The notes under the pieces are model-generated. The model ran no database searches. It saw only the letters and a list, made by a program, of their open reading frames with translations, and was not told the origin of the DNA. A DNA stretch of 63,966 nucleotides, the filler included. It is 8 parts of 8 records of this genome, joined end to end, with 100 filler letters (N's around TTAATTAATTAA, not from the genome) between each part and the next. Parts side by side here need not be neighbours in the genome. Positions count along the whole stretch, not along the records: positions 36,380 to 47,240 come from SRR20825010_1410; 7 more parts are not named here. The stretch is one strand, 5' to 3'. The translations under genes were made by a program, and so were the position numbers. Positions 1 through 63,966 of the stretch are shown here, one piece after another (the first letter of the stretch is position 1; every line of letters starts with the position of its first letter).

Positions 1-1976
1 TCCGGCATCATGCAATCCATCAACACCAGATCGAACGGTTCCTGTTCCAGCAACGCCAGCGCGGTTTCCCCGTTACTGACGGTTTTCACCTGAAAACCCA
101 GCTTGCTTAGCATGCCCCGGGTTACCAGCTGGTTCACTTCGTTGTCTTCCACCAGCATCAGCCGGAAACGTTTGCGCCGCTGGCGCTCTTCCGGTGTCTG
201 CAGTGGCGCATCCCCCACCGGCATTTGCCGTTGCAAACCCACCAGCCGCGCCAGCCCCTGGCGCAACACGGTGCGGTGAACCGGGCGTACCAGCACCACC
301 AGATCATGTTTATCGATAAGCTGTTGCACCGCCGCATGGCTGCGCTCTTCAATAGTCGCCAGCAATACCAGGCGCACCGGTCGCAGCGAGGGGTCTTCGA
401 GCACATTGCGACACAGATTCAATGCCAACTCGGGCCGCGACCAGGTATCCACAAACAACACATCGAAATCACTTTGCTCGCGATGGCCAGCGCGTAGTGC
501 CTGCAAGGCGTGATCGTAGCCCTTGGCGGACGATGCCTGGCAATCCAGCGCTTCCAGCTCTTCCTGAATGCTGGCAACGGTACCTGAGGCAGCCCCGACA
601 ACCACCGCCTGGGCACCATCCAGTGCCCGTATCAGGCTCTGCGCTTCACGCATGTCCGGCTGCATCTGCACCGGAACCGTGAACCAGAAGGTAGAGCCCT
701 CACCCGGGACACTTTCCGCCCCGAGGGCACCGCCCATGGCATCAATCAGGCCCTTGCAGACCAGCAGCCCGAAGCCGGTGTGGTGGCTGCTGTACACGTC
801 CTGGCCATCTTCGATAAAGCGATCCTGGAACAGATGACGCAGGGTTTCCGGATCCATGCCTGCCCCCTGATCGCTCACCCGCACGCGTAACACGCCACCA
901 CTTTCCCCTTCCACGGTGAAATCCACGTCCAGGCGAATTTCGCCCCGCTCACTGAATTTGATAGCGTTGCTGAACAGATTATTGAGCACCTGCATCAGGC
1001 GCTCGCGATCGCCGCGGATGCGCTTGGGCAGCATGCGGTCGATCACGCAGCTCAGCTCCAGTCCGGATGACTGCGCCATGGGGCCAAAAGCTTCCAGCGA
1101 TTGCTCAATCGCCGCGCGGAAATCGAAATAATCCGAATTGAGGGTAATGCGTCGGGAAAGGATGCGGGAATAATCCAGCACGTCATCAATCAAGGTGAGC
1201 AACAACTTGCCACTCTGCCCTGCCACCTGCAGGTAGTCTTTCTGTTCATCGTTAAGGCGGGTGTCTTCCAGCAACGACATCATCCCCATCAGGGAATTCA
1301 TTGGCGTGCGCAGTTCATGGGCCAAACGATAGACCAGGCTGAGCTGGACTTCGGTACTGCTGCGCACCGGCTGTTTACGATCCAGCGGTCCTCGACGCTC
1401 GCGCGTCATTGCATGCCAGAACGTTTCGTATTGCCCTCGATAAAGCCGGAACAAATAGAACGCGTACGAGCCAATCAGGGCCGCCAACACCCAGTCATGC
1501 AAGCTACCAGCAAACAATAAAACCGCCAGCGTCGGCAGGAACATCAACACGATATAAGCCTGCCGAACCCGCAGCCCGGCCATCCAGGAGCTGCCCAGGG
1601 CCGTGGTCACGCCCACGTTATAAAGAATCACCACGAAGAAATTGAAGCCGGTGCCCAGCCGCCAGATTAACCAGGCTGGCAGCAGCCCCCATAACAAGGC
1701 ATGCAATGCCAACCCCACCCCGAACAGACGCCGCCAGCGCGCCGGGCCAGCCCCATAGAGGGCATCGAAACGCGCCACCAGCCACAGCCGATAGGCGGTA
1801 ACCAACAGGACGGCGCCACCGCCTATCAGCGCTTCCAGCTCGAAGCTCTGATAGACCTGACCCCAGGCAAAGACAAGCGCATAAACCAGAAGGGCCGCCA
1901 GGACTCCCATCAAGGAGTTCTTGGCGGCCCCGTAATCTACGCGTTTAAGAACCTTTCGATCTTTCTTGTATGGCAC
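1..1976 (-). CDS. Membrane-bound hybrid sensor histidine kinase/response regulator, 3' end cut off by the window edge
   Basis: Missing from the ORF track because it runs off the edge. Manual translation from GTG at 1976 gives several TM segments, the HisKA motif LAHELRTPMNS, N-box NNLFSNAIKF, G-boxes DQGAGM and GFGL, and a receiver segment LVEDNEVNQ...DLVLMDCMMP. Confidence 0.9.
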   Translation of the reverse strand, partial: MPYKKDRKVLKRVDYGAAKNSLMGVLAALLVYALVFAWGQVYQSFELEALIGGGAVLLVTAYRLWLVARFDALYGAGPARWRRLFGVGLALHALLWGLLPAWLIWRLGTGFNFFVVILYNVGVTTALGSSWMAGLRVRQAYIVLMFLPTLAVLLFAGSLHDWVLAALIGSYAFYLFRLYRGQYETFWHAMTRERRGPLDRKQPVRSSTEVQLSLVYRLAHELRTPMNSLMGMMSLLEDTRLNDEQKDYLQVAGQSGKLLLTLIDDVLDYSRILSRRITLNSDYFDFRAAIEQSLEAFGPMAQSSGLELSCVIDRMLPKRIRGDRERLMQVLNNLFSNAIKFSERGEIRLDVDFTVEGESGGVLRVRVSDQGAGMDPETLRHLFQDRFIEDGQDVYSSHHTGFGLLVCKGLIDAMGGALGAESVPGEGSTFWFTVPVQMQPDMREAQSLIRALDGAQAVVVGAASGTVASIQEELEALDCQASSAKGYDHALQALRAGHREQSDFDVLFVDTWSRPELALNLCRNVLEDPSLRPVRLVLLATIEERSHAAVQQLIDKHDLVVLVRPVHRTVLRQGLARLVGLQRQMPVGDAPLQTPEERQRRKRFRLMLVEDNEVNQLVTRGMLSKLGFQVKTVSNGETALALLEQEPFDLVLMDCMMP

Positions 1977-2052
1977 TGTATTTTGTTCCGCAGAAACTGG
2001 ATTTCACCGGTTTCGCGCTACGTTAACACCGCCTCATCAGACTGGCTAGAGC

Positions 2053-4356
2053 CTATTGCACGCTGCCTCCAGTCCGCTTGCGACGGTCCAGCGCGACCAG
2101 TAGTGGCACGAAAAAGAAGAAATCCACAATCAGTGCCATGGCGATGGTGATCGCAGACAACTGCCCCATGCTGGAATTGGGGTAAAAATGGCTGGTCCCG
2201 ATAACCGCAAAGTTCGCCACCAGCACCACCGATGTGGCCACCAGCGCCACACCGACAGTACGGAATGCGTACTCCACCGCTTGTTCGGTTTTGAGCCCCA
2301 ATTCGCGTTTGGCCCGCACGTACTTGCTCAGGAAGTGCACCGTGTCATCCACCACGATCCCCAACGTCATACAGGCCACCACCGATACCGCCAGGCCGAT
2401 CTCCCCGTTCACCAACCCCCACAGGCCGAAGGCCATGGCCGCGGGCAACAGATTCGGCAACAGGGACAAGATGCCATAGCGCACCGAACGCAACGCAATA
2501 ACCAGCAACACCGACACGCTGATCAGCGCAATCAACGCACCGCTCAGCATGCTCTGGATATTGCGCATGGTGACCCGGCCGAACAGGATATCCATGCCCG
2601 TGCCTTTGGTTTGCATGGTTTGCGGCCAGTTGTCCTGCATCCAGGCTTCTACCCGGTCATTGAATTCCAGCACCGGGCGCGAGCCGATATTCTCCAGCAT
2701 CACAATCACCCTGGCCTGCTCCTTGTCGATATCCAGCTGGTCTTCCAGCCCCAGCCCCTGGGGCAGCGACAGCTCATACAGCAAGGTGTACTGGGAAATC
2801 AGCTCCCGGGATTCAGGAATCCGGTACCAGGCCGGGTCACCACCGTGCATGTCCCGGTTGAGTCGTTTGATCACATCCGTATAGGCGGTGGCGTACACCA
2901 CCTCATCCTGCTGCTCCAGCCACACGGTCAAATCATCAATGTGCTGGAGATAGGCAGGCTCCATGGCTCCGCCGGACTCGCCGGAATGCACGGCGTAATC
3001 AATACGGTGCATGCCGGTAAGATTGTTCATGGCGAAATCATTAACCCGCCGCACTTCAAACGTCTCATCGAAGTATTCGTTGAACACATCATTGATGCGG
3101 TTAAGCCCGATACAGGCGGTCAGCACCACGACCACCACCGACATGCCCAGCAGCCAGGGTTTGAAGCGGCGGCTCAGATGCCCGGCCAGAGCGCCCATCA
3201 GGGGCGCAAAATCCCGCTGCTTGCCGGGTTCGATACGGTGCGGCAACAGCATCACCAGCGCCGGCAACAAAATCACCGAGAACACAAACGCCAGCAGCAC
3301 CCCGATCAGCACCACATTGCCCAGCGCACGGAACGGTTGAGATTCGGAGAAATTGAGGATGGCGAAGCCAATGGCCGTGGTAAAACTGGTCAACCAGACC
3401 GGCTGCATATTGATGCGCAGGCTTTCCAGCATGGCCGCCGCCCGTGCTTTGCCTTCCAGGCATTCGTGTCGATAACTGGCGAGGATGTGTACGGAATCCG
3501 CTACGGCCAGAGTCAGAATCATGGCCGGGGCCATGCCGACGATGGGGGAAAACTCGATCCCCAGCCACATGGCCACCCCCATGGCAGAGGCGATGGAAAA
3601 ACCGATCACCATCACCGTCACCACCACAAACATGCCACTGCGCAAAATCAGCCACAGGCATAGCAGCATCACCACAAAGGCCAGCGGCAAGGTGGTGGCC
3701 ATGGATTGCTCGGTGGCGTCAGCGGAGGCCTGGGAAAATACCACCGTGCCTGTGACCATAAACTCGATATCCGGATACCGCTCCCGGTAGGCCTGCGCCA
3801 TATCGCGGGCGGCGGCGGTAATCACCGGGGCTTCGGTATTGCCCTCATCCATGGTCACCGTGGCGACAACACCGGCCACATGCCCCCGGTCAGAGACCAG
3901 CCGCCCGACCAGTGCCGGCTCTTTCAAGGCGACATCACGGGCGTAAGCAATGGCGGCCGGTGCCATTTGCTCAGCATCTTCCACCAGCGGTGCCACATAC
4001 AGCTCGTCGCCTTCGACCTCGGTATGCTGAAAATTGGTCAGGGAATCCACACGGGTGGAGTTAGGCAGCGTCCAGGCGTCGTCGGTAAGAGACTCGATCG
4101 CTTCCAGGGTTTGCGCTTCAAACACCTGATCGCTTTTCGGGTGCACCACGAACAGCACCACCTCATTAGCGGTAAAGCTGTCTTCCAGCGCCACGAACCG
4201 TTTGAAATCCGGGTTTTCCTGAGTGAAGAAAATACGCGGATCATTATTGTTGCGGAAATTCTGCAGGCCGGCGGCCATGGCGGCACACAGCGCAATACAG
4301 ATAAACAGCACCCACACCGGGTGCGCCACCACCCAGCGACTCCACGTCTCTTTCAT
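2053..4356 (-). CDS. MMPL/RND-family exporter (efflux RND permease subunit)
   Basis: 767 aa from ATG at 4356 (MKETWSRW). Two repeated TM+periplasmic halves with the motifs LAVADSVH and GIVVDDTVHF. The longer ORF-track start overlaps the MerR gene and was not used. Confidence 0.9.
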   Translation of the reverse strand: MKETWSRWVVAHPVWVLFICIALCAAMAAGLQNFRNNNDPRIFFTQENPDFKRFVALEDSFTANEVVLFVVHPKSDQVFEAQTLEAIESLTDDAWTLPNSTRVDSLTNFQHTEVEGDELYVAPLVEDAEQMAPAAIAYARDVALKEPALVGRLVSDRGHVAGVVATVTMDEGNTEAPVITAAARDMAQAYRERYPDIEFMVTGTVVFSQASADATEQSMATTLPLAFVVMLLCLWLILRSGMFVVVTVMVIGFSIASAMGVAMWLGIEFSPIVGMAPAMILTLAVADSVHILASYRHECLEGKARAAAMLESLRINMQPVWLTSFTTAIGFAILNFSESQPFRALGNVVLIGVLLAFVFSVILLPALVMLLPHRIEPGKQRDFAPLMGALAGHLSRRFKPWLLGMSVVVVVLTACIGLNRINDVFNEYFDETFEVRRVNDFAMNNLTGMHRIDYAVHSGESGGAMEPAYLQHIDDLTVWLEQQDEVVYATAYTDVIKRLNRDMHGGDPAWYRIPESRELISQYTLLYELSLPQGLGLEDQLDIDKEQARVIVMLENIGSRPVLEFNDRVEAWMQDNWPQTMQTKGTGMDILFGRVTMRNIQSMLSGALIALISVSVLLVIALRSVRYGILSLLPNLLPAAMAFGLWGLVNGEIGLAVSVVACMTLGIVVDDTVHFLSKYVRAKRELGLKTEQAVEYAFRTVGVALVATSVVLVANFAVIGTSHFYPNSSMGQLSAITIAMALIVDFFFFVPLLVALDRRKRTGGSVQ

Positions 4357-4444
4357 TGTTATTCCCACCGTCCCCTGACATTGAGTCCGGAGTCTAGGCA
4401 CCGGTAAACATGGTGTCACGCACCAAAAAGGCCAAAACGCATAC

Positions 4445-4460
4445 TTTACGTTAACGTAAA
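4445..4460. promoter_or_regulatory. LiuR-type operator TTTACGTTAACGTAAA
   Basis: Perfect 16-bp palindrome 19 nt upstream of the MerR gene. It matches the known LiuR box pattern (TTTACGTnnACGTAAA) and lies next to a leucine-catabolism gene. Confidence 0.85.
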
Positions 4461-4479
4461 CTTCCCCTAGGATTTCGCC

Positions 4480-4878
4480 ATGAGCAAAAAACAGACCTAC
4501 AGCATCGGCGAGCTGGCCCGGGAATTCGACGTGACCACCCGTACGATTCGCTTTTATGAAGACCAGAATCTGGTCAATCCGGCCCGGCGCGGGCAGACAC
4601 GGGTCTACTCCCCTGCGGACCGGGTGACCCTGAAGCTGATTCTGCGCGGTAAACGGCTGGGCTTTTCCCTGGCCGAGTCCCGGGAACTGATTCAGATGTA
4701 TCAACCCAGCGGCGATAACCGCAATCAGCTACTGGCCCTGCAAGACAAGATTCAGCAACGCCGGGAACAATTGAACCAGCAACTCAGAGATATTCAGGCA
4801 CTGCAGCAGGAGCTGGACGACGCCGACCAGCGCTGCGAAGACGCCCTTACCGCTTTGGAGAAACCCGACCATGTTTGA
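4480..4878 (+). CDS. liuR: MerR-family transcriptional regulator, LiuR type
   Basis: Mer[25 protein letters not shown] and [12 protein letters not shown]. Overlaps the downstream isovaleryl-CoA dehydrogenase gene. Confidence 0.88.
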
Positions 4879-5509
4879 CAGCAGCTTTAACTTCGACCTG
4901 GACGAAACCCTGGTTGCCCTGCGTGACAGCGTGCGCCACTTTGCCCAAAAAGAAATCGCGCCGATCGCCGCCGAAGTGGACCAGAGCAACCAGTTCCCGC
5001 TGGAGATGTGGAAGAAGCTCGGTGATTTGGGGGTTCTCGGGGTCACCGTCAGCGAAGAATATGGCGGCGCCAACATGGGCTACCTGGCCCACACCCTGGT
5101 AATGGAAGAGATCTCCCGGGCCTCTGCGTCCATTGGCCTGTCCTACGGCGCCCACTCCAACCTGTGCGTCAACCAGATCTACCTCAACGGTACCGATGCC
5201 CAGCGCGAGAAATACCTGCCCAAACTGGTCAGTGGCGACCATATCGGCGCCCTCGCCATGAGTGAACCCGGTGCCGGTTCCGATGTGGTCAGCATGGGGC
5301 TGCGGGCCGACAAGCAAGGTGACCACTATGTACTCAACGGCAACAAGATGTGGATCACTAACGGGCCCGACGCGCACACCTATGTGATCTACGCCAAAAC
5401 CGATACCAGCGCCGGCCCCCGCGGCATCACCGCCTTTATCGTAGAACGGGGTTTTGCCGGTTTTTCCCAGGCCCAGAAACTCGACAAGCTCGGCATGCGT
5501 GGCTCCAAC
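4871..5509 (+). CDS. ivd: Isovaleryl-CoA dehydrogenase, partial (cut at gap)
   Basis: Acyl-CoA dehydrogenase motifs [38 protein letters not shown] and KLGMRGSN. Confidence 0.92.
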
Positions 5510-5609
5510 NNNNNNNNNNNNNNNNNNNNNNNNNNNNNNNNNNNNNNNNNNNNTTAATTAATTAANNNNNNNNNNNNNNNNNNNNNNNNNNNNNNNNNNN
5601 NNNNNNNNN
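5510..5609. other. Artificial contig linker (44 N + TTAATTAATTAA + 44 N)
   Basis: Same 100-nt spacer occurs seven times; the 12-mer places stop codons in all six frames. Confidence 0.99.
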
Positions 5610-5638
5610 GTAAGCGTCCTCAGTTCTCCAAGCGTTAA
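5610..5638 (+). CDS. rpsI: 30S ribosomal protein S9, C-terminal tail only
   Basis: Reads KRPQFSKR-stop, the conserved S9 C-terminus, in its usual position upstream of petABC-sspAB. Confidence 0.85.
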
Positions 5639-5658
5639 TAATCGCTGGAGCAGATCCG

Positions 5659-5688
5659 AAAAAACCCGGTCTATTGGCCGGGTTTTTT
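5659..5688 (+). terminator. Rho-independent terminator after rpsI
   Basis: AAAAAACCCGGTC-TATT-GGCCGGGTTTTTT hairpin with a U-tract. Confidence 0.85.
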
Positions 5689-5879
5689 GTTGTCTGGGAA
5701 GTCAGTTTCGAACAGGCTTGAGACAGGTAATGGCCCGGCTCAAAGCCTTTCCGACTTGTAAGGGCAGGGTAATTTCATTACCATTTGAGCGCTTATAATT
5801 TTAGGTTGAGAGAAGTCCTTTTCGATGTGCAGTTTCCCTGTAAGCAGGGCTGTATGTCGCCTGATGGGAGATAACCATA

Positions 5880-6476
5880 ATGAGTAATGGCGACGTGAGC
5901 CAAGGCAGGCGCCGATTTTTGATCGGTGCCACGTCTGTGGTGGGTGGTGTCGGCGTCGTCGGTGCGGCCGTGCCTTTCGTAGCATCCTGGAATCCCAGTG
6001 CCAAAGCGGAAGCAGCCGGTGCACCGGTCACCGTCAATGTCAGTAAACTGGAGCCAGGTCAGCAAATGACCGTCAAATGGCGCGGTAAGCCGGTGTGGGT
6101 TATTCGCCGCACCGAAGAGATGAACGAAAACATTCTCGAGCTGAATGACCAGGTGAAGGATCCTCTTTCCAAGGAAGCGGACCAACCTGCCTACATCGAA
6201 GGCGAGCTCCGGGCACTCAAGGACGAGTACGCTGTTCTCGTCGGTATCTGTACCCATCTGGGCTGCTCTCCCCAATTCAGGCCAGAAGTCGCTCCAGCCG
6301 ATCTCGGGGAAAACTGGCTTGGCGGCTTCTATTGTGCGTGTCACGGCTCCCGTTACGACCTTGCCGGGCGTGTCTATCCGAATATGCCGGCACCCTCGAA
6401 TCTTCAGGTGCCTCCCTATCGCTTTGACGACGAGAACACTCTGACCGTCGGTCTGGATCCTGAGGGGGCCGCATAA
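5880..6476 (+). CDS. petA: Ubiquinol-cytochrome c reductase Rieske iron-sulfur subunit
   Basis: Tat-type RRRFL anchor; Rieske motifs CTHLGC and CACHGS. Confidence 0.97.
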   Translation: MSNGDVSQGRRRFLIGATSVVGGVGVVGAAVPFVASWNPSAKAEAAGAPVTVNVSKLEPGQQMTVKWRGKPVWVIRRTEEMNENILELNDQVKDPLSKEADQPAYIEGELRALKDEYAVLVGICTHLGCSPQFRPEVAPADLGENWLGGFYCACHGSRYDLAGRVYPNMPAPSNLQVPPYRFDDENTLTVGLDPEGAA

Positions 6477-7708
6477 TGAACAAGTTAGTGAACTGGGTAG
6501 ACGAACGTCTTCCAATTGTCGATGCGTGGAACAAGCACGTTGGCAAGTATTACGCGCCCAAGAACTTCAACATGTGGTACTTCTTTGGTTCGCTGGCGAT
6601 GTTGGTGCTGGTGAATCAGCTCGTGACCGGTATCTGGCTGACCATGAGCTATAACCCCACAGCGGAAGGTGCGTTCGCGTCAGTTGAATACATCATGCGT
6701 GATGTTGAGTGGGGTTGGTTGCTTCGATACCTGCACTCCACCGGCGCTTCCGCGTTCTTCGTGGTGGTTTATCTCCACATGTTCCGTGGCTTGATGTACG
6801 GCTCTTATCAAAAGCCGCGCGAGCTGATCTGGATCTTCGGTATGCTGATTTACCTGGTTCTGATGGCCGAAGCATTCATGGGTTATCTGCTGCCCTGGGG
6901 CCAGATGTCCTACTGGGGTGCGCAGGTGATCGTAAACCTGTTTGGCGCCATTCCGGTCATTGGCGATGATCTGTCGCTGTGGATCCGCGGTGACTACCTG
7001 ATCTCTGGTATTACCCTGAACCGATTCTTTGCATTGCATGTTGTCGCATTACCAATCGTTCTGCTTGGTTTGGTGGTGCTGCACATTCTTGCGCTGCACG
7101 AAGTTGGCTCCAACAACCCTGACGGTATTGATATCAAGAAGAACAAGGACGAAAACGGCATTCCCAAAGATGGTATACCGTTCCATCCCTATTACACGGT
7201 GCATGACCTGTTGGGCGTGGGTGTTTTCTTCTTCATCTTCTTTATCGTGGTCTTCTTCTTCCCCGAGATGGGCGGGTTGTTCATTGAAAAGCCGAATTTC
7301 GAGCCTGCCAATGCCCTCAAGACGCCCGACCACATAGCGCCGGTATGGTATTTCACACCGTTCTACGCCATGTTGCGGGCGGTGACTATTGACCTCTTCG
7401 GCCTGGATGCGAAGTTCTGGGGTGTTGTCGTGATGGGGGCTGCTATCGCCATCCTGTTTGTTTTGCCCTGGCTGGACAGAAGTCCGGTACGCTCAATGCG
7501 CTACAAAGGCTGGTTGAGCAAGATCGCTCTGACGATCTTCGCCATCAGCTTCATTGTCCTGGGGTACCTGGGTATTGTTCCGGCCACTGAGGGTCGCACA
7601 ACGGTTGCTCAGATCCTGACAACGCTTTACTTCCTCTATTTTATTCTCATGCCGTTCTACACACGGATGGAGAAAACAAAGCCAGTTCCAGAGAGGGTGA
7701 CAGGATGA
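6476..7708 (+). CDS. petB: Cytochrome b
   Basis: RYLHSTGAS, GYLLPWGQMSYWG, RFFALH and PVWY (PEWY-equivalent) motifs. Confidence 0.97.
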   Translation: MNKLVNWVDERLPIVDAWNKHVGKYYAPKNFNMWYFFGSLAMLVLVNQLVTGIWLTMSYNPTAEGAFASVEYIMRDVEWGWLLRYLHSTGASAFFVVVYLHMFRGLMYGSYQKPRELIWIFGMLIYLVLMAEAFMGYLLPWGQMSYWGAQVIVNLFGAIPVIGDDLSLWIRGDYLISGITLNRFFALHVVALPIVLLGLVVLHILALHEVGSNNPDGIDIKKNKDENGIPKDGIPFHPYYTVHDLLGVGVFFFIFFIVVFFFPEMGGLFIEKPNFEPANALKTPDHIAPVWYFTPFYAMLRAVTIDLFGLDAKFWGVVVMGAAIAILFVLPWLDRSPVRSMRYKGWLSKIALTIFAISFIVLGYLGIVPATEGRTTVAQILTTLYFLYFILMPFYTRMEKTKPVPERVTG

Positions 7709-8463
7709 TGAGAAAGCTGATAGTTGGTCTTTTCATAGCGATCCTGCCAGCTCTCGGGCTGGCAGCGGGGGCGTCCGTGCCGCTTGATACCATGGAGCCG
7801 GACCATACCAACAAAGCGTCGCTTCAGCGCGGTGCGGCCCTTTTCACCAACTACTGCATGGGGTGTCACTCCATGGAGTATGCGCGGTATAAGCGTGTAT
7901 CGGATGATCTGGGAATTCCCGCCGAGCTTTACGAGGAGAATCTGATTTTCACTGGTGCAAAGATCGGTGAACTCATGAAGAACTCCATGAGCAAGGAAAT
8001 GGCTGCGAGCTGGTTCGGTGCTCCGCCACCTGACCTGACCCTGGAATCTCGTCTTCGCGGTGAAGACTGGATCTATTCCTATCTTCGTGGCTTTTACAAG
8101 GATGAAAGTCGTCCGCTGGGTGTGAACAACGTGGTCTTCGAAAACGTTGGTATGCCCCATGTGTTGATCGGTTTGCAGGGGCTGTGTGCGGTTGAGCCGA
8201 GAATTGGTGAGGGTGCGAGTGTTGATCCTCTCAGCGGCGATGTTCGTAATGCAGACATTTGCCCGGAATGGGAAACAGAAGGCTCCATGGAGCCGGAGGA
8301 ATTCAACCGGGCTATGTACGACCTGACCAATTTCATGTCTTACATGGGTGACCCGATAAAGGTTGAGCGTGAAAGGCTGGGTATGTTCGTACTGATCTTT
8401 GTGGCGATCTTCTTTATCTTTGCCTACCTGCTTAATCGCGAGTACTGGAAGGACGTACACTGA
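7705..8463 (+). CDS. petC: Cytochrome c1
   Basis: Signal peptide, heme motif CMGCH, PPDL, and a C-terminal TM helix ending REYWKDVH. Confidence 0.96.
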   Translation: MMRKLIVGLFIAILPALGLAAGASVPLDTMEPDHTNKASLQRGAALFTNYCMGCHSMEYARYKRVSDDLGIPAELYEENLIFTGAKIGELMKNSMSKEMAASWFGAPPPDLTLESRLRGEDWIYSYLRGFYKDESRPLGVNNVVFENVGMPHVLIGLQGLCAVEPRIGEGASVDPLSGDVRNADICPEWETEGSMEPEEFNRAMYDLTNFMSYMGDPIKVERERLGMFVLIFVAIFFIFAYLLNREYWKDVH

Positions 8464-8492
8464 GATTTCAGGTATAATTCCTGTCCCTGAGT

Positions 8493-8525
8493 TCCAGCGG
8501 GCAATAGCCGGCCCGCTGGATTTTT
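8493..8525 (+). terminator. Hairpin terminator after petC
   Basis: TCCAGCGGGC-8 nt-GCCCGCTGGA followed by TTTTT. Confidence 0.7.
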
Positions 8526-8571
8526 GCGTTTTTCAGGATCAATTCGGTTAGTCAAATCGTGAGGTAGTTCT

Positions 8572-9201
8572 ATGGGCGTTGTGACCAAGCGGTCATCAAT
8601 GACGTTTTTCTCGGACCCGGCCAGTCATTACAGCCACAGAGTCCGCATTGTGCTGGCAGAGAAGGGGGTAACGGTTGACGTCGTGAACGTTGATCCGGAT
8701 AACCCGCCTGGAGAGTTGGCTGACCTGAATCCGTACAATGCCCTGCCGACGCTGGTGGATCGTGACCTTGTGCTCTACGAGCCAAACATCATGATGGAGT
8801 ATCTGGACGAGCGTTTCCCGCATCCTCCATTGCTGCCGGTTTATCCTGTTGCGCGTGCGAACAGTCGCCTGATGATCCATCGCATCCAGAAAGACTGGTG
8901 TGGGTTGGTGGATCAGATTCTGGCTCAGCCCAACGCAAAGGCGTCGGATGCAGCCCGAAAAGAGCTTCGCGAAAGTTTGCTGGCCACGGCGCCGCTGTTC
9001 GGTGAGATGCCTTTTTTCCTGTCGGAAGAGTTCACGATCGTGGATTGCTGTATTGCTCCGATTCTGTGGCGCTTGCCGTCGCTGGGTATTGAGCTGAATG
9101 AAAAGCAGGCGAAGCCGCTTCAAAAGTACATGGATAGCATATTCAGTCGTGAAGGTTTCAAGGCGAGCCTGTCAGACCTGGAAGAAGATATCCGTAACTG
9201 A
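8572..9201 (+). CDS. sspA: Stringent starvation protein A
   Basis: GST fold; [12 protein letters not shown] and [21 protein letters not shown]. Confidence 0.96.
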
Positions 9202-9236
9202 TATGCAGCGCCTGAAACCGGTTCAGGAGAAAGGCA

Positions 9237-9680
9237 GTGCCTGATAGTAAGATAACGATGACATCAAGCCGTCCCTACCTCGTTCGGGCATTCAACGAGT
9301 GGATCCTCGACAATGACTGCACGCCCTACATTGTTGTGGATGCGGGAGTGCAGGGCGTTCAGGTTCCGACTGAGCATGTGGCCAATGGGCAGATCGTGCT
9401 CAATATAAGTCCTGGAGCTGTGCGTGGTCTGGTGATTGGTAACGGCGCTCTGGAATTCAGCGCACGCTTTGGCGGTGTGCCAATGCAGGTCTTTATCCCG
9501 TTGCAGGCTGTCATGGCGGTTTACGCAAAGGAGAATGGTGAGGGCATGGTCTTCGGTAGCGAGCCAGGCTCCCCTGATCCGGAAGGACCTGGTGGTAAGG
9601 ATTCCGAGCATGGTAGTGGTGATAACGGTCAAGGTGGTGACCGGCCCAGCGGTCGGCCAACGCTCAAGGTCGTGAAATAG
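9237..9680 (+). CDS. sspB: ClpXP adaptor SspB
   Basis: SSRPYLVRAFNEWILDN and the C-terminal ClpX-binding tail RPTLKVVK. The start may be the ATG at 9258. Confidence 0.95.
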   Translation: MPDSKITMTSSRPYLVRAFNEWILDNDCTPYIVVDAGVQGVQVPTEHVANGQIVLNISPGAVRGLVIGNGALEFSARFGGVPMQVFIPLQAVMAVYAKENGEGMVFGSEPGSPDPEGPGGKDSEHGSGDNGQGGDRPSGRPTLKVVK

Positions 9681-9712
9681 CACTGTCTTGAAGGGAAAGT
9701 GTCAGGATGCCT

Positions 9713-9745
9713 AAAAGCCAGCTGTTTTTAACAGCTGGCTTTTTT
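9713..9745. terminator. Bidirectional terminator between convergent sspB and diaA/gmhA
   Basis: AAAAGCCAGCTGTT-TTT-AACAGCTGGCTTTTTT. Confidence 0.88.
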
Positions 9746-9747
9746 GT

Positions 9748-10338
9748 TTATCCGCCGAACAGTTTTTCGTCGATCAGTCCGCACAAGGCGTTGATAATCA
9801 CTAGCAGGATAGGCGTTGCAGCCGTCGGGGAAAGGTTATCCAGGGCAATTTCGTGGTCCTCCGGGTGAAGCAGGGAGGTGATGTCGGTTTTCTCCTTGGC
9901 ACTCAGTACTACCACATTCATTTCTCTGTCGTGCGCGGCCTGTATGGCCTGGATCAGGTTGGCCTTGTGGCCGTCGTCCACAATAACCAGGAGCAGATCG
10001 TTGGCTTTGCCAATAGCGCGAACCTGTCTTGAAAAGGTGTCATTGAAGCGATTGTCGCGACAGATTGCGGAATAGGTTGTTGCGTCCGCTCCCAGATTGA
10101 TGGCGGGCAGTGCCGGTCGGTCATGCTCAAAGCGGTTGAGCAGCGCAGTGCAGAAGTACTGTGTGAGTACGTTGGCATTGCCGTTGGCGCAGGTAATGAT
10201 CTTGCCATCATTCAGTAGCGTGTTAACCAGTGCGTCTGCGGCGCTCTCAATGGCCGGTGCCGTCAGGCTGGCGGCGTGGGCCGTGTGTTCCATGTGGTTG
10301 GCAAACCACTGGTTTATCTGTTGTTCGGTATCCGTCAT
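9748..10338 (-). CDS. SIS-domain protein of the DiaA/GmhA (YraO) family
   Basis: LNRFEHDRPALPAINL and FSRQVRAIG; sits in the lpoA-yraN-yraO operon position. The GNGGS motif is degenerate (ANGNA). Confidence 0.85.
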   Translation of the reverse strand: MTDTEQQINQWFANHMEHTAHAASLTAPAIESAADALVNTLLNDGKIITCANGNANVLTQYFCTALLNRFEHDRPALPAINLGADATTYSAICRDNRFNDTFSRQVRAIGKANDLLLVIVDDGHKANLIQAIQAAHDREMNVVVLSAKEKTDITSLLHPEDHEIALDNLSPTAATPILLVIINALCGLIDEKLFGG

Positions 10339-10340
10339 AG

Positions 10341-10715
10341 TCAGACCTGAATGGCGTTTTTTATCCATTGTATCCGGTATTTTTTGCGATCGCCCGGTGC
10401 GATTGCGATTACGTCAATTCTTGCGTTCGCATTCCACAGCCCATGCCTGTGGAGGTAAAACGAAGCGGCGCGGATAAGGCGCTTTTGCTTCGTGGGAGTG
10501 ATGGATTCGGCTGCGCCGGTCAGGCTACCGCTTCCGCGGTATCGCACCTCGAAGAAAACCAGCGCATCACTGTCCCGGCCGATGAGGTCAATTTCGCCCC
10601 CGCGACTGAACACATTGCGTGCCAGAATAGTGACGCCTCGCGTCTGAAGGTAGCGCGCGGCAACGCCCTCGGCATGGTCCCCGGTGGCTTTTCGAGTTCT
10701 TGTGCTGCCATCCAT
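10341..10715 (-). CDS. yraN: YraN (UPF0102) family putative endonuclease
   Basis: GEIDLI, LVFFEVRYR, RIDVIAI and WIKNA motifs. Confidence 0.93.
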   Translation of the reverse strand: MDGSTRTRKATGDHAEGVAARYLQTRGVTILARNVFSRGGEIDLIGRDSDALVFFEVRYRGSGSLTGAAESITPTKQKRLIRAASFYLHRHGLWNANARIDVIAIAPGDRKKYRIQWIKNAIQV

Positions 10716-10735
10716 GGCATAAGGTGTCCTGGTTG

Positions 10736-12607
10736 TTAATTTGGATTGGAGGCGCCTTCCATAGCGGGGGCGTCCGATTCTGTTTCTTCAGGTTCCAGTG
10801 ATGGCAATTGTTCTGGCGTTCCTTCGCTGAATCGGGCCCAGAGCTGTTCCCGGTGAATGCTGCCTTGCGGCGTCATGGTCAGTACCCCGGTCTGGCCGTC
10901 TATCGTGGCGCCATCGACCTGCCTCAGTAATGGCAGTCGTTTGCTCAGATTCCAGGCATCGGCCCCCATGGCGAACAGGCGGCCAAGCTGACCCCGGACA
11001 TCAGGCATGGCTTCCTTGACGATGTCGCGAAAGCGGTTTTTCTTTTCAAGAACCCAAGGCGTGTCGGTAAAGGTGACGCCGTTCAGGTCCCGGTCCCTCG
11101 ATGGGTCCGGATTACCTTCGTAGACCATGGAGGGTGAGTAAACGGGCAGATCGCCGCCAAAATAGAAGGCGAATAATGGTTTGAACTGCCGTGCGACGGT
11201 TGGCTCCGCCACCATAACGATGCCGTCGGCATCCTGGCGCCGCCGGGGCTCGAATTCAACGTCAATGCCGGCAGTGCGTTCAACGTCTATGGCCCGATCG
11301 CGGGATACTGTGATGCCAAGCAGGTCGGCAGTGACGGCACGGAGATTGTCCTCGCGGAAATAGCGCTCAATATCCAGGGCGATGCCTCCATTCTCTGCCA
11401 GCTGGTCCAGCAGGGCAGTTTCCAGTCGGTCCCCCCAATTCCCCGTTGGGATCAGCACAAGAATCTGATCGATACCCTCTGCATCAAGACGGTTGGCAAT
11501 TTGTCTGGCTTCATCTTCTGCTGACAGCCCGAACTGGTAGAGTCCGTCAGGAGCTGTAACCTCCCGTGGCAGATAGTTCAGGCCAAGAACCGGCACGGGC
11601 AGAGTCGACATGTCGCCGAGTGCTGCCAGGGACTCTTTTTCCAGGGGGCCGACAATCAGGTCCTGTTCCTCTTTGGTCAGTTCGTCATAAAGCGAACGAA
11701 AGTTCTGATCCGAGGTGTCGACGACTCGAATGCTGATTTTTCCGCGCTCCGCTGAGTCGTCCTCGTAGTAGGCGGCGAAAAAACCATCGCGGATGGCAGC
11801 GCCCGCACTCGACAGTGGGCCGCTGAGCGGCAATGCCAGGGTGATTCTTTCGGGCTGGCTCTCTGCAAGGCTTGCAATCAGTTGCAGTTCAGCCGGTAAG
11901 GCCCCGGCGCCGGGGTGGTCGGGCCAGTTGTTCTGCCAGTTGCGGATCATTCTTCCCTGTTCGTCCAGATTGATGCCCGGCTGCCGGAGAATGCCTGCCA
12001 GTTCAAGCCAGCCCTGGGCTTCATAGCCAATCGCTCGGCCTTTTCTGTCGGCGAGCTGGGTGTCTGAGGTCTGTTTCAGGTTCTTCCAGATGTCGTCATG
12101 GATAGATTGCGTATTGGCGTCTGTGTCCGCTCCGGACAGCAAGATCAGGGTAATGGCCGCCGCAAGGTTGTCTCCGGCAAGCCGATAGGTTTGCTCTTGC
12201 AGTCTTGCGGCGCGGTTAATCAGGTTTCTTTCATAATTAAGGAAATGATCTGGCTCTATGCCAGATACAATGCTTTTCGCCCAATCGCCATCCTCAAGCG
12301 CAGTGGCGCTGGCCATGGCTAGCAGAAGCCGTTGGTTTTCTGTGGCCTCAGTGGTCGGCGAGAATTGCTTGCTTTGAAGCAACTTCCTGGCGGCCCGGTG
12401 TTCGTTTTGACCCTGGAACCTGTCCGCTGCTCTCAACAGGTAAGCCTGTGCGCTTTGTCGGTTGGTTTCGCTGGCAGCGACTTCAAGAGCTTCTCCGGCG
12501 GTTTTGGCAATGTACGATTCCAGGTTCACGCTTGCGCAACCCGCAAACAGCACCGTCGTGGCCAGGAGAATGGTGATGGTTTTCAGGTTCTGGCGGTATT
12601 TGGTCAT
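10736..12607 (-). CDS. lpoA: Penicillin-binding protein activator LpoA/LppC lipoprotein
   Basis: Lipobox FAGC; IALxLPLSG, IRDGF, VGPLEK and RLFAMGADAW motifs. Divergent from rsmI. Confidence 0.93.
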   Translation of the reverse strand: MTKYRQNLKTITILLATTVLFAGCASVNLESYIAKTAGEALEVAASETNRQSAQAYLLRAADRFQGQNEHRAARKLLQSKQFSPTTEATENQRLLLAMASATALEDGDWAKSIVSGIEPDHFLNYERNLINRAARLQEQTYRLAGDNLAAAITLILLSGADTDANTQSIHDDIWKNLKQTSDTQLADRKGRAIGYEAQGWLELAGILRQPGINLDEQGRMIRNWQNNWPDHPGAGALPAELQLIASLAESQPERITLALPLSGPLSSAGAAIRDGFFAAYYEDDSAERGKISIRVVDTSDQNFRSLYDELTKEEQDLIVGPLEKESLAALGDMSTLPVPVLGLNYLPREVTAPDGLYQFGLSAEDEARQIANRLDAEGIDQILVLIPTGNWGDRLETALLDQLAENGGIALDIERYFREDNLRAVTADLLGITVSRDRAIDVERTAGIDVEFEPRRRQDADGIVMVAEPTVARQFKPLFAFYFGGDLPVYSPSMVYEGNPDPSRDRDLNGVTFTDTPWVLEKKNRFRDIVKEAMPDVRGQLGRLFAMGADAWNLSKRLPLLRQVDGATIDGQTGVLTMTPQGSIHREQLWARFSEGTPEQLPSLEPEETESDAPAMEGASNPN

Positions 12608-12793
12608 GGCTGGCTCACAATACTCCGGGTTATTACGCTTGTGGCGCCGGGTAATCGGCGGCATCATGCCGGGAGCCCTGGTGCCCGCCGGGCTTCCCAT
12701 TAATGGTTTGATTTATCAGGCCGCAAGTTTAACAGCTCCCGCGTGAATTCACATGACGTTGGTGTCATGCGCAGGGGGCAAAGAGAGGGATGT

Positions 12794-13657
12794 GTGAACT
12801 CAGAAAGCGAGCCGCCGGAACAGGCTGGCACCCTGTATATCGTTGCCACACCAATTGGCAACCTGGACGATCTGTCTCCCAGGGCCGCGGCAGTTTTGTC
12901 GCGGGTGGACGTGATTGCCGCCGAGGATACACGGCACAGTGGCCGGCTATTGCAGCACCTGGGTATCAGCAAGCCAATGATGGCCTTACACGAACACAAT
13001 GAGCGAGACAGGGCTGGCCAAGTTCTGGACAAGCTTGCGGCCTGCCAGGATGTGGCTCTGATTTCCGATGCGGGGACGCCGTTGATCTCTGATCCGGGCT
13101 TTGTGCTGGTAAGGGAGGCTCGGGCTCGGGGTTATCGGGTTACTCCGGTGCCTGGTGCCTGTGCGCTCATTTCGGCGTTGAGCGCGGCAGGGCTGCCGAC
13201 GGATCGGTTTTTGTTCGAGGGTTTTCTGCCCTCCAAGTCCGGAGCGCGCAAGGCTGCCCTGGACCGCCTGGCGAGGGAATCCGCCACATTGGTGTTTTAC
13301 GAGTCGCCCCACCGTATTGTCGATACGGTGGGGGATATTGCGGAGGTGATGGGAGCAGAGCGAGAGCTCGTGCTGGCCCGGGAGCTGACCAAAACGTTCG
13401 AGACTTTCTATGCAGGGGCGGCGGCCCATGTCAGGCAAACTCTGGAGGCGGACCCCCATGGCAGTCGTGGCGAATTCGTGGTGATGGTGCGTGGCGCGAG
13501 CGCAGAGGAGTTGTCAGTGGGGGCGGCAGAGGCGGACCGGGTGTTGGCGTTGCTGCTGACAGAGTTGCCGGTCAAAAAGGCGGCGAAGCTGGCATCGGAG
13601 TTAACCGGAATCTCCAAGAATGAGCTGTATCAGCGAGCGTTGTCTCTGAAGGCCTGA
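12794..13657 (+). CDS. rsmI: 16S rRNA C1402 2'-O-methyltransferase
   Basis: LYIVATPIGNL, AAEDTR, SDAGTPLISDPG, YESPHR and RELTKTFE. Confidence 0.96.
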   Translation: MNSESEPPEQAGTLYIVATPIGNLDDLSPRAAAVLSRVDVIAAEDTRHSGRLLQHLGISKPMMALHEHNERDRAGQVLDKLAACQDVALISDAGTPLISDPGFVLVREARARGYRVTPVPGACALISALSAAGLPTDRFLFEGFLPSKSGARKAALDRLARESATLVFYESPHRIVDTVGDIAEVMGAERELVLARELTKTFETFYAGAAAHVRQTLEADPHGSRGEFVVMVRGASAEELSVGAAEADRVLALLLTELPVKKAAKLASELTGISKNELYQRALSLKA

Positions 13658-13722
13658 TCTCAGGAAGTCACTGGTTCGCGGTTTTTCTTGCCTGCCGCTG
13701 CAGGCTGGAGTATGGTCTCGCC

Positions 13723-13906
13723 CGAGCTCGCCAGACAGTCGCCGCCGGTTTTACCGGGGGAGGAAAGTCCGGGCTCCACAGGGCAAGGTGCCAGGTAACG
13801 CCTGGGCGGCGCGAGCCGACGGAAAGTGCAACAGAAAGTATACCGCCTAAGTGGCCGTGACATGTTCGCGGGCACCGGTAAGGGTGAAACGGTGCGGTAA
13901 GAGCGC
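13723..13906 (+). ncRNA. rnpB: RNase P RNA class A, 5' part (cut at gap)
   Basis: Conserved GAGGAAAGTCCGGGCTCC, GGAAAGTGCAACAGA and GGTAAGGGTGAAACGGTGCGGTAAGAGC; directly follows rsmI. The 5' end is approximate. Confidence 0.96.
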
Positions 13907-14006
13907 NNNNNNNNNNNNNNNNNNNNNNNNNNNNNNNNNNNNNNNNNNNNTTAATTAATTAANNNNNNNNNNNNNNNNNNNNNNNNNNNNNNNNNNNNNN
14001 NNNNNN
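13907..14006. other. Artificial contig linker
   Basis: 44 N + TTAATTAATTAA + 44 N. Confidence 0.99.
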
Positions 14007-14737
14007 TTTCCCGATCCATCATACTGCCCGCAGGTCATCATCAGGGCATTGATACGCCGCGCCCTATGCGATGAGATCATCGCTGGAGCCCCCGGTATCA
14101 TAGCCAACATCCGACCCGACCGCGCCAACTGGTGGCAGGTCATCTCAATAGCGCATTGATGGGCGTAGGTGCCCAGAACCATTTCTGGCGGACATCTCAG
14201 ATTGTCGTGAGATTTCAGGTAGTAGAGCAAGGACGTATTGCGACTCGCCGTGGCCTTTTCTGACTCTGCCACCGCCTTGTCGATATGGATGTCGTCATCC
14301 TCTGCCGCCGCTCGCACCAGATACATGATCTCTGACAGTGCCTGACGCGGCTCACGTCCGCCCAGCAGCGCATCGGTCGTCACCAAGGCCCCCGCATTGA
14401 TGAACGGATTACGCGGCCGCCCCTGTTCCTGCTCCAGCAGAAAGATGCTGTCAAAGGCGGTGCCAGACGGCTCGCGCCCGACCCGCCGCCAAAGGTCATC
14501 GCCCAGACGGCCCAGCACGGCGGCCAATGAGAACACCTTTGAGATACTCTGGATCGAAAAGGGCACGTCCGCGTCCCCAGCCCCGATCTCTTGCCCATCG
14601 GCCAGACAGACCGCAACACCCACCTGCTCTGGGTCCACCTTGGCCAGTTCCGGGATGTAGTCCGCAGGCGCACCCCAGTCCTGCGCTGTTCGCGCCTCAG
14701 CCACCAGACGCCGTAGTTCCTCTGCCAGCCCCTGCAC
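14007..14737 (-). CDS. glsA: Glutaminase, partial (3' end in gap)
   Basis: ADYIPELA, FSIQSISK, VGREPSG, PRNPFINAGA and ALMMTCGQYDGSG. Confidence 0.93.
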
Positions 14738-14739
14738 CG

Positions 14740-15513
14740 CTATTCCGCCATGAAGCGTTTCATGACCACCGCCTCCTGATCTTCCATCAGGCGGCGAGCC
14801 ATTTGCATGTGTTCGCGCATGATTGCGCGCGCGGCCTCGGCATCACCGTCACGCAGCGCGGACACCAGACCTGCCTGATGATCACGTCCTTGCTTCCACA
14901 ACTCATGGTTCGGTTTGGAATACAGGCGTTTGTAGACTGTCAAATCCGCAAGAATCTGCGCCATGAAACCGATGACGAAGCCCAACAACGCATTGTCCGC
15001 AAACTCTGCCAACCGCGCATGAAATTTCAGTGAGGCAACATGTTGGGCGCGTTCTTCTTCGGCATCAGCGGCGGGGGCAGCATAGGCGGTCATAATCTGG
15101 TCCAGTTCCGCCAGTTGGTCCACGCTCAGCCGCCCGGCCAATGATGCGGCGAGGTCGGGTTCCAACGCGATGCGCACCTGATAGATGTCATCAATGGAAA
15201 TATTTCGGAAGTAGAAGTAGTTGCCCAGCAACGCATGGGCGCGGTCCTTGCCGACCTCACCGACAAAGCTGCCGCCGCCCGGCCCGGTCTTGGTCACCAC
15301 CAACCCTTGCGCCTGCAACAGGCGCATCGCTTCGCGGATTGTCCCTTTGGACATGGCGAACCGGGCGATCAGATCGGCCTCACCGGGCAATCGGTCGCCG
15401 GGCTGTAACCCACGCTCCACCACCCAGTCCTTGATCGCGTCCGCCACCAGAACGGGGCGCGACCGGCGGGCACGGCCCTGTGTCAGGGGCCCCGGGCCCT
15501 TGAGATTCGTCAT
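14740..15513 (-). CDS. GntR/FadR-family regulator with FCD domain
   Basis: wHTH LQPGDRLPGEADL...SKGTIREAMRLL...GPGGGSFV plus an FCD domain with FH and H residues. ATG at 15513 chosen. Confidence 0.9.
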   Translation of the reverse strand: MTNLKGPGPLTQGRARRSRPVLVADAIKDWVVERGLQPGDRLPGEADLIARFAMSKGTIREAMRLLQAQGLVVTKTGPGGGSFVGEVGKDRAHALLGNYFYFRNISIDDIYQVRIALEPDLAASLAGRLSVDQLAELDQIMTAYAAPAADAEEERAQHVASLKFHARLAEFADNALLGFVIGFMAQILADLTVYKRLYSKPNHELWKQGRDHQAGLVSALRDGDAEAARAIMREHMQMARRLMEDQEAVVMKRFMAE

Positions 15514-15551
15514 GAGAAACTGCGGTGTGTCGGCATCCCACCGATGCAACC

Positions 15552-15569
15552 AATTCATCATGATCAATT
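15552..15569. promoter_or_regulatory. Candidate GntR autoregulatory operator AATTCATCATGATCAATT
   Basis: 16 of 18 positions palindromic, about 40 nt upstream of the GntR start. Assignment to GntR is inference. Confidence 0.5.
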
Positions 15570-16123
15570 CAAGAGGCAATGCGCAGATCGGCACTGACCA
15601 TGGGGGTTTTGGACACATAAACCGTTTCGCACCCACAAACTCAAGGCGAAGGACCACCTGCAAAGGCTCCACCGTTCTTGGCAAGGAAGGAACAGATTGG
15701 CAATAAAACGGCGGATATTGACGTACGGCTATCATAGCCGCCGCCAACCCAACGACATCCCGATCTGACAGGTAAGGCCTGCCCCGTCACCTAAAGCTGA
15801 GGCGTTTCACATCAAAAATGACCTGTCGAGACATTTGACCTGACGCCTACCGCTGGCATCTTGCCAGCAGCCCTTTGCAACTGAACACCCCGAGGACAGA
15901 AGTGAGGACCGCTGAGATCAAAACCCTCGACTGTGTGCATCACCCTTGGGATCGACCATGGTAAGCAGCGGAACCGACAATTCTGCGATCGTCTGCGGAT
16001 GGTCGTCGATCCAACATGAGGACGTAATGCTGACCGCGTGCAAATGGCTGAAACAATCTGTCGCCTTGCCGCAAAACGACTTGCCGGTCGCCCCGGCTGA
16101 CTTGAAACCACAGGACATCTGAG

Positions 16124-16897
16124 ATGAGCTTTCAACTTGCGGCATGCGCCGAAATGCTTTGGCAGGACAAACCCATCGCCTGGCGCGCCGCGCGTCTGCA
16201 CGAAATGGGCTTTGGCGTCGGCCTTTGGAACTGGCCTGAATGGGATCTGGACGCGCTGGAAAAGACCGGCGCGCATTTCACCATCATGAACGGATATCTG
16301 GAGGGGCGGTTGGCAGATGCCGAGGGCGCCGACCTGTTGCTGACATCCGCGCGTGAGACGGCGCAAGTGGGCAAACGGCTGGGCGTTGACCGGCTGAACC
16401 TGCACGGCACCGGGCTGGGCGACATGGGTCTTCCGGTTCAGCACAGGGACCACGTTGCGCCCGGCATGTGGCTGCGCGCGCGTGACACTCTGCACCGGAT
16501 CTGCGATATGGCCGAGGAAGAGGGCGTGACTTTTACTCTCGAAAACCTCAACCTGCGGGAACATCCCGGCTGTCCGTTTAACACAACAGGTGACGTGTTA
16601 TCGCTGGTCTCGACCGTCAACCGGCCGCAGCTGCGGATCAACCTTGATCTTTACCATACACAGATCGGCGAAGGCGACGTGATCCGCTGGGCCGAGGCCT
16701 GCCTGCCGTGGATCGGTGAGGTGCAGGTCGCCGACAACCCCGGCCGGTTCGAGCCGGGCACCGGAGAGATGAACTGGCCGGTTATTGCCCGTGCCCTGCA
16801 CGATATGGGCTATGATGGACCGGTCGGTTTCGAAGGCTATGCCAAGGGCGATCCCGAAACGGCACTGGAGGCGTTTCGCGTTGCCTTTGCGGTTTGA
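16124..16897 (+). CDS. TIM-barrel sugar isomerase/epimerase (hydroxypyruvate isomerase, AP_endonuc_2 family)
   Basis: TLENLN, NLDLYHTQIGEG, VQVADNPGRFEPGTGE and VGFE motifs. Confidence 0.85.
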   Translation: MSFQLAACAEMLWQDKPIAWRAARLHEMGFGVGLWNWPEWDLDALEKTGAHFTIMNGYLEGRLADAEGADLLLTSARETAQVGKRLGVDRLNLHGTGLGDMGLPVQHRDHVAPGMWLRARDTLHRICDMAEEEGVTFTLENLNLREHPGCPFNTTGDVLSLVSTVNRPQLRINLDLYHTQIGEGDVIRWAEACLPWIGEVQVADNPGRFEPGTGEMNWPVIARALHDMGYDGPVGFEGYAKGDPETALEAFRVAFAV

Positions 16898-16939
16898 CAC
16901 ACACACAGCCCGGGATGCCTGAACGCCTCCGCTTGGCCC

Positions 16940-17536
16940 TTACAACCCATGCAACCCCTTGAGTGCTAGGTTGGTGACAAGCTGCGCGTAGTCTTCACGC
17001 GCCTCGCTGCCCGCGCCAGAATTCCACATGTAGTACCAGTTCAGCATCCCGAATACTGACATGGTAACAGAGCGCAGTTTGCGCGCATCACGGCCCAGAT
17101 CGTCTGGCGACACCTCCGCCAGAATGCCAGACAGGTGGGCCACCATGTCGCGCTGATAGGCGCGCAACACCTTTTGTTTGTCCTCCGGCAGCGCATCCAG
17201 CGCCGAGACCTGCACCCTATGATGGTCATCCGCCCCCTGATAGGCCCGCAACACGGCGCGCACGGTCTGCAACAGCCGGTCCTCTGGCGTGGTTCCCGCC
17301 TCTGGCGGGGCGCAGACCCGGTTGCGCAGCTCGGACAGGTAGTTGTCCAGCAGGTCAAAGAGCATCGCGTCCTTGCCGGCGTAATAGTGATAGATATTGG
17401 CCTTGGAGATGCCGCAGGCAGCGGCGATCTGGTTCATCGAGGCGCGGTCATAGCCTTCGACAGCAAAGACATGCGCCGCCGTGTTCAGGATCTGCGCGCG
17501 CTTTTCGTCGTGGTCCTTGGCGATGGGGCGTGCCAC
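16940..17536 (-). CDS. TetR-family regulator (PaaR-like) at the end of the paa cluster
   Basis: N-terminal TetR HTH (ILNTAAHVFA...SKANIYHYY); GTG start at 17536. Confidence 0.85.
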   Translation of the reverse strand: MARPIAKDHDEKRAQILNTAAHVFAVEGYDRASMNQIAAACGISKANIYHYYAGKDAMLFDLLDNYLSELRNRVCAPPEAGTTPEDRLLQTVRAVLRAYQGADDHHRVQVSALDALPEDKQKVLRAYQRDMVAHLSGILAEVSPDDLGRDARKLRSVTMSVFGMLNWYYMWNSGAGSEAREDYAQLVTNLALKGLHGL

Positions 17537-17590
17537 GGTGTCTCCTCGCTGCCTGCCCCGGCGCGATCCCGCGGCTTTGAGCACAAATTA

Positions 17591-17608
17591 ACTGACCGAT
17601 TGGTCAGT
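17591..17608. promoter_or_regulatory. Inverted repeat ACTGACC-GATT-GGTCAGT, candidate PaaR/TetR operator
   Basis: Perfect 7-bp arms directly upstream of the TetR gene; resembles described PaaR-type boxes. Confidence 0.7.
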
Positions 17609-17636
17609 GACAACACGACAAGCCAACCCGCCCGAC

Positions 17637-18407
17637 TTATGTGACCTGCGCCAATGTCTCGGGCGTGGGGCGGGCCAGCCGGCAAAGTAACCTGTTCATC
17701 CGCGCGCGGCAGTCCGGACCGGCCCAAGTGTCGGGCAAAACGAAATCCGGCAGGTCCGGTGCCTTCAGGACGATGCGGCGCCAACTGTGGACAACCAGCA
17801 CCCGCAAGGCCGCTGTCTGCATCGGATCAAGAAAATCTGCACGGTTCAGCACGTCTTCTAGCCGTCCCAGCCTCGCCGCCAAGTCTGCTGACAGTGCCAC
17901 TGTGGCCCCGTCACAGGTTTTCGCCCGTATCCAACATGGCAACGGCTGTGAGGCGCTCAGCGGTGTGACAAAGGTCTCGGCCCCTTGCGGCGAACGCGCC
18001 GTCAGCACCGCGTGGGGCGTGACCCAGACGTCCTTGTCCGACCAGACCAGAGGCGACAACGGATCAGTTAGCACGAGGAACGCCGTCTCGGATGGCGGGT
18101 CCACCGCGTAGATGCGGGGGCTGGCCGCCACCGTCTGCGCCCGCCCCTCCGCCGTCAGCCGGTACAGGCTGCTGCGGCCCTGTCGGGTGCTGTCGATCCA
18201 GCCGTCCTTGCGCAGCCGGTGCAGGGCAACGCGCATGGCCTCTGGCCGAATGCCGATGCGCGTGGTGATTTCCCCCAGAACCGCGGCAGGGATGGCCGCG
18301 CCGTCGCGGGCCAGATCGCCAAAGACAGTGACAAGCAGTGACCAGACGCGCGGGGACACATCCCCCCGCAAATCGGCCACCGCCGCCGCAAACGTCTCTA
18401 CCTCCAT
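17637..18407 (-). CDS. paaX: PaaX-family transcriptional regulator
   Basis: SLLVTVFGD, RVALHRLRKDGWI and LVVHSWRRIVL...LPDTW. Confidence 0.85.
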   Translation of the reverse strand: MEVETFAAAVADLRGDVSPRVWSLLVTVFGDLARDGAAIPAAVLGEITTRIGIRPEAMRVALHRLRKDGWIDSTRQGRSSLYRLTAEGRAQTVAASPRIYAVDPPSETAFLVLTDPLSPLVWSDKDVWVTPHAVLTARSPQGAETFVTPLSASQPLPCWIRAKTCDGATVALSADLAARLGRLEDVLNRADFLDPMQTAALRVLVVHSWRRIVLKAPDLPDFVLPDTWAGPDCRARMNRLLCRLARPTPETLAQVT

Positions 18408-18423
18408 CGTCCTCCGTCCGCGC

Positions 18424-20460
18424 TCAGGCGCTGTAGGCGTTCATGGTCAGCAGTTCGTATTCTGCCACCGCCTCGCCGGCCTGATTGGTCAGCGTCACAT
18501 GCCAACGCACTTCGCCGTATTCATCTGTCCGACGAGTCTTTTGCTTGACGGACAATCGTACGTTCAGCGCGTCGCCCGCCACGACCGGTTTCATGAAACG
18601 TAGCCCGTCAAGGCCGGTATTGGCCAGCACGGGCCCTTCATTCGGCTCGACAAACATGCCCGCCGCAAAGCTGAGCAGCAGGTAACCATGCGCCACACGT
18701 CCGGGAAAAAACGGGTTCCGCGCGGCGGCCTCATCGTTCATGTGGGCGTAGAACGTGTCGCCGGTGAATTCGGCGAAGTGTTCGATGTCGTCCAGCGTGA
18801 TGACGCGCGGACCGGCCTTCAGCGTCTCACCAATCTCGAGATCATCAAAGCCACGGGTGAAAGGATGCGCTTGCGCCGCAATCTCGGGCGCGCCGGGGAT
18901 CCAGCGGCCACCGATGGCGGCCAGCATCTCGGGGCTCCCCTGAACAGAGGTTCGCTGCATGTAATGCATCACGCCGCGCACACCGCCCATTTCCTCGCCC
19001 CCGCCCGCACGACCGGGGCCGCCGTGGACCAGATGCGGCAGCGGCGATCCGTGGCCGGTACTTTCCTTCATGCTGGTGCGATCGTTGATGTAGATCCGAC
19101 CGTGGAACGCGCCTGCGCCCAGCGCGACCTCACGCGCGACCGCTGGGTCATGGGTGATGACCGATGCCACCAGCGACCCGCCGCCGCGATTTGCCAGCTG
19201 CACGGCATGGTCGATGTCGCGATAGCCAAGGATAGTGGACACGGGGCCGAACGCCTCTGTGTCATGCACTCGTTGCGCACCATCCGGGTCGACACAGTGA
19301 TACAACATCGGCGGCAGAAACGCGCCTTTGCCGCCGTCGGCCCCGACCACGTCAAAGCTGTCTGGATCGCCATAGACACGCTCTGCCTCTGCGCCGATCA
19401 GCGCGGCCTTGGCCAGCACGTCGCGTTTCTGGCTGTTCGACACCAGCGCCCCCATGCGAGTCGCCTCATTGCGCGGGTCGCCGATCAAGGTCTTTGACAA
19501 ACGGTCTGACAATGCCTCGATCAACGCCGGGACTTGCGCGTCGGGCGCGATGATCCGCCGGATCGCGGTGCATTTCTGCCCCGCCTTGGCGGTCATCTCG
19601 CGGTGGACCTCTTTGACGAAGAGGTCGAACTCGGGCGTGCCGGGCGTCGCATCCGGCCCAAGGATCGAGGCGTTCAGGCTGTCCTGTTCGGCGACAAACC
19701 GGATCGAGTTGCGCAGAATATGTGGCGCAGAGCGCAGCTTGAACGCTGTATCGGCTGAGCCAGTAAAGCTGACAACATCCTGACAGGTCAGCCGGTCCAG
19801 CATGTCGCCCAATCCGCCCGAAACCAGTTGCAGTGCACCCGCAGGCAGGATGCCGCTGTCCAGCATCAGCCGCACCGCCAATTCGGTAACATAACAAGTT
19901 GCCGTTGCCGGTTTGACGATGGCCGGCACTCCGGCCAGGAGGGTCGGCGCCAGTTTCTCCAACATCCCCCAGACGGGAAAGTTGAAAGCGTTGATATGGA
20001 CAGCAATCCCCTGCAACGGCGTGCAGATATGATGACCGACAAACTGTCCCGAACGGGACAATTGTTCGACCTCACCGTCCAGATAGACATGCCCGTCCGG
20101 CAGTTCGCGCCGCCCCTTGGAGGCAAAGACAAACATCGTGCCGATGCCGCCGTCGATGTCGATCAGGTGGTCCTTGGCCGTGGCCCCGGTGTTGAACGAC
20201 AGGTCATACAGCGCCTGTTTGTGCTGACCCAAATGCTGCGCCAACGCCTTGAGCATCTTGGCCCGCTCGTGAAACGTCATCGCCCGCAAAGCCGGTCCGC
20301 CGGTGGTCCGCGCGTAGTCCAGCATGGCGACCACGTCGAGCGCGTCATTGCCCGCTTGCGCCATCACCGCGCCTGTCACCGCATTTTCGATCTCACGCGC
20401 GCCGGAACCGGGCGCAACCCATTGGCCAGCCGCGAAACTATTGATCTGTAGAAGGCTCAT
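18424..20460 (-). CDS. paaZ: Bifunctional oxepin-CoA hydrolase/aldehyde dehydrogenase PaaZ
   Basis: ALDH domain ([27 protein letters not shown]) followed by a MaoC hot-dog domain (GDTFYAH, VAHGY). Confidence 0.96.
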
Positions 20461-20511
20461 CCTTCCCCCCTGTGCTGCCAGCCTTGGCCGGTCATTGTCT
20501 GCTGTGTGTGT

Positions 20512-21273
20512 TCAGGCGGCCTGTGTCAGGCCCAGCCGGTCCAATCCCGCGCCCAGCCGCGTTTCCCAAGCATCCCGCATCTCAGCGGCCGTGGCGTGCC
20601 GCAGCCCCCACGCCTGTAGCTGCGCCATGCGGTCGTCAGACGGATCGCCATAGATCGCTGCTACGCGCGGACGCCAATAGGCCAGACTGTCGGCAATCGC
20701 CGCGCTCTGCCCCTGCTCGGCCAATCGCGCCAGCCCCTCTTCGGCCAGCTCCGTGTGCCGCCGTTCTCGCGGGGCAACCTCACGGATCGCCTCGGCCAGC
20801 GGCTGGTACGAGGCGCGCATCATGTCGTCCAGTTGCACCGCCACCGCGTGGCCCATACACAGGTTCATCACCACCGCATCGGCCCAGCCCGCCAGCGGAT
20901 AGTTGAAGACCGACAGCCGCATGTCATGGGCCGACCGTGCGCTGCCTGGCGCGGTGTCGCGCGGCAGGCGGTCCGTCCAGGGGTGGTGGCCGACATAGCG
21001 GTCGGTATTGGCCCCGAACTCGCCCATCAGGCGCAGCACCTTATCGGCGTGATCGGTCTTTTCCAGAACGATCCGCGCAGCGGCGATGCGTTCCTTGATT
21101 CCGGGACCGTCGTTGATCACATCGGCAAAGCCTGCCGCCCCCGCCAGTTCGCTGTCGACGAAGATGCTCATCAGCTTCATCAGTTCAGCTCGGTAGCGCG
21201 GCGGCACATTGGCAGGATTGGTCAGCTTGCCGCCCTGAGACAGGTAGTCGGCAATGTTCATCTCGTCCGTCAT
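20512..21273 (-). CDS. Additional PaaA/PaaC-family (ferritin-like) phenylacetate catabolic protein
   Basis: PPRYRAELMKLM, DSELAG, EKTDHA, SYQPLA and ERRH align with the PaaA-type di-iron helices. ATG at 21273 has a GGGAGAGG RBS. Confidence 0.75.
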   Translation of the reverse strand: MTDEMNIADYLSQGGKLTNPANVPPRYRAELMKLMSIFVDSELAGAAGFADVINDGPGIKERIAAARIVLEKTDHADKVLRLMGEFGANTDRYVGHHPWTDRLPRDTAPGSARSAHDMRLSVFNYPLAGWADAVVMNLCMGHAVAVQLDDMMRASYQPLAEAIREVAPRERRHTELAEEGLARLAEQGQSAAIADSLAYWRPRVAAIYGDPSDDRMAQLQAWGLRHATAAEMRDAWETRLGAGLDRLGLTQAA

Positions 21274-21284
21274 GTCCCTCTCCC

Positions 21285-22352
21285 TTACTGGTCGTAATCG
21301 ACGACCACACGGTCGGTCAGCGGGAAGGATTGGCAGGACAGAACATAGCCGCGTTCCACCTCGTAATCCTCCAGCGCGTGGTTGGCGACCATCTCGACCT
21401 CGCCTTCCAACACCTTGCATTTGCAAGTGGAGCAGACCCCGGCCTTGCAGGCATAGGGCGCGTCCATCGCGTTTTGCAGCGCCGCGTCGAGGATCGAGAT
21501 GTCCTTGTCCATCTCAAAGCTGCGCGCGGTGCCGTCCAACGTCACGGTCGCCTGCGTCCGCGCCGCCTGAGTTCCGGCGTCGACGTCACGCGCCTTGCGT
21601 TCCAGCCGACCAGGCTGGGCGCTGGCGAACAGTTCAAACTTGATCTGCGCATCCGCCAGCCCGTGATCCTTCAGCGCCTTGGCAATGCCCAGCATCATCG
21701 GTTCCGGCCCGCAGATAAACGCCGTGTCGACGTTTTCCACGTCGATCCAGTGTTCGAACAAGGCCGCGCATTTCTCTGCATCCACCCGGCCCTGAAACAA
21801 CTCGATGTCCTGTGCGTCGGATTCCAGCACATGGATCACGTTCAGCCGTCCCATGTAGAGGTTTTTCAGATCCTCCAGTTCCTCCCGGAACATGATCGTG
21901 TTCACGCCCCGGTTGGCATAGACCAGCGTGAAGTCCGACTGCGGTTCCATGGCCAACACGGTCTTTAGGATCGACAGCACCGGGGTGATCCCCGACCCGC
22001 CGGCAAAACCCAAATAGCTGCGCCGCGCTGCGGCATCGAGGGGCGTGTGGAACGATCCCATCGGTTCCATCGCCTCGACCACCATGCCGGGTTGCAGCAC
22101 ATCGTTGGCCCATGTGGAAAAGGCGCCGCCCTCGACCTTTTTGATGCCGACTTGCAGCACCCCTTCGCCACGCCCCGCGCAGATCGAATAGGAGCGGCGC
22201 AGTTCCACGCCCTCGATCTCCTGCCGAAAGGTCAGGTACTGGCCTTGGATAAAATCGAACGCCTCGCCGTTCTTCGGCTCCAGCGTCACCACAACGGCGT
22301 CGCGGATCGTCTTTTTCACGTCCCGAACGGTCAGCTCATGAAAGCGCGCCAT
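21285..22352 (-). CDS. paaE: Phenylacetyl-CoA epoxidase reductase subunit
   Basis: RRSYSI, GSGITP and CGP motifs, plus a C-terminal 2Fe-2S domain (CKAGVCSTC...C). Confidence 0.95.
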   Translation of the reverse strand: MARFHELTVRDVKKTIRDAVVVTLEPKNGEAFDFIQGQYLTFRQEIEGVELRRSYSICAGRGEGVLQVGIKKVEGGAFSTWANDVLQPGMVVEAMEPMGSFHTPLDAAARRSYLGFAGGSGITPVLSILKTVLAMEPQSDFTLVYANRGVNTIMFREELEDLKNLYMGRLNVIHVLESDAQDIELFQGRVDAEKCAALFEHWIDVENVDTAFICGPEPMMLGIAKALKDHGLADAQIKFELFASAQPGRLERKARDVDAGTQAARTQATVTLDGTARSFEMDKDISILDAALQNAMDAPYACKAGVCSTCKCKVLEGEVEMVANHALEDYEVERGYVLSCQSFPLTDRVVVDYDQ

Positions 22353-22364
22353 CGGCCACCCTCC

Positions 22365-22823
22365 TCAGATGCATTTGAAATAATCGAAAGGCTCAAGACA
22401 GTCGCTACACCGCCAATGCGCCTTGCAGGGGGTAGAGCCGAACTGGCTCACACGGGTGACATTCTTGGACCCGCAGCGCGGGCAATGGTCCGGGCCACCC
22501 GCAGGCGACGGCGGCGCGATGCCGTAGTCTTCCAGCTTGGCGCGTCCCTTGTCGGACAGCCAGTCGGTGGTCCAGGGCGGCGCGATGCGGGTCTCGATCT
22601 GGATCTTGTCCAGCCCGTGATCGCGCAATGCCGTCTCGATATCCATCGAGATCACGCGCGTCGCCGGACAGCCCGAATAGGTCGGCGTCACCGCCACCTT
22701 GACGGTATCCCCCTCCAGCGTGACCTCGCGCACGATGCCCAGATCGACGACCGAGATCACGGGGATCTCGGGGTCCGGCACCTCGTCCAGCCAGCCCCAG
22801 ATCTGATCCACTGTCGCTGTCAT
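22365..22823 (-). CDS. paaD: Phenylacetyl-CoA epoxidase subunit PaaD
   Basis: DPEIPVISVVDLG, TPTYSGCPA, CPRCGS and C..CLEPFDYFKCI. Confidence 0.95.
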   Translation of the reverse strand: MTATVDQIWGWLDEVPDPEIPVISVVDLGIVREVTLEGDTVKVAVTPTYSGCPATRVISMDIETALRDHGLDKIQIETRIAPPWTTDWLSDKGRAKLEDYGIAPPSPAGGPDHCPRCGSKNVTRVSQFGSTPCKAHWRCSDCLEPFDYFKCI

Positions 22824-22829
22824 GGCCGC

Positions 22830-23591
22830 CTACCAGGTCGCGCCGGGATAGGCCCGCTGCAACCACTGCATCTGCGTCAGCAGGTGGCCCAGATGTTCGG
22901 TATGGCGGGTGCCGGTCTTGCCGCCGGCATGGGCAAAATCACTGTCGGGAATGACCAGCGTGGCCTCTGCCATCGTGTCCTGTACCGCCGCATCCCAATC
23001 CGCGCGCAATGTCGACGGCTGCGGCGCGATCCCGGCCTCTGCCATCTGGCCGCTCACCGCGTCATCGGTGAACATCTCACCGGCAAAGGGCCACAGCAGG
23101 TCCAGCGCCGCCTGCATCCTGCGGTGGCTTTCTGAGGTGCCGTCGCCCAGACCAATCACCGTGTCGCGCGAGCGTTCGACGTGATAGGCCACCTCCTTGA
23201 CGGATTTCGCCGCGATCCCGGCCACCCGTTCGTCCGACGACTCCGCCAACCGCTGCAAAAGCAGCACATGGAACTGGTCGAACAGGTACTGCCGCATCAT
23301 GGTCTGGCCGAAATCGCCGTTCGGCTGTTCCGCCAGCAGCACGTTGCGGAAATCCCAGACGTCGCGCAGCATCGCCAGATCATCGGCGCTGCGCCCGGCC
23401 CCCTCGACCTCTCCGGCAAGACCCAGCCACATCTGCGTCTGGCCGATCAGGTCCAGCGCAGTATTGGCCAGCGCAATGTCCTCTTCCAGCACCGGCGCCA
23501 GACCGCACCATTCGCTGACCCTGTGGCCAAGGATCAGGGGATTGTCCCCCATCCGGCAGAGGAATTCGAAAAACGCCTCTTCGCGGGTCAT
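22830..23591 (-). CDS. paaC: Phenylacetyl-CoA epoxidase subunit PaaC
   Basis: LILGHRVSEWCG.APVLEEDIALAN, HTEHLGHLL and QRAYPGATW. Confidence 0.95.
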   Translation of the reverse strand: MTREEAFFEFLCRMGDNPLILGHRVSEWCGLAPVLEEDIALANTALDLIGQTQMWLGLAGEVEGAGRSADDLAMLRDVWDFRNVLLAEQPNGDFGQTMMRQYLFDQFHVLLLQRLAESSDERVAGIAAKSVKEVAYHVERSRDTVIGLGDGTSESHRRMQAALDLLWPFAGEMFTDDAVSGQMAEAGIAPQPSTLRADWDAAVQDTMAEATLVIPDSDFAHAGGKTGTRHTEHLGHLLTQMQWLQRAYPGATW

Positions 23592-23701
23592 CACATGGCC
23601 CCCACTTCGTCGGGAATGTCGAAAAAGGTCGGGTGACGATAGACCTTGCTCTCGGACGGCTCATAGAGCGGCCCCTTGTCCGAGGGCGACGAGGCCGCGA
23701 T
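23591..23701 (-). CDS. paaB: Phenylacetyl-CoA epoxidase subunit PaaB, C-terminal part
   Basis: Manual translation gives IAASSPSDKGPLYEPSESKVYRHPTFFDIPDEVGAM*; the stop overlaps the paaC ATG. Confidence 0.9.
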   Translation of the reverse strand: MAASSPSDKGPLYEPSESKVYRHPTFFDIPDEVGAM

Positions 23702-23801
23702 NNNNNNNNNNNNNNNNNNNNNNNNNNNNNNNNNNNNNNNNNNNNTTAATTAATTAANNNNNNNNNNNNNNNNNNNNNNNNNNNNNNNNNNNNNNNNNNN
23801 N
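23702..23801. other. Artificial contig linker
   Basis: 44 N + TTAATTAATTAA + 44 N. Confidence 0.99.
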
Positions 23802-23827
23802 TTCGCACCTCAAGAGGTGCTCCTACA
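23802..23827 (-). repeat. GTAG-family REP element at contig end
   Basis: Minus strand reads TGTAGGAGCACCTCTTGAGGTGCGAA: a GTAG tetranucleotide followed by the hairpin GCACCTC-TT-GAGGTGC. Confidence 0.7.
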
Positions 23828-23848
23828 GGTGAGATTCTGGTCAGGCCT

Positions 23849-25129
23849 TTACATCTTCCCGAATGCCTTGCGTGCCGCCGCAATGGTGGCATCGATATCC
23901 TCATCGCTGTGCGCCGCTGACACGAAGCCCGCTTCGAACGCGCTGGGCGCCAGGTAGATGCCCTGGTCCAGCATGGCGTGGAAGAAGCGGTTGAAGCGCT
24001 CGCTGTCGCAGGCCATCACTTCCGCAAAGCTGCTGATACGATTCTGGTCGGTGAAGAACAGCCCGAACATGGCGCCGGCCTGTGCGGTAGTGAATGACAC
24101 TCCTTGCGCATGGGCGGCGGCCGTCAGACCTTCCAGCAGGCGGGTGGTTTTTTCCGTCAGCGCGTCGTGGAAGCCGGGTTCGCTGATCAGGTTCAGCGTC
24201 GCCAGGCCTGCGGCCATGGCCACCGGATTCCCGGACAGGGTGCCGGCCTGGTAGACCGGCCCGAGCGGGGCCAGATGTTCCATGATGGCCTGCTTGCCGC
24301 CAAAGGCCCCCACCGGCATGCCCCCACCGACAATCTTGCCCAGGGTGGTCATGTCCGGGGTGATGCCGTAATGGCCCTGGGCGCCGCCCAGTGCTACCCG
24401 GAAGCCGCTCATGACTTCATCGAAAATCAGCACCGCGCCGCTGTCGTCGCACTGCTGGCGCAGGGTCTGCAGGAAATTCTCGGTGGCGGGGACGCAGTTC
24501 ATGTTGCCGGCCACTGGCTCCACGATGATGGCGGCGATGTCGTCGCCGTGTTCTTCGAAAGCCTGGGTGACGCTGGCGGCATCGTTGTAGTTCAGCACCA
24601 GGGTGTCGGCGGTAACGGCTTCCGGTACCCCGGGGGAGCCGGGAATAGCGATGGCGCCGGAGCCGGCTTTCACCAGCAGGCTGTCCACGTGCCCGTGGTA
24701 GCAACCTTCAAACTTGATGATCTTGTTGCGACCGGTGTAGCCACGGGCCAGGCGGATGGCGCTCATGGTGGCTTCGGTGCCGGAGTTGACCATGCGCACC
24801 ATGTCCATGGACGGCACCAGTTCGCAGACCTTGTCGGCCATGGCCACTTCCGTGGCGGTGGGGGCGCCGAAGCTCAGCCCTTCTTGTACGGCCGCCTGCA
24901 CGGCAGCCACCACGTGTGGGTGGTTATGGCCCAGGATCATCGGGCCCCAGGAGCCCACGTAATCGATGTATTGATTGTCGTCTTCGTCGAACAGGTAGGC
25001 GCCACGGGCGGAATGGAAGAACACCGGTGTGCCGCCGACGCTTTTGAACGCCCGCACCGGGGAATTCACGCCGCCGGGAATGTGTTTCTGGGCCTGACGG
25101 AAAAGCTGTTCGGAGTGCTTGCGGCTCAT
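23849..25129 (-). CDS. hemL: Glutamate-1-semialdehyde 2,1-aminomutase
   Basis: [37 protein letters not shown] and [10 protein letters not shown]. Confidence 0.97.
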
Positions 25130-25160
25130 GGTGTGTCCTCTTGAATCTGTTCGCTATGGG

Positions 25161-25826
25161 TCAGACCGGGTGGGTCTGGAAGCAGGCGCTGAAGCGGCGT
25201 GCTGCGGCTTCGATGGAGGCCGTGTCGCTGTGCCTGAACAGGGCATGAATGACCGCCACAGACATGGCGCCAGCGTCGATCAGTTGCGGCGCATTATCCG
25301 GATTCACTCCGCCGATGGCTACCACGGGTTGATGAAACTGCTGGCAGGCCTGGCGTAGCACAGCCAGTGAGGCCTGCGGCGCTTGGGGTTTGGTCTGCGA
25401 GGTGAAGAAGCGGCCCATGGCTAGGTAATCGGCGCCGGCTTCGGCAGCTTGGCCAGCCAGTGCCAGATCGCCGTGGCAGGTGACGCCAATAATCCGTGAG
25501 TCGCCCAGCTGATCACGGGCCGCTTTGATGCCGCCGTCGCTTTGGCCGATGTGCACGCCATCGGCATTCACGCGGGCGGCGAGGGCCGGGTCATCATTGA
25601 CGATAAACAGGGCGTCGTACTGGTGGCACAGGGCGCGTAGCTGGGCGGCCCGGTATTCTCGTTGAGCGGGGCTGGCGGTCTTGTCCCGGTATTGCAGTAG
25701 CCGGGCGCCGCCGCGCAGGGCGGCTTCGGCGGCGGGCAGCAGGCGCTCGTCCGGCGTGAGTGCCGGGTCGGTGATCGCGTAGAGGCCGTGGAGGTGGTGG
25801 TGACGGTTGAAACGGTGGAGGGACAT
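25161..25826 (-). CDS. thiE: Thiamine-phosphate synthase
   Basis: LYAIT, QYRDK, IVNDD, GVHIGQSD and VAIGG. Confidence 0.93.
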   Translation of the reverse strand: MSLHRFNRHHHLHGLYAITDPALTPDERLLPAAEAALRGGARLLQYRDKTASPAQREYRAAQLRALCHQYDALFIVNDDPALAARVNADGVHIGQSDGGIKAARDQLGDSRIIGVTCHGDLALAGQAAEAGADYLAMGRFFTSQTKPQAPQASLAVLRQACQQFHQPVVAIGGVNPDNAPQLIDAGAMSVAVIHALFRHSDTASIEAAARRFSACFQTHPV

Positions 25827-25832
25827 GGGGGC

Positions 25833-26594
25833 TCAGGCCTGGCGGTTGGGCACGTATTGGCCTTGCCCGGGCTGGAAGGCGCCACGCAGGAAACGGTCGA
25901 CGTGGGCCTGGCCATTGGCGACAGCACTGTCCAGCGACTGGCCGCGGCCGCGCAGGCAGGCGATGGAGGAGGCCAGGGTGCAGCCGGAGCCGTGATAGCT
26001 GTGTGGCAACCGGTCCCAGCGCCATTGTTCTTCGCCAACGTCGGTGAACAGGTGGTTGATGACCTGATCGGTGTCGTCGTGAGTGCCGGTGACTAGGGTG
26101 GCGCAGCCGCTGCGCTGGACCAGGGTTCGGCCGCAGTCAGCGACGTCTGTTTGCCCACTCAGGGCCTGGGCTTCGGGCAGGTTGGGGGTCATCACGTCGC
26201 ACAGCGGTGCCAGTTTTTCGAGCATGGCTTCGGCGAGGGATTCCTGCGCCAGGCTGCCGCCGGCTTCGGCGGCCAGTACCGGGTCGAGAATCACCGGGAC
26301 CCCGGGCAGCCGCTTGAGCAGCCGGGTAATGAACTCGATGACGGCGATGGAGCCGGTCATGCCGATCTTGATGGCCTGATAATCCATGTCGTCCAGCAGC
26401 GCGTCGGCCTGCTGTTGCAGCAAATCGGTGTCAGTGAGCTGGAAACCGCGCACGTTCTGGCTGTTCTGTACGGTGAGGCCGGTGATCAGGGTGGAGGCGA
26501 AGCCGCCCAGCGCCTGGATGGCTTCAATGTCGGCGTGAATGCCCGCGCCCCCGGAGGGATCGTGGCCGGCAATAACAAGAATGTTCGGTTTCAT
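25833..26594 (-). CDS. thiD: Hydroxymethylpyrimidine/phosphomethylpyrimidine kinase
   Basis: IAGHDPSGGAGIHAD, AIKIGM, LDPVL, TPNLPEA and HGSGCTL. Confidence 0.92.
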   Translation of the reverse strand: MKPNILVIAGHDPSGGAGIHADIEAIQALGGFASTLITGLTVQNSQNVRGFQLTDTDLLQQQADALLDDMDYQAIKIGMTGSIAVIEFITRLLKRLPGVPVILDPVLAAEAGGSLAQESLAEAMLEKLAPLCDVMTPNLPEAQALSGQTDVADCGRTLVQRSGCATLVTGTHDDTDQVINHLFTDVGEEQWRWDRLPHSYHGSGCTLASSIACLRGRGQSLDSAVANGQAHVDRFLRGAFQPGQGQYVPNRQA

Positions 26595-26664
26595 GGCGAG
26601 CGCCTGATGCTGGATGCCGGAGGCCTGATGCTGATCTGTGCTGAGCGTCAGGCCTTGGCCGGAA

Positions 26665-27108
26665 TTAGAAAGGTCGAACAACCACCAGAATAACAATGGC
26701 GATCAGAAGGACAACCGGGATTTCATTGAAAATCCGGTAGAACTTGTCGCTCTTGGTGTTGGCGTCGGCGGCAAACTTTTTCATGTAGGACAGGCAGACG
26801 TGGTGGTAGCCAATCAGCAGGAACACCAGCGCCAGTTTGGCGTGCATCCAGCCGTTGCCTTTGTAGGCTTCCATGTTTGCCATGAACATCCACATGCCAA
26901 GGACTACAGTGACAATCATGCTGGGGTTCATGATGCCCCGGTAGAGTTTGCGCTCCATGATCTTGAAGCGCTCGCGGCTGGGTTGATCCTCTGCCATGGC
27001 GTGGTACACGAACAGGCGCGGCAGGTAGAACATGCCGGCAAACCAGCAAATCATGGCGATCAAGTGGAAGGCCTTGATCCAGAGAAAGTAATCGAGCGCA
27101 AACTGCAT
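26665..27108 (-). CDS. hemJ: Protoporphyrinogen oxidase HemJ (CopD/UPF0093)
   Basis: KAFHLI, WFAGMFYLPRLFVYH, MERKLY and RIFNEIP. Confidence 0.95.
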   Translation of the reverse strand: MQFALDYFLWIKAFHLIAMICWFAGMFYLPRLFVYHAMAEDQPSRERFKIMERKLYRGIMNPSMIVTVVLGMWMFMANMEAYKGNGWMHAKLALVFLLIGYHHVCLSYMKKFAADANTKSDKFYRIFNEIPVVLLIAIVILVVVRPF

Positions 27109-27242
27109 GGGGCTGTCCCTTCTTATAGGTGGTGAGAGTTATGGGTGGCGACATTGGAGAGATGTTTCCTGTGGGCGTACACTATACAGACTTACCTGTA
27201 TTCTTTCTGGTCCACTTGCTGCTGTCTAAGTAAAGGAGCGCT

Positions 27243-28673
27243 GTGAATAAGCGGCCACGCCATAGTCGTCTGATGCGTTACTACCTGTTTCGCACTCGGC
27301 GGCTGAGCCGTCGGCAGCTGGGTTCCTGGCAGGACTGGAAGCTGCGCGCGGTGTTCTGGTCTGGCGCCGTCATGGTGGGGCTGCTGGTGGTGGCTTTTGC
27401 CTGGGTGGCAGAGCTGGCGTCCCACACTTTCACGCAAATCCATGCCCAGTCCCCATACTTGCCGGTGCTGATAACCCCGGTGGGTATGGTGGTGATTGTC
27501 TGGTTGATGCGTCAGCTGGGCACCGAGTCCCAGGGCAGTGGTATTCCTCAGGTGTTGGTAGTGCTGAAGCAGCGCTATCACTGGTTGCGCCCTGCTTTCC
27601 TGTCCTTGCGCGTGATTCTCAGTAAGTTTGTGCTCACCTGTCTGGGGCTGCTGTGCGGGGCCAGTATTGGCCGCGAGGGCCCCAGTGTGCACATGGGCGC
27701 GGCGATGATGTATTCGGTGGGCCGGGTGGGGCGGCTTAACCAGAAATACGTGGACAACTCCCTGATCGTGGCGGGCGGCGCGGCAGGGGTGTCGGCGGCG
27801 TTCAATGCGCCCCTGGCAGGGATTGTCTTTGCCATCGAGGAGCTGTCCGGTTCGTTTGAGCAGCGCACCAGCGGTACCCTGATCATGGCCATCATTCTTT
27901 CCGGTGTGGTGGTGCTGATGATAATGGGGCACTACAGTTTTTTTGGACACCCGGACGGGGCGCTGGACATCACCCGGGACTGGGCAGCGATCGGGGTGAC
28001 GGCGCTGGTGTGTGGTCTGCTGGGCGGCTTTTTTAGCCGGTTGCTAATCAAGGGCAGCCAATTCCTTTCGCCCTACGCCAAGGAGCATCCATACCGTGTG
28101 GTGGTGCTGTGCGCCCTGGTATTGGTGTTTCTGGGGCTGATTACGGGCGGGGCCACCTACGGCAGTGGTTACGAGCAGGCATCTACCCTGCTGAGTGGTG
28201 AGCAGCCGGGGAACTGGACCTTCGCGCTGGCCAAGATGTCGGCCACCCTGGTGTCTTATTTTACCGGCATTCCCGGTGGTCTGTTCTCCCCCAGCCTGGC
28301 GGCTGGTGCGGGTATTGGTAACGTGGTGGGTGGTTTCTTCCCAGGCTCGTCGCTGGTGGGACTGACGCTGGTGGCCATGGCGGCGTTTCTGGCCGGGGTG
28401 ATACAGCGGCCGATCACGTCCTTTGTGATCGTGATGGAGCTGACCGGCAACCGCCACGATATCCTGTTGCCGCTGATGGCAGGTGCGCTACTGTCCGCGG
28501 CGGTGGCCAAGGTCGTCTGGGCTCGCCCCCTGTATGACTCCCTGGCTGACCGCCTTTCTGATGGTCAGGGTATGGCGCTGGAAAAGCCCCAGGACAAGCC
28601 GGCGGAACGAGGCAATGAAAAAGCCGAGTCGGAGGATGGTGGGAAAGAGCCGGAGCGGCAGTTGCCGGGTTGA
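27243..28673 (+). CDS. ClC-family chloride channel/antiporter without CBS domains
   Basis: GSGIP, GREGP, AAFNAPLAG and GGLFSP filter motifs plus the terminal Y (PLY). Confidence 0.93.
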   Translation: MNKRPRHSRLMRYYLFRTRRLSRRQLGSWQDWKLRAVFWSGAVMVGLLVVAFAWVAELASHTFTQIHAQSPYLPVLITPVGMVVIVWLMRQLGTESQGSGIPQVLVVLKQRYHWLRPAFLSLRVILSKFVLTCLGLLCGASIGREGPSVHMGAAMMYSVGRVGRLNQKYVDNSLIVAGGAAGVSAAFNAPLAGIVFAIEELSGSFEQRTSGTLIMAIILSGVVVLMIMGHYSFFGHPDGALDITRDWAAIGVTALVCGLLGGFFSRLLIKGSQFLSPYAKEHPYRVVVLCALVLVFLGLITGGATYGSGYEQASTLLSGEQPGNWTFALAKMSATLVSYFTGIPGGLFSPSLAAGAGIGNVVGGFFPGSSLVGLTLVAMAAFLAGVIQRPITSFVIVMELTGNRHDILLPLMAGALLSAAVAKVVWARPLYDSLADRLSDGQGMALEKPQDKPAERGNEKAESEDGGKEPERQLPG

Positions 28674-28793
28674 CCGTCATCCGAGTGGGCGAGGCGGTTT
28701 TCAGGCCGTTATGGGTGGCACTTTCTTGCCGCTGATCGATGGCGACCCTATCATGCAGGACTTCCTTTTATTAATGCAGTTCAGGAGTGGGAT

Positions 28794-29864
28794 ATGTCTT
28801 CTCAGCCAGCACAAGCCAGTGCACCGCTGAAAGTAGGTGTGGTCGGCGGTACCGGGTATACCGGGGTCGAATTATTGCGCCTGTTGGTTAACCACCCCCA
28901 CGCTGAACTGGATGTGATTACCTCCCGTGGCGAAGCGGGTGTGGCGGTGGCGGACCTGTTCCCGTCCCTGCGTGGCCGTACCGATCTGGTCTTCAGTGAG
29001 CCGGATGTGAAGCGACTGGCGGCCTGTGACGTGGTGTTCTTTGCGACGCCCCATAACGTGGCCATGCGGATGATGCCCGAGTTGATGGATGCCGGCGTGA
29101 GGGTGGTGGATCTGTCGGCGGATTTCCGGCTGCGGGATCATGAGCTCTGGAGCGAATGGTATGGCGAGCCCCATGCTTGCCCGGAGTTGCTGGCGGATGC
29201 GGTATATGGTCTGCCTGAAGTGAATCGGGAAAAAATCCGTGATGCCCGGTTGGTGGCCTGCGCCGGTTGTTATCCCACCTCGATTCAGCTGGGCTATCTG
29301 CCGTTGCTGGAAAAGGGCTGGATCAAGCCCGATCAGCTGATCGCCAACGCGGCCAGTGGCGCCAGCGGTGGCGGCAAAGGCGCCAAGGTGCCCATGTTGC
29401 TGGCGGAGGCGGGTGAGAGCTACAAGGCCTATGGCGCCAGCGGTCACCGGCATTTGCCGGAGATCGAGCAGGGGCTGGGCGATATTGCCGGTGGGCCGGT
29501 AAGTGCTACATTCGTTCCACATCTTATTCCCATGATCCGTGGTATTCATGCCACTCTCTACGGTCAGCTCACCGAATCGGCGCCGCCACTGGAAGACATT
29601 CAGGCGGCGTTTGAGGCCCGTTATGTCGATGAGCCCTTTGTGGACGTGATGCCGCTGGGCAGCCACCCGGAAACCCGTTTCGTGAAGGGGGCCAATATCT
29701 GTCGGCTGGCTCTGCATCAACCGCGGGGAGAGAACGTGATTGTGGTGCTGTCGGTGATTGATAACCTGGTGAAAGGGGCTTCCGGCCAGGCTGTGCAGGC
29801 CATGAATATCATGTTTGGTCTGGATGAGGGGGCGGGGCTGGCAGTGGTTCCGTTGGCGCCGTAA
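28794..29864 (+). CDS. argC: N-acetyl-gamma-glutamyl-phosphate reductase
   Basis: [27 protein letters not shown] and [13 protein letters not shown]. Confidence 0.97.
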
Positions 29865-29866
29865 CC

Positions 29867-30595
29867 ATGGCGAAGAAACCGAAAAGCCGGGCGGGCATTG
29901 ATGATGTGATGCTGATGCCGATCAGCCCGTCTCAACAGAAGAAGCAGCGGCGGTTGTGGGTGTCGGTTGCGCTTGTCGTCGCGGTGTTGCTGTTCTTGCT
30001 GGGCGGCTGGCTGGGTGCCGGCGGCGCTCTGGATGCCTCGGAATCCAATCGCCGACTGCGTGGTGAGATCAAGACCCTGGATGCAGAGCTGGAGACTGCG
30101 CGTAATGAACTGGCGGTGTTCAGAGCGGATTCCGAACTGACCCTGGAGGCGCGTGAAGAAGTGCGCCAGGAGATCAAGGCGTTGCAGGACCAGGTGGCCG
30201 AGCTGGAAGAAGCCGTACTGTTCTACAAGAACGTGATGGCACCGGCTGGCACCGAGGGTGGCCTGCAGATCGAAAAAATGACGGTGCAACAGGACAACGA
30301 GACTGGCGAATACCGTTACCGGGTGGTGCTGGTACAGTCCGGTGACAACCGTAGCTACCTGTCTGGTGATATCAGCTTGCACCTGCATGGCGAGAAAGAC
30401 GGGGACGCGTTTGAGCTCAATGGCAGTAGCTGGCTTGAAGACGGGAGTGAGACACGCTTCCGGTTTCGTTACTTTCAGGAGCTGAATGGCCGCTTTAAGG
30501 TGCCCGAAGGGGTGGTGGTGCAAGCGGTAGATGTGGATGCTGAGAGCGGCGGCAGAAACCGTTACCAGACACAGAAAACCATAAAATGGCAGTAG
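29867..30595 (+). CDS. Membrane-anchored coiled-coil protein (DUF6776-like), bactofilin partner
   Basis: One TM helix, a coiled coil, FYKNVMAP and FRYFQ. Typical argC-DUF-bactofilin-erpA order. Confidence 0.7.
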   Translation: MAKKPKSRAGIDDVMLMPISPSQQKKQRRLWVSVALVVAVLLFLLGGWLGAGGALDASESNRRLRGEIKTLDAELETARNELAVFRADSELTLEAREEVRQEIKALQDQVAELEEAVLFYKNVMAPAGTEGGLQIEKMTVQQDNETGEYRYRVVLVQSGDNRSYLSGDISLHLHGEKDGDAFELNGSSWLEDGSETRFRFRYFQELNGRFKVPEGVVVQAVDVDAESGGRNRYQTQKTIKWQ

Positions 30596-30604
30596 GAGAG
30601 ACGT

Positions 30605-31099
30605 GTGCTAGGCCGAGACAAGAAAACCGCAGTGACTACAGGGGCATCGTCCCAGGATTATCGTAACCATACCCTGATCGCGCCCAGCGCAACCGTTCGT
30701 GGTGATATCGAGTTTTCCGGAGGCCTGCATGTTCAGGGCACCGTGGAAGGCAATGTCAGCGTGGGTAAGGATGGTGGTCGCCTGGTGATTGGCGAAAGCG
30801 GTGTGGTGAAAGGCGAAATCCAGGTCGCCCAGGTGGTAATTAATGGTCGCGTGGAAGGGGATGTGCACGCCACCGAGAACCTGGAGCTGGCGGAAAAGGC
30901 GTCCGTGGAAGGCAACGTGTACTACCGGATGATCGAAATGGTCATGGGTGCGCGGGTGAATGGCAAACTGGTCCGCCTGGATGACGAGCGCCGCAATCTG
31001 CCCGCGCCGGATGCCGGCAAAACGGCCAAGCCGGAAGCCTCCGGCAAGGACGCAGCAAGCAACGATGCGCCCGGGAAGGCGGAAGGTGCCCGCGGATAA
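30605..31099 (+). CDS. Bactofilin (polymer-forming cytoskeletal protein, CcmA family)
   Basis: Beta-helix repeats TLIA..ATVRGDIEFSGGLHVQGTVEGNV...INGRVEGDV...GARVNG. Confidence 0.93.
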   Translation: MLGRDKKTAVTTGASSQDYRNHTLIAPSATVRGDIEFSGGLHVQGTVEGNVSVGKDGGRLVIGESGVVKGEIQVAQVVINGRVEGDVHATENLELAEKASVEGNVYYRMIEMVMGARVNGKLVRLDDERRNLPAPDAGKTAKPEASGKDAASNDAPGKAEGARG

Positions 31100-31123
31100 T
31101 TCTTGACTGTTTTAGTCGGGTAC
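31099..31123. promoter_or_regulatory. IscR type-1 binding site upstream of erpA
   Basis: ATTCTTGACTGTTTTAGTCGGGTAC fits the IscR type-1 pattern ATAnYYGACTrwwwYAGTCRRnTAT; erpA is a known IscR target. Confidence 0.8.
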
Positions 31124-31202
31124 TGGAACATGATCAACCCGCTCGGGCGTTTCGCGCCGGGGTGGGTTTTCTTCTGCCCAGATGTTAGCCAATAGCGAGA
31201 GT

Positions 31203-31541
31203 ATGACCGAGTCAGCGCCTATTTCATTTACCGATGCCGCCGCCGCCAAAGTTAAAGAGCTGCGTGACGACGAAGGGAACCCGAACCTGAAGCTGCGTGT
31301 GTATATCACCGGCGGCGGCTGTGCGGGGTTTTCCTATGGCTTCACTTTCGATGAAGCGGTGAATGAGGACGACACCTCGGTGGAGAAAGAGGGTGTCACC
31401 TTGCTGGTGGACGCCATGAGTATCCAGTACCTGGATGGCTCCCAGGTGGATTACGAAAAGGGCCTGATGGGCTCGCGCTTCGTGGTCAGCAATCCCAATG
31501 CGGCCACCACCTGTGGTTGCGGCTCTTCTTTTTCCGTTTAA
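31203..31541 (+). CDS. erpA: Iron-sulfur cluster insertion protein ErpA
   Basis: [17 protein letters not shown] and [14 protein letters not shown]. Confidence 0.96.
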
Positions 31542-31605
31542 ACCTTTCTGTGTTTCCCTGCGGTTTTGCGTGTTGCTTCGCGCGTGATGCGTGATGCGTT
31601 TCCTG

Positions 31606-31623
31606 CTGTCATAAAAGCTTCAC
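31606..31623 (+). promoter_or_regulatory. Candidate Pho box CTGTCAT-AAAA-GCTTCAC
   Basis: First half-site matches the PhoB consensus exactly; the second lies 11 bp later; upstream of a phosphatase gene. Confidence 0.55.
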
Positions 31624-31667
31624 CATTTGATCAACATTTCGTCGCTTTTCGGGTAGACACTGAACCC

Positions 31668-32201
31668 ATGATGACGACAAAACCGACATTTCAACGAATG
31701 ACCGCCGCGGACACCCGGGCCATGTGCTGGTTGCTACAACAACCACAGGCAGCCCGTCGTGCCCGTATGGCGCGGATGATCTCCCGCCTCGGTGATGGCC
31801 CCTTCTATGTGGCGCTGACGCTGTGTATCTGGTGGATGGACCGGCAGGGCGGCAGCGAGTTTGCCTTGACCGCCATGGCTGCCTACGCTCTGGAAGTGCC
31901 CTTGTTTATGCTGCTCAAACACCTGATCAAGCGCCCCCGGCCGGCTGATGCGCTGGAGAGTTTATCGGCGTTTATCCAGCCGGCGGACCGCTTCAGTTTC
32001 CCGTCCGGGCATACCGCTGCGGCGTTCGTGATGGCGTCGTTGTTGTGTGTGTTCTATCCGCCGGTGATGCTGTTGGCGCTGGGGTTGGCGGTCATGGTGG
32101 GGCTGTCTCGGGTGTTGCTGGGGGTGCATTACCCTTCGGATATTGTTGCCGGCGCCACCCTGGGCTTCAGTTGCGCGATGCTGGGCCTCTGGCTGGTTTA
32201 G
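31668..32201 (+). CDS. PAP2-family membrane phosphatase
   Basis: KHLIKRPRP, FPSGH and SRVLLGVHYPSD motifs. Confidence 0.92.
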   Translation: MMTTKPTFQRMTAADTRAMCWLLQQPQAARRARMARMISRLGDGPFYVALTLCIWWMDRQGGSEFALTAMAAYALEVPLFMLLKHLIKRPRPADALESLSAFIQPADRFSFPSGHTAAAFVMASLLCVFYPPVMLLALGLAVMVGLSRVLLGVHYPSDIVAGATLGFSCAMLGLWLV

Positions 32202-32306
32202 CCTTCCCCTTAACGTTTATCTCCCTGCTGGCCCTGCGGCCCAGATCTTTCTAAGCGCCGCTCCTATCGGGGTATTGCGAGGTAATGGGAGGCGGTTCTG
32301 CGCGTT

Positions 32307-33410
32307 TCAGGGCAAGGTGACCTGGCCCAGAATGGCTTTCCTCGACGCCCCGGTGACCACCGGTGCATTCCCGCACTGTCCTTCCATTCGAGCCCAGGCC
32401 AGCCAGGCAAACGCGGCGGCCTCCACCCAGTCGGGGTCCAGCCCGTGCTCAGCGGTGCTGGCGACCGGGGAGCCGAGTAAAGCCTGAAGGCGTTCCAGCA
32501 GGTGCTGGTTATGGGCGCCTCCGCCGCAGATCAGCACATGATCGGGCTGGAAGTTGTTAAGTGCATCGCTGATTGAATGGGCGGTGAGCTCTGCCAGCGT
32601 TGCCTGGACGACGTCCTCAGGGAGTGAGTGGTTGGCCAGTTGTGTGTTGAGCCAGTCACGGCTGAAACGCTCTCGCCCGGTGCTTTTCGGGGGCGGCTGA
32701 TGGAAGTACGGGTCATCCAGCAGGGTGGCAAGCAGAGCGGCATCGGGGTGGGAGCTGGCGGCCCAGTCACCATTGCGGTCGAAGGCTTGCTGGCGGTGCT
32801 GTTGGATCCAGCTGTCCATTAACACGTTGCCGGGGCCGGTATCAAAGCCGCCAGTGAGTTGCGTGTTGTCCAGCAGGGTCACATTGGCCATGCCGCCGAT
32901 ATTCACCACTGCCGTCCGTTGTCCGGGGCGAGCGAACAGTTGCCGGTGAAAAGGGGGCACCAGCGGTGCGCCTTGGCCTCCCAGCGCCATGTCTTTGTTG
33001 CGGAAATTGCTGACCACGGGAATGCCTGTGTGTACCGCCAGGGTGTCCGGGCAGCCCAGTTGAACGCTAAAGCCGGGTGCTTGAGGGCGGTGGCGAACGG
33101 TCTGGCCGTGGCAGCCAATGGCGCGAACCTGCTCCGGGGTGATGCCGGCCTGCGCGAGCAGGGTCTGGCAGGTGTTGGCGTAATGTCTGGCCAGCTGCAG
33201 ATTGGCGTGGCCGGCCCGATCGATTTCGTTACTGCCCGGCTGGCACAGGGCGAGAATGTCGTCGCGAAGCGGTGCCGGAATTGGCTGGCTCAGGGTGCCG
33301 AGCAGGGTGAAATGGTCGTTGCCAATGCGGGCGAGGACGGCATCAATGCCGTCCACGCTGGTGCCTGTCATTAGGCCGATAAACAGGGATGGCTCGGTCT
33401 TAGAAGACAT
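32307..33410 (-). CDS. anmK: Anhydro-N-acetylmuramic acid kinase
   Basis: GLMTGTSVDGID, HGQTVRH, GGQGAPLVP, NIGGMAN and FDTGPGN. Confidence 0.96.
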   Translation of the reverse strand: MSSKTEPSLFIGLMTGTSVDGIDAVLARIGNDHFTLLGTLSQPIPAPLRDDILALCQPGSNEIDRAGHANLQLARHYANTCQTLLAQAGITPEQVRAIGCHGQTVRHRPQAPGFSVQLGCPDTLAVHTGIPVVSNFRNKDMALGGQGAPLVPPFHRQLFARPGQRTAVVNIGGMANVTLLDNTQLTGGFDTGPGNVLMDSWIQQHRQQAFDRNGDWAASSHPDAALLATLLDDPYFHQPPPKSTGRERFSRDWLNTQLANHSLPEDVVQATLAELTAHSISDALNNFQPDHVLICGGGAHNQHLLERLQALLGSPVASTAEHGLDPDWVEAAAFAWLAWARMEGQCGNAPVVTGASRKAILGQVTLP

Positions 33411-34725
33411 CGCTGCTGGCCAGGGTTGAGGCTTCGGAGAACAAGGTCATCTGTGCCTTCAGCCGGTTGGCGGCAATCAGGAACTCGGCTCTTTCGTTAT
33501 CGTTGATGCCGCGCGCCTTGGGGAGTGGCACGGTCTGTGGATTACGGTGTACGCCGTTAATCCGAAACTCGTAATGTAGATGCGGGCCGGTGGCCAGCCC
33601 GGACGAGCCGACATAGCCGATGGTTTGCCCCTGGGTGACCCGTTTGCCCACGCGAATACCCTTGGCAAAGCTGCGCATATGGGCATACAGGGTGGTGTAG
33701 ATCTGGCCATGCTTAAGGATGATGACGTTGCCGTAGCCCCCTTTTACCCCGGCGAAGATGACCTTGCCATCGCCTGCGGCCTTGATGGGGGTGCCGGATG
33801 GCGCTGCATAGTCAGTGCCCTTGTGGGCGCGAATACGGTTGAGTACCGGGTGTTTGCGGCCCGGGTTAAAGCGGGAGCTGACCCGAGAAAAGGCCACGGG
33901 GGTGCGGATGAATTCCTTGCGCATGGAGTCGCCCTTGATGTTCAGGTACTCCACGTCGCCAGACAGGGTCTCGTAGCGGAAGGCGGTGAGATGGCGGCCC
34001 TGGTTCCAGAATTCGGCCATCAGAATGTCGCCTTCGCCCACTTTTTCCCCGTCAAGATAGAGTTCTTCATAGAGAATGCGGAAGCGGTCACCTTTGCGAA
34101 TATCGAGGGCAAAATCCACATCCCAGGCAAACAGGTTGGCCAGCTGCATGGTGAGTCGGTCGGTGATGCCGGCTGCGGCCCCGGCCAGGAACAGGGAGCC
34201 GGTAATGTCGGCCTGGGCGAAGCGGGTCTGTTTCTGGTATTCCCGCTGGCTCAGGCGCACATTCCAGCCGCCGCCTGTTAACCGTGCGGTGAGAGTTTCA
34301 ACTTTCGAGGGGTGGTAGCGCACGTTGGTAAGGGAGCCGCTGTCGCTAACAATGACTTCCAGTGCTTCCCCGGGGCGCAGGCGGGTGAGGCGCTTCAGTT
34401 TGTCGTCCCCTTTGAGCAGGGCGTCGATCTGGCCGGCACCAATGCCCAGGGGGTGCAGTAATGAAGACAGGCTATCCCCGGATTCCACGGTGAGCGTTTG
34501 CCACTGGGGGGTGGCTGGTTCTGGCTTGCTGGCGGTCTGGGGTTTTGGGGCGGGTGCTGCGCGTTCCGGCAGGCTAATGGGCTGGACGCGTTCCGGGGTC
34601 GTTTCGGTGCTGTCTGGGCGAAAAGCGATCAGGATGACGCCGCCCAGCAATACCATGCTCAGCAGTAAATGGGTGCGTGGAAACTGGCGCACCAGCCTGC
34701 CGGCAGCAGAGATAAGTTGTTTCAT
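33400..34725 (-). CDS. M23 peptidoglycan DD-endopeptidase (OapA/MepM-like)
   Basis: N-terminal TM, LysM-like VESGDSLS, HKGTDY and TGPHLHYEF. Confidence 0.93.
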   Translation of the reverse strand: MKQLISAAGRLVRQFPRTHLLLSMVLLGGVILIAFRPDSTETTPERVQPISLPERAAPAPKPQTASKPEPATPQWQTLTVESGDSLSSLLHPLGIGAGQIDALLKGDDKLKRLTRLRPGEALEVIVSDSGSLTNVRYHPSKVETLTARLTGGGWNVRLSQREYQKQTRFAQADITGSLFLAGAAAGITDRLTMQLANLFAWDVDFALDIRKGDRFRILYEELYLDGEKVGEGDILMAEFWNQGRHLTAFRYETLSGDVEYLNIKGDSMRKEFIRTPVAFSRVSSRFNPGRKHPVLNRIRAHKGTDYAAPSGTPIKAAGDGKVIFAGVKGGYGNVIILKHGQIYTTLYAHMRSFAKGIRVGKRVTQGQTIGYVGSSGLATGPHLHYEFRINGVHRNPQTVPLPKARGINDNERAEFLIAANRLKAQMTLFSEASTLASSDVF

Positions 34726-34879
34726 GGAGAGTCTGTGAGGGCCTGGTTGGGTAAATAGAGACTGGCGCGCCCGCGGGGCACAGCGAAAAACTGACCTGCA
34801 AAGATACCCGCCTTCTCTGGCCGCGTTCAAGTGCTACAATGGCGCGCTTTCATTAATGGGTCTGGAAATAGAGGTAGGC

Positions 34880-36079
34880 ATGGCCACGGTGGATCAGCAA
34901 CTGGCACTTATTACCCGCGGAGCGGATGAGATCATCCAGGAAGAGGAGCTGCGGGAGAAACTGGCATCGGGCCGGCCGTTACGGGTGAAGGCGGGTTTTG
35001 ACCCCACTGCCCCGGATCTGCACCTGGGGCATACGGTATTGATCAACAAGCTGCGCCAGTTTCAGGAACTGGGGCACGAGGTGATCTTCCTGATTGGCGA
35101 TTTCACCGGGATGATCGGTGATCCCACGGGCAAGAGTACTACTCGACCGCCGTTGAGCCGCGAGGATGTGTTGCGCAACGCGGAGACCTATAAAGAGCAG
35201 GTATTCAAAATTCTCGACGAGAGCAAGACCCGGGTGGCATTCAATTCCAGCTGGATGAATGAGGTTGGTGCGGCCGGCATGATCAAGCTGGCGGGTCAGT
35301 ACACGGTGGCGCGGATGCTCGAGCGTGATGATTTTGACAAGCGCTATAAGGGCAATCAGCCCATTGCCATCCACGAATTTCTCTACCCGCTTGTGCAGGG
35401 CTACGACTCCGTGGCTCTGGAAGCAGATGTGGAGCTGGGCGGGACCGATCAGAAATTCAACCTGCTGATGGGGCGTACCCTGCAGAAGTCCTACGGTCAG
35501 GTGCCGCAGATCTGTTTGACCATGCCGATTCTGGAGGGGCTGGACGGCGTGCAGAAAATGTCCAAGTCGTTGGGCAACTATGTGGGGGTCAGCGACGCGC
35601 CGGGTGAGATGTACCGCAAGTTGCTCTCGCTTCCCGATAGCCTCACCTGGCGTTATTATGAGCTGCTTAGTGCTTGTTCCAATGAGCGCATTGAGGAATT
35701 GAAGGCCGAGGCGGAGATTCTGGGCTCGCCCCAGGAAGCAAAAAAAGCCTTTGCGCTGGAGATGGTCGAGCGGTTCCATGGGCCTGAGGCGGCCCTGGCG
35801 GCGCCCAAGTCAGCGGGTAACCAGATTGCGCTGGGCGATATTCCGGATAATGTGCCGGAGATCGAGGTGGAGCTGGGTGATCAGGACAGCATCCATATCC
35901 TGCCGTTACTCCGTGAGGCGGGCCTTGTGCAGAATGGCAAGGCCGCCAAGGATGTATTTGGCCGGGGCGCGGTGTACCTGGATGGTGTTCAGCTCAGCGA
36001 AGAGCGCACCTTCTCCCGTGGTGACAGCCACGTGATACAGGCCGGAAAGAAGAAAATTGCCCGGGTAACGGTTAAATAG
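34880..36079 (+). CDS. tyrS: Tyrosine--tRNA ligase
   Basis: [13 protein letters not shown] and KMSKS motifs with a C-terminal S4 domain. Confidence 0.97.
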
Positions 36080-36162
36080 CGGGCGCTGATGCCTGTTATT
36101 TGGGCGATTTGACCGGAATTTGAGCGGTCAGCAGGTTTTTTTAAAAAAGTGCGAAAAAGGGT

Positions 36163-36279
36163 TTGACTCCCAGAGCGAACTCTCTAGAATGCGCACTCCT
36201 CGACGGGGCAACAACGCAACGCACCACAGCGAAGCGCCACGGACGAGACGCTCTTTAACAATCAGGCAAGCAAACGTGT
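36163..36279 (+). promoter_or_regulatory. rRNA operon promoter and leader (the 16S gene itself is beyond the contig end)
   Basis: AT-rich UP element, -35 TTGACT (36163), 16-bp spacer, -10 TAGAAT (36185), GCGCAC discriminator and boxA CGCTCTTTAACA (36249-36260). tyrS next to rrn is a common arrangement. Confidence 0.85.
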
Positions 36280-36379
36280 NNNNNNNNNNNNNNNNNNNNN
36301 NNNNNNNNNNNNNNNNNNNNNNNTTAATTAATTAANNNNNNNNNNNNNNNNNNNNNNNNNNNNNNNNNNNNNNNNNNNN
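36280..36379. other. Artificial contig linker
   Basis: 44 N + TTAATTAATTAA + 44 N. Confidence 0.99.
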
Positions 36380-36870
36380 TCCCAAGTGTAAATGCGGACT
36401 GTTCAGGGGTTTTGATTACAAAAGGAGTAACGAACGGTAGTGCAATGGACCAAACAGTGGCGTTTAACCGGGGTGTGGGTGGTGCCGTGGAAGGGCAGTC
36501 CAGCGAAACCTGGCTATTGAAATCCAATGGACAAAACCTCATGCTCTCTCCTGCCCGTGAACCGGAGTACATGAGTATTCCTGCCACTGGGGGAATGGTA
36601 AAAGTACATACAGAGTTCAACGATGCTGTGCTTTCTGAATCCAAATTGACGGCCTTGCGCGAGATGTCCAAAGCTCTCAATGAGGAATTGCCCAAGGTTG
36701 GGATCGCGGGTCCATACGATGTGGAACTTGGTTTTAAAGGTGAAGAAATCTGGCTGTTTCAGGTACGCCCATTTGTAGAAAACAAACGTGCAGCGGCTTC
36801 CGAATACCTGAGATCCATTACACCTACGCTCAACGAATCGCTCAAAATCTCTCTCGACACTGAATTATGA
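36380..36870 (+). CDS. PEP/pyruvate-binding (PPDK_N-type ATP-grasp) domain protein, C-terminal part
   Basis: Open from the contig edge. PSVNADCSGVLIT, RGVGGAVEG and PYDVELGF...IWLFQVRP correspond to the PEP-synthase nucleotide-binding motifs SGVxFT, GLGExVVxG and DIEW...LQARP. Confidence 0.75.
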
Positions 36871-38141
36871 ATGTGAAAATCAAGAATACACTAGTCGGAA
36901 GTTTGTGCGCATTGCTACTGACAGCATCCACCTCACCTTACCCCATCGACGGATATGAAGAGACGGGGATCAGGCGGTTGAAACGATTGGAATTGATCAT
37001 GGCTGGCGAGCTGACGGAGAACAAACCGCCAATCGGTGGGCAAAAATCCATCTGTGACATCCAGCTAAACCTCACCGGCCCAAAAGGTGATAGCCTATTG
37101 CATTTACCTTCGGTTGATCCTGATTTTCAAAAAGTAGTGAACAGTCTTTTTCCCAATCTGGATGAAAGCTACTCCTTAGCCATTCTCGACATTACCCCCG
37201 GAAAAAAAACACGTTATGCCACCCGCAAGGAAAATGGTCAGTATCAGCCGGGAAGCGTTGGAAAAATCGCTGTAGCTACCGGATTCTTTACGGAATTGGC
37301 CAAGATATATCCGGATTTTGAAGAACGTCAGGAGTTGCTACGCACCAAAATGGTAAGAGCAGGGAGGTGGGCCATGGCCGATGAACACACTGTTCCCATT
37401 TTTGATGTAGACACAAAAAAACTAGTGAAACGCACCGTGGTTGAATCGGATGTTTTCACACTTTATGAATGGCTCGATCACATGTTTTCAGTAAGTAATA
37501 ATGGTGCGGCAAGTGTCTGCTGGAGAGAAGCAGTACTGATGCGGGCTTTTGGAAAAGAGTATCCGGAGCTTACTGAGGAGCAAGGCAATGAATACTTTAA
37601 AACCACACCAAAATCCGAACTATCCAGCTTAGCGAACACCGTAGTAAACGAGCCCCTTAGAACACTTGACATTACAGAAAATGAGTGGCGTTTGGGTGCA
37701 TTTTTTACCAAAGGAGCAGGTTCTTTTATCCCTGCCAAAGGTGGAAGTATCGGCAGTCCCGTCGGACTTATGAAGTTTCTGGTGAAAATGGAGCAGGGAA
37801 AAGTGATTGATGCCGAAAGTAGTTTGGAAATCAAGCGAATGCTCTACATGACCGATAGACGAATCCGATATGCAGCCGCGCCTGCTCTCGCCACAGCCGC
37901 AGTTTATTTCAAGTCGGGCAGCTTATACAAATGCAAGGAAGAAGAAGGATATACCTGCGGGAAATACATGGGAAATGTCGACAACTACATGAACTCTGTA
38001 GCAATAGTAGAGCATACCGACGGTACCACCTATATGATCGTGATGATGAGCAACGTGCTCAAGAAAAACTCAGCGAGCGATCATGCCGCATTGGCCAGCA
38101 GCATCGATCGAATCGTGAAACCAAAATCAATCAAGAAATAA
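36867..38141 (+). CDS. Exported class-A-beta-lactamase-fold serine hydrolase
   Basis: Signal-like N-terminus, SxxK (GSVGK), SxN (SNN) and KSG triad. ATGA overlap with the upstream gene. Confidence 0.8.
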   Translation: MNVKIKNTLVGSLCALLLTASTSPYPIDGYEETGIRRLKRLELIMAGELTENKPPIGGQKSICDIQLNLTGPKGDSLLHLPSVDPDFQKVVNSLFPNLDESYSLAILDITPGKKTRYATRKENGQYQPGSVGKIAVATGFFTELAKIYPDFEERQELLRTKMVRAGRWAMADEHTVPIFDVDTKKLVKRTVVESDVFTLYEWLDHMFSVSNNGAASVCWREAVLMRAFGKEYPELTEEQGNEYFKTTPKSELSSLANTVVNEPLRTLDITENEWRLGAFFTKGAGSFIPAKGGSIGSPVGLMKFLVKMEQGKVIDAESSLEIKRMLYMTDRRIRYAAAPALATAAVYFKSGSLYKCKEEEGYTCGKYMGNVDNYMNSVAIVEHTDGTTYMIVMMSNVLKKNSASDHAALASSIDRIVKPKSIKK

Positions 38142-38151
38142 GTTTAATGTA

Positions 38152-40965
38152 TCAGGTCAGTGAGGTGACTACCTTCTCAGCCTGCTCCCTTACTTTTACA
38201 TTGGGGCTTTGTAAGAAAGGATGCACGAGCGAAGCATAATCCTTGATATCCAGGGCTAGTATTAGCTGAAAGACGGCCAATTTCAATTTGGCATCACGGC
38301 CCTGAAGCAACAATTCCAGACTTCTCTTTTCCTCAGGAACTTTCAATCTGAGATTGATCAGTGTTTCATTGGTGATGCTTTCAAACATGGCACTTTCAGC
38401 AATCGGAACCAGTGTCCGCTTGAGGGTTGGTTCCAGTAAGTTGTCCAGAAACTCGACCGCATTTATTCGCACATGTTCATTCACACTTTTAATTCCTTCA
38501 TAGACCGACATGACATCATCGGGCGGGTATTTTAGTCCAATCAGTCTGAATATCCGCTCCAGTGTACCGTCCAGTCTTCGCTCCATCAAGCTGACGAGAT
38601 TGGCTCGTGCAACCCGAACCTCATTAGTTTCTTCGCTGGGAAGAATCTGATTTTGTTTGTAAAAGATTGCAAGCGTATTTTTATACAACTCCGCTTCGTC
38701 AATGATGTAACCGATAATATCCTCTTTGCGAATTTTTAAATGAGGGAAATCCCGCTGCATCGTATGAAGCGACCGGAGTGCTTCCAATCGGAGCATTGCA
38801 TCAGCAGTCTCGAGCAAATTCAACAGTACTTTCACCGCTTTTTGGGCATCCATTCGCTCCAGTACACCGGGCAAGTGATTGATGATTTCCGATTTCACTG
38901 CTGGATTCATTGCCATCAGTTTCAAATAATCCGCTATCCCCACTCCATAATTCAGCAAAGCGTCTTGCGCGGTTCTTCTCGTTCCCTTTTCCACCAGAAA
39001 TAAAGTCAACTTCTCAATAAAATATTCACTCATGGTATACCCTGCGGAAAGAATTGCCTCTTTCACAATAGTGGCATTCTCATCTTGCAGGTGACGATCT
39101 ATTTCGGGATAAAGTGATTCAATATTGGCATGACCAATGGCACGGAGTATCATTGTTTTATATTGATCCTTTTCTTTCTCATCAGTGGTCAAATGGATAT
39201 AATCCATTTTTTCGCGAATGCGTAGTTCCACTTTCAACAGTTTTTTCATCTCCTCGTTGTTACGAGCCTCCTCTGCCAGCCCAACGAGGGCCGCTCCGCT
39301 GATCATCGGGTCAGCATGAGTCAAATACTGGTTGATTGTGCTTATTCGGTGTTCGGTTGTTTGCTTCAATAGCTGTGCAAAAGCTTTGAAGCGGACTTCC
39401 TGATCCGGGTCTCTGAGTAACACTTGAATAATGGATGGATCGACCGTCTTTTCCAGGTAATAAATACACTGCAAAGCTGCCATCCGAATCTTAGCTGAGT
39501 CGTGGCTCAAAAAGATAACCACATTGTCAAACATCCTTCTATCGGGGATTTGTTGCACCTTTCCCAGAACAAAAAGAATCTGATTTTCCGAACCCTGCTC
39601 CAATCCCTTTTTCAACCCACTCAAAACGGAAATATTATTAAAATCCATCAAGGGCTTGCTGGAGTGCTTATCCGCCTGAGTCAGTTTCGATTTGAACGAC
39701 TTGATGTATTCTTCCCGCACCTTCACCGCTACCCACACCCAGGCAATTACAATTAGTAATGTGAGCACACTGACAGATCTGACTGACAGATCAAGCCCAT
39801 TCACAAGAAAAATAAGCAGAAGCCCAGCAATACCTGTGGCCGACAAATCAACAAACACATCAATAAAGCTTTTGGTCTGACTTTTGATATTGGCCGGTAT
39901 AGGAAGCGAAAGCAATTCCGTAGCTGATTTGTTCACTGATTGTTTTACTGAAACTTCCCAAAGCTTGACGAACACACCCGCCCAAAGTACCGGGGCAAAA
40001 AGCAGAAGAACTGAGCCAACTATAATACCTCCCGGAAGTGCGAAAAGGGAAGTTCCCACACCGAAGGTTCCCACTATTCGTTTGGTCAAAAAAAGCTGAA
40101 TAATTAACGAAACGACGTTGAAGGTAGAAAACCAAAAGCCGAAAAATGCGGTCAACTCATCGGCATCCTGAAAATTATCTGACGCCACACTGCTGAACTG
40201 AAATTCGACCAGTTTAGAAATAACCACACTCAAGCCGATCACCAGCGATAAATACGTGAGATGCTTGGAGTTGCGAATCAGCCAAATGGGATGATTTTCA
40301 AAATCAGTCAATCGCTTTTTCTGACGGAAAGTGTTTAGTTGCTTAACGTGTTTCGTCCAGATGATTTTATTTAATGGCAGGCAGATACACAACAGAGCCG
40401 CCGCTAAGAAAAGAAGGTTGGTGCCGTCGATGTATGACGCAACAAGCGAAGTGACGTAACCACCGGCTACTCCACCTGCAATCGGCCCTGCACCAATAAA
40501 GCTAAACAGTCGCTTCGCTTCTCGTGCATCAAAGGCCAGATTGGCCATGATCCAAAACTGGGATGTGGTAAGCACTCCAAATATGGCTACTCCAATGTAG
40601 AGCACATAGAGCACAAACTTCTCAGCAATATTGAACTTGAGGAGTAAACCAATAACGATCAATGAAACAATGGAGACGACCAGTGTACTCACAGTCACTC
40701 TTTGGAGCGACTTGCTATCAAGTGCCCGGGAATAAACGGTAGATACGCCCATGGCACAAACAGCCACCAACACGAATACTACGGGAAGCTGCTCTATCCC
40801 GATTGTAGAAATAAATTGGGCGTTTACAACCGGCTTAATAATAAGAAGGGTGAAAATGATAAGAAAGATGTTGAGCTGCATAAGCAACACCCTCTCATAT
40901 TCACCCTCCCTGATATCAAATGTTTTGAGTAAAAAGCTTTTAAATAATGTGATTAGATGATCCAA
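38152..40965 (-). CDS. Npt/NTT(TLC)-like MFS nucleotide transporter fused to HEAT/ARM repeats
   Basis: About 420-aa multi-TM N-terminus (DIREGE, SQFWIMANLAFDAREAKRLF, KSFIDVFVD) followed by about 500 aa of helical HEAT-like repeats (LLRDPDQEVRFKA, RINAVEFLDNLL). TTG start. Confidence 0.8.
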   Translation of the reverse strand: MDHLITLFKSFLLKTFDIREGEYERVLLMQLNIFLIIFTLLIIKPVVNAQFISTIGIEQLPVVFVLVAVCAMGVSTVYSRALDSKSLQRVTVSTLVVSIVSLIVIGLLLKFNIAEKFVLYVLYIGVAIFGVLTTSQFWIMANLAFDAREAKRLFSFIGAGPIAGGVAGGYVTSLVASYIDGTNLLFLAAALLCICLPLNKIIWTKHVKQLNTFRQKKRLTDFENHPIWLIRNSKHLTYLSLVIGLSVVISKLVEFQFSSVASDNFQDADELTAFFGFWFSTFNVVSLIIQLFLTKRIVGTFGVGTSLFALPGGIIVGSVLLLFAPVLWAGVFVKLWEVSVKQSVNKSATELLSLPIPANIKSQTKSFIDVFVDLSATGIAGLLLIFLVNGLDLSVRSVSVLTLLIVIAWVWVAVKVREEYIKSFKSKLTQADKHSSKPLMDFNNISVLSGLKKGLEQGSENQILFVLGKVQQIPDRRMFDNVVIFLSHDSAKIRMAALQCIYYLEKTVDPSIIQVLLRDPDQEVRFKAFAQLLKQTTEHRISTINQYLTHADPMISGAALVGLAEEARNNEEMKKLLKVELRIREKMDYIHLTTDEKEKDQYKTMILRAIGHANIESLYPEIDRHLQDENATIVKEAILSAGYTMSEYFIEKLTLFLVEKGTRRTAQDALLNYGVGIADYLKLMAMNPAVKSEIINHLPGVLERMDAQKAVKVLLNLLETADAMLRLEALRSLHTMQRDFPHLKIRKEDIIGYIIDEAELYKNTLAIFYKQNQILPSEETNEVRVARANLVSLMERRLDGTLERIFRLIGLKYPPDDVMSVYEGIKSVNEHVRINAVEFLDNLLEPTLKRTLVPIAESAMFESITNETLINLRLKVPEEKRSLELLLQGRDAKLKLAVFQLILALDIKDYASLVHPFLQSPNVKVREQAEKVVTSLT

Positions 40966-40971
40966 CTTCTA

Positions 40972-41994
40972 TTACTGAGGTTTCAATTTTTTGTCCACTT
41001 CCAAAATTAGTTCTCTCATTATTTTTTCACCCTCTTCATCCTCGGCCAAAGCTACGATGATATACTTGCGCCAGCTTGGGCCCCATATCAATGCAGAATC
41101 AGAGTGGAAATTTTTCCAGGAACCTGATTTTCGAAATACCTTGGCTCTTGGGGCGATCTGATCTATGGTATTTACAAATTTATGATGCAATTCAGGATCA
41201 GCAAGATATGCCAGCATTTGTTTGGAACGATCGTAATTTACCAATTGCCCGAAAGCCAGCAGATAATAAAACCTGCAAACTTGTGTAGCACTTGCCCCAT
41301 GGCTAATGTTTTTCAACGGGTCGCCTTGTCTTGGCCCTGTGGAGGCATAGCGCTTCCCGACCCAAAGACCACCACCTGTTTCTTCATCATAAAAATCATA
41401 CTCAGGATCCTGCATCACTTCAGCAATTTTATCCAAGCCTACCAAATCAATCATCCGGGTGGTCGCTGCATTGTTGCTTTTGGCTATCATTAACCGCATG
41501 TCTGCTTTCACTTCTTCTGTTTCTTCCAGTTCTCCTTTCTCAATCGCATCGGTCGCGGCTAACAACACGGCTATCTTTGGCAAACTCGCAGCATACATCA
41601 TGTGACTGCCATTGATTCGCGCAAACCGTACTTTTTCGGGATTTCGTAAGTCCACCAACCCAACACAGAGTTTTTTGTTTTCGGCCAGATAAGACCATTT
41701 TTTATTCGAAGCTATAATTTCATCAAGGTCGGTTTGCAAATCATCATCAACCAACGAGCGCAAAGGCATAATCATAGAATCTGCAACCAGCATAGGTAAT
41801 CCGGGGGGCTGTTCATTTTTTGCAAAAGACGAAAGCGCAAACCATCCGGAATTTTTAAACTTCTGAAAACGATCGTTACCAAAATGGAACGCTACAGCAA
41901 TCATTGCTAGGATTGAAAGTGTAACAAGGACTTTACGGACAGGCGGAGCTAAAAACGGATGACCCATGCTAATCGCTTCGGTTATTTTTTTCAT
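40972..41994 (-). CDS. Membrane-anchored class-A-beta-lactamase-fold serine hydrolase
   Basis: N-terminal TM, SxxK (ASLPK), SNN and RKSGS. Confidence 0.82.
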   Translation of the reverse strand: MKKITEAISMGHPFLAPPVRKVLVTLSILAMIAVAFHFGNDRFQKFKNSGWFALSSFAKNEQPPGLPMLVADSMIMPLRSLVDDDLQTDLDEIIASNKKWSYLAENKKLCVGLVDLRNPEKVRFARINGSHMMYAASLPKIAVLLAATDAIEKGELEETEEVKADMRLMIAKSNNAATTRMIDLVGLDKIAEVMQDPEYDFYDEETGGGLWVGKRYASTGPRQGDPLKNISHGASATQVCRFYYLLAFGQLVNYDRSKQMLAYLADPELHHKFVNTIDQIAPRAKVFRKSGSWKNFHSDSALIWGPSWRKYIIVALAEDEEGEKIMRELILEVDKKLKPQ

Positions 41995-42232
41995 AGGATG
42001 AGGTAAGATGGCATATTCTATATGAGCGCTTTTTTGTTGACTTTCAGCTACATAGAGCTCTCAATTGAAGTCCTCATACGTTGGATTATTTATTTAGTTG
42101 TAAGGTAGTTGAAAAGAATTTTAAGCCACTGTTGGGGCATCCATAAGGAACATTTTTGCGCAGGAAAAAGTCATCTGGCTGCCGGATTTATCCGATGATA
42201 TAAAACAGCATTTTTAAATGGTTTTTTAGTTA

Positions 42233-42255
42233 TTATTTAGAATCTTTCTAAATAA
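42233..42255. promoter_or_regulatory. Iron-regulator (Fur-type) box 1: TTATTTAGAA-TCT-TTCTAAATAA
   Basis: Perfect 10-3-10 inverted repeat, 6 nt before a Bacteroidota -7 element TAGATTTG (42262-42269), upstream of the regulator-feoAB operon. Confidence 0.85.
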
Positions 42256-42304
42256 AGTCATTAGATTTGCATCGCTTCTCAAAGGCTCAATTCAATCGAC
42301 ATCA

Positions 42305-42943
42305 ATGAAAAAAGTATCAGTCATTCTTTCGGATTTTCAGTTTCTCACCAGAGAGGGATTGATCCATCTGATCGAAAAGAACGATGATTTTGAATTGCTC
42401 GGTGTAAACGATGGTCCGGAAGGACTATTGGAACTGGTTTTGGAGCATCACCCGGACGTATTGTTGCTCGATTATCAAAGCCAGGATCCGGTATTGCTTA
42501 CGCTGTTAAAACAAATCATACGCTCTCAGGCTACCAATGTGCTAATCATCACCAACGATAGCAACAAAGCTCATATCCAGAACCTCCTGAAGATGGGGAT
42601 AAAAGGAATCGTAACAAAAGGATGCAGCAAACTGGAAATTGTGAATGCCATGCATTCGGTTTCAAAAAACAATCGGTTTTTTTGCAACAAAGTACTTGAC
42701 CTGGTCATGGCCGGAGGACCGGAAGAAGAGCAGAACTGCCTCCCTACCGAGCTTTCTCCCCGAGAAAACGAAGTTTTGCAACTCATAACCAAAGGATTTA
42801 AAACCACTACTATCGCAGATCATTTGCATGTTAGTGTTCATACTATAAATTCGCACCGCAAAAACATCCTGAAAAAACTAAACCTCAAGTCTCCTGCAGA
42901 GCTTATTGTTTTTGCCATGGAGACTGGCTTGGTAAAGTCCTAA
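42305..42943 (+). CDS. NarL/LuxR-family response regulator
   Basis: Receiver domain (PDVLLLD) plus LuxR HTH LSPRENEVL...HTINSHRKNILKKL. Confidence 0.92.
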   Translation: MKKVSVILSDFQFLTREGLIHLIEKNDDFELLGVNDGPEGLLELVLEHHPDVLLLDYQSQDPVLLTLLKQIIRSQATNVLIITNDSNKAHIQNLLKMGIKGIVTKGCSKLEIVNAMHSVSKNNRFFCNKVLDLVMAGGPEEEQNCLPTELSPRENEVLQLITKGFKTTTIADHLHVSVHTINSHRKNILKKLNLKSPAELIVFAMETGLVKS

Positions 42944-42959
42944 ATCAAAAAGCAAGACA

Positions 42960-43175
42960 TTGACACTCGATCAACTCCCAACCAATCAACCGGCCACCAT
43001 CCACGCGATGGTTCGCAATAGCCTGACTCCCAAACTGGTTGAAATGGGATTGTATCCGGGCAAGGTGGTGAAGGTGATCTTCCGGGCCCCATTCGGCGAT
43101 CCCATTGCAATAGATATTGAAGGCTACACGCTTTCGCTTCGCAAGAGTGAAGCTTCCAAAATCGAGCTTGTTTGA
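42960..43175 (+). CDS. feoA: Ferrous iron transport protein A
   Basis: KLVEMGLYPG, APFGDPI and LSLRKSEA. Confidence 0.93.
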   Translation: MTLDQLPTNQPATIHAMVRNSLTPKLVEMGLYPGKVVKVIFRAPFGDPIAIDIEGYTLSLRKSEASKIELV

Positions 43176-43176
43176 G

Positions 43177-45135
43177 ATGAAGGTAGCATTAGTAGGGAAT
43201 CCCAATTCTGGTAAAACGTCTATTTTTAATCACCTGACTGGTTTAAATCAGAAAGTCGGGAATTACCCTGGAATCACAGTAGACAAGAAGTTTGGAAACC
43301 TAACCGGAACCAGGGATATCCAGATTCTCGATTTGCCGGGCACCTACAGTATCTACCCCAAATCACGAGACGAAGAGTTGGTTACAGAAGTTCTTAGTAA
43401 CAAAGCACATCCTGATCATCCTGATTTGGTAGTAGTAGTATTGGATATTACCAATCTCGAACGGAACCTATTTCTTTATTCGCAAATTCATGACATGGGA
43501 CTGCCCGTAATAGCGGTGCTAAACATGATGGATTTGGCATCAAGAAAAGGGCTGTCAGTTGATCCAAACAAACTCAATGAGCTTTTTGGAGCGGTGAATA
43601 CCATACCCGTGAATGCCCGCAAGAAAGACGAAGTGGCTCTTGTGAAAGAAGCTATCCTTCACTATGAACCATCGGATTTTACAACAACACAGCCCATTCT
43701 CGAAGGGGAATTTAACGCTAAAAAATTTGCAACTCTAGACTCCAATGGACAGGAGGAGTGGGCGGAAAAGCGCTATCGAAAAATCAACCAGATGCTGTCT
43801 TTTTGCCTGAAAAAAAGTGAACTGAAAGACAGTAAAACGCTGAAGTTTGATAAAATCATCACGCATCCGATACTTGGCTATGCGTTTTTTCTAGGACTAC
43901 TATTCCTGATTTTTCAGGCCATATACGCATGGGCTGAATGGCCCATGGATCTCATAGACTCAGTTTTCCTTACCGCAAGCCGGTTGGTCAAAACCAATTT
44001 GCCAGCTGGGGTTTTGACCAACCTAATTGCCGAAGGTTTGATCCCTGGTTTGGGGGGAGTGATCATTTTTATTCCACAAATTGCCCTGCTGTTTAGTTTC
44101 ATCTTCTTCATGGAAGAAAGTGGCTACATGGCAAGGGTGGTTTTTATTTTGGACAAACTCATGCGTCCTTTCGGCCTGAACGGAAGAAGTGTTGTACCAC
44201 TCATTTCGAGCGTTGCATGCGCCATTCCAGCGATCATGGCTACCAGAACGATCGACAACTGGAAAGAGCGCTTAATCACCATCATGGTCACACCATTGAT
44301 GAGTTGCTCGGCCAGGCTTCCGGTTTATACACTGCTCATTGCACTCACTATTCCGGATCAGACCATTGGTATCTTCAACCTGAAAGGACTGGTCTTGATG
44401 GGTCTTTACCTCATTGGATTAATCGCCGCATTGCTAGCTGCTTTTGCTTTTAAGTTGATTATCAAATCCAAGCAAATGAGCTTTCTGGTAATGGAGCTTC
44501 CCAGCTACAAAATGCCACGATGGAACAATTTGCTACTGACCATTTGGGAAAAGGTTCAGGTGTTCGTTTGGGAAGCCGGGAAGGTAATTGTAGCCATTTC
44601 CATAGTATTGTGGGTGCTCGCTTCCTATGGCCCTCCAGGTAGGATCGACGAAGCTGTAAGCCAAATCAGCATTCCGCAAAACGAAATGGCGCTGGAGGAA
44701 TACGAGAATCAGGTTGCATCGGTGAGTTTATCCAATTCCTATATCGGAATATTGGGCCATAGCATAGAGCCCGTGATCCGACCCTTGGGCTACAACTGGC
44801 AGATTGGTATCGCGTTGATTACCTCCTTTGCAGCCAGAGAAGTTTTTGTTGGATCAATGGCCACCATATACAGTGTTGGGGAAGATTTTGAGGAAAACGT
44901 ATCGCTCATTGAGCGCATGCGAAATGAGAAAAACCCAAATACCGGAACAAAAGTCTACAGCATGGCATCCGGTCTGTCGTTAATGGTTTTTTATGCATTT
45001 GCAATGCAATGCATGAGTACTTTGGCCATCGTTTTCCGGGAAACTAAAAGCTGGAAATGGCCGTTGATACAGTTGATTTATATGTCAGGGCTGGCCTATC
45101 TGGCGGCACTATTTACTTTTCAAATGCTACAATGA
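43177..45135 (+). CDS. feoB: Ferrous iron transport protein B
   Basis: GNPNSGKT, VGNYPGITV, DLPGTYS and NMMD GTPase motifs, a polytopic C-terminus, and MSCSARLPVY. Confidence 0.97.
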   Translation: MKVALVGNPNSGKTSIFNHLTGLNQKVGNYPGITVDKKFGNLTGTRDIQILDLPGTYSIYPKSRDEELVTEVLSNKAHPDHPDLVVVVLDITNLERNLFLYSQIHDMGLPVIAVLNMMDLASRKGLSVDPNKLNELFGAVNTIPVNARKKDEVALVKEAILHYEPSDFTTTQPILEGEFNAKKFATLDSNGQEEWAEKRYRKINQMLSFCLKKSELKDSKTLKFDKIITHPILGYAFFLGLLFLIFQAIYAWAEWPMDLIDSVFLTASRLVKTNLPAGVLTNLIAEGLIPGLGGVIIFIPQIALLFSFIFFMEESGYMARVVFILDKLMRPFGLNGRSVVPLISSVACAIPAIMATRTIDNWKERLITIMVTPLMSCSARLPVYTLLIALTIPDQTIGIFNLKGLVLMGLYLIGLIAALLAAFAFKLIIKSKQMSFLVMELPSYKMPRWNNLLLTIWEKVQVFVWEAGKVIVAISIVLWVLASYGPPGRIDEAVSQISIPQNEMALEEYENQVASVSLSNSYIGILGHSIEPVIRPLGYNWQIGIALITSFAAREVFVGSMATIYSVGEDFEENVSLIERMRNEKNPNTGTKVYSMASGLSLMVFYAFAMQCMSTLAIVFRETKSWKWPLIQLIYMSGLAYLAALFTFQMLQ

Positions 45136-45278
45136 TGGTGCAAACTGCAATCGTATTATTGGTTTTTCTGATCGCCTCCTACTTCCTCATTAAGCGGATT
45201 TACAAGAGTTTTTTCAGCAAAAACCACGATTGCGAAGGCTGTGCCGTTTCTCAAATTGCAAAGAAACACCATCACTAG
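45132..45278 (+). CDS. FeoB-associated Cys-rich small membrane protein
   Basis: 48 aa: TM helix, CEGC and a terminal HHH. ATGA overlap with the feoB stop. Confidence 0.8.
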   Translation: MMVQTAIVLLVFLIASYFLIKRIYKSFFSKNHDCEGCAVSQIAKKHHH

Positions 45279-45343
45279 TAGTAGTGATAAATTCTACTAC
45301 GCCTAGCTATTGAATGGGTGGAACCAAATCAGGTACTTTTGCA

Positions 45344-45366
45344 TTATCTAGAAACATTCTAAATAA
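45344..45366. promoter_or_regulatory. Iron-regulator box 2: TTATCTAGAA-ACA-TTCTAAATAA
   Basis: One arm mismatch relative to box 1; lies just after a -7 element TACTTTTG (45334-45341) and 8 nt before the ATG at 45375. Confidence 0.85.
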
Positions 45367-45374
45367 GTTTCACA

Positions 45375-45527
45375 ATGTTTGATTACCACGTAGAAGAAGA
45401 GCTATCCGCTTGTTCATCCTTCAAAACCGAAGGAATGATTAAAATGGATGAGTGTGTCTTCAAAAAATGTTGTGAGAAATTCAAAAAGAAAAAGAAGAAG
45501 CGTTGTAAGAAGTGTCCGGAAAGATGA
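45375..45527 (+). CDS. Unannotated 50-aa Cys/Lys-rich protein with a CC-x10-C-x2-CP motif
   Basis: MFDYHVEEELSACSSFKTEGMIKMDECVFKKCCEKFKKKKKKRCKKCPER*. It has its own promoter and operator, and its stop overlaps the next start (ATGA at 45524-45527). Below the ORF-track cut-off. Confidence 0.75.
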   Translation: MFDYHVEEELSACSSFKTEGMIKMDECVFKKCCEKFKKKKKKRCKKCPER

Positions 45528-45880
45528 TCGATCAGCAAGAATTAAGCCTTTCAACCAACCTCGTATTCCAAACCTCAAACACCTCACTCTCTCAATGTGA
45601 CCGGTCGGAAAAATTTGTGCTTAACATTTTCGATCAAACCATCGAATTGAGCGTTTGCGCATTGATTGCCTTCAAGAAAAAAATCCAGGATGTTGACTTG
45701 GCTGGAATGTTCGCCTGTGATCATTCAGGAATCGAAATCATACGTCTTGCGTACTGCGACCGTATCTTCGTTTTGACCATACAGGAAATATTGGAGCTGC
45801 GCGACCTGTTCTCAGGTTCCTTCGCCATGTTAGAGTTGAATAGTGTTATCCACAAGGCCATCATCCGAAAGCGAGCTTAA
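45524..45880 (+). CDS. Hypothetical protein (118 aa, four Cys; possibly DUF6686-like)
   Basis: Translationally coupled to the 50-aa ORF; sits between the feo operon and ferritin. The family guess is from memory only. Confidence 0.7.
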   Translation: MIDQQELSLSTNLVFQTSNTSLSQCDRSEKFVLNIFDQTIELSVCALIAFKKKIQDVDLAGMFACDHSGIEIIRLAYCDRIFVLTIQEILELRDLFSGSFAMLELNSVIHKAIIRKRA

Positions 45881-45882
45881 GC

Positions 45883-45905
45883 TTACTTAGAAAGATTATA
45901 AATAC
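45883..45905. promoter_or_regulatory. Iron-regulator box 3 (degenerate): TTACTTAGAA-AGA-TTATAAATAC
   Basis: Three arm mismatches relative to box 1; 74 nt upstream of the ferritin start. Confidence 0.65.
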
Positions 45906-45979
45906 TAGCCGATTTTGACTAATCTGGCACTTTTCTGTTTCCTTTGTTGTATTAAATACGATCAAAAGACGAATTACAC

Positions 45980-46513
45980 ATGAAAGATATATTGAGAAGA
46001 CATCAGGTGCTGAAAGAGGAAATAGTAAATGCACTCAACAAGCAGGTGAAAATGGAGGCGCAATCTTCTGCAGCGTATCTGGCCATGGCGGCATGGTGCG
46101 ACATGGAAGGGTATGACAACAGCGCTGACTACTTTTTCAAGCAAGCAGAAGAAGAGCGCAAGCATCAGCTGAAGTTATTCCATTATCTGACCGACATGGA
46201 GTGCAGAGCCATCTCCCCTACTGTCGGTGAGTCTGAGCATGATTTTTCATCCCTCAGAAGTGTCTTCGAGTCTGCTTTGGAGCACGAAATAGCCGTAACC
46301 GACTCCATTCACGATATCGTGAGAGAATGCAGGAAACAAGGCGATATCGCTACTGAAGAGTTTATGAGATGGTTTGTGCAGGAGCAAATCGAAGAAGAGT
46401 TTGTAGCACGACGTGTACTTGAGTTGTTCGACGTATTAGGTGAAGACAAAATCGCTCTTGGAATGTTTGAAGAGAGAGTACTCCACGTAGCTTATGATGG
46501 TGGAGAGGCTTAA
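45980..46513 (+). CDS. ftnA: Non-heme ferritin
   Basis: LNKQVKME..SS..YLAMA, EEERKH, ALEHE and WFVQEQIEEE ferroxidase residues. Confidence 0.93.
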   Translation: MKDILRRHQVLKEEIVNALNKQVKMEAQSSAAYLAMAAWCDMEGYDNSADYFFKQAEEERKHQLKLFHYLTDMECRAISPTVGESEHDFSSLRSVFESALEHEIAVTDSIHDIVRECRKQGDIATEEFMRWFVQEQIEEEFVARRVLELFDVLGEDKIALGMFEERVLHVAYDGGEA

Positions 46514-46536
46514 GCCCTTCTAAACAAAGAAATATT

Positions 46537-46572
46537 AAAAAGGAGAATCGGTAACGGTTCTCCTTTTTTTTT
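46537..46572. terminator. Bidirectional terminator after ferritin
   Basis: AAAAAGGAGAATCG-GTAA-CGGTTCTCCTTTTTTTTT. Confidence 0.88.
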
Positions 46573-46637
46573 GTTCTAAAATTAGAAAAGCAGACCAATT
46601 GGCCTGCTCTTTTATCTACTATATCGCTTAAAACATG

Positions 46638-47240
46638 TTATCGTCTGATAATACGTTGTGTAATCGTCTGATCCTTTGTTTTGATAGTCAACATATAGGT
46701 TCCCTGTGAGAGATGTGCCAAGCTAATCCTATCACTAGCGGAGTTAAAATCCATCTTCTGAATATTTCCTGATAGATCAAGAAGGCACACTGAAAGGATT
46801 GGATCTGCACTTGCAATCATCACTACATCATTAGTCGGGTTCGGATAAACTTTAAAATCCGTCAAATCATCAACCGATAGAGCCTCCTCCACATCTATTA
46901 AGGAAACTGTAACAATCGCCAACGCCCTTAGGCTACCATCAGTCACCTCGACGGTAAGTATGTATTGTTCCTTGATTTCAAAATCCAACAATGAGCTGTT
47001 CGACACAGTCAATTCACCAGATTCAGATAGTTCGAACACGCCATTGTCATTTCCAGATAAAATAGAAAAAGTCAATGGGTCTGCATCCGTTGCAAGAATA
47101 GTCCCTACAACCGTACCGTTTGCACTGTTCTCTTCTATGGTAAAAGTCTGATCGGCAATCTCAGGTGCTTGGTTAAGCGTTTCATCCACATCAGTGACAT
47201 TCACCGTTACCGTTGCGGAAGCTGTTAACTCTCCGTCCGA
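46638..47240 (-). CDS. Cadherin-domain surface protein with a T9SS type-A C-terminal sorting domain, partial
   Basis: NQAPEI, EENSANGTVVG, LDFE and VTDG cadherin motifs; C-terminal VYPNPT...DLSG...GTYML...RII. Supports a Bacteroidota origin. Confidence 0.9.
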   Translation of the reverse strand, partial: SDGELTASATVTVNVTDVDETLNQAPEIADQTFTIEENSANGTVVGTILATDADPLTFSILSGNDNGVFELSESGELTVSNSSLLDFEIKEQYILTVEVTDGSLRALAIVTVSLIDVEEALSVDDLTDFKVYPNPTNDVVMIASADPILSVCLLDLSGNIQKMDFNSASDRISLAHLSQGTYMLTIKTKDQTITQRIIRR

Positions 47241-47340
47241 NNNNNNNNNNNNNNNNNNNNNNNNNNNNNNNNNNNNNNNNNNNNTTAATTAATTAANNNN
47301 NNNNNNNNNNNNNNNNNNNNNNNNNNNNNNNNNNNNNNNN
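47241..47340. other. Artificial contig linker
   Basis: 44 N + TTAATTAATTAA + 44 N. Confidence 0.99.
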
Positions 47341-47932
47341 ACGCTCGGATTTTCTGTTTGATCTTCACTCGGGTGGCAGTTCGCTTTTTTACACCCCGAC
47401 ATTGCTCTTTTCCATCACCTCCGATGATCCGAATCTCGCCTTGAAGCGGGAGATTGCGGAAGCTTTCAGCCTGCCGCACACTCTATATTTCGAACGTAGC
47501 GATGCGGGCAGTTTTTCCTCTGCGGCGGCCTTTCGCAACGGGGTCTGCAGCATCCTGACCGAGCTTGCCGGCGGCGGTACGGTTTCCAAGGGACTGCCCA
47601 AGCTTGCCGGTGACGGCCTGCTCCGCTCTTTACACAAAATTGGCGTGATCACCACCGCCCCGGAACAAGCCCCTAAAAAGAGCCGGATATTCAATGAGGA
47701 AGGCAGCATTTTCGCAACCGAACCGGGCGTCTATGAACCGCTCGCCGATCCGGGGGAGGATGTCCACGCGGGTCAGCCCGCCGCGCTGATCCACCGCACC
47801 GAAACCCCCGGCCGCGAGCCGATCGAACTGTTTTTTGAGACGGATGGGGTTATTCTCGCAAAACGGCAAGGCGCAAGGGTGGTGCGCGGGGATTGCCTGT
47901 TTCATATCGGGCAGGGCGAAGAGAAAAGCTGA
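47341..47932 (+). CDS. Succinylglutamate desuccinylase/aspartoacylase (M14) family protein, partial
   Basis: In frame from the edge: DFLFDLHSGG, TELAGGG and a C-terminal barrel-sandwich domain. Confidence 0.85.
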
Positions 47933-47967
47933 GCAACCGGACTTAGGGCTATCCCGGAAAGTTGATA

Positions 47968-48567
47968 ATGGATGATATTCTTCTCGCCATCGCCATCAGC
48001 TTTATGGCCTTTATCTCGACCAGCATTGACAATCTCTTCCTGCTTGTCACCTTATCACTCCATCCGAAGTACGGAGTAGCCAAGGTCCGGCAGGGGTATC
48101 TTCTGGCTGTTTTGGTGATGATTGGCATCTGCCTGCTCTTCGCCCAGGGCATCCAAACACTCCCCGTCAATTTAGTCCCTTATATCGGGTTGATCCCACT
48201 CGGAATTGGTCTTTATGAGCTATGGCAGCTTTTCCGCCGGAGCGAATCCACGGAGATAACTAATCCCGACATAAAGCTGAAAGACGGCGGCAGCTTTCTT
48301 ACCATTGCGCTCATCATGATCACCCATAGCTGGGATTCCGTCGCGGTGCTGGCCCCGCTCCTCTCCGATACCCGACCCGGCCTGATTGGCTGGATGGTCG
48401 TGAGTATCATCGCCGCGGCTACTATTCTCACCTTCGGCGCGCAGAAGGCCGTTGGCCATCCGAAAACGAAGTCATTTCTGGAACGATACGCGCCAAAGGC
48501 CCTACCCTTCCTACTGATCGGTGTCGGCCTCTATATCCTGACCAACACTCCGACGGATATCACTTAA
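47968..48567 (+). CDS. CadD-like (cadmium resistance transporter, LysE superfamily) membrane protein
   Basis: FISTSIDNLFLL, GLIPLGIG, SWDSVAVLAPL and LLIGVGLYIL. Confidence 0.75.
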   Translation: MDDILLAIAISFMAFISTSIDNLFLLVTLSLHPKYGVAKVRQGYLLAVLVMIGICLLFAQGIQTLPVNLVPYIGLIPLGIGLYELWQLFRRSESTEITNPDIKLKDGGSFLTIALIMITHSWDSVAVLAPLLSDTRPGLIGWMVVSIIAAATILTFGAQKAVGHPKTKSFLERYAPKALPFLLIGVGLYILTNTPTDIT

Positions 48568-48649
48568 AAAAGAGTCCTGAAGGCTTTATCATTTTGCGGG
48601 AATTCGATATTGTAACGGTTTAACTCATAGTTGTTTCGGAAATAATCTG

Positions 48650-49582
48650 TTGAAATTATATCTTCGCCTTTTGGCTTATATCTTTATCTGCTTCATGGTT
48701 AGCAGCTGTCAGGAACGGATACAGCCTATTTACAACCCATCGAATGTATTAATTCCACAAAGCCTGAGCTTGACGTCGCTTGAGGAAATTGGAATCACTA
48801 TCAAGCAAGCAGGCGCCAGCCAGAATTGGAAAATGACGGATGCCGGCCCTGGAAAAATTGGCGGTGTTCTTAGTATTCGCACTCACCAAGCCACAGTCCG
48901 AATAGATTATTCCTTAATAAGTTACTCCATTACATATGTTTCCAGTATTAATTTAAAAGATGTCGGATATGGCATTCATAAGAACTACAATAGCTGGATC
49001 CGCGATCTTGAATCTGCAATCAATGTGTACTTACTGAAGCAAGCATTAGTCGTAAAGAATGAATCACTAAATTCTGACGATATAGCTATGCTGGAGGCTT
49101 GGAATCAAGCGGAGACAAGTGATAATCCTCTGGTGTTACAGAAATTTATAGATACGTATGGTAACAGCCCTTTCGCTGCACTTGCCCAAGATCGATTAAA
49201 CCTTCTCGCACAGCAGCGCGTATCAGGAGTGAAGAGATTCGATCCCACGGGAAAATGGTGGGTTGTTGCCTCTTATAAAGGAGGTGTCGGGAATACAAGT
49301 TGGTGTGCACGTGACAACACATGGACATTTGTGCTGGATTTGAAAAAAGGCCGAATTTCTGAGACTTTCTGGAACGGCAGAGCCGGACTATATGTTACGG
49401 GTGAGAATTCAGACGATTTTGTCGATCTGAATTTCGACTATCCAGGTGGTGGCCACCAGTGGAAATGGACGGAAAGATTTAGGCTGGATAGCGGTGACAA
49501 ACGCTTCATCGCGACTTCCATAGGAGGCGGAATACCGCCAGGCTGCACAGGCACCATCGGCGTTCATATGACGAAGCAATAG
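48650..49582 (+). CDS. Hypothetical multidomain lipoprotein
   Basis: Lipobox-like MVSSC; 310-aa ORF that is visibly AT-richer than its neighbours. Confidence 0.7.
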   Translation: MKLYLRLLAYIFICFMVSSCQERIQPIYNPSNVLIPQSLSLTSLEEIGITIKQAGASQNWKMTDAGPGKIGGVLSIRTHQATVRIDYSLISYSITYVSSINLKDVGYGIHKNYNSWIRDLESAINVYLLKQALVVKNESLNSDDIAMLEAWNQAETSDNPLVLQKFIDTYGNSPFAALAQDRLNLLAQQRVSGVKRFDPTGKWWVVASYKGGVGNTSWCARDNTWTFVLDLKKGRISETFWNGRAGLYVTGENSDDFVDLNFDYPGGGHQWKWTERFRLDSGDKRFIATSIGGGIPPGCTGTIGVHMTKQ

Positions 49583-49624
49583 CGCTTATAACGTTGCTAT
49601 CGCCAAGTGTCCATTGGACCAAAT

Positions 49625-50059
49625 TTAGGTACCGATTGCCTCGAACTTCTCAAACATTCCGCGGATATCATCTCCGACGGGTTCGGTTTTATGGGTGGTC
49701 TGGTTGGTGTTGACCCAGACAATCTCGCCGGTGCAATAGCGGGTATCTTCGCTCTTTGCAAATATGGCAAGTTCGAAGGTAACGGAAGTCCGGCCGATCT
49801 TCGCAACCCGGCAACCAACGTCCAGCTCAGCATCAAACAGGATCGGCTTCTCATAGAGAACCAGGGATTTCACAAGATGAAAATCAAGGCCGGTGCGTTT
49901 GACATACCCCGAATAATCAAAGCCCAGATGGCGGAACAGTTCCGTTATGGTCGTGTCGAAATAGGTCAGGTAATGGGCATTAAAAACAACACCCTGCCCG
50001 TCAATTTCGGAATAGCGCACGCGAAAGGGGTGAAAGAAACGAAATTTCTGACGGGCCAT
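49625..50059 (-). CDS. Acyl-CoA thioesterase (4HBT/YbgC family)
   Basis: RVRYSEIDGQGVVFNAHYLTYFD and KIGRTS. Confidence 0.9.
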   Translation of the reverse strand: MARQKFRFFHPFRVRYSEIDGQGVVFNAHYLTYFDTTITELFRHLGFDYSGYVKRTGLDFHLVKSLVLYEKPILFDAELDVGCRVAKIGRTSVTFELAIFAKSEDTRYCTGEIVWVNTNQTTHKTEPVGDDIRGMFEKFEAIGT

Positions 50060-50078
50060 GGGGGTTCCTTATTCAGTA

Positions 50079-50930
50079 TTATTGTCCCAACAACCCCGAT
50101 AATGCCTTTTGCCAGTCCGGTTGGTCAATGCCGAAAACCCGGCTGATTTTACTGCAATCAAGGACGGAGTTTTTTGGCCGTTCCGCCGGAACAGGATAGT
50201 CTTCCGTCGGGATGGGATTGAGCTTGGGCACCTCTGGACAACGGGCAAAAATAGCTTTTGCAAATCCATACCAGGTAATGGCAGGCGCACCGCAATAATG
50301 GAAAGTTCCCCAGGATTGAAACCCTGTCTCCTGCACATCTTTTGCTATCTTCAGGAGGCTTGCGGCAATATCATCCGCCGCCGTCGGTCCGCCGGTCTGG
50401 TCATCAACGATATTGAGTTCCTTATGACTTTTCGCGAGACGGAGCATGGTATTCACGAAATTCTGCGCGCCGCCGAAGACCCATGCCGTCCGCAAGATAA
50501 TATATTTATGGGAGACTGACGCAACGCGGGCCTCGCCTTCGGCTTTACTTTTACCATAAACGCTCAAGGGTGCGACAGCATCCTCTTCCAGATACGCGCC
50601 AGCTTTTTTGCCATCAAAGACAAAATCCGTTGAAATATGGAGAAGCGGAATATCGCCCGCTGCGCAGGCAAGAGCAAGATTTTCCGCGCCCTCGGCATTG
50701 GCGGCAAAGGCCGCGTCAATTTCCTCTTCCGCCTTGTCCACCGCTGTATAGGCCGCAGCGTTGATCACCACGTCAGGAGAGAGATCGCGAACCCTCTCCC
50801 GAACGGCGGACTTATCCGTAATATCAAGCGCCTGACGGTCAAGCGCGACAATATCGATCCCGTGTGGAGGCGCAAGTTTCTGAAGCGCCTGTCCCACCTG
50901 ACCGCCAGCGCCCGTAATCAGTATTTTCAT
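50079..50930 (-). CDS. rfbD: dTDP-4-dehydrorhamnose reductase
   Basis: GAGGQVG, NAAAYTAVD, HISTDFVFDG and YGKSK. Confidence 0.96.
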   Translation of the reverse strand: MKILITGAGGQVGQALQKLAPPHGIDIVALDRQALDITDKSAVRERVRDLSPDVVINAAAYTAVDKAEEEIDAAFAANAEGAENLALACAAGDIPLLHISTDFVFDGKKAGAYLEEDAVAPLSVYGKSKAEGEARVASVSHKYIILRTAWVFGGAQNFVNTMLRLAKSHKELNIVDDQTGGPTAADDIAASLLKIAKDVQETGFQSWGTFHYCGAPAITWYGFAKAIFARCPEVPKLNPIPTEDYPVPAERPKNSVLDCSKISRVFGIDQPDWQKALSGLLGQ

Positions 50931-51982
50931 CAGCCGTTTGTTCCCAGGCCAAGGCGTTCCTGAGTATAATCCGCAGCGACGGCCTTCACCCAATCGAGAT
51001 TTTCAAGATACCAGTCGACGGTTTTTTCAAGGCCGGTTTCCAGGTTTAATGATTGAGACCAACCAAGTTCCGCCTCAATTTTTGAACAGTCCACCGCATA
51101 GCGGGCATCATGGCCCGGCCGGTCGGTGACAAACCGGATCAGGTCCTCATGCGGCGCCTTTTCCGGGAATTTCTTGTCCATGATCCGGCAGATGCTTCGT
51201 ACCATGTCGATATTTGTTTGCTCGGCCCGGCCGCCAATCATATAGGTCTCTCCGATCTTGCCAGAGGCGACAACCTGCTGCAGGGCGGCAGCATGATCCT
51301 CGACATAGAGCCAGTCACGGATGTTCTCTCCCTTGCCGTATACCGGGAGCTCCTTGCCTTTCAGGCAATTGAGGATAATCACCGGCAGGAGTTTCTCGGG
51401 GAACTGATAAGGGCCATAATTATTGGAGCAATTAGTCACCAGTACCGGCAGGCCATAGGTGCGATGCCAGGCCCGCGCCAGATGGTCGGAGCCTGCCTTG
51501 CTCGCGGAATAGGGAGAATTGGGATCATAGGGGCTGGTTTCAGAAAACTGCCCTTCCGCACCGAGTTCTCCGTAAACCTCATCCGTCGAGACATGCAGGA
51601 AACGAAAGTCATCTTTTTCCGCGCCGTCCAATGCACGCCAGTATTGATAGGCCGCGTCCAGCATGGTGAAGGTACCCACGAGATTGGTCTGCACAAAGTC
51701 CGCCGGTCCATCGATCGACCGATCCACATGGGACTCCGCCGCCAGATGATAAACGGCGCTTGGCTTGTACTTGCTGAACAGTTCGCCAATGCCATCGCGG
51801 TCACAGATGTCGGTTTGTGAGAAGTGATAATGCGGGCTGTTGCTCGCAGGTTTCAGGCTTTCGAGCGACCCGGCATAGGTCAGCTTGTCGATAATCAGAA
51901 CATCTTCCTGACCCTGCTTGATCAGATCGCGGGCAAGGGCGGAACCGATAAAGCCCGCCCCCCCTGTGACAAAAACAGTCAT
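50930..51982 (-). CDS. rfbB: dTDP-glucose 4,6-dehydratase
   Basis: [27 protein letters not shown] and YSASK. Confidence 0.97.
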
Positions 51983-52548
51983 CTGGTTTCCTTGAATTCG
52001 AATAATCTTGTCTGATCTTTTAATAACGGCAAAATCTTATCTTTTTCTGAAAGAATCGCCTTTTCCGCCGAAATTGACCAATTAATATTCAAATCTGGAT
52101 CGTTCCAGAATATGCCGCAGTCATGCTCCGGGCTGTAATAGTCGGTCACCTTGTAGACAATTTCCGTATCCGGCTTCAACGTGCAGTATCCATGGGCGAA
52201 TCCAGCCGGCACCCAAAGCTGACGCCAGTTTTCCTCCGATAGCTCCACGGTCACATGCTGGCCGAATGTCGGAGAACCGACACGGATATCCACCGCCACA
52301 TCGACAACGGCCCCGCGCAGAACCCGCACCAGTTTTCCCTGTGCCTTTGGCGTCAGCTGATAATGCAATCCCCGCACAACCCCTGCCTCGGCGTTATAAG
52401 CATGATTATCCTGCACAAAATCCAGGTCCAGTCCCGCGTCTTTCAGCGTCCGCGCATTCCAGACTTCCGAGAAAAACCCCCTGTCATCCCCGAACTTCTT
52501 CGGGCACAGGATCTTTACATCCGCAATTGCCGTTTCTTCAATCTGCAT
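51979..52548 (-). CDS. rfbC: dTDP-4-dehydrorhamnose 3,5-epimerase
   Basis: [20 protein letters not shown] and GFAHGY. Confidence 0.96.
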
Positions 52549-52602
52549 GCTTAATCATGTCCTTAACACTACGTCACCGATAAATCCGGCACACCGTCAT
52601 TA

Positions 52603-53481
52603 CTACTTTTTGTTATAAAGTAAACAATCAGGATAGCTAACCGTAAAAACGGTGCCTTCAGTAACTTCTTTATCGAATATAAAATCGATCTGATATTTAA
52701 AAACCGCCCCCACTGTTACTGCCGCAAGCGGTGTCTTGCCTGTACAGCTCTTCGCAAGGATCCGCCCCTTAAAATTTTGCGGCCAATATTTGCTTTGCTT
52801 TATGGTATTTTTTTGTTCTTTCACCATTATAAACATCAACATAAGACCTTCCGCCTGTATGTCGGTGGATTTGAGGGACATTTTATCCAAATCCGGCGGT
52901 TCATACTTGGCGGCGGCCAATTGAAAGGACCCCATGACCCGCTCAATCAGACGCACATCAACACGATCACCATTCGGCCAGTAGCGGACTTTGTTATACC
53001 GCGCATCGATGGCTTTCTGGTTGACCAGCGGCAGGTCGCTCGCCACACAAAACCCCTTATCCATCTTGTTGAATGCTGTTTTCGCGCCTTTTCCGCCAAC
53101 GATTACCATGCGGAATTCATAGTCAAATCCCTTATTGAGCAGAAATCGAACATCCGGGTCACCGCAGGCATTGCGACTTAAATCATCGATATAGTTGCTC
53201 GCGACATTCTCGCGGACGGCAGCTATCAAATCAGGCCTATCAAGCTGGTCAAGCCGATAGATAAAATGATCCAGAATTTGTTTTTCAGCTATCTCACGAA
53301 ATGTGAAATCCAGCCCGGGCGGTGTCTCCTCAAATGTCTTATTTTGCGTCTTTGCATAAACACGCTCCGCCGCCGAACGCTCTTCCGGGTCTGTGGGCCA
53401 GACATTATCCGCCGTTTGCCGCATATTGCCTGTGCAGGCGGCCAGACCCATCATCATGATCAGGCATATAAACGCTTTCAT
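52603..53481 (-). CDS. Hypothetical lipoprotein with two Cys-pair domains
   Basis: Lipobox LAAC after the ATG at 53481 (AGAGG RBS); long uninterrupted ORF. Confidence 0.7.
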   Translation of the reverse strand: MKAFICLIMMMGLAACTGNMRQTADNVWPTDPEERSAAERVYAKTQNKTFEETPPGLDFTFREIAEKQILDHFIYRLDQLDRPDLIAAVRENVASNYIDDLSRNACGDPDVRFLLNKGFDYEFRMVIVGGKGAKTAFNKMDKGFCVASDLPLVNQKAIDARYNKVRYWPNGDRVDVRLIERVMGSFQLAAAKYEPPDLDKMSLKSTDIQAEGLMLMFIMVKEQKNTIKQSKYWPQNFKGRILAKSCTGKTPLAAVTVGAVFKYQIDFIFDKEVTEGTVFTVSYPDCLLYNKK

Positions 53482-53635
53482 GTCGCCTCTGCTGTTAGGG
53501 GCATGACGCATAGTATAGAAGTCTTTTCCGTTTCTTCATCCATAAATTGCCGCAGACCTCATCACCAATAAATTAGTCCCTTTTTATGAACTTACCGGGT
53601 AAGATTGCCAAAAAAGCAGATTGCAAGGACAGGAC

Positions 53636-54262
53636 ATGCTGAAACTTTATTATAATACCGGATCAATCGCGCTGGCCTCTCATATTGCACTTGAAGAAAG
53701 TGGTGTGGATTATGAGGCGATAAAGCTTAATCACGCGATTATGGAGCATACCAAGCCCGAATATCTCGCCATCAATCCGAAGGGACGCGTGCCGTCATTG
53801 ATAACGGATCGGGGCATCCTCACAGAGACACCGGCCATATTGCTCTATATTGCGCAAGAATATGGCGCGTCCGTCTTCCCGCCGCCCGAAGACCCATATG
53901 ACCTTGCGCAGCTTCAGTCCGTCAACAGCTATCTCTGCTCCACCGTTCATGTCAATCATGCCCACCGTATGCGCGGGAAACGCTGGGTCGATGAGCAAAA
54001 CACTGCGGCGATCGAGGCCATGCAACGCAAGGTGAAAAGCAATATGGAAGACTGCTTTCACCTGATCGAGGAGGAGATGTTTATCGGCCCCTGGATCATG
54101 GGCGCGGATTTCAGCATCGCCGATCCCTACTTGTTCACCATTACCCAATGGATGGAGGGCGACGGCGTTGACCCTGCAGACTTCCCCAAGCTGCTGGCTC
54201 ATCGTAAGGCCATGCTCGCCCGCCCCGCCGTCGCGCGGGTCGTGGCCGAACATGCCGCCTAA
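53636..54262 (+). CDS. Glutathione S-transferase (beta-class-like)
   Basis: SHIALEE, INPKGRVP, TETPAILLY and FSIADPYLF. Confidence 0.93.
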   Translation: MLKLYYNTGSIALASHIALEESGVDYEAIKLNHAIMEHTKPEYLAINPKGRVPSLITDRGILTETPAILLYIAQEYGASVFPPPEDPYDLAQLQSVNSYLCSTVHVNHAHRMRGKRWVDEQNTAAIEAMQRKVKSNMEDCFHLIEEEMFIGPWIMGADFSIADPYLFTITQWMEGDGVDPADFPKLLAHRKAMLARPAVARVVAEHAA

Positions 54263-54268
54263 GCGCCG

Positions 54269-54449
54269 TTACCGCGCGATTGGCTTGTATTTGATGCGGT
54301 GGGGTTCGGTGGCGTCCTTGCCGAGGCGCTTGCGCTTGTCTTCCTCGTAAGCCTCGAAGTTGCCTTCGAACCATTCCACATGGCTGTCGCCCTCATAGGC
54401 GAGCATATGGGTGGCGACGCGGTCGAGGAACCAGCGATCATGGCTGATG
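54269..54449 (-). CDS. ettA: Energy-dependent translational throttle EttA, C-terminal part
   Basis: Manual translation gives ISHDRWFLDRVATHMLAYEGDSHVEWFEGNFEAYEEDKRKRLG...HRIKYKPIAR*. Confidence 0.93.
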
Positions 54450-54549
54450 NNNNNNNNNNNNNNNNNNNNNNNNNNNNNNNNNNNNNNNNNNNNTTAATTA
54501 ATTAANNNNNNNNNNNNNNNNNNNNNNNNNNNNNNNNNNNNNNNNNNNN
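54450..54549. other. Artificial contig linker
   Basis: 44 N + TTAATTAATTAA + 44 N. Confidence 0.99.
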
Positions 54550-54645
54550 CTCTTGCCAAGCCGCCCGTCTGTCAACAGGATTGTGAAAAAATTATCTCAG
54601 GCTTGTGTGCGCTGGTATATTTTTAGTCAAGATGAGGTGTCGCCA

Positions 54646-55518
54646 ATGACGGACGAAGACCGCACCATTTCGGATCGGATCCAGGCCCGACTGGATGACA
54701 TGACCCGGGCAGAGCGGCAGTTGGCCCTGTCGATACTGGAAAATTACCCCGCCTCTGGTCTGGGGCCATTGGCGGCACTGGCCAAGGGGGCCAATGTCTC
54801 TGTGCCCACCGTGGCGCGCATGGTTCAAAAGCTGGGGTACAAGGGGTATCCGGATTTTCAGGCGGACCTGCGGGACGAACTGGGGGCCATCGCCAAGGGG
54901 CCGATTGCCAAACACGAAACATGGGCCGGGGCAGCTCCGTCAGAGCATATCCTGAACCGTTTTACCGATGCGGTGATCGACAACATTCGCAACACGTTGG
55001 CCCACATCGACCCTGCCGCCTTTGATCAGGCCTGCGCACTGGCGGCTGACCGGGACCGGCATCTGTACATTGTGGGTGGGCGCATCACCCATACCTTGGC
55101 AGAGTACATGTTCCTGCACATGCAGGTCATTCGCCCCAACCTGACCCATGTTCAGTCTACGTCGAACACATGGCCGCACTACCTGCTGAATGCCGCAGAA
55201 GGCGACGTTTTTGTCATCTTCGACGTCAGGCGGTATGAGAACAACACCCTGAAACTGGCGGAAATGGCGCGCGCGCGCGGCGCAAAGATCGTGCTGTTCA
55301 CCGATCAGTGGCGATCCCCTGTGCACAGGTTGGCCGACATCAGCCTGACCAGCCGGATCATTGTTCCGTCGGCGTGGGATTCGCTGGCTACGCCGATGCT
55401 GTTGGTCGAAACCATGATCTCGGCGGTTCAAACGCTGAATTGGGGCGACACCAAGGGCCGCATGCAGGAACTCGAAGAGATCTTTGACCAGACCAAGCTG
55501 TTTCGCAAGTTCACCTGA
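54646..55518 (+). CDS. RpiR/MurR-family regulator (HTH + SIS)
   Basis: MTRAERQLA...VSVPTVARMVQKLGYKGYPDFQ; SIS domain with LFTD..SP. Confidence 0.92.
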   Translation: MTDEDRTISDRIQARLDDMTRAERQLALSILENYPASGLGPLAALAKGANVSVPTVARMVQKLGYKGYPDFQADLRDELGAIAKGPIAKHETWAGAAPSEHILNRFTDAVIDNIRNTLAHIDPAAFDQACALAADRDRHLYIVGGRITHTLAEYMFLHMQVIRPNLTHVQSTSNTWPHYLLNAAEGDVFVIFDVRRYENNTLKLAEMARARGAKIVLFTDQWRSPVHRLADISLTSRIIVPSAWDSLATPMLLVETMISAVQTLNWGDTKGRMQELEEIFDQTKLFRKFT

Positions 55519-55697
55519 GCCGAGCCATGAGAGCAGTGGTTGTCATTGATTTGTGAGGGGGGATGCCTCACACAGGCGCAGTGACGCTGGACACAGCCGA
55601 TTTGCCTGACACCTGTCATGATCTCCGGCTGCCGCCTTGGCGCCATTGTTGTCATGGACCAATGGCCCGATGGGGCCACAACCTGCGACTGGGGCCC

Positions 55698-56471
55698 ATG
55701 ACACAACGTTCCGCATCACGCGAGGCCGCGACGGCGGCCATTGATCCGTTGCCTGCAAGGCTACTTAAGCGCACGGCACTGGTCGTATTGGGGCCGGTCT
55801 ATTTCGGGTTCATCGCCTTTGTGCCGCTGCTCTGCGCCCGGCGAAGGGGCTTTGCCGGGTGGTATTGGCGTCTGGTCAAAAGAGCCTGTTCTTGGCTGTT
55901 GTGGCTGCTCAGCATCCGGGCGGATATGTCGGCTGCAGACAGACAGGCGCTGGGTGACGACACAGACAGCCTGATCGTGATCAACCACCGCAGCCACCTT
56001 GACGGCTTTGTCCTGATGGACGTGGTGCCGGACCAGAAATGGTTCACCTTTGCCGCCAAGAAGGAACTGTTCGAGGCTCCTTTACTGCGTACGGGCTTTA
56101 ACGGCGCCGGACTAGTCGAAATTGACCGCAAGAGCGGCAGGCTGGCGTTGGAAACGCTTAGCGCCGCGGTGCGGACCATGCCCGCCCGTCGATCTGTGGT
56201 GCTGTTCCCCGAAGGCACGCGCGCGCGAACCGACACGCTGGGCCCGTTCAAGGCTGGGGCGGTTCTGGTGGCAAGGGAAACCGGCCGCGCGGTTCGGCCA
56301 ATTGTCATTCGCGATTCGGATCAGTTGTTGCCGCGAGGCAAATTCGTCCCGCGCAGCGGCACGGTTCGTGTGGACGTCCTGCCGCCTTTCGTCTGCGATC
56401 CGACCGTAAGTGTGGATGAGGATCTTGACCGCCTCCGCGCGGCGATGCTGGCAGTGTTCGACACACCGTAG
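55698..56471 (+). CDS. Lysophospholipid (PlsC-like) acyltransferase
   Basis: NHRSHLD, AKKEL, IDR and FPEGTR. Confidence 0.9.
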   Translation: MTQRSASREAATAAIDPLPARLLKRTALVVLGPVYFGFIAFVPLLCARRRGFAGWYWRLVKRACSWLLWLLSIRADMSAADRQALGDDTDSLIVINHRSHLDGFVLMDVVPDQKWFTFAAKKELFEAPLLRTGFNGAGLVEIDRKSGRLALETLSAAVRTMPARRSVVLFPEGTRARTDTLGPFKAGAVLVARETGRAVRPIVIRDSDQLLPRGKFVPRSGTVRVDVLPPFVCDPTVSVDEDLDRLRAAMLAVFDTP

Positions 56472-56547
56472 GATGCGATTGCTGGTCGAGGCGGATTGCG
56501 GCCTCTGCTAGGGTTTTCTCATCGCCGCAGATCAAGAGGACGCAGGC

Positions 56548-57789
56548 ATGGACATCGACATTCTGGTCAAGGGTGGGTTGCTGGCGGACGGCAGCGAGGC
56601 AGATGTAGCCATTACAGACGGGATCATCACCGGGGTAGAACCGGGGATCACGGCAGAAGCGGGCGAGGTCATCGATGCCAGCGGCAAGCTGGTCAGCGCC
56701 CCTTTTGTCGATGCGCATTTTCACATGGACGCGACGCTCAGCTATGGGCGGCCACGGGTGAATGCCTCTGGCACGCTGCTGGAGGGGATCGCGCTGTGGG
56801 GAGAGTTGAAGCAACACCAGACGCGCGAAGAGATCGTCGCCCGCGCTCTGGACTATTGCCGACAGGCGATCGGGCGGGGCGTGCTGGGGATCCGCAGCCA
56901 TGTGGACGTAACTGACCCGACGTTCCGCACCGTCGAGGCGCTGCTGGAGGTGCAAGAGCGCGTGCGCGACGTGATCGACCTGCAACTGGTCGCCTTTCCG
57001 CAGGACGGTTGGTATCGCGCTCAGGGGGCAGAGGCACAGGTGATCCGCGCACTGGATGCCGGTGTCGATGTTGTCGGGGGCATTCCACATTTCGAACGCA
57101 CGATGGCGGCGGGCGCGGCTTCGGTCCGGGCAGCCTGTGAACTGGCCGCAGCGCGAGGGCTATGCGTCGATCTGCATTGCGACGAAAGCGACGACCCCCT
57201 TAGTCGCCACATCGAAACACTGGCGGCGGAAACGATCCGTTTGGGCCTTCAAGGCCGGGTGGCCGGGTCGCATCTGACCTCTATGCATTCGATGGACAAT
57301 TACTATGTGGCCAAGCTGTTGCCGCTGATCGCCGAGGCACAGGTGGCGGCGATCCCCAATCCGCTGATCAACATCACCCTTCAAGGGCGGATGGATACCT
57401 ATCCAAAGCGGCGCGGGCTGACCCGCGTGCCGGAACTGCGCGCTGCGGGGGTGACGGTGGCCTTTGGTCAGGATTGTGTGCGCGATCCGTGGTATCCGCT
57501 GGGCTCCGGCGACATGCTGGAAGTGGCGCACATGGGGCTGCATGTGGCGTTGATGACAGCCCCGGACCAGATGCGGGCCGCCTATCAGATGGTGACAGAG
57601 ACGCCCGCGCAGGTGATGGGGCTGGACTATGGGCTGGAGGTTGGAAAGCGGGGCAGCCTGGTGGTGTTGGATGCACCCGACCCGATCGAGGCATTGCGAC
57701 TGCGGCCCGCCCGGCTGGCCGTGATTTCAAACGGACGGGTTGTGGCACGGACAGAGCCTGCGCGCTGCACAACCGCTGCCGGGTTCTAG
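56548..57789 (+). CDS. Cytosine deaminase-like amidohydrolase
   Basis: DAHFHMD, IRSHVD, VAFPQDG, LHCDE and GQDCV.DPWYPLG. Confidence 0.9.
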   Translation: MDIDILVKGGLLADGSEADVAITDGIITGVEPGITAEAGEVIDASGKLVSAPFVDAHFHMDATLSYGRPRVNASGTLLEGIALWGELKQHQTREEIVARALDYCRQAIGRGVLGIRSHVDVTDPTFRTVEALLEVQERVRDVIDLQLVAFPQDGWYRAQGAEAQVIRALDAGVDVVGGIPHFERTMAAGAASVRAACELAAARGLCVDLHCDESDDPLSRHIETLAAETIRLGLQGRVAGSHLTSMHSMDNYYVAKLLPLIAEAQVAAIPNPLINITLQGRMDTYPKRRGLTRVPELRAAGVTVAFGQDCVRDPWYPLGSGDMLEVAHMGLHVALMTAPDQMRAAYQMVTETPAQVMGLDYGLEVGKRGSLVVLDAPDPIEALRLRPARLAVISNGRVVARTEPARCTTAAGF

Positions 57790-57793
57790 GCCG

Positions 57794-58249
57794 TTAGACA
57801 GAGGGCCTGTGCCAAGTGACCTTGACGGGATGCGGCAAACTCGCGGCAAACCAGTCAGTCAATTCAGCCTGTAGCTGGTCCAGCAGCGCCAACCGGTCCT
57901 CAAGATCGATGATCCAGATAAATCCGTTGGCCGCCCCGCGCCGCCCCATTTCGGGAAAGAGATAGGCACAGCCGATGTAAACGCCGTCCTTGTCCCGCAC
58001 GATCCATGAAAATGATCGGGCCGCCGCGAACTCGCGGTCATGCCAGGCCAGATCGTACAGGTTCTCCGTCAGCGTCAGCCCGTCAGGCCAGGAACCGAAC
58101 ATATTCGTCAGGACATGGGCCGCGCCGGTGACGGCGGCGAAATCCTCATCGACTTCGGCGGGGGTCAGCGGAGTCAGGGCAAAGCCCCGCAGTGATGCGC
58201 TGCGGGGCAGGGGGTCCGTGTCGAAATCGGGATGGCTGCGAAGTCTCAT
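57794..58249 (-). CDS. Hypothetical protein, possibly a truncated GNAT-like fold
   Basis: LTPL...EDFAAV...WP...ENLYDLAWH..EF...YIGCAYLFP; co-oriented downstream of the 2OG oxygenase. Confidence 0.6.
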   Translation of the reverse strand: MRLRSHPDFDTDPLPRSASLRGFALTPLTPAEVDEDFAAVTGAAHVLTNMFGSWPDGLTLTENLYDLAWHDREFAAARSFSWIVRDKDGVYIGCAYLFPEMGRRGAANGFIWIIDLEDRLALLDQLQAELTDWFAASLPHPVKVTWHRPSV

Positions 58250-58276
58250 CTTTGGCCGTCCTTATCCTTGGAGCGC

Positions 58277-59356
58277 TTACGGGTCGGGCTGTTTTGCCTC
58301 GCGTTTGAAGGGGTTTTCCTCTGGCACGTCATAGTCAGGCACCAATTCCCCCTTGTCGCGCGCATCGGCCATATAACGAAAAGCTCCCACTGACATGCGC
58401 ATCAGGTGATCCCCTGCTTTCATTGCGGGGTATTTGGCCACCGTTTCGGGTGTGCGGAACTTCTCTAGCGGCTCTACCACCGCATGATAGTCCAGACCAA
58501 AGAAGAGCGGGAAGGAATATCGCTCGGTCCCTAGGTTCACGACCCGGTGCTGGGTCGATTTGAACTGGCCGCCGGACCACGTCTCAAAGATGTCGCCGAT
58601 GTTGACCACAAAACAGCCTGGAATTGGCGGTGCCTCGATCCAGATGTCATCGGCGTTCATCACCTGCAACCCCGGCGCGCCGGTCATCAAGATGGTAAAA
58701 CACTCAAAATCCGAATGCGCCGCGATGCCAACCAGTTCTTTGGTGGCGGGCATGTCGTTGGGGATGTAGCGCAGCAGGCGCAACTGTGAGGTGGGAAAGG
58801 TGATGTGACGGGTCAGCTCTTCGGGGTCGACGCCAAGTTCCAGTGCCAGTGCATCCAAGAGCCGCAGGCCAAGGTCAAAAGCCTGATCGTAATAACCGCC
58901 AACGGTCTCTTTCCATCCCGGGATGTCGGGCCAGATGTTGGGGCCGGTCATGCGCCACTTGGCCAGATAGTCGGGATGATCGGCGGGCGCTTCATAGGAC
59001 ATGTCCCAGGCTTCGTTGAAATTGATCGACTTGGGGAAGTCGGCGCCGTTTTCCTCAAACGGGACATAGCCGCGATGATGGGTGGTGAACCCGGACCAAT
59101 ACTTCATCTTGAAGCTGCGAGACTTCTCGTGGAACTCCTTGGACGCGGCAAAGACCGCGTCGATGAGATCCTGCGAAATGCCGTGCCCGGTGATGTAGAA
59201 AAAGCCAGAGGTGCGCGCGGCGTCACCCAGATCTGCGGCGACGCGCGCCTTGTCCGCCATGTCCCCGGTAAAGAGGCCAGACAGATCCACCACCGGCAGG
59301 GTGGCGTCCTCTACCGTCAGGGCCTTTTGATCGTCCGATATAGATGCGCGTGCCAT
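58277..59356 (-). CDS. Isopenicillin-N-synthase-like 2OG-Fe(II) dioxygenase
   Basis: LPVVDL, GFFYITGHG, HSD...H facial triad, VNIGD and RYS. Confidence 0.92.
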   Translation of the reverse strand: MARASISDDQKALTVEDATLPVVDLSGLFTGDMADKARVAADLGDAARTSGFFYITGHGISQDLIDAVFAASKEFHEKSRSFKMKYWSGFTTHHRGYVPFEENGADFPKSINFNEAWDMSYEAPADHPDYLAKWRMTGPNIWPDIPGWKETVGGYYDQAFDLGLRLLDALALELGVDPEELTRHITFPTSQLRLLRYIPNDMPATKELVGIAAHSDFECFTILMTGAPGLQVMNADDIWIEAPPIPGCFVVNIGDIFETWSGGQFKSTQHRVVNLGTERYSFPLFFGLDYHAVVEPLEKFRTPETVAKYPAMKAGDHLMRMSVGAFRYMADARDKGELVPDYDVPEENPFKREAKQPDP

Positions 59357-59611
59357 GAAACCTCTCCGAGTCGATTGCGTAGGGTTAGGCTGGCCCGAAA
59401 AACCCACAGCGGTGTCCGGCGCGATTAAGAAAGCGCATCAGTCCGGCGCGATTGCCCAAAAAAGGATCAGTTTCGCGGGCGGTTGGTCCCTTTGCAGTCA
59501 GTTCCTTTGACCGATTATCCTTATCAGCGCGTTCATGGGGTCATCACCGGGCACCGCCACCAGGCTCTGCACCAGGTCCGCGGACAGCTGCGAACGAAGG
59601 AAGAAACCATC

Positions 59612-60370
59612 ATGACCAAACTCAACAGACGGACCCTGCTCAAGACCGGCGCGGCCAGCTTTGCCGCCTCCAGCGTTCTGGGCACGCCATTGATCGCGCA
59701 AAGCCGCAGCCTGAAGGTCGGCTCATACGGCGGGTACTTTGAAAACAGCTTTAAGGAGTTTGTCTATCCTGCCTTCACCGAGGCAACCGGGATTGAGGTC
59801 GAGTCGGTGACGCAGCCCAATTCGACCGACTGGTTGGTGACGATGCAGCAGGCGACGGCGGCGGGCAGCGTGCCTGCGGATCTGTCGCTCTATGCGCGCG
59901 ATACGCTGATCAAGGCCAGCCGCATCGGCGGATTGCTCAAACCCCTGAACCTCAAGGCGATCCCGGCGGCCTCCAACCTCGACCCCTATTTCGTGTTCGA
60001 GGCAATGGAAGGTCCGCTAGGCGTCGGAGCAATGTCGTGGTTCTCCGCCATGGTTATCAACCCGAATGAGGTCGACGCCCCGGCAAGCTGGGCAGAGTTT
60101 TGGGACAGTACCATCTACGAGTCCTCTCTGGGTCTGTCGCGCAACTACAATTCGCAGTTCCTCGACATTGTTGCGGCGACCTTCTTTGACGGCGAGGCGA
60201 CCTTTGCGACCGAAGAAGGCATTCTGGCGATCATCGAAAAGGCGGCAGAGATCAAACCCAACGTGGCGCTTTGGTGGTCAGCTGAAAGCCAGATGGAACA
60301 GTCGATGAAGAACGGCGATGTCATCGGCGGGCAATACTATCTCGACGTGGCCAATCTGATGGCGCTGGAC
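59612..60370 (+). CDS. Tat-exported ABC substrate-binding protein (PotD/PotF-like), partial
   Basis: NRRTLLK signal, YGGYF, PAFTEATGIEV and PASWAEFWD. Confidence 0.87.
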
Positions 60371-60470
60371 NNNNNNNNNNNNNNNNNNNNNNNNNNNNNN
60401 NNNNNNNNNNNNNNTTAATTAATTAANNNNNNNNNNNNNNNNNNNNNNNNNNNNNNNNNNNNNNNNNNNN
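60371..60470. other. Artificial contig linker
   Basis: 44 N + TTAATTAATTAA + 44 N. Confidence 0.99.
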
Positions 60471-60481
60471 GTGTCAGGCAA

Positions 60482-61288
60482 TCACACGTAAAATGGTGAT
60501 GCCATATCAAGGCTGGCGGCTTCGGTCACCGTGGCATCAAAGACGCGGGTATAGAAGGCCGCGTTAAGCGCCTTTGCCTCGCCCGGGAAGTAATCAAGGG
60601 CAAACCGCGTGGCATTTTCAATCGTGTCAAAGGCATAAAAACCGCCCGGTGTTCCGGTATGAAGGCCACTGAGCCAGGTTTTCGACAGCAAACCCGGTTG
60701 CTGTTTCAAAACCGGGTTAAAATCACGCCACGGGCCATTATCAAACGGCAAAACATGAAGCTGGACCTCGGTATAGACATAGGCCCCCGGTTTTGCTTTC
60801 GGGGTCGCACCGTAATGCACCGAATTCATATCGATACTGGCTTCTTGTGTCGCAACCGCATCAAACACGCGGGTGGTCTGGGCAACGCCGAAATTGCGGG
60901 CTTCGGACGGGAAATATCCCGTTACGAATGCTTGCGCATTTTCAACCGTGTCAAAGGCATAAATACCGCCGGCCGAATTGTTGCCGACACCCGAAAGCCA
61001 GGTTTTATTAAGGAACCCGGGCTGCTTTTTGATCGTGTCATTGATCGCCTGCCAGGGAACTTGGTCGAACGGGGCGGAAATTTGCAGTTCGGTATAGACA
61101 AAAGCTTTCTGTGACATGGGGGAGGTTCCTGTTTGTGATGCGGATGCGTGGTTCAAAATCGATGGTGCGACCAAAGCAGATCCGGCCAGTGCGATACCTG
61201 TGCTGGCGCGTTTCAAAAATGTCCGTCGGTCCGGATGGCCGCAGGTGGCGGCGGGCAGGGTTTGGTTTTGGTTGGGATCGAGTGTCAT
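60482..61288 (-). CDS. Tandem double YdhR-like (dimeric alpha-beta barrel, putative monooxygenase) protein with a Tat signal
   Basis: DRRTFLK...ASA signal followed by two copies of YTE.Q...PG...KTWLSG....GG.YAFDT.ENA..F...TRVFDA. Confidence 0.8.
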   Translation of the reverse strand: MTLDPNQNQTLPAATCGHPDRRTFLKRASTGIALAGSALVAPSILNHASASQTGTSPMSQKAFVYTELQISAPFDQVPWQAINDTIKKQPGFLNKTWLSGVGNNSAGGIYAFDTVENAQAFVTGYFPSEARNFGVAQTTRVFDAVATQEASIDMNSVHYGATPKAKPGAYVYTEVQLHVLPFDNGPWRDFNPVLKQQPGLLSKTWLSGLHTGTPGGFYAFDTIENATRFALDYFPGEAKALNAAFYTRVFDATVTEAASLDMASPFYV

Positions 61289-61305
61289 GTGTGTGGTCCA
61301 AGAAG

Positions 61306-61388
61306 TTAAAAATATAACGTACGTTATATAAATGAATGATCGACAATCGGTGTCCTGTCAATTAAAAATATAACGGTCGATATATTTT
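61306..61388. promoter_or_regulatory. Twin TetR operators between divergent genes
   Basis: Perfect palindrome ATATAACGTACGTTATAT (61312-61329) and the related ATATAACGGTCGATATAT (61368-61385); both begin within the same TTAAAAATATAACG 14-mer. Confidence 0.85.
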
Positions 61389-61397
61389 GAGGATCCG

Positions 61398-61976
61398 ATG
61401 GTCAAAAACCAGACGCGCAAAGAAGAAACCCGCCGGAACATTCTTGATGCTGCAAGCCGTGGTTTCCGGGCAAACGGCTTTGCCGGTGTCGGGGTAGACG
61501 GGATTGCCAAGGCGGCAAATGCAACATCCGGCGCGTTCTATGCCCATTTCGGGTCAAAGGACGGTGCGTTTCGGGCTGCCCTTGATCTTGGCTTGGATGA
61601 AGTCATTGATGGCGTGCCGCGTTTTCAGCGCGATTATGGCGATGGCTGGACCGATGCCTTTATCGACTATTATCTGGGCCGTGCCCATCGCGATGATGTC
61701 GCGTGCGGCTGTGCCATGACCAGCCTGTCACCGGAAATTGCCCGCGCCGATGATGAAACGCGCGCTTTATATGATCGGAAAATGCAAACAATCGCATCCC
61801 TGATTGCCAAGGGGTTAAGCCAGTTCCCGAAGGATCAGCAACTTGCCAAGGCATGGGCATTCTTGGGGATATTGATTGGCGGGCTTACGATGGCACGCGC
61901 CATGCAGCACGATGACGCGGTGGATGGCGTATCAAACGCGATCAAAACGTCGGCGGCGGATTTGCTTAAGGCTTAA
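61398..61976 (+). CDS. TetR/AcrR-family regulator
   Basis: ILDAASRGFR..G....GVDGIAKAA..TSGAFYAHFGSKD; YLGRAHRD...GC. Confidence 0.93.
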   Translation: MVKNQTRKEETRRNILDAASRGFRANGFAGVGVDGIAKAANATSGAFYAHFGSKDGAFRAALDLGLDEVIDGVPRFQRDYGDGWTDAFIDYYLGRAHRDDVACGCAMTSLSPEIARADDETRALYDRKMQTIASLIAKGLSQFPKDQQLAKAWAFLGILIGGLTMARAMQHDDAVDGVSNAIKTSAADLLKA

Positions 61977-62094
61977 GGGCTGCCGATTGGATGAGATGAT
62001 CAAAGACACGTTCACGATATGCATATAACGGTTGAACGTTCGGGAAGTTCAGACCCAGAAATTATGCCGGGTGGGTGTGAATCTGACGTACTCG

Positions 62095-62126
62095 AAAACA
62101 AAAACGGCGCCCATTTGGACGCCGTT
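62095..62126 (-). terminator. Terminator after the outer-membrane protein gene
   Basis: Minus strand reads AACGGCGTCCA-AA-TGGGCGCCGTT followed by TTTGTTTT. Confidence 0.75.
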
Positions 62127-62153
62127 CCGATTTGATTATCCGTCGTCAAATCA

Positions 62154-62921
62154 TCAGAAACGCTTGATCAGTGCAAAGCGGATATTGTGTGACATGAAAT
62201 CAGCGTCATAGTCGAAATCCGGATTGCTTCCGGCGTTAAGATACCCAGAGCCATCTACAATGCCTGGATAATAGCTGAACAGATAGTCGCCGCGCAGGAC
62301 CCAACTGTCATCAAGCTGATATCCCGCACCAATGCTGGACGACAGGCCGAATACGGTCTTTGTGTCGTTGAATGACAGGCTTTCTGCATTGTCACGGAAC
62401 TTATGGGTTGTTTTAAACCGGCTTATGGACGGCCCAAAAGACGCATGGAACAGATAGTTATCAACTGCATATCCAATCTTCGGACGCAGGCTAAATGAAA
62501 AGTCGCTTTCAACTTTCAATTCGCTGTTAAACGGATTGTTGTTGGTGTTGTAAATGCCGCTGATTGCTTCCGTCTCGGAAAAGGACATGAAGCTTAAGTC
62601 GCCTTCAAACCCGTAAACGATATTGCCCGATTGGAAGTCGTAACCAAAAAGGGCGGCAGCGGTGAAATCCAGATCTTCAATATCTTGATTCAGGAGCGAG
62701 TTAAGCTGACCTGGATCGCTGCCAGTATTATCATCCACGAAATAATCGTTTACCAGCGCACGAGAATCAGGCATCGCAGCACTATATGCGCCACCAAGTG
62801 CAATCCCGCCATACATTCCCTGCCATTTTTCAGTTTCATCGGCGAAAGCAACAGCTGTGAAAGATGTGCTGCTGATAGCAGCCGTGAAAATGGTGGTGAG
62901 TATCGCTGTAGAACTACGCAC
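62154..62921 (-). CDS. Outer-membrane beta-barrel protein (Omp25/RopB-like)
   Basis: Signal peptide, WQGMYGG, GYDFQSGNIVYGFEGD, LRPKIGYA and a terminal F. GTG start behind an AGGAGG RBS. Confidence 0.85.
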   Translation of the reverse strand: MRSSTAILTTIFTAAISSTSFTAVAFADETEKWQGMYGGIALGGAYSAAMPDSRALVNDYFVDDNTGSDPGQLNSLLNQDIEDLDFTAAALFGYDFQSGNIVYGFEGDLSFMSFSETEAISGIYNTNNNPFNSELKVESDFSFSLRPKIGYAVDNYLFHASFGPSISRFKTTHKFRDNAESLSFNDTKTVFGLSSSIGAGYQLDDSWVLRGDYLFSYYPGIVDGSGYLNAGSNPDFDYDADFMSHNIRFALIKRF

Positions 62922-62972
62922 TTACATTCCTCCTGAATTGGCGTTTTAGCTGGCTTCGACGCAGCGAAGTAT

Positions 62973-63000
62973 CTGATGTATAAGTATACTTATACATCAG
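62973..63000. repeat. Perfect 28-bp palindrome CTGATGTATAAGTATACTTATACATCAG
   Basis: 14-bp arms with no loop, checked base by base; 51 nt upstream of the OMP start. Confidence 0.95.
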
Positions 63001-63091
63001 TAGTGATCAAAGCAAGTCAGTAGTTGAGAAGTTATCAGGGGAAAACTGCGCAGAAGTGCAGAAGATATGATTCACCGAGGGAGGGGGCGGG

Positions 63092-63763
63092 TTACGTCTC
63101 GATTGCGGGTTCCTGAAGCTGCAATTCGCGGGCAATGATCACGGCCTGTGTGCGGCTATGGACCGACAATTTGCGCAGGATGGCCGATACATGGGCCTTG
63201 ACCGTGGCTTCGGTGACATCAAGCTCATAGGCAATCTGCTTGTTCAACTTGCCTTCGGTCAGCATGTTCAAAACACGAAGCTGCTGCGGGGTAAGCTGGC
63301 CGATTTTTTCCGCCAATCCGGTGGCAACATCATCGGCCGGACCATGTTCCATGGCTTCGCGCGCCCAATCAGGCATCCACATGCCCCCATCCAGAACGGT
63401 TTTAACTGCAAGCCCGATCTGATCGACGGGTGCTGATTTTGGCACGAACGCCGATGCGCCATATTCAATCGACCGGCGGACAACCGGCATTTCCTGACTG
63501 GCCGATACAATCGATACCGGAAGGTCGGGATAAGACGCACGCAGGGTAAATAACCCGGTAAAACCGTTCATGCCCGGCATATGCAGATCAAGCAGGACAA
63601 GGTCAATTTCGCCTTTATGGGCTTCAATCTGTTCGACGGCTTCGAACAGGCTTCCGGCCTCATAGACTGTCACGTTATCCAGTTCTGTAGATAATGCCTG
63701 CTTAAGTGCGCCACGAACAAGTGGATGGTCATCAGCGATCAGAATCTGGAACGTTTCGGACAT
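63092..63763 (-). CDS. NarL/LuxR-family response regulator
   Basis: IADDHPL, LLDLHMPG and LTPQQ...NKQIAYEL...TVKAHVSAILRKL. Confidence 0.95.
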   Translation of the reverse strand: MSETFQILIADDHPLVRGALKQALSTELDNVTVYEAGSLFEAVEQIEAHKGEIDLVLLDLHMPGMNGFTGLFTLRASYPDLPVSIVSASQEMPVVRRSIEYGASAFVPKSAPVDQIGLAVKTVLDGGMWMPDWAREAMEHGPADDVATGLAEKIGQLTPQQLRVLNMLTEGKLNKQIAYELDVTEATVKAHVSAILRKLSVHSRTQAVIIARELQLQEPAIET

Positions 63764-63966
63764 TGGCGATTTCCCCCTGGAAGTTATGTCCCTGACAGGT
63801 CGCGATTATTCTATCCCGATCAATCGGAACTCACAAATTTTTAAGGTGAGAAATGTTGGGATAATTTGTTTTATCTCGGATGCGACCCGAATTGCGTCCG
63901 ACTGCACAGTGCTATATTTGTTTTGGAAACTGGCAGAAGGAGTGAGGGAAACCAAAGATCACTCTC

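Follow-up and report, generated by a model that had tools for sequence, protein, structure and literature searches.

A conserved four-gene bacterial module joins a putative NTT-family carrier, a dikinase-like ATP-grasp protein and two PBP-A-like enzymes

The window analyzed here, a stretch of 63,966 nucleotides, consists of eight concatenated contigs with an N44-TTAATTAATTAA-N44 spacer at each joint. Four neighboring genes (Table 1) occupy the start of a 10,861-bp contig (36380..47240) with a GC content of 0.436 (43.6%), compared with 0.508 to 0.626 for the other seven contigs; across the spacer that ends at 36379, GC drops from ~0.6 to ~0.44. Because this contig begins at 36380, directly after the spacer, the ATP-grasp gene lacks its 5′ part, a loss that an earlier note on this DNA had recorded and that the contig edge now explains. 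The ATG of hydrolase 1 overlaps the dikinase TGA as ATGA (36867-36870), and a gap of 10 bp (38142-38151) separates hydrolase 1 from the convergent carrier gene. These features, the 6-bp spacing of the second gene pair and the previously assigned coordinates were all reproduced on the window sequence. The intergenic region beyond hydrolase 2 probably contains the promoter of the hydrolase 2/carrier pair. Across it lies an unrelated LuxR-type response-regulator gene; neither this regulator nor FeoB and ferritin, the other flanking genes in the window, are conserved next to the module in 80 genome loci.

Table 1. Coordinates of the four genes, the carrier domains and the adjoining features in the window.
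Feature	Position	Strand	Remark
Assembly spacer, N44 + TTAATTAATTAA + N44	36280..36379	.	Joins two unrelated contigs
ATP-grasp fragment, last 162 codons of dikinase-like gene	36382..36870	+	3′ fragment
Hydrolase 1, 424 aa	36867..38141	+	Start overlaps dikinase stop
Carrier, NTT-like with HEAT	38152..40965	-	Converges on hydrolase 1
Carrier HEAT-repeat domain, aa ~441-937, with stop codon	38152..39645	-	HEAT_2 match
Carrier membrane domain, aa 1 to ~440, 12 predicted helices	39646..40965	-	Putative divergent NTT/TLC family
Hydrolase 2, 340 aa	40972..41994	-	6 bp upstream of carrier, same strand
Divergent intergenic region, AT-rich, GC ~0.35	41995..42304	.	Between hydrolase 2 and LuxR-type regulator gene

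All four genes occur together in 71 of 80 Bacteroidota/Rhodothermales loci, the remaining 9 being cut by contig ends, and 60 of the 80 keep the strict canonical order. Our phylogenetic profile, drawn from one sample of 301 genomes of the phylum, places orthologs of all four genes in an identical set of 8 genomes. The dikinase N-domain is present in these 8; so is hydrolase 1, which at E ≤ 1e-5 matches nothing further except a 38-bit fragment in one of them; hydrolase 2 orthologs score at least 404 bits there and just 25 to 31 bits in 9 other genomes; and the 8 best carrier matches (at least 500 bits) come from this same set. A second set of 80 metagenome loci, with GC from 0.39 to 0.75, covered other lineages. 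Nineteen of these loci have at least 4.5 kb on both sides: the four genes are complete in 13, hydrolase 1 is present in all 19, and at least 5 gene orders are found. Where the NTT gene is missing from metagenome loci, other neighbors were observed, among them an S13 DD-carboxypeptidase (L082) and an ABC exporter (L140). Among the source names of family members are Acidobacteriota, Gemmatimonadota, Planctomycetota, Desulfobacterales and Gammaproteobacteria.

ORF clustering of the 80 metagenome loci returned the four families and shadow ORFs only, with no fifth conserved gene, and in some Flavobacteriaceae and other loci, where ~1 kb of sequence separates hydrolase 1 from the carrier, this insert is heterogeneous. 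Thus, the four neighboring genes form one conserved and previously undescribed bacterial module, as the earlier note had supposed; the linkage persists under rearranged orders, and our literature searches found no published description of it. A gene-order accident frozen within one phylum, with no shared function behind it, was already disfavored and is extremely improbable, since presence and absence of the four genes agree perfectly in the 301 genomes and the association survives the variety of gene orders and GC contents described above. In a search for anti-phage defense systems (PADLOC), the carrier gave a generic HEAT-ARM match only, and the other three proteins gave none.

The helices and K/R-rich central loop of the carrier were assigned manually, using the sequence and its hydropathy profile. 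Pfam TLC (PF03219) does not match the window carrier at E ≤ 10, and only MFS_1 appears (E 0.21). Because Pfam calls no TLC/NTT domain on this protein, NTT kinship had to come from profile comparison. The carrier family profile, run against the whole PDB (E ≤ 1), matches only NTT structures (9j3n, 9e-14; 9j3j, 1.9e-13), and module-linked carriers of other lineages lie above the Pfam TLC gathering score in 8 of 8 cases (25.9-70.7 bits versus 21). The carrier is thus probably a divergent member of the NTT/TLC family; of the earlier description as an NTT-like MFS transporter, the NTT kinship holds at the level of the family profile, and the window protein itself carries no Pfam TLC call.

The C-terminal domain of the carrier matches HEAT_2 (PF13646; 56.3 bits versus 27.7) and HEAT (PF02985; 36.9 versus 23.5), and by profile also matches alpha-Rep/HEAT structures. 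The 12-helix topology, combined with the positive-inside rule, predicts a cytoplasmic position for it. The long HEAT tail noted earlier is therefore present in the window carrier, but it does not belong to the core of the module, as most other-lineage partners lack it. Carriers in the module occur as plain NTT, as NTT-HEAT (window, L130) and as NTT-HEAT-cNMP_binding (L101) proteins. Other NTT-HEAT subfamilies, without a dikinase, are found in 17 of the 301 genomes of the phylum.

The ATP-grasp fragment in the window covers the C-terminal part of a PPDK_N domain (PF01326; E 2.2e-5, 24.4 bits versus a cut-off of 27, profile positions 175-318 of 328) and shares 62-74% identity with the C-terminal ends of proteins of 966-985 aa at the closest loci. 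The full architecture was read from a Marinoscillum homolog (L001:5101-8001). Full-length homologs of ~970 aa start with a predicted signal peptide and an all-alpha N-domain, followed by a putative swivel His domain and, at the C-terminus, the PPDK_N ATP-grasp domain; two of them score 85.9 and 85.6 bits against PF01326 (gathering score 27; positions 4-318 of 328), and PPDK_N is called in 20/20 Bacteroidota members and 7/7 divergent members. The swivel region alone reaches 22.7 bits against PF00391 (E 7.5e-5), just under the cut-off of 23.1. This domain is called (E ≤ 0.01) in 7 of 20 Bacteroidota and 5 of 7 divergent members, is listed in precomputed annotation of several relatives, and includes the motif GIATVxEGNxVSHVQLLARNLGIPN with its invariant His (VSHVQLLAR). 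Against the PDB, the family profile matches the PEP synthase 8a8e (E 6.5e-27) and the entries 5hv1 and 5fbs (~1e-15).

The earlier note had raised the question of an ordinary cytoplasmic PEP synthase, and the architecture answers it in the negative. None of the 27 dikinase members scanned matches PEP-utilizers_C, the PEP/pyruvate TIM barrel; lacking this barrel, the protein is not a PEP synthase. PEP synthase models scored far below their cut-offs (TIGR01418, 72.1 bits versus 739.75; NF005057, 85 versus 598), and the ATP-grasp domain is C-terminal. Many family members carry the database name phosphoenolpyruvate synthase, which is misleading given the absent barrel, the different domain order, the subthreshold scores and the signal peptide, and which the architecture corrects. 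Two further identities were rejected: rifamycin-inactivating phosphotransferase (equivalogs NF041857/NF000283, 60 bits versus 999 and 33.7 versus 1700) and alpha-glucan water dikinase (PF22973, 16.1 bits versus 27, E 0.0084; no carbohydrate-binding module). Residues 1-459 match nothing in Pfam at E ≤ 5, carbohydrate-binding modules included. Foldseek against the PDB gave no fold relative of the N-domain (best E 0.19, TM ≤ 0.16), and the highest Z of a wide VIA search, 9.4 to generic helical bundles, falls short of what is meaningful for helical proteins. The N-domain may represent a novel all-alpha fold, an assignment based on the absence of relatives, which is no proof. In the nearest ESM Atlas clusters (scores 0.84 and 0.76), made up of hypothetical proteins 548 and 692 aa long, 17-26% of members carry PF00391, which we take as no more than a lead.

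Export of the dikinase was judged from hydropathy, the Q-rule and Cys pairs. By a simple hydropathy test, 63 of 68 complete homologs have a hydrophobic 12-mer at the N-terminus. K/R precedes this core, and small residues follow it together with a Gln conserved in at least 90% of the sequences. With this Gln placed after the hydrophobic core, the leader agrees with the Q-rule that PMC5837995 and PMC10653852 describe for signal peptidase I substrates of Bacteroidetes. The leader is followed by an invariant Cys55/Cys67 pair, and a hydrophobic leader begins all 7 of the divergent members inspected. The dikinase thus appears to act outside the cytoplasm. Since this localization was derived by heuristics, the segment might instead be an uncleaved anchor, with the bulk of the enzyme in the cytoplasm using cytoplasmic ATP and the NTT linked in another way, for example through nucleotide salvage. 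We regard this as highly improbable: the residues around the core resemble those of cleaved Bacteroidota signals, the Cys pair and the retention of the leader in distant lineages argue against it, and two co-inherited partners, the hydrolases, are themselves predicted to be exported. Complex prediction with dikinase residues 27-585 and hydrolase 1 residues 22-421 (score 0.01, mark 0.34) carries no weight on binding in either direction.

Both hydrolases have the class A beta-lactamase/PBP-A fold. The motifs S130-V-G-K133, S210-N-N212 and K349-S-G351 of hydrolase 1 and S137-L-P-K140, S173-x-N175 and K289-S-G291 of hydrolase 2 are invariant in the family alignments, and an N-terminal hydrophobic segment was detected by the same kind of simple hydropathy test in 75/79 and 67/69 complete homologs, respectively. 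The SxxK, SNN and KSG motifs and the exported appearance of both proteins had been pointed out before, and the present analysis agrees. The N-terminus of hydrolase 2 is predicted to be either a membrane anchor or a signal. PF13354 (cut-off 22) matches hydrolase 1 with 27.3 bits and hydrolase 2 with 73.4 bits (E 2.2e-20). The AF2 model of hydrolase 1 (pLDDT 91.4) matches PBP-A and class A beta-lactamases with Foldseek E ~1e-9 and, by VIA, with Z 24-25.5 and rmsd 2.5-2.8 Å over ~250-260 residues; relative to these enzymes it has ~50 extra N-terminal residues and ~80 inserted residues. A Cys356/Cys364 pair is also present. BLASTP finds no significant match between the two hydrolases; hhalign aligns their motifs with a probability of 77.6% (E 1.9e-5), which suggests that they are remote paralogs. 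An invariant Glu of hydrolase 1, E273 (E-W-R-L-G), sits in the loop after the SxN helices and from its spacing may be equivalent to Glu166 of the omega-loop ExxLN. At the position aligned with it, hydrolase 2 lacks an invariant Glu.

These folds invite a reading in which the module inactivates a drug or natural product in the periplasm, the dikinase phosphorylating an antibiotic in the manner of rifampin phosphotransferase and the hydrolases opening a lactam or ester. The dikinase profile resembles 5hv1/5fbs, which the PDB table names phosphoenolpyruvate synthase and which we take to be the Listeria rifampin phosphotransferase; the NCBIfam rifamycin phosphotransferase model gives the 60 bits noted above; and the patchy, cross-phylum spread recalls transferable accessory genes. 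That score is, however, far under the cut-off, and with 59-78% identity across orders, hydrolase 1 is conserved to a degree unusual in a resistance enzyme. By sequence, the hydrolase profiles reach no beta-lactamase in the PDB except 4ewf (E 0.0056), and the hydrolase 1 family profile reaches no solved relative. The module has no conserved mobile-element genes next to it. We consider drug inactivation, which would be a special case of the explanation preferred below, distinctly unlikely.

The explanation we prefer, with a confidence only slightly short of even, is that the carrier feeds ATP to the exported dikinase and that the four genes constitute one envelope module. ATP transport, its direction, the phosphotransfer and the substrate are the steps we infer. 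The exported ~970-aa phosphohistidine dikinase would take ATP in its C-terminal ATP-grasp domain, phosphorylate its own swivel His (His528 in the Marinoscillum homolog) and pass the phosphate to an acceptor on the N-domain, as in glucan-water dikinase and rifampin phosphotransferase. Because this reaction would take place outside the cytoplasm, we propose dedicated delivery of ATP by the inner-membrane NTT-family carrier, with the AMP/ADP and phosphate left by the reaction as the simplest counter-substrates. [quoted passage not shown] The two exported PBP-A/class A-type serine enzymes would make the acceptor or process it further, and the acceptor would probably be a D-Ala-D-Ala-type peptide or peptidoglycan fragment, or else a lactam- or ester-containing natural product.

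Several points count against ATP feeding. Given its small size, ATP could leak through porins. At 5 of the 19 well-flanked metagenome loci there is no NTT gene within ~9 kb, and the N-domain, having no known fold relative, gives no clue to the acceptor. ATP export would also be a new property for this kind of carrier, as PamNTT1, a biochemically dissected bacterial NTT, is described in PMC1951785 as biased toward ATP import and unable to run a harmful reverse mode. The flow might accordingly be the opposite, with the NTT carrier importing a nucleotide, or a phosphorylated or adenylated product, released or scavenged by the exported enzymes in a salvage or uptake route, and the dikinase drawing on extracellular ATP or another donor. 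Characterized NTTs are importers or uptake-biased exchangers (PMC1951785, PMC5381601). The patchy spread (~3% of sampled genomes) would also suit an accessory nutrient function. Yet an ATP-grasp/swivel-His enzyme consumes ATP, and free-living bacteria of sediments and the sea are not known to have a steady external supply of ATP. ORF clustering at the 80 metagenome loci moreover shows no solute-binding protein, TonB-dependent receptor or SusC/D conserved beside the module. We therefore judge import unlikely.

ATP feeding, if correct, would assign a first function to NTT(-HEAT) carriers of free-living bacteria. NTT carriers are known from energy parasites and plastids and count as a hallmark of energy parasitism. 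What makes free-living bacteria retain them, often as HEAT-repeat fusions, is a question posed in the sole family survey (PMC5381601). The module gives this question a testable context, in which the carrier is co-inherited with a putative ATP-grasp/phosphohistidine enzyme bearing a predicted signal peptide. Should the carrier supply ATP, the periplasm would host ATP-driven phosphotransfer, against standard models and the textbook rule of a periplasm free of ATP-driven chemistry. Stated in full, and put forward slightly more tentatively than ATP feeding itself, the proposal is that free-living diderms of several phyla may run a dedicated periplasmic ATP line, in which an NTT exports ATP for AMP/ADP and phosphate and so powers an exported dikinase that, alongside two PBP-A-like enzymes, phosphorylates a substrate in the envelope or outside the cell. 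The module also brings forward three protein families without a characterized member: the putatively exported dikinase with its candidate new N-domain fold and two PBP-A-like enzyme families, which in the 301-genome sample are found only alongside the dikinase.

Among known systems, the plant dikinases GWD and PWD consist of a substrate-binding N-terminal part, a phosphohistidine domain and a C-terminal PPDK_N domain, without the PEP/pyruvate TIM barrel. The dikinase of the module shares this domain order and likewise lacks the barrel, and it gives the weak PF22973 match. It differs in its all-alpha N-domain without a carbohydrate-binding module, its bacterial origin, its signal peptide and its co-inheritance with an NTT carrier and two serine enzymes. 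Rifampin phosphotransferase (RPH) and the prodigiosin ligases PigC and RedH are cytoplasmic enzymes with an N-terminal ATP-grasp domain and a C-terminal swivel domain. These small-molecule dikinases resemble the module protein in combining an ATP-grasp domain with a swivel His domain, putative in the module protein, without a TIM barrel (60, 67.7 and 55 bits against the NCBIfam models for RPH, PigC and RedH; equivalog cut-offs 999-1350), whereas the module protein has its ATP-grasp domain at the C-terminus and carries a signal peptide. PEP synthase and pyruvate phosphate dikinase give the best ATP-grasp sequence match (8a8e; NF004881, 95 bits) and would have phospho-His chemistry in common with it; they are set apart by PEP-utilizers_C, by domain order, by module scores of 72-95 bits against cut-offs of 598-883, and by the signal peptide of the module protein. 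The NTT-HEAT and NTT-HEAT-cNBD fusions surveyed by Major, Embley and Williams in 2017 have the same architecture as the module carriers, and the window subfamily differs from them in being too divergent for Pfam TLC. That survey (PMC5381601) gives the function of NTT-HEAT fusions in free-living bacteria as unknown and reports a neighboring cNBD gene, with no dikinase or hydrolase context in the passages on these fusions and their neighbors. Finally, hydrolase 1 shares its fold and the SxxK, SxN and KxG motifs with PBP-A of Thermosynechococcus and with class A beta-lactamases (TLA, PER, CTX-M, KPC). It is set apart from them by an identity of just 11-17%, by its N-terminal extension and insertions, and by its restriction, across the 301 genomes, to those that bear the dikinase.

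The module under study (36380..41994) comprises genes for a phosphohistidine dikinase-like protein with an ATP-grasp part (hereafter dikinase), two serine hydrolases, and an NTT-type carrier with a HEAT tail. An earlier note had described two close, convergent gene pairs with one overlap and short gaps, and the coordinates on the contig confirm this layout. Because the contig begins at 36380, the dikinase gene lacks its 5′ part. The window consists of eight contigs with spacers of the form N44-TTAATTAATTAA-N44 in between; since separate contigs were joined, the sequence to the left of 36380 is not context, and adjacent contigs are not genomic context for one another. The remaining seven contigs have GC contents of 0.508 to 0.626, and with an overall spread of 0.436–0.626, the record probably represents a draft bin whose origin is mixed or uneven. 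The genes of the module contig point to an origin in Bacteroidota; they include a cadherin-repeat protein truncated at the contig end, of which the C-terminal portion and its type IX secretion sorting domain are present. Among the matches listed, the nearest relatives of all four genes are from Marinoscillum (64–77% amino-acid identity).

Features of the module contig and spacers of the window
Feature	Position	Strand	Remarks
Module contig	36380..47240		10,861 bp; GC 0.436; module begins at contig base 1
Dikinase (ATP-grasp) fragment	36382..36870	+	162 codons; end of PPDK_N ATP-grasp part
Hydrolase 1	36867..38141	+	start overlaps the fragment's stop as ATGA
Carrier	38152..40965	-	937 aa; convergent with hydrolase 1, 10-bp gap
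Hydrolase 2	40972..41994	-	6 bp upstream of carrier
Remainder of module contig	42305..47204		LuxR-type response regulator, FeoB, unassigned 122-aa ORF, ferritin, cadherin-repeat protein tail
Spacers	5510-5609, 13907-14006, 23702-23801, 36280-36379, 47241-47340, 54450-54549, 60371-60470

A scan for hydrolase 1 found at least 564 encoded relatives among the 600 pattern matches listed, and from these matches we fetched 80 loci on one-genome-per-species contigs of Cytophagales, Saprospirales/Chitinophagales, Flavobacteriales, marine Bacteroidales, and Rhodothermales. The full four-gene set was present in 71 loci; in the other nine, the contig stops short of where the missing gene could lie. The arrangement was identical to that of the window in 60 of the 80. 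Heterogeneous, lineage-specific inserts of ~1 kb separate hydrolase 1 from the carrier in seven loci, an insert separates the dikinase from hydrolase 1 in one, two have the carrier, alone or paired with hydrolase 2, at a distance of 6 to 8 kb, and two deviate only as ORF-caller artefacts. The genes that flank the module in the window (LuxR regulator, FeoB, 122-aa ORF, ferritin, and cadherin protein) were not conserved beside it in these 80 loci. The four genes are one unit. Among its native hosts are the non-pathogenic genera Marinoscillum, Roseivirga, and Arenibacter, which have cultured strains. Some Flavobacteriaceae (loci L039, L048, L050, and L053) carry an extra gene in the hydrolase 1/carrier interval for a ~312-aa multipass membrane protein, whose N-terminal sequence pattern may be TerC-like.

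Phylogenetic profiling employed 301 genomes drawn evenly across the phylum. The dikinase N-domain was found in eight of them, and hydrolase 1 occurred in exactly those eight and in none other at E ≤ 1e-5. Hydrolase 2 orthologues scoring at least 404 bits were confined to the same eight genomes, nine further genomes giving beta-lactamase-like matches of only 25 to 31 bits. The eight top carrier matches (at least 500 bits) again came from these genomes, and 17 more genomes hold other NTT-like genes (60–371 bits to the carrier profile) without a dikinase. The module is thus rare (~3% of sampled species), and its four genes are passed on or lost together. The dikinase-free genomes with NTT-like or NTT-HEAT genes are G005, G107, G215, G263, and 13 others; G107 has several NTT-like copies on a single contig. 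In G278, one of the eight genomes with the module and one in which it is spread over two contigs, the carrier gene (C11:13164-14477, minus strand) contains an in-frame TGA, which may be a sequencing error or mark a decaying copy.

Beyond the phylum, the dikinase N-domain profile, run against 1.84 billion representative proteins, matched 658 clusters, with all full-length members measuring ~960 to 1040 aa. Source names of divergent dikinases include Bryobacteraceae and other Acidobacteriota, Gemmatimonadota, Planctomycetota, Desulfobacterales, and Gammaproteobacteria; all seven that we read retain the hydrophobic leader as well as the RGPY..WFC.DG, His, and ATP-grasp motifs. HMMs from Bacteroidota alignments were used to scan 80 metagenome loci around divergent dikinases (GC 0.39–0.75), and all four genes were present in 26. 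Of the 19 loci whose flanks extend at least 4.5 kb to either side of the dikinase, 13 had all four genes, two both hydrolases only, one hydrolase 1 and the carrier, and three hydrolase 1 only. Hydrolase 1 is thus the constant partner (19/19), ahead of hydrolase 2 (15/19) and the carrier (14/19). The position of the carrier gene varies: it can precede the dikinase, follow hydrolase 1 immediately, or sit downstream of hydrolase 2 on the opposite strand. In some loci the two gene pairs are divergent. That the association is kept despite this shuffled gene order argues for function rather than inherited order, and we give almost no credence to a four-gene linkage without shared function. Where no carrier is nearby, the neighbours are otherwise unrelated. 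Two such loci lacking a nearby NTT gene are single cases that may hint at the substrate and at an alternative supply route: L082 has an S13 D-Ala-D-Ala carboxypeptidase gene after hydrolase 2 (14441-15994, plus strand), and L140 has an ABC exporter gene overlapping the dikinase start (7034-8809, plus strand).

Full-length dikinase homologues in close loci measure 966 to 985 aa and have four parts. The first is a leader: a hydrophobic 12-mer lies within the first 70 residues in 63 of 68 complete proteins, with K/R ahead of the hydrophobic core and a Gln (at least 90% conserved) behind it. An invariant Cys55/Cys67 pair follows. Judged from sequence, the leader appears to follow the "Q-rule" pattern of Bacteroidetes signal peptidase I substrates (PMC5837995, PMC10653852). 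Most of the proteins that miss the 12-mer are start-codon miscalls. We consider a dikinase facing the cytoplasm improbable. The N-domain of ~440 residues had no Pfam match. Its confident AlphaFold2 model is all-alpha with one small hairpin (pLDDT 87.6; pTM 0.83), and no convincing relative emerged from Foldseek or from a full scan of representative PDB structures. The third part is a putative phosphohistidine swivel domain: the region alone scored just under the PF00391 cut-off (E 7.5e-5; 22.7 against 23.1 bits), and this family was detected in 7 of the 20 close members scanned and in 5 of the 7 distant ones. The motif GIATVxEGNxVSHVQLLARNLGIPN has an invariant His (His528 in the Marinoscillum homologue). 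The C-terminal PPDK_N ATP-grasp part is complete (85.9 bits), and the profile matched the PEP synthase structure 8a8e (E 6.5e-27) and the structures 5hv1/5fbs (~1e-15). We rejected PEP synthase as the identity of the cut gene because the PEP/pyruvate barrel is absent from the full-length homologues and every NCBIfam equivalog score falls short of its cut-off by an order of magnitude. Plant glucan-water dikinases run from acceptor domain to His domain to nucleotide domain, and the module dikinase matches this order.

On the carrier of the window, Pfam recognized HEAT repeats only and no TLC domain. At E ≤ 1, a membrane-domain profile built from 20 homologues matched exactly two entries of the entire PDB, the NTT ADP/ATP carriers 9j3n (9e-14) and 9j3j (1.9e-13), with shared motifs that include FW..AN....EAKR.(F/Y)..G.GA and K..K..IDV. 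All eight module-linked metagenome carriers tested pass the Pfam TLC gathering score. Most such carriers are 430 to 520 aa long and without a HEAT tail, which makes the NTT membrane domain the core and the tail a lineage-specific addition. The carrier of metagenome locus L130 is an NTT-HEAT protein, and that of L101 (14557-17850, minus strand) is an NTT-HEAT-cNMP_binding fusion of 1098 aa. These architectures are those listed by Major et al. (PMC5381601), whose three-domain fusion is tied to the module by the L101 carrier. Hydropathy and sequence reading give 12 helices; the loop that joins helices 6 and 7 is rich in K/R, which would put the HEAT domain and the two termini on the cytoplasmic side.

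Hydrolase 1 is 59 to 78% identical across orders; conservation this strong speaks for a substrate that is itself conserved or for a close partnership with another protein. Its profile matched no solved structure by sequence. The AlphaFold2 model (pLDDT 91.4) resembles PBP-A of Thermosynechococcus and class A beta-lactamases (VIA Z 24–25.5; rmsd 2.5–2.8 Å over ~250–260 residues; 11–17% identity; Foldseek E ~1e-9), from which it differs by insertions and by ~50 additional residues at the N-terminus. Its invariant residues include the SVGK, SxN, and KSG motifs and the pair Cys356/Cys364; E273 within E-W-R-L-G is invariant as well and may be the omega-loop base. Hydrolase 2 (Pfam Beta-lactamase2, 73.4 bits) retains SLPK, SxN, and KSG, and hhalign identifies it as a remote paralogue of the first hydrolase (E 1.9e-5, motifs in register). 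Its N-terminus is predicted to be a membrane anchor in the lineage of the window and, in Flavobacteriia, a cleavable Q-rule leader.

Of the four products, three are predicted to be extracytoplasmic, one of which appears built to use ATP. The fourth, the carrier, is homologous to the NTT proteins, to our knowledge the sole transporter family that carries ATP or other nucleotides across bacterial inner membranes. In the simplest mechanism, which we put forward tentatively at somewhat less than an even chance, the carrier would swap cytoplasmic ATP for the AMP or ADP and phosphate that remain after the dikinase reaction, the dikinase would phosphorylate an acceptor bound by its novel N-domain, and the two PBP-A-like enzymes would act on the same substrate before or after it. 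Against ATP supply stands the quarter of well-flanked distant loci in which the carrier is not nearby. ATP could also leak through porins, a further point against it. The characterized bacterial NTT is reported to be biased to import (PMC1951785), which likewise weighs against supply. A carrier importing the product or a scavenged nucleotide is unlikely in our estimate. A xenobiotic substrate, which would make the module a periplasmic inactivation island, is a special case of the ATP-supply mechanism that we regard as rather less likely still. The patchy, multiphylum spread of the module argues for an accessory role.

Databases name the module proteins "PEP/pyruvate-binding domain-containing protein," "phosphoenolpyruvate synthase," "serine hydrolase," or "hypothetical protein," and open-access papers and bioRxiv yielded no description of the module or of an exported PPDK_N-type dikinase. 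The system that the four genes form is without a described counterpart in that literature, and its parts are new variants of known families.
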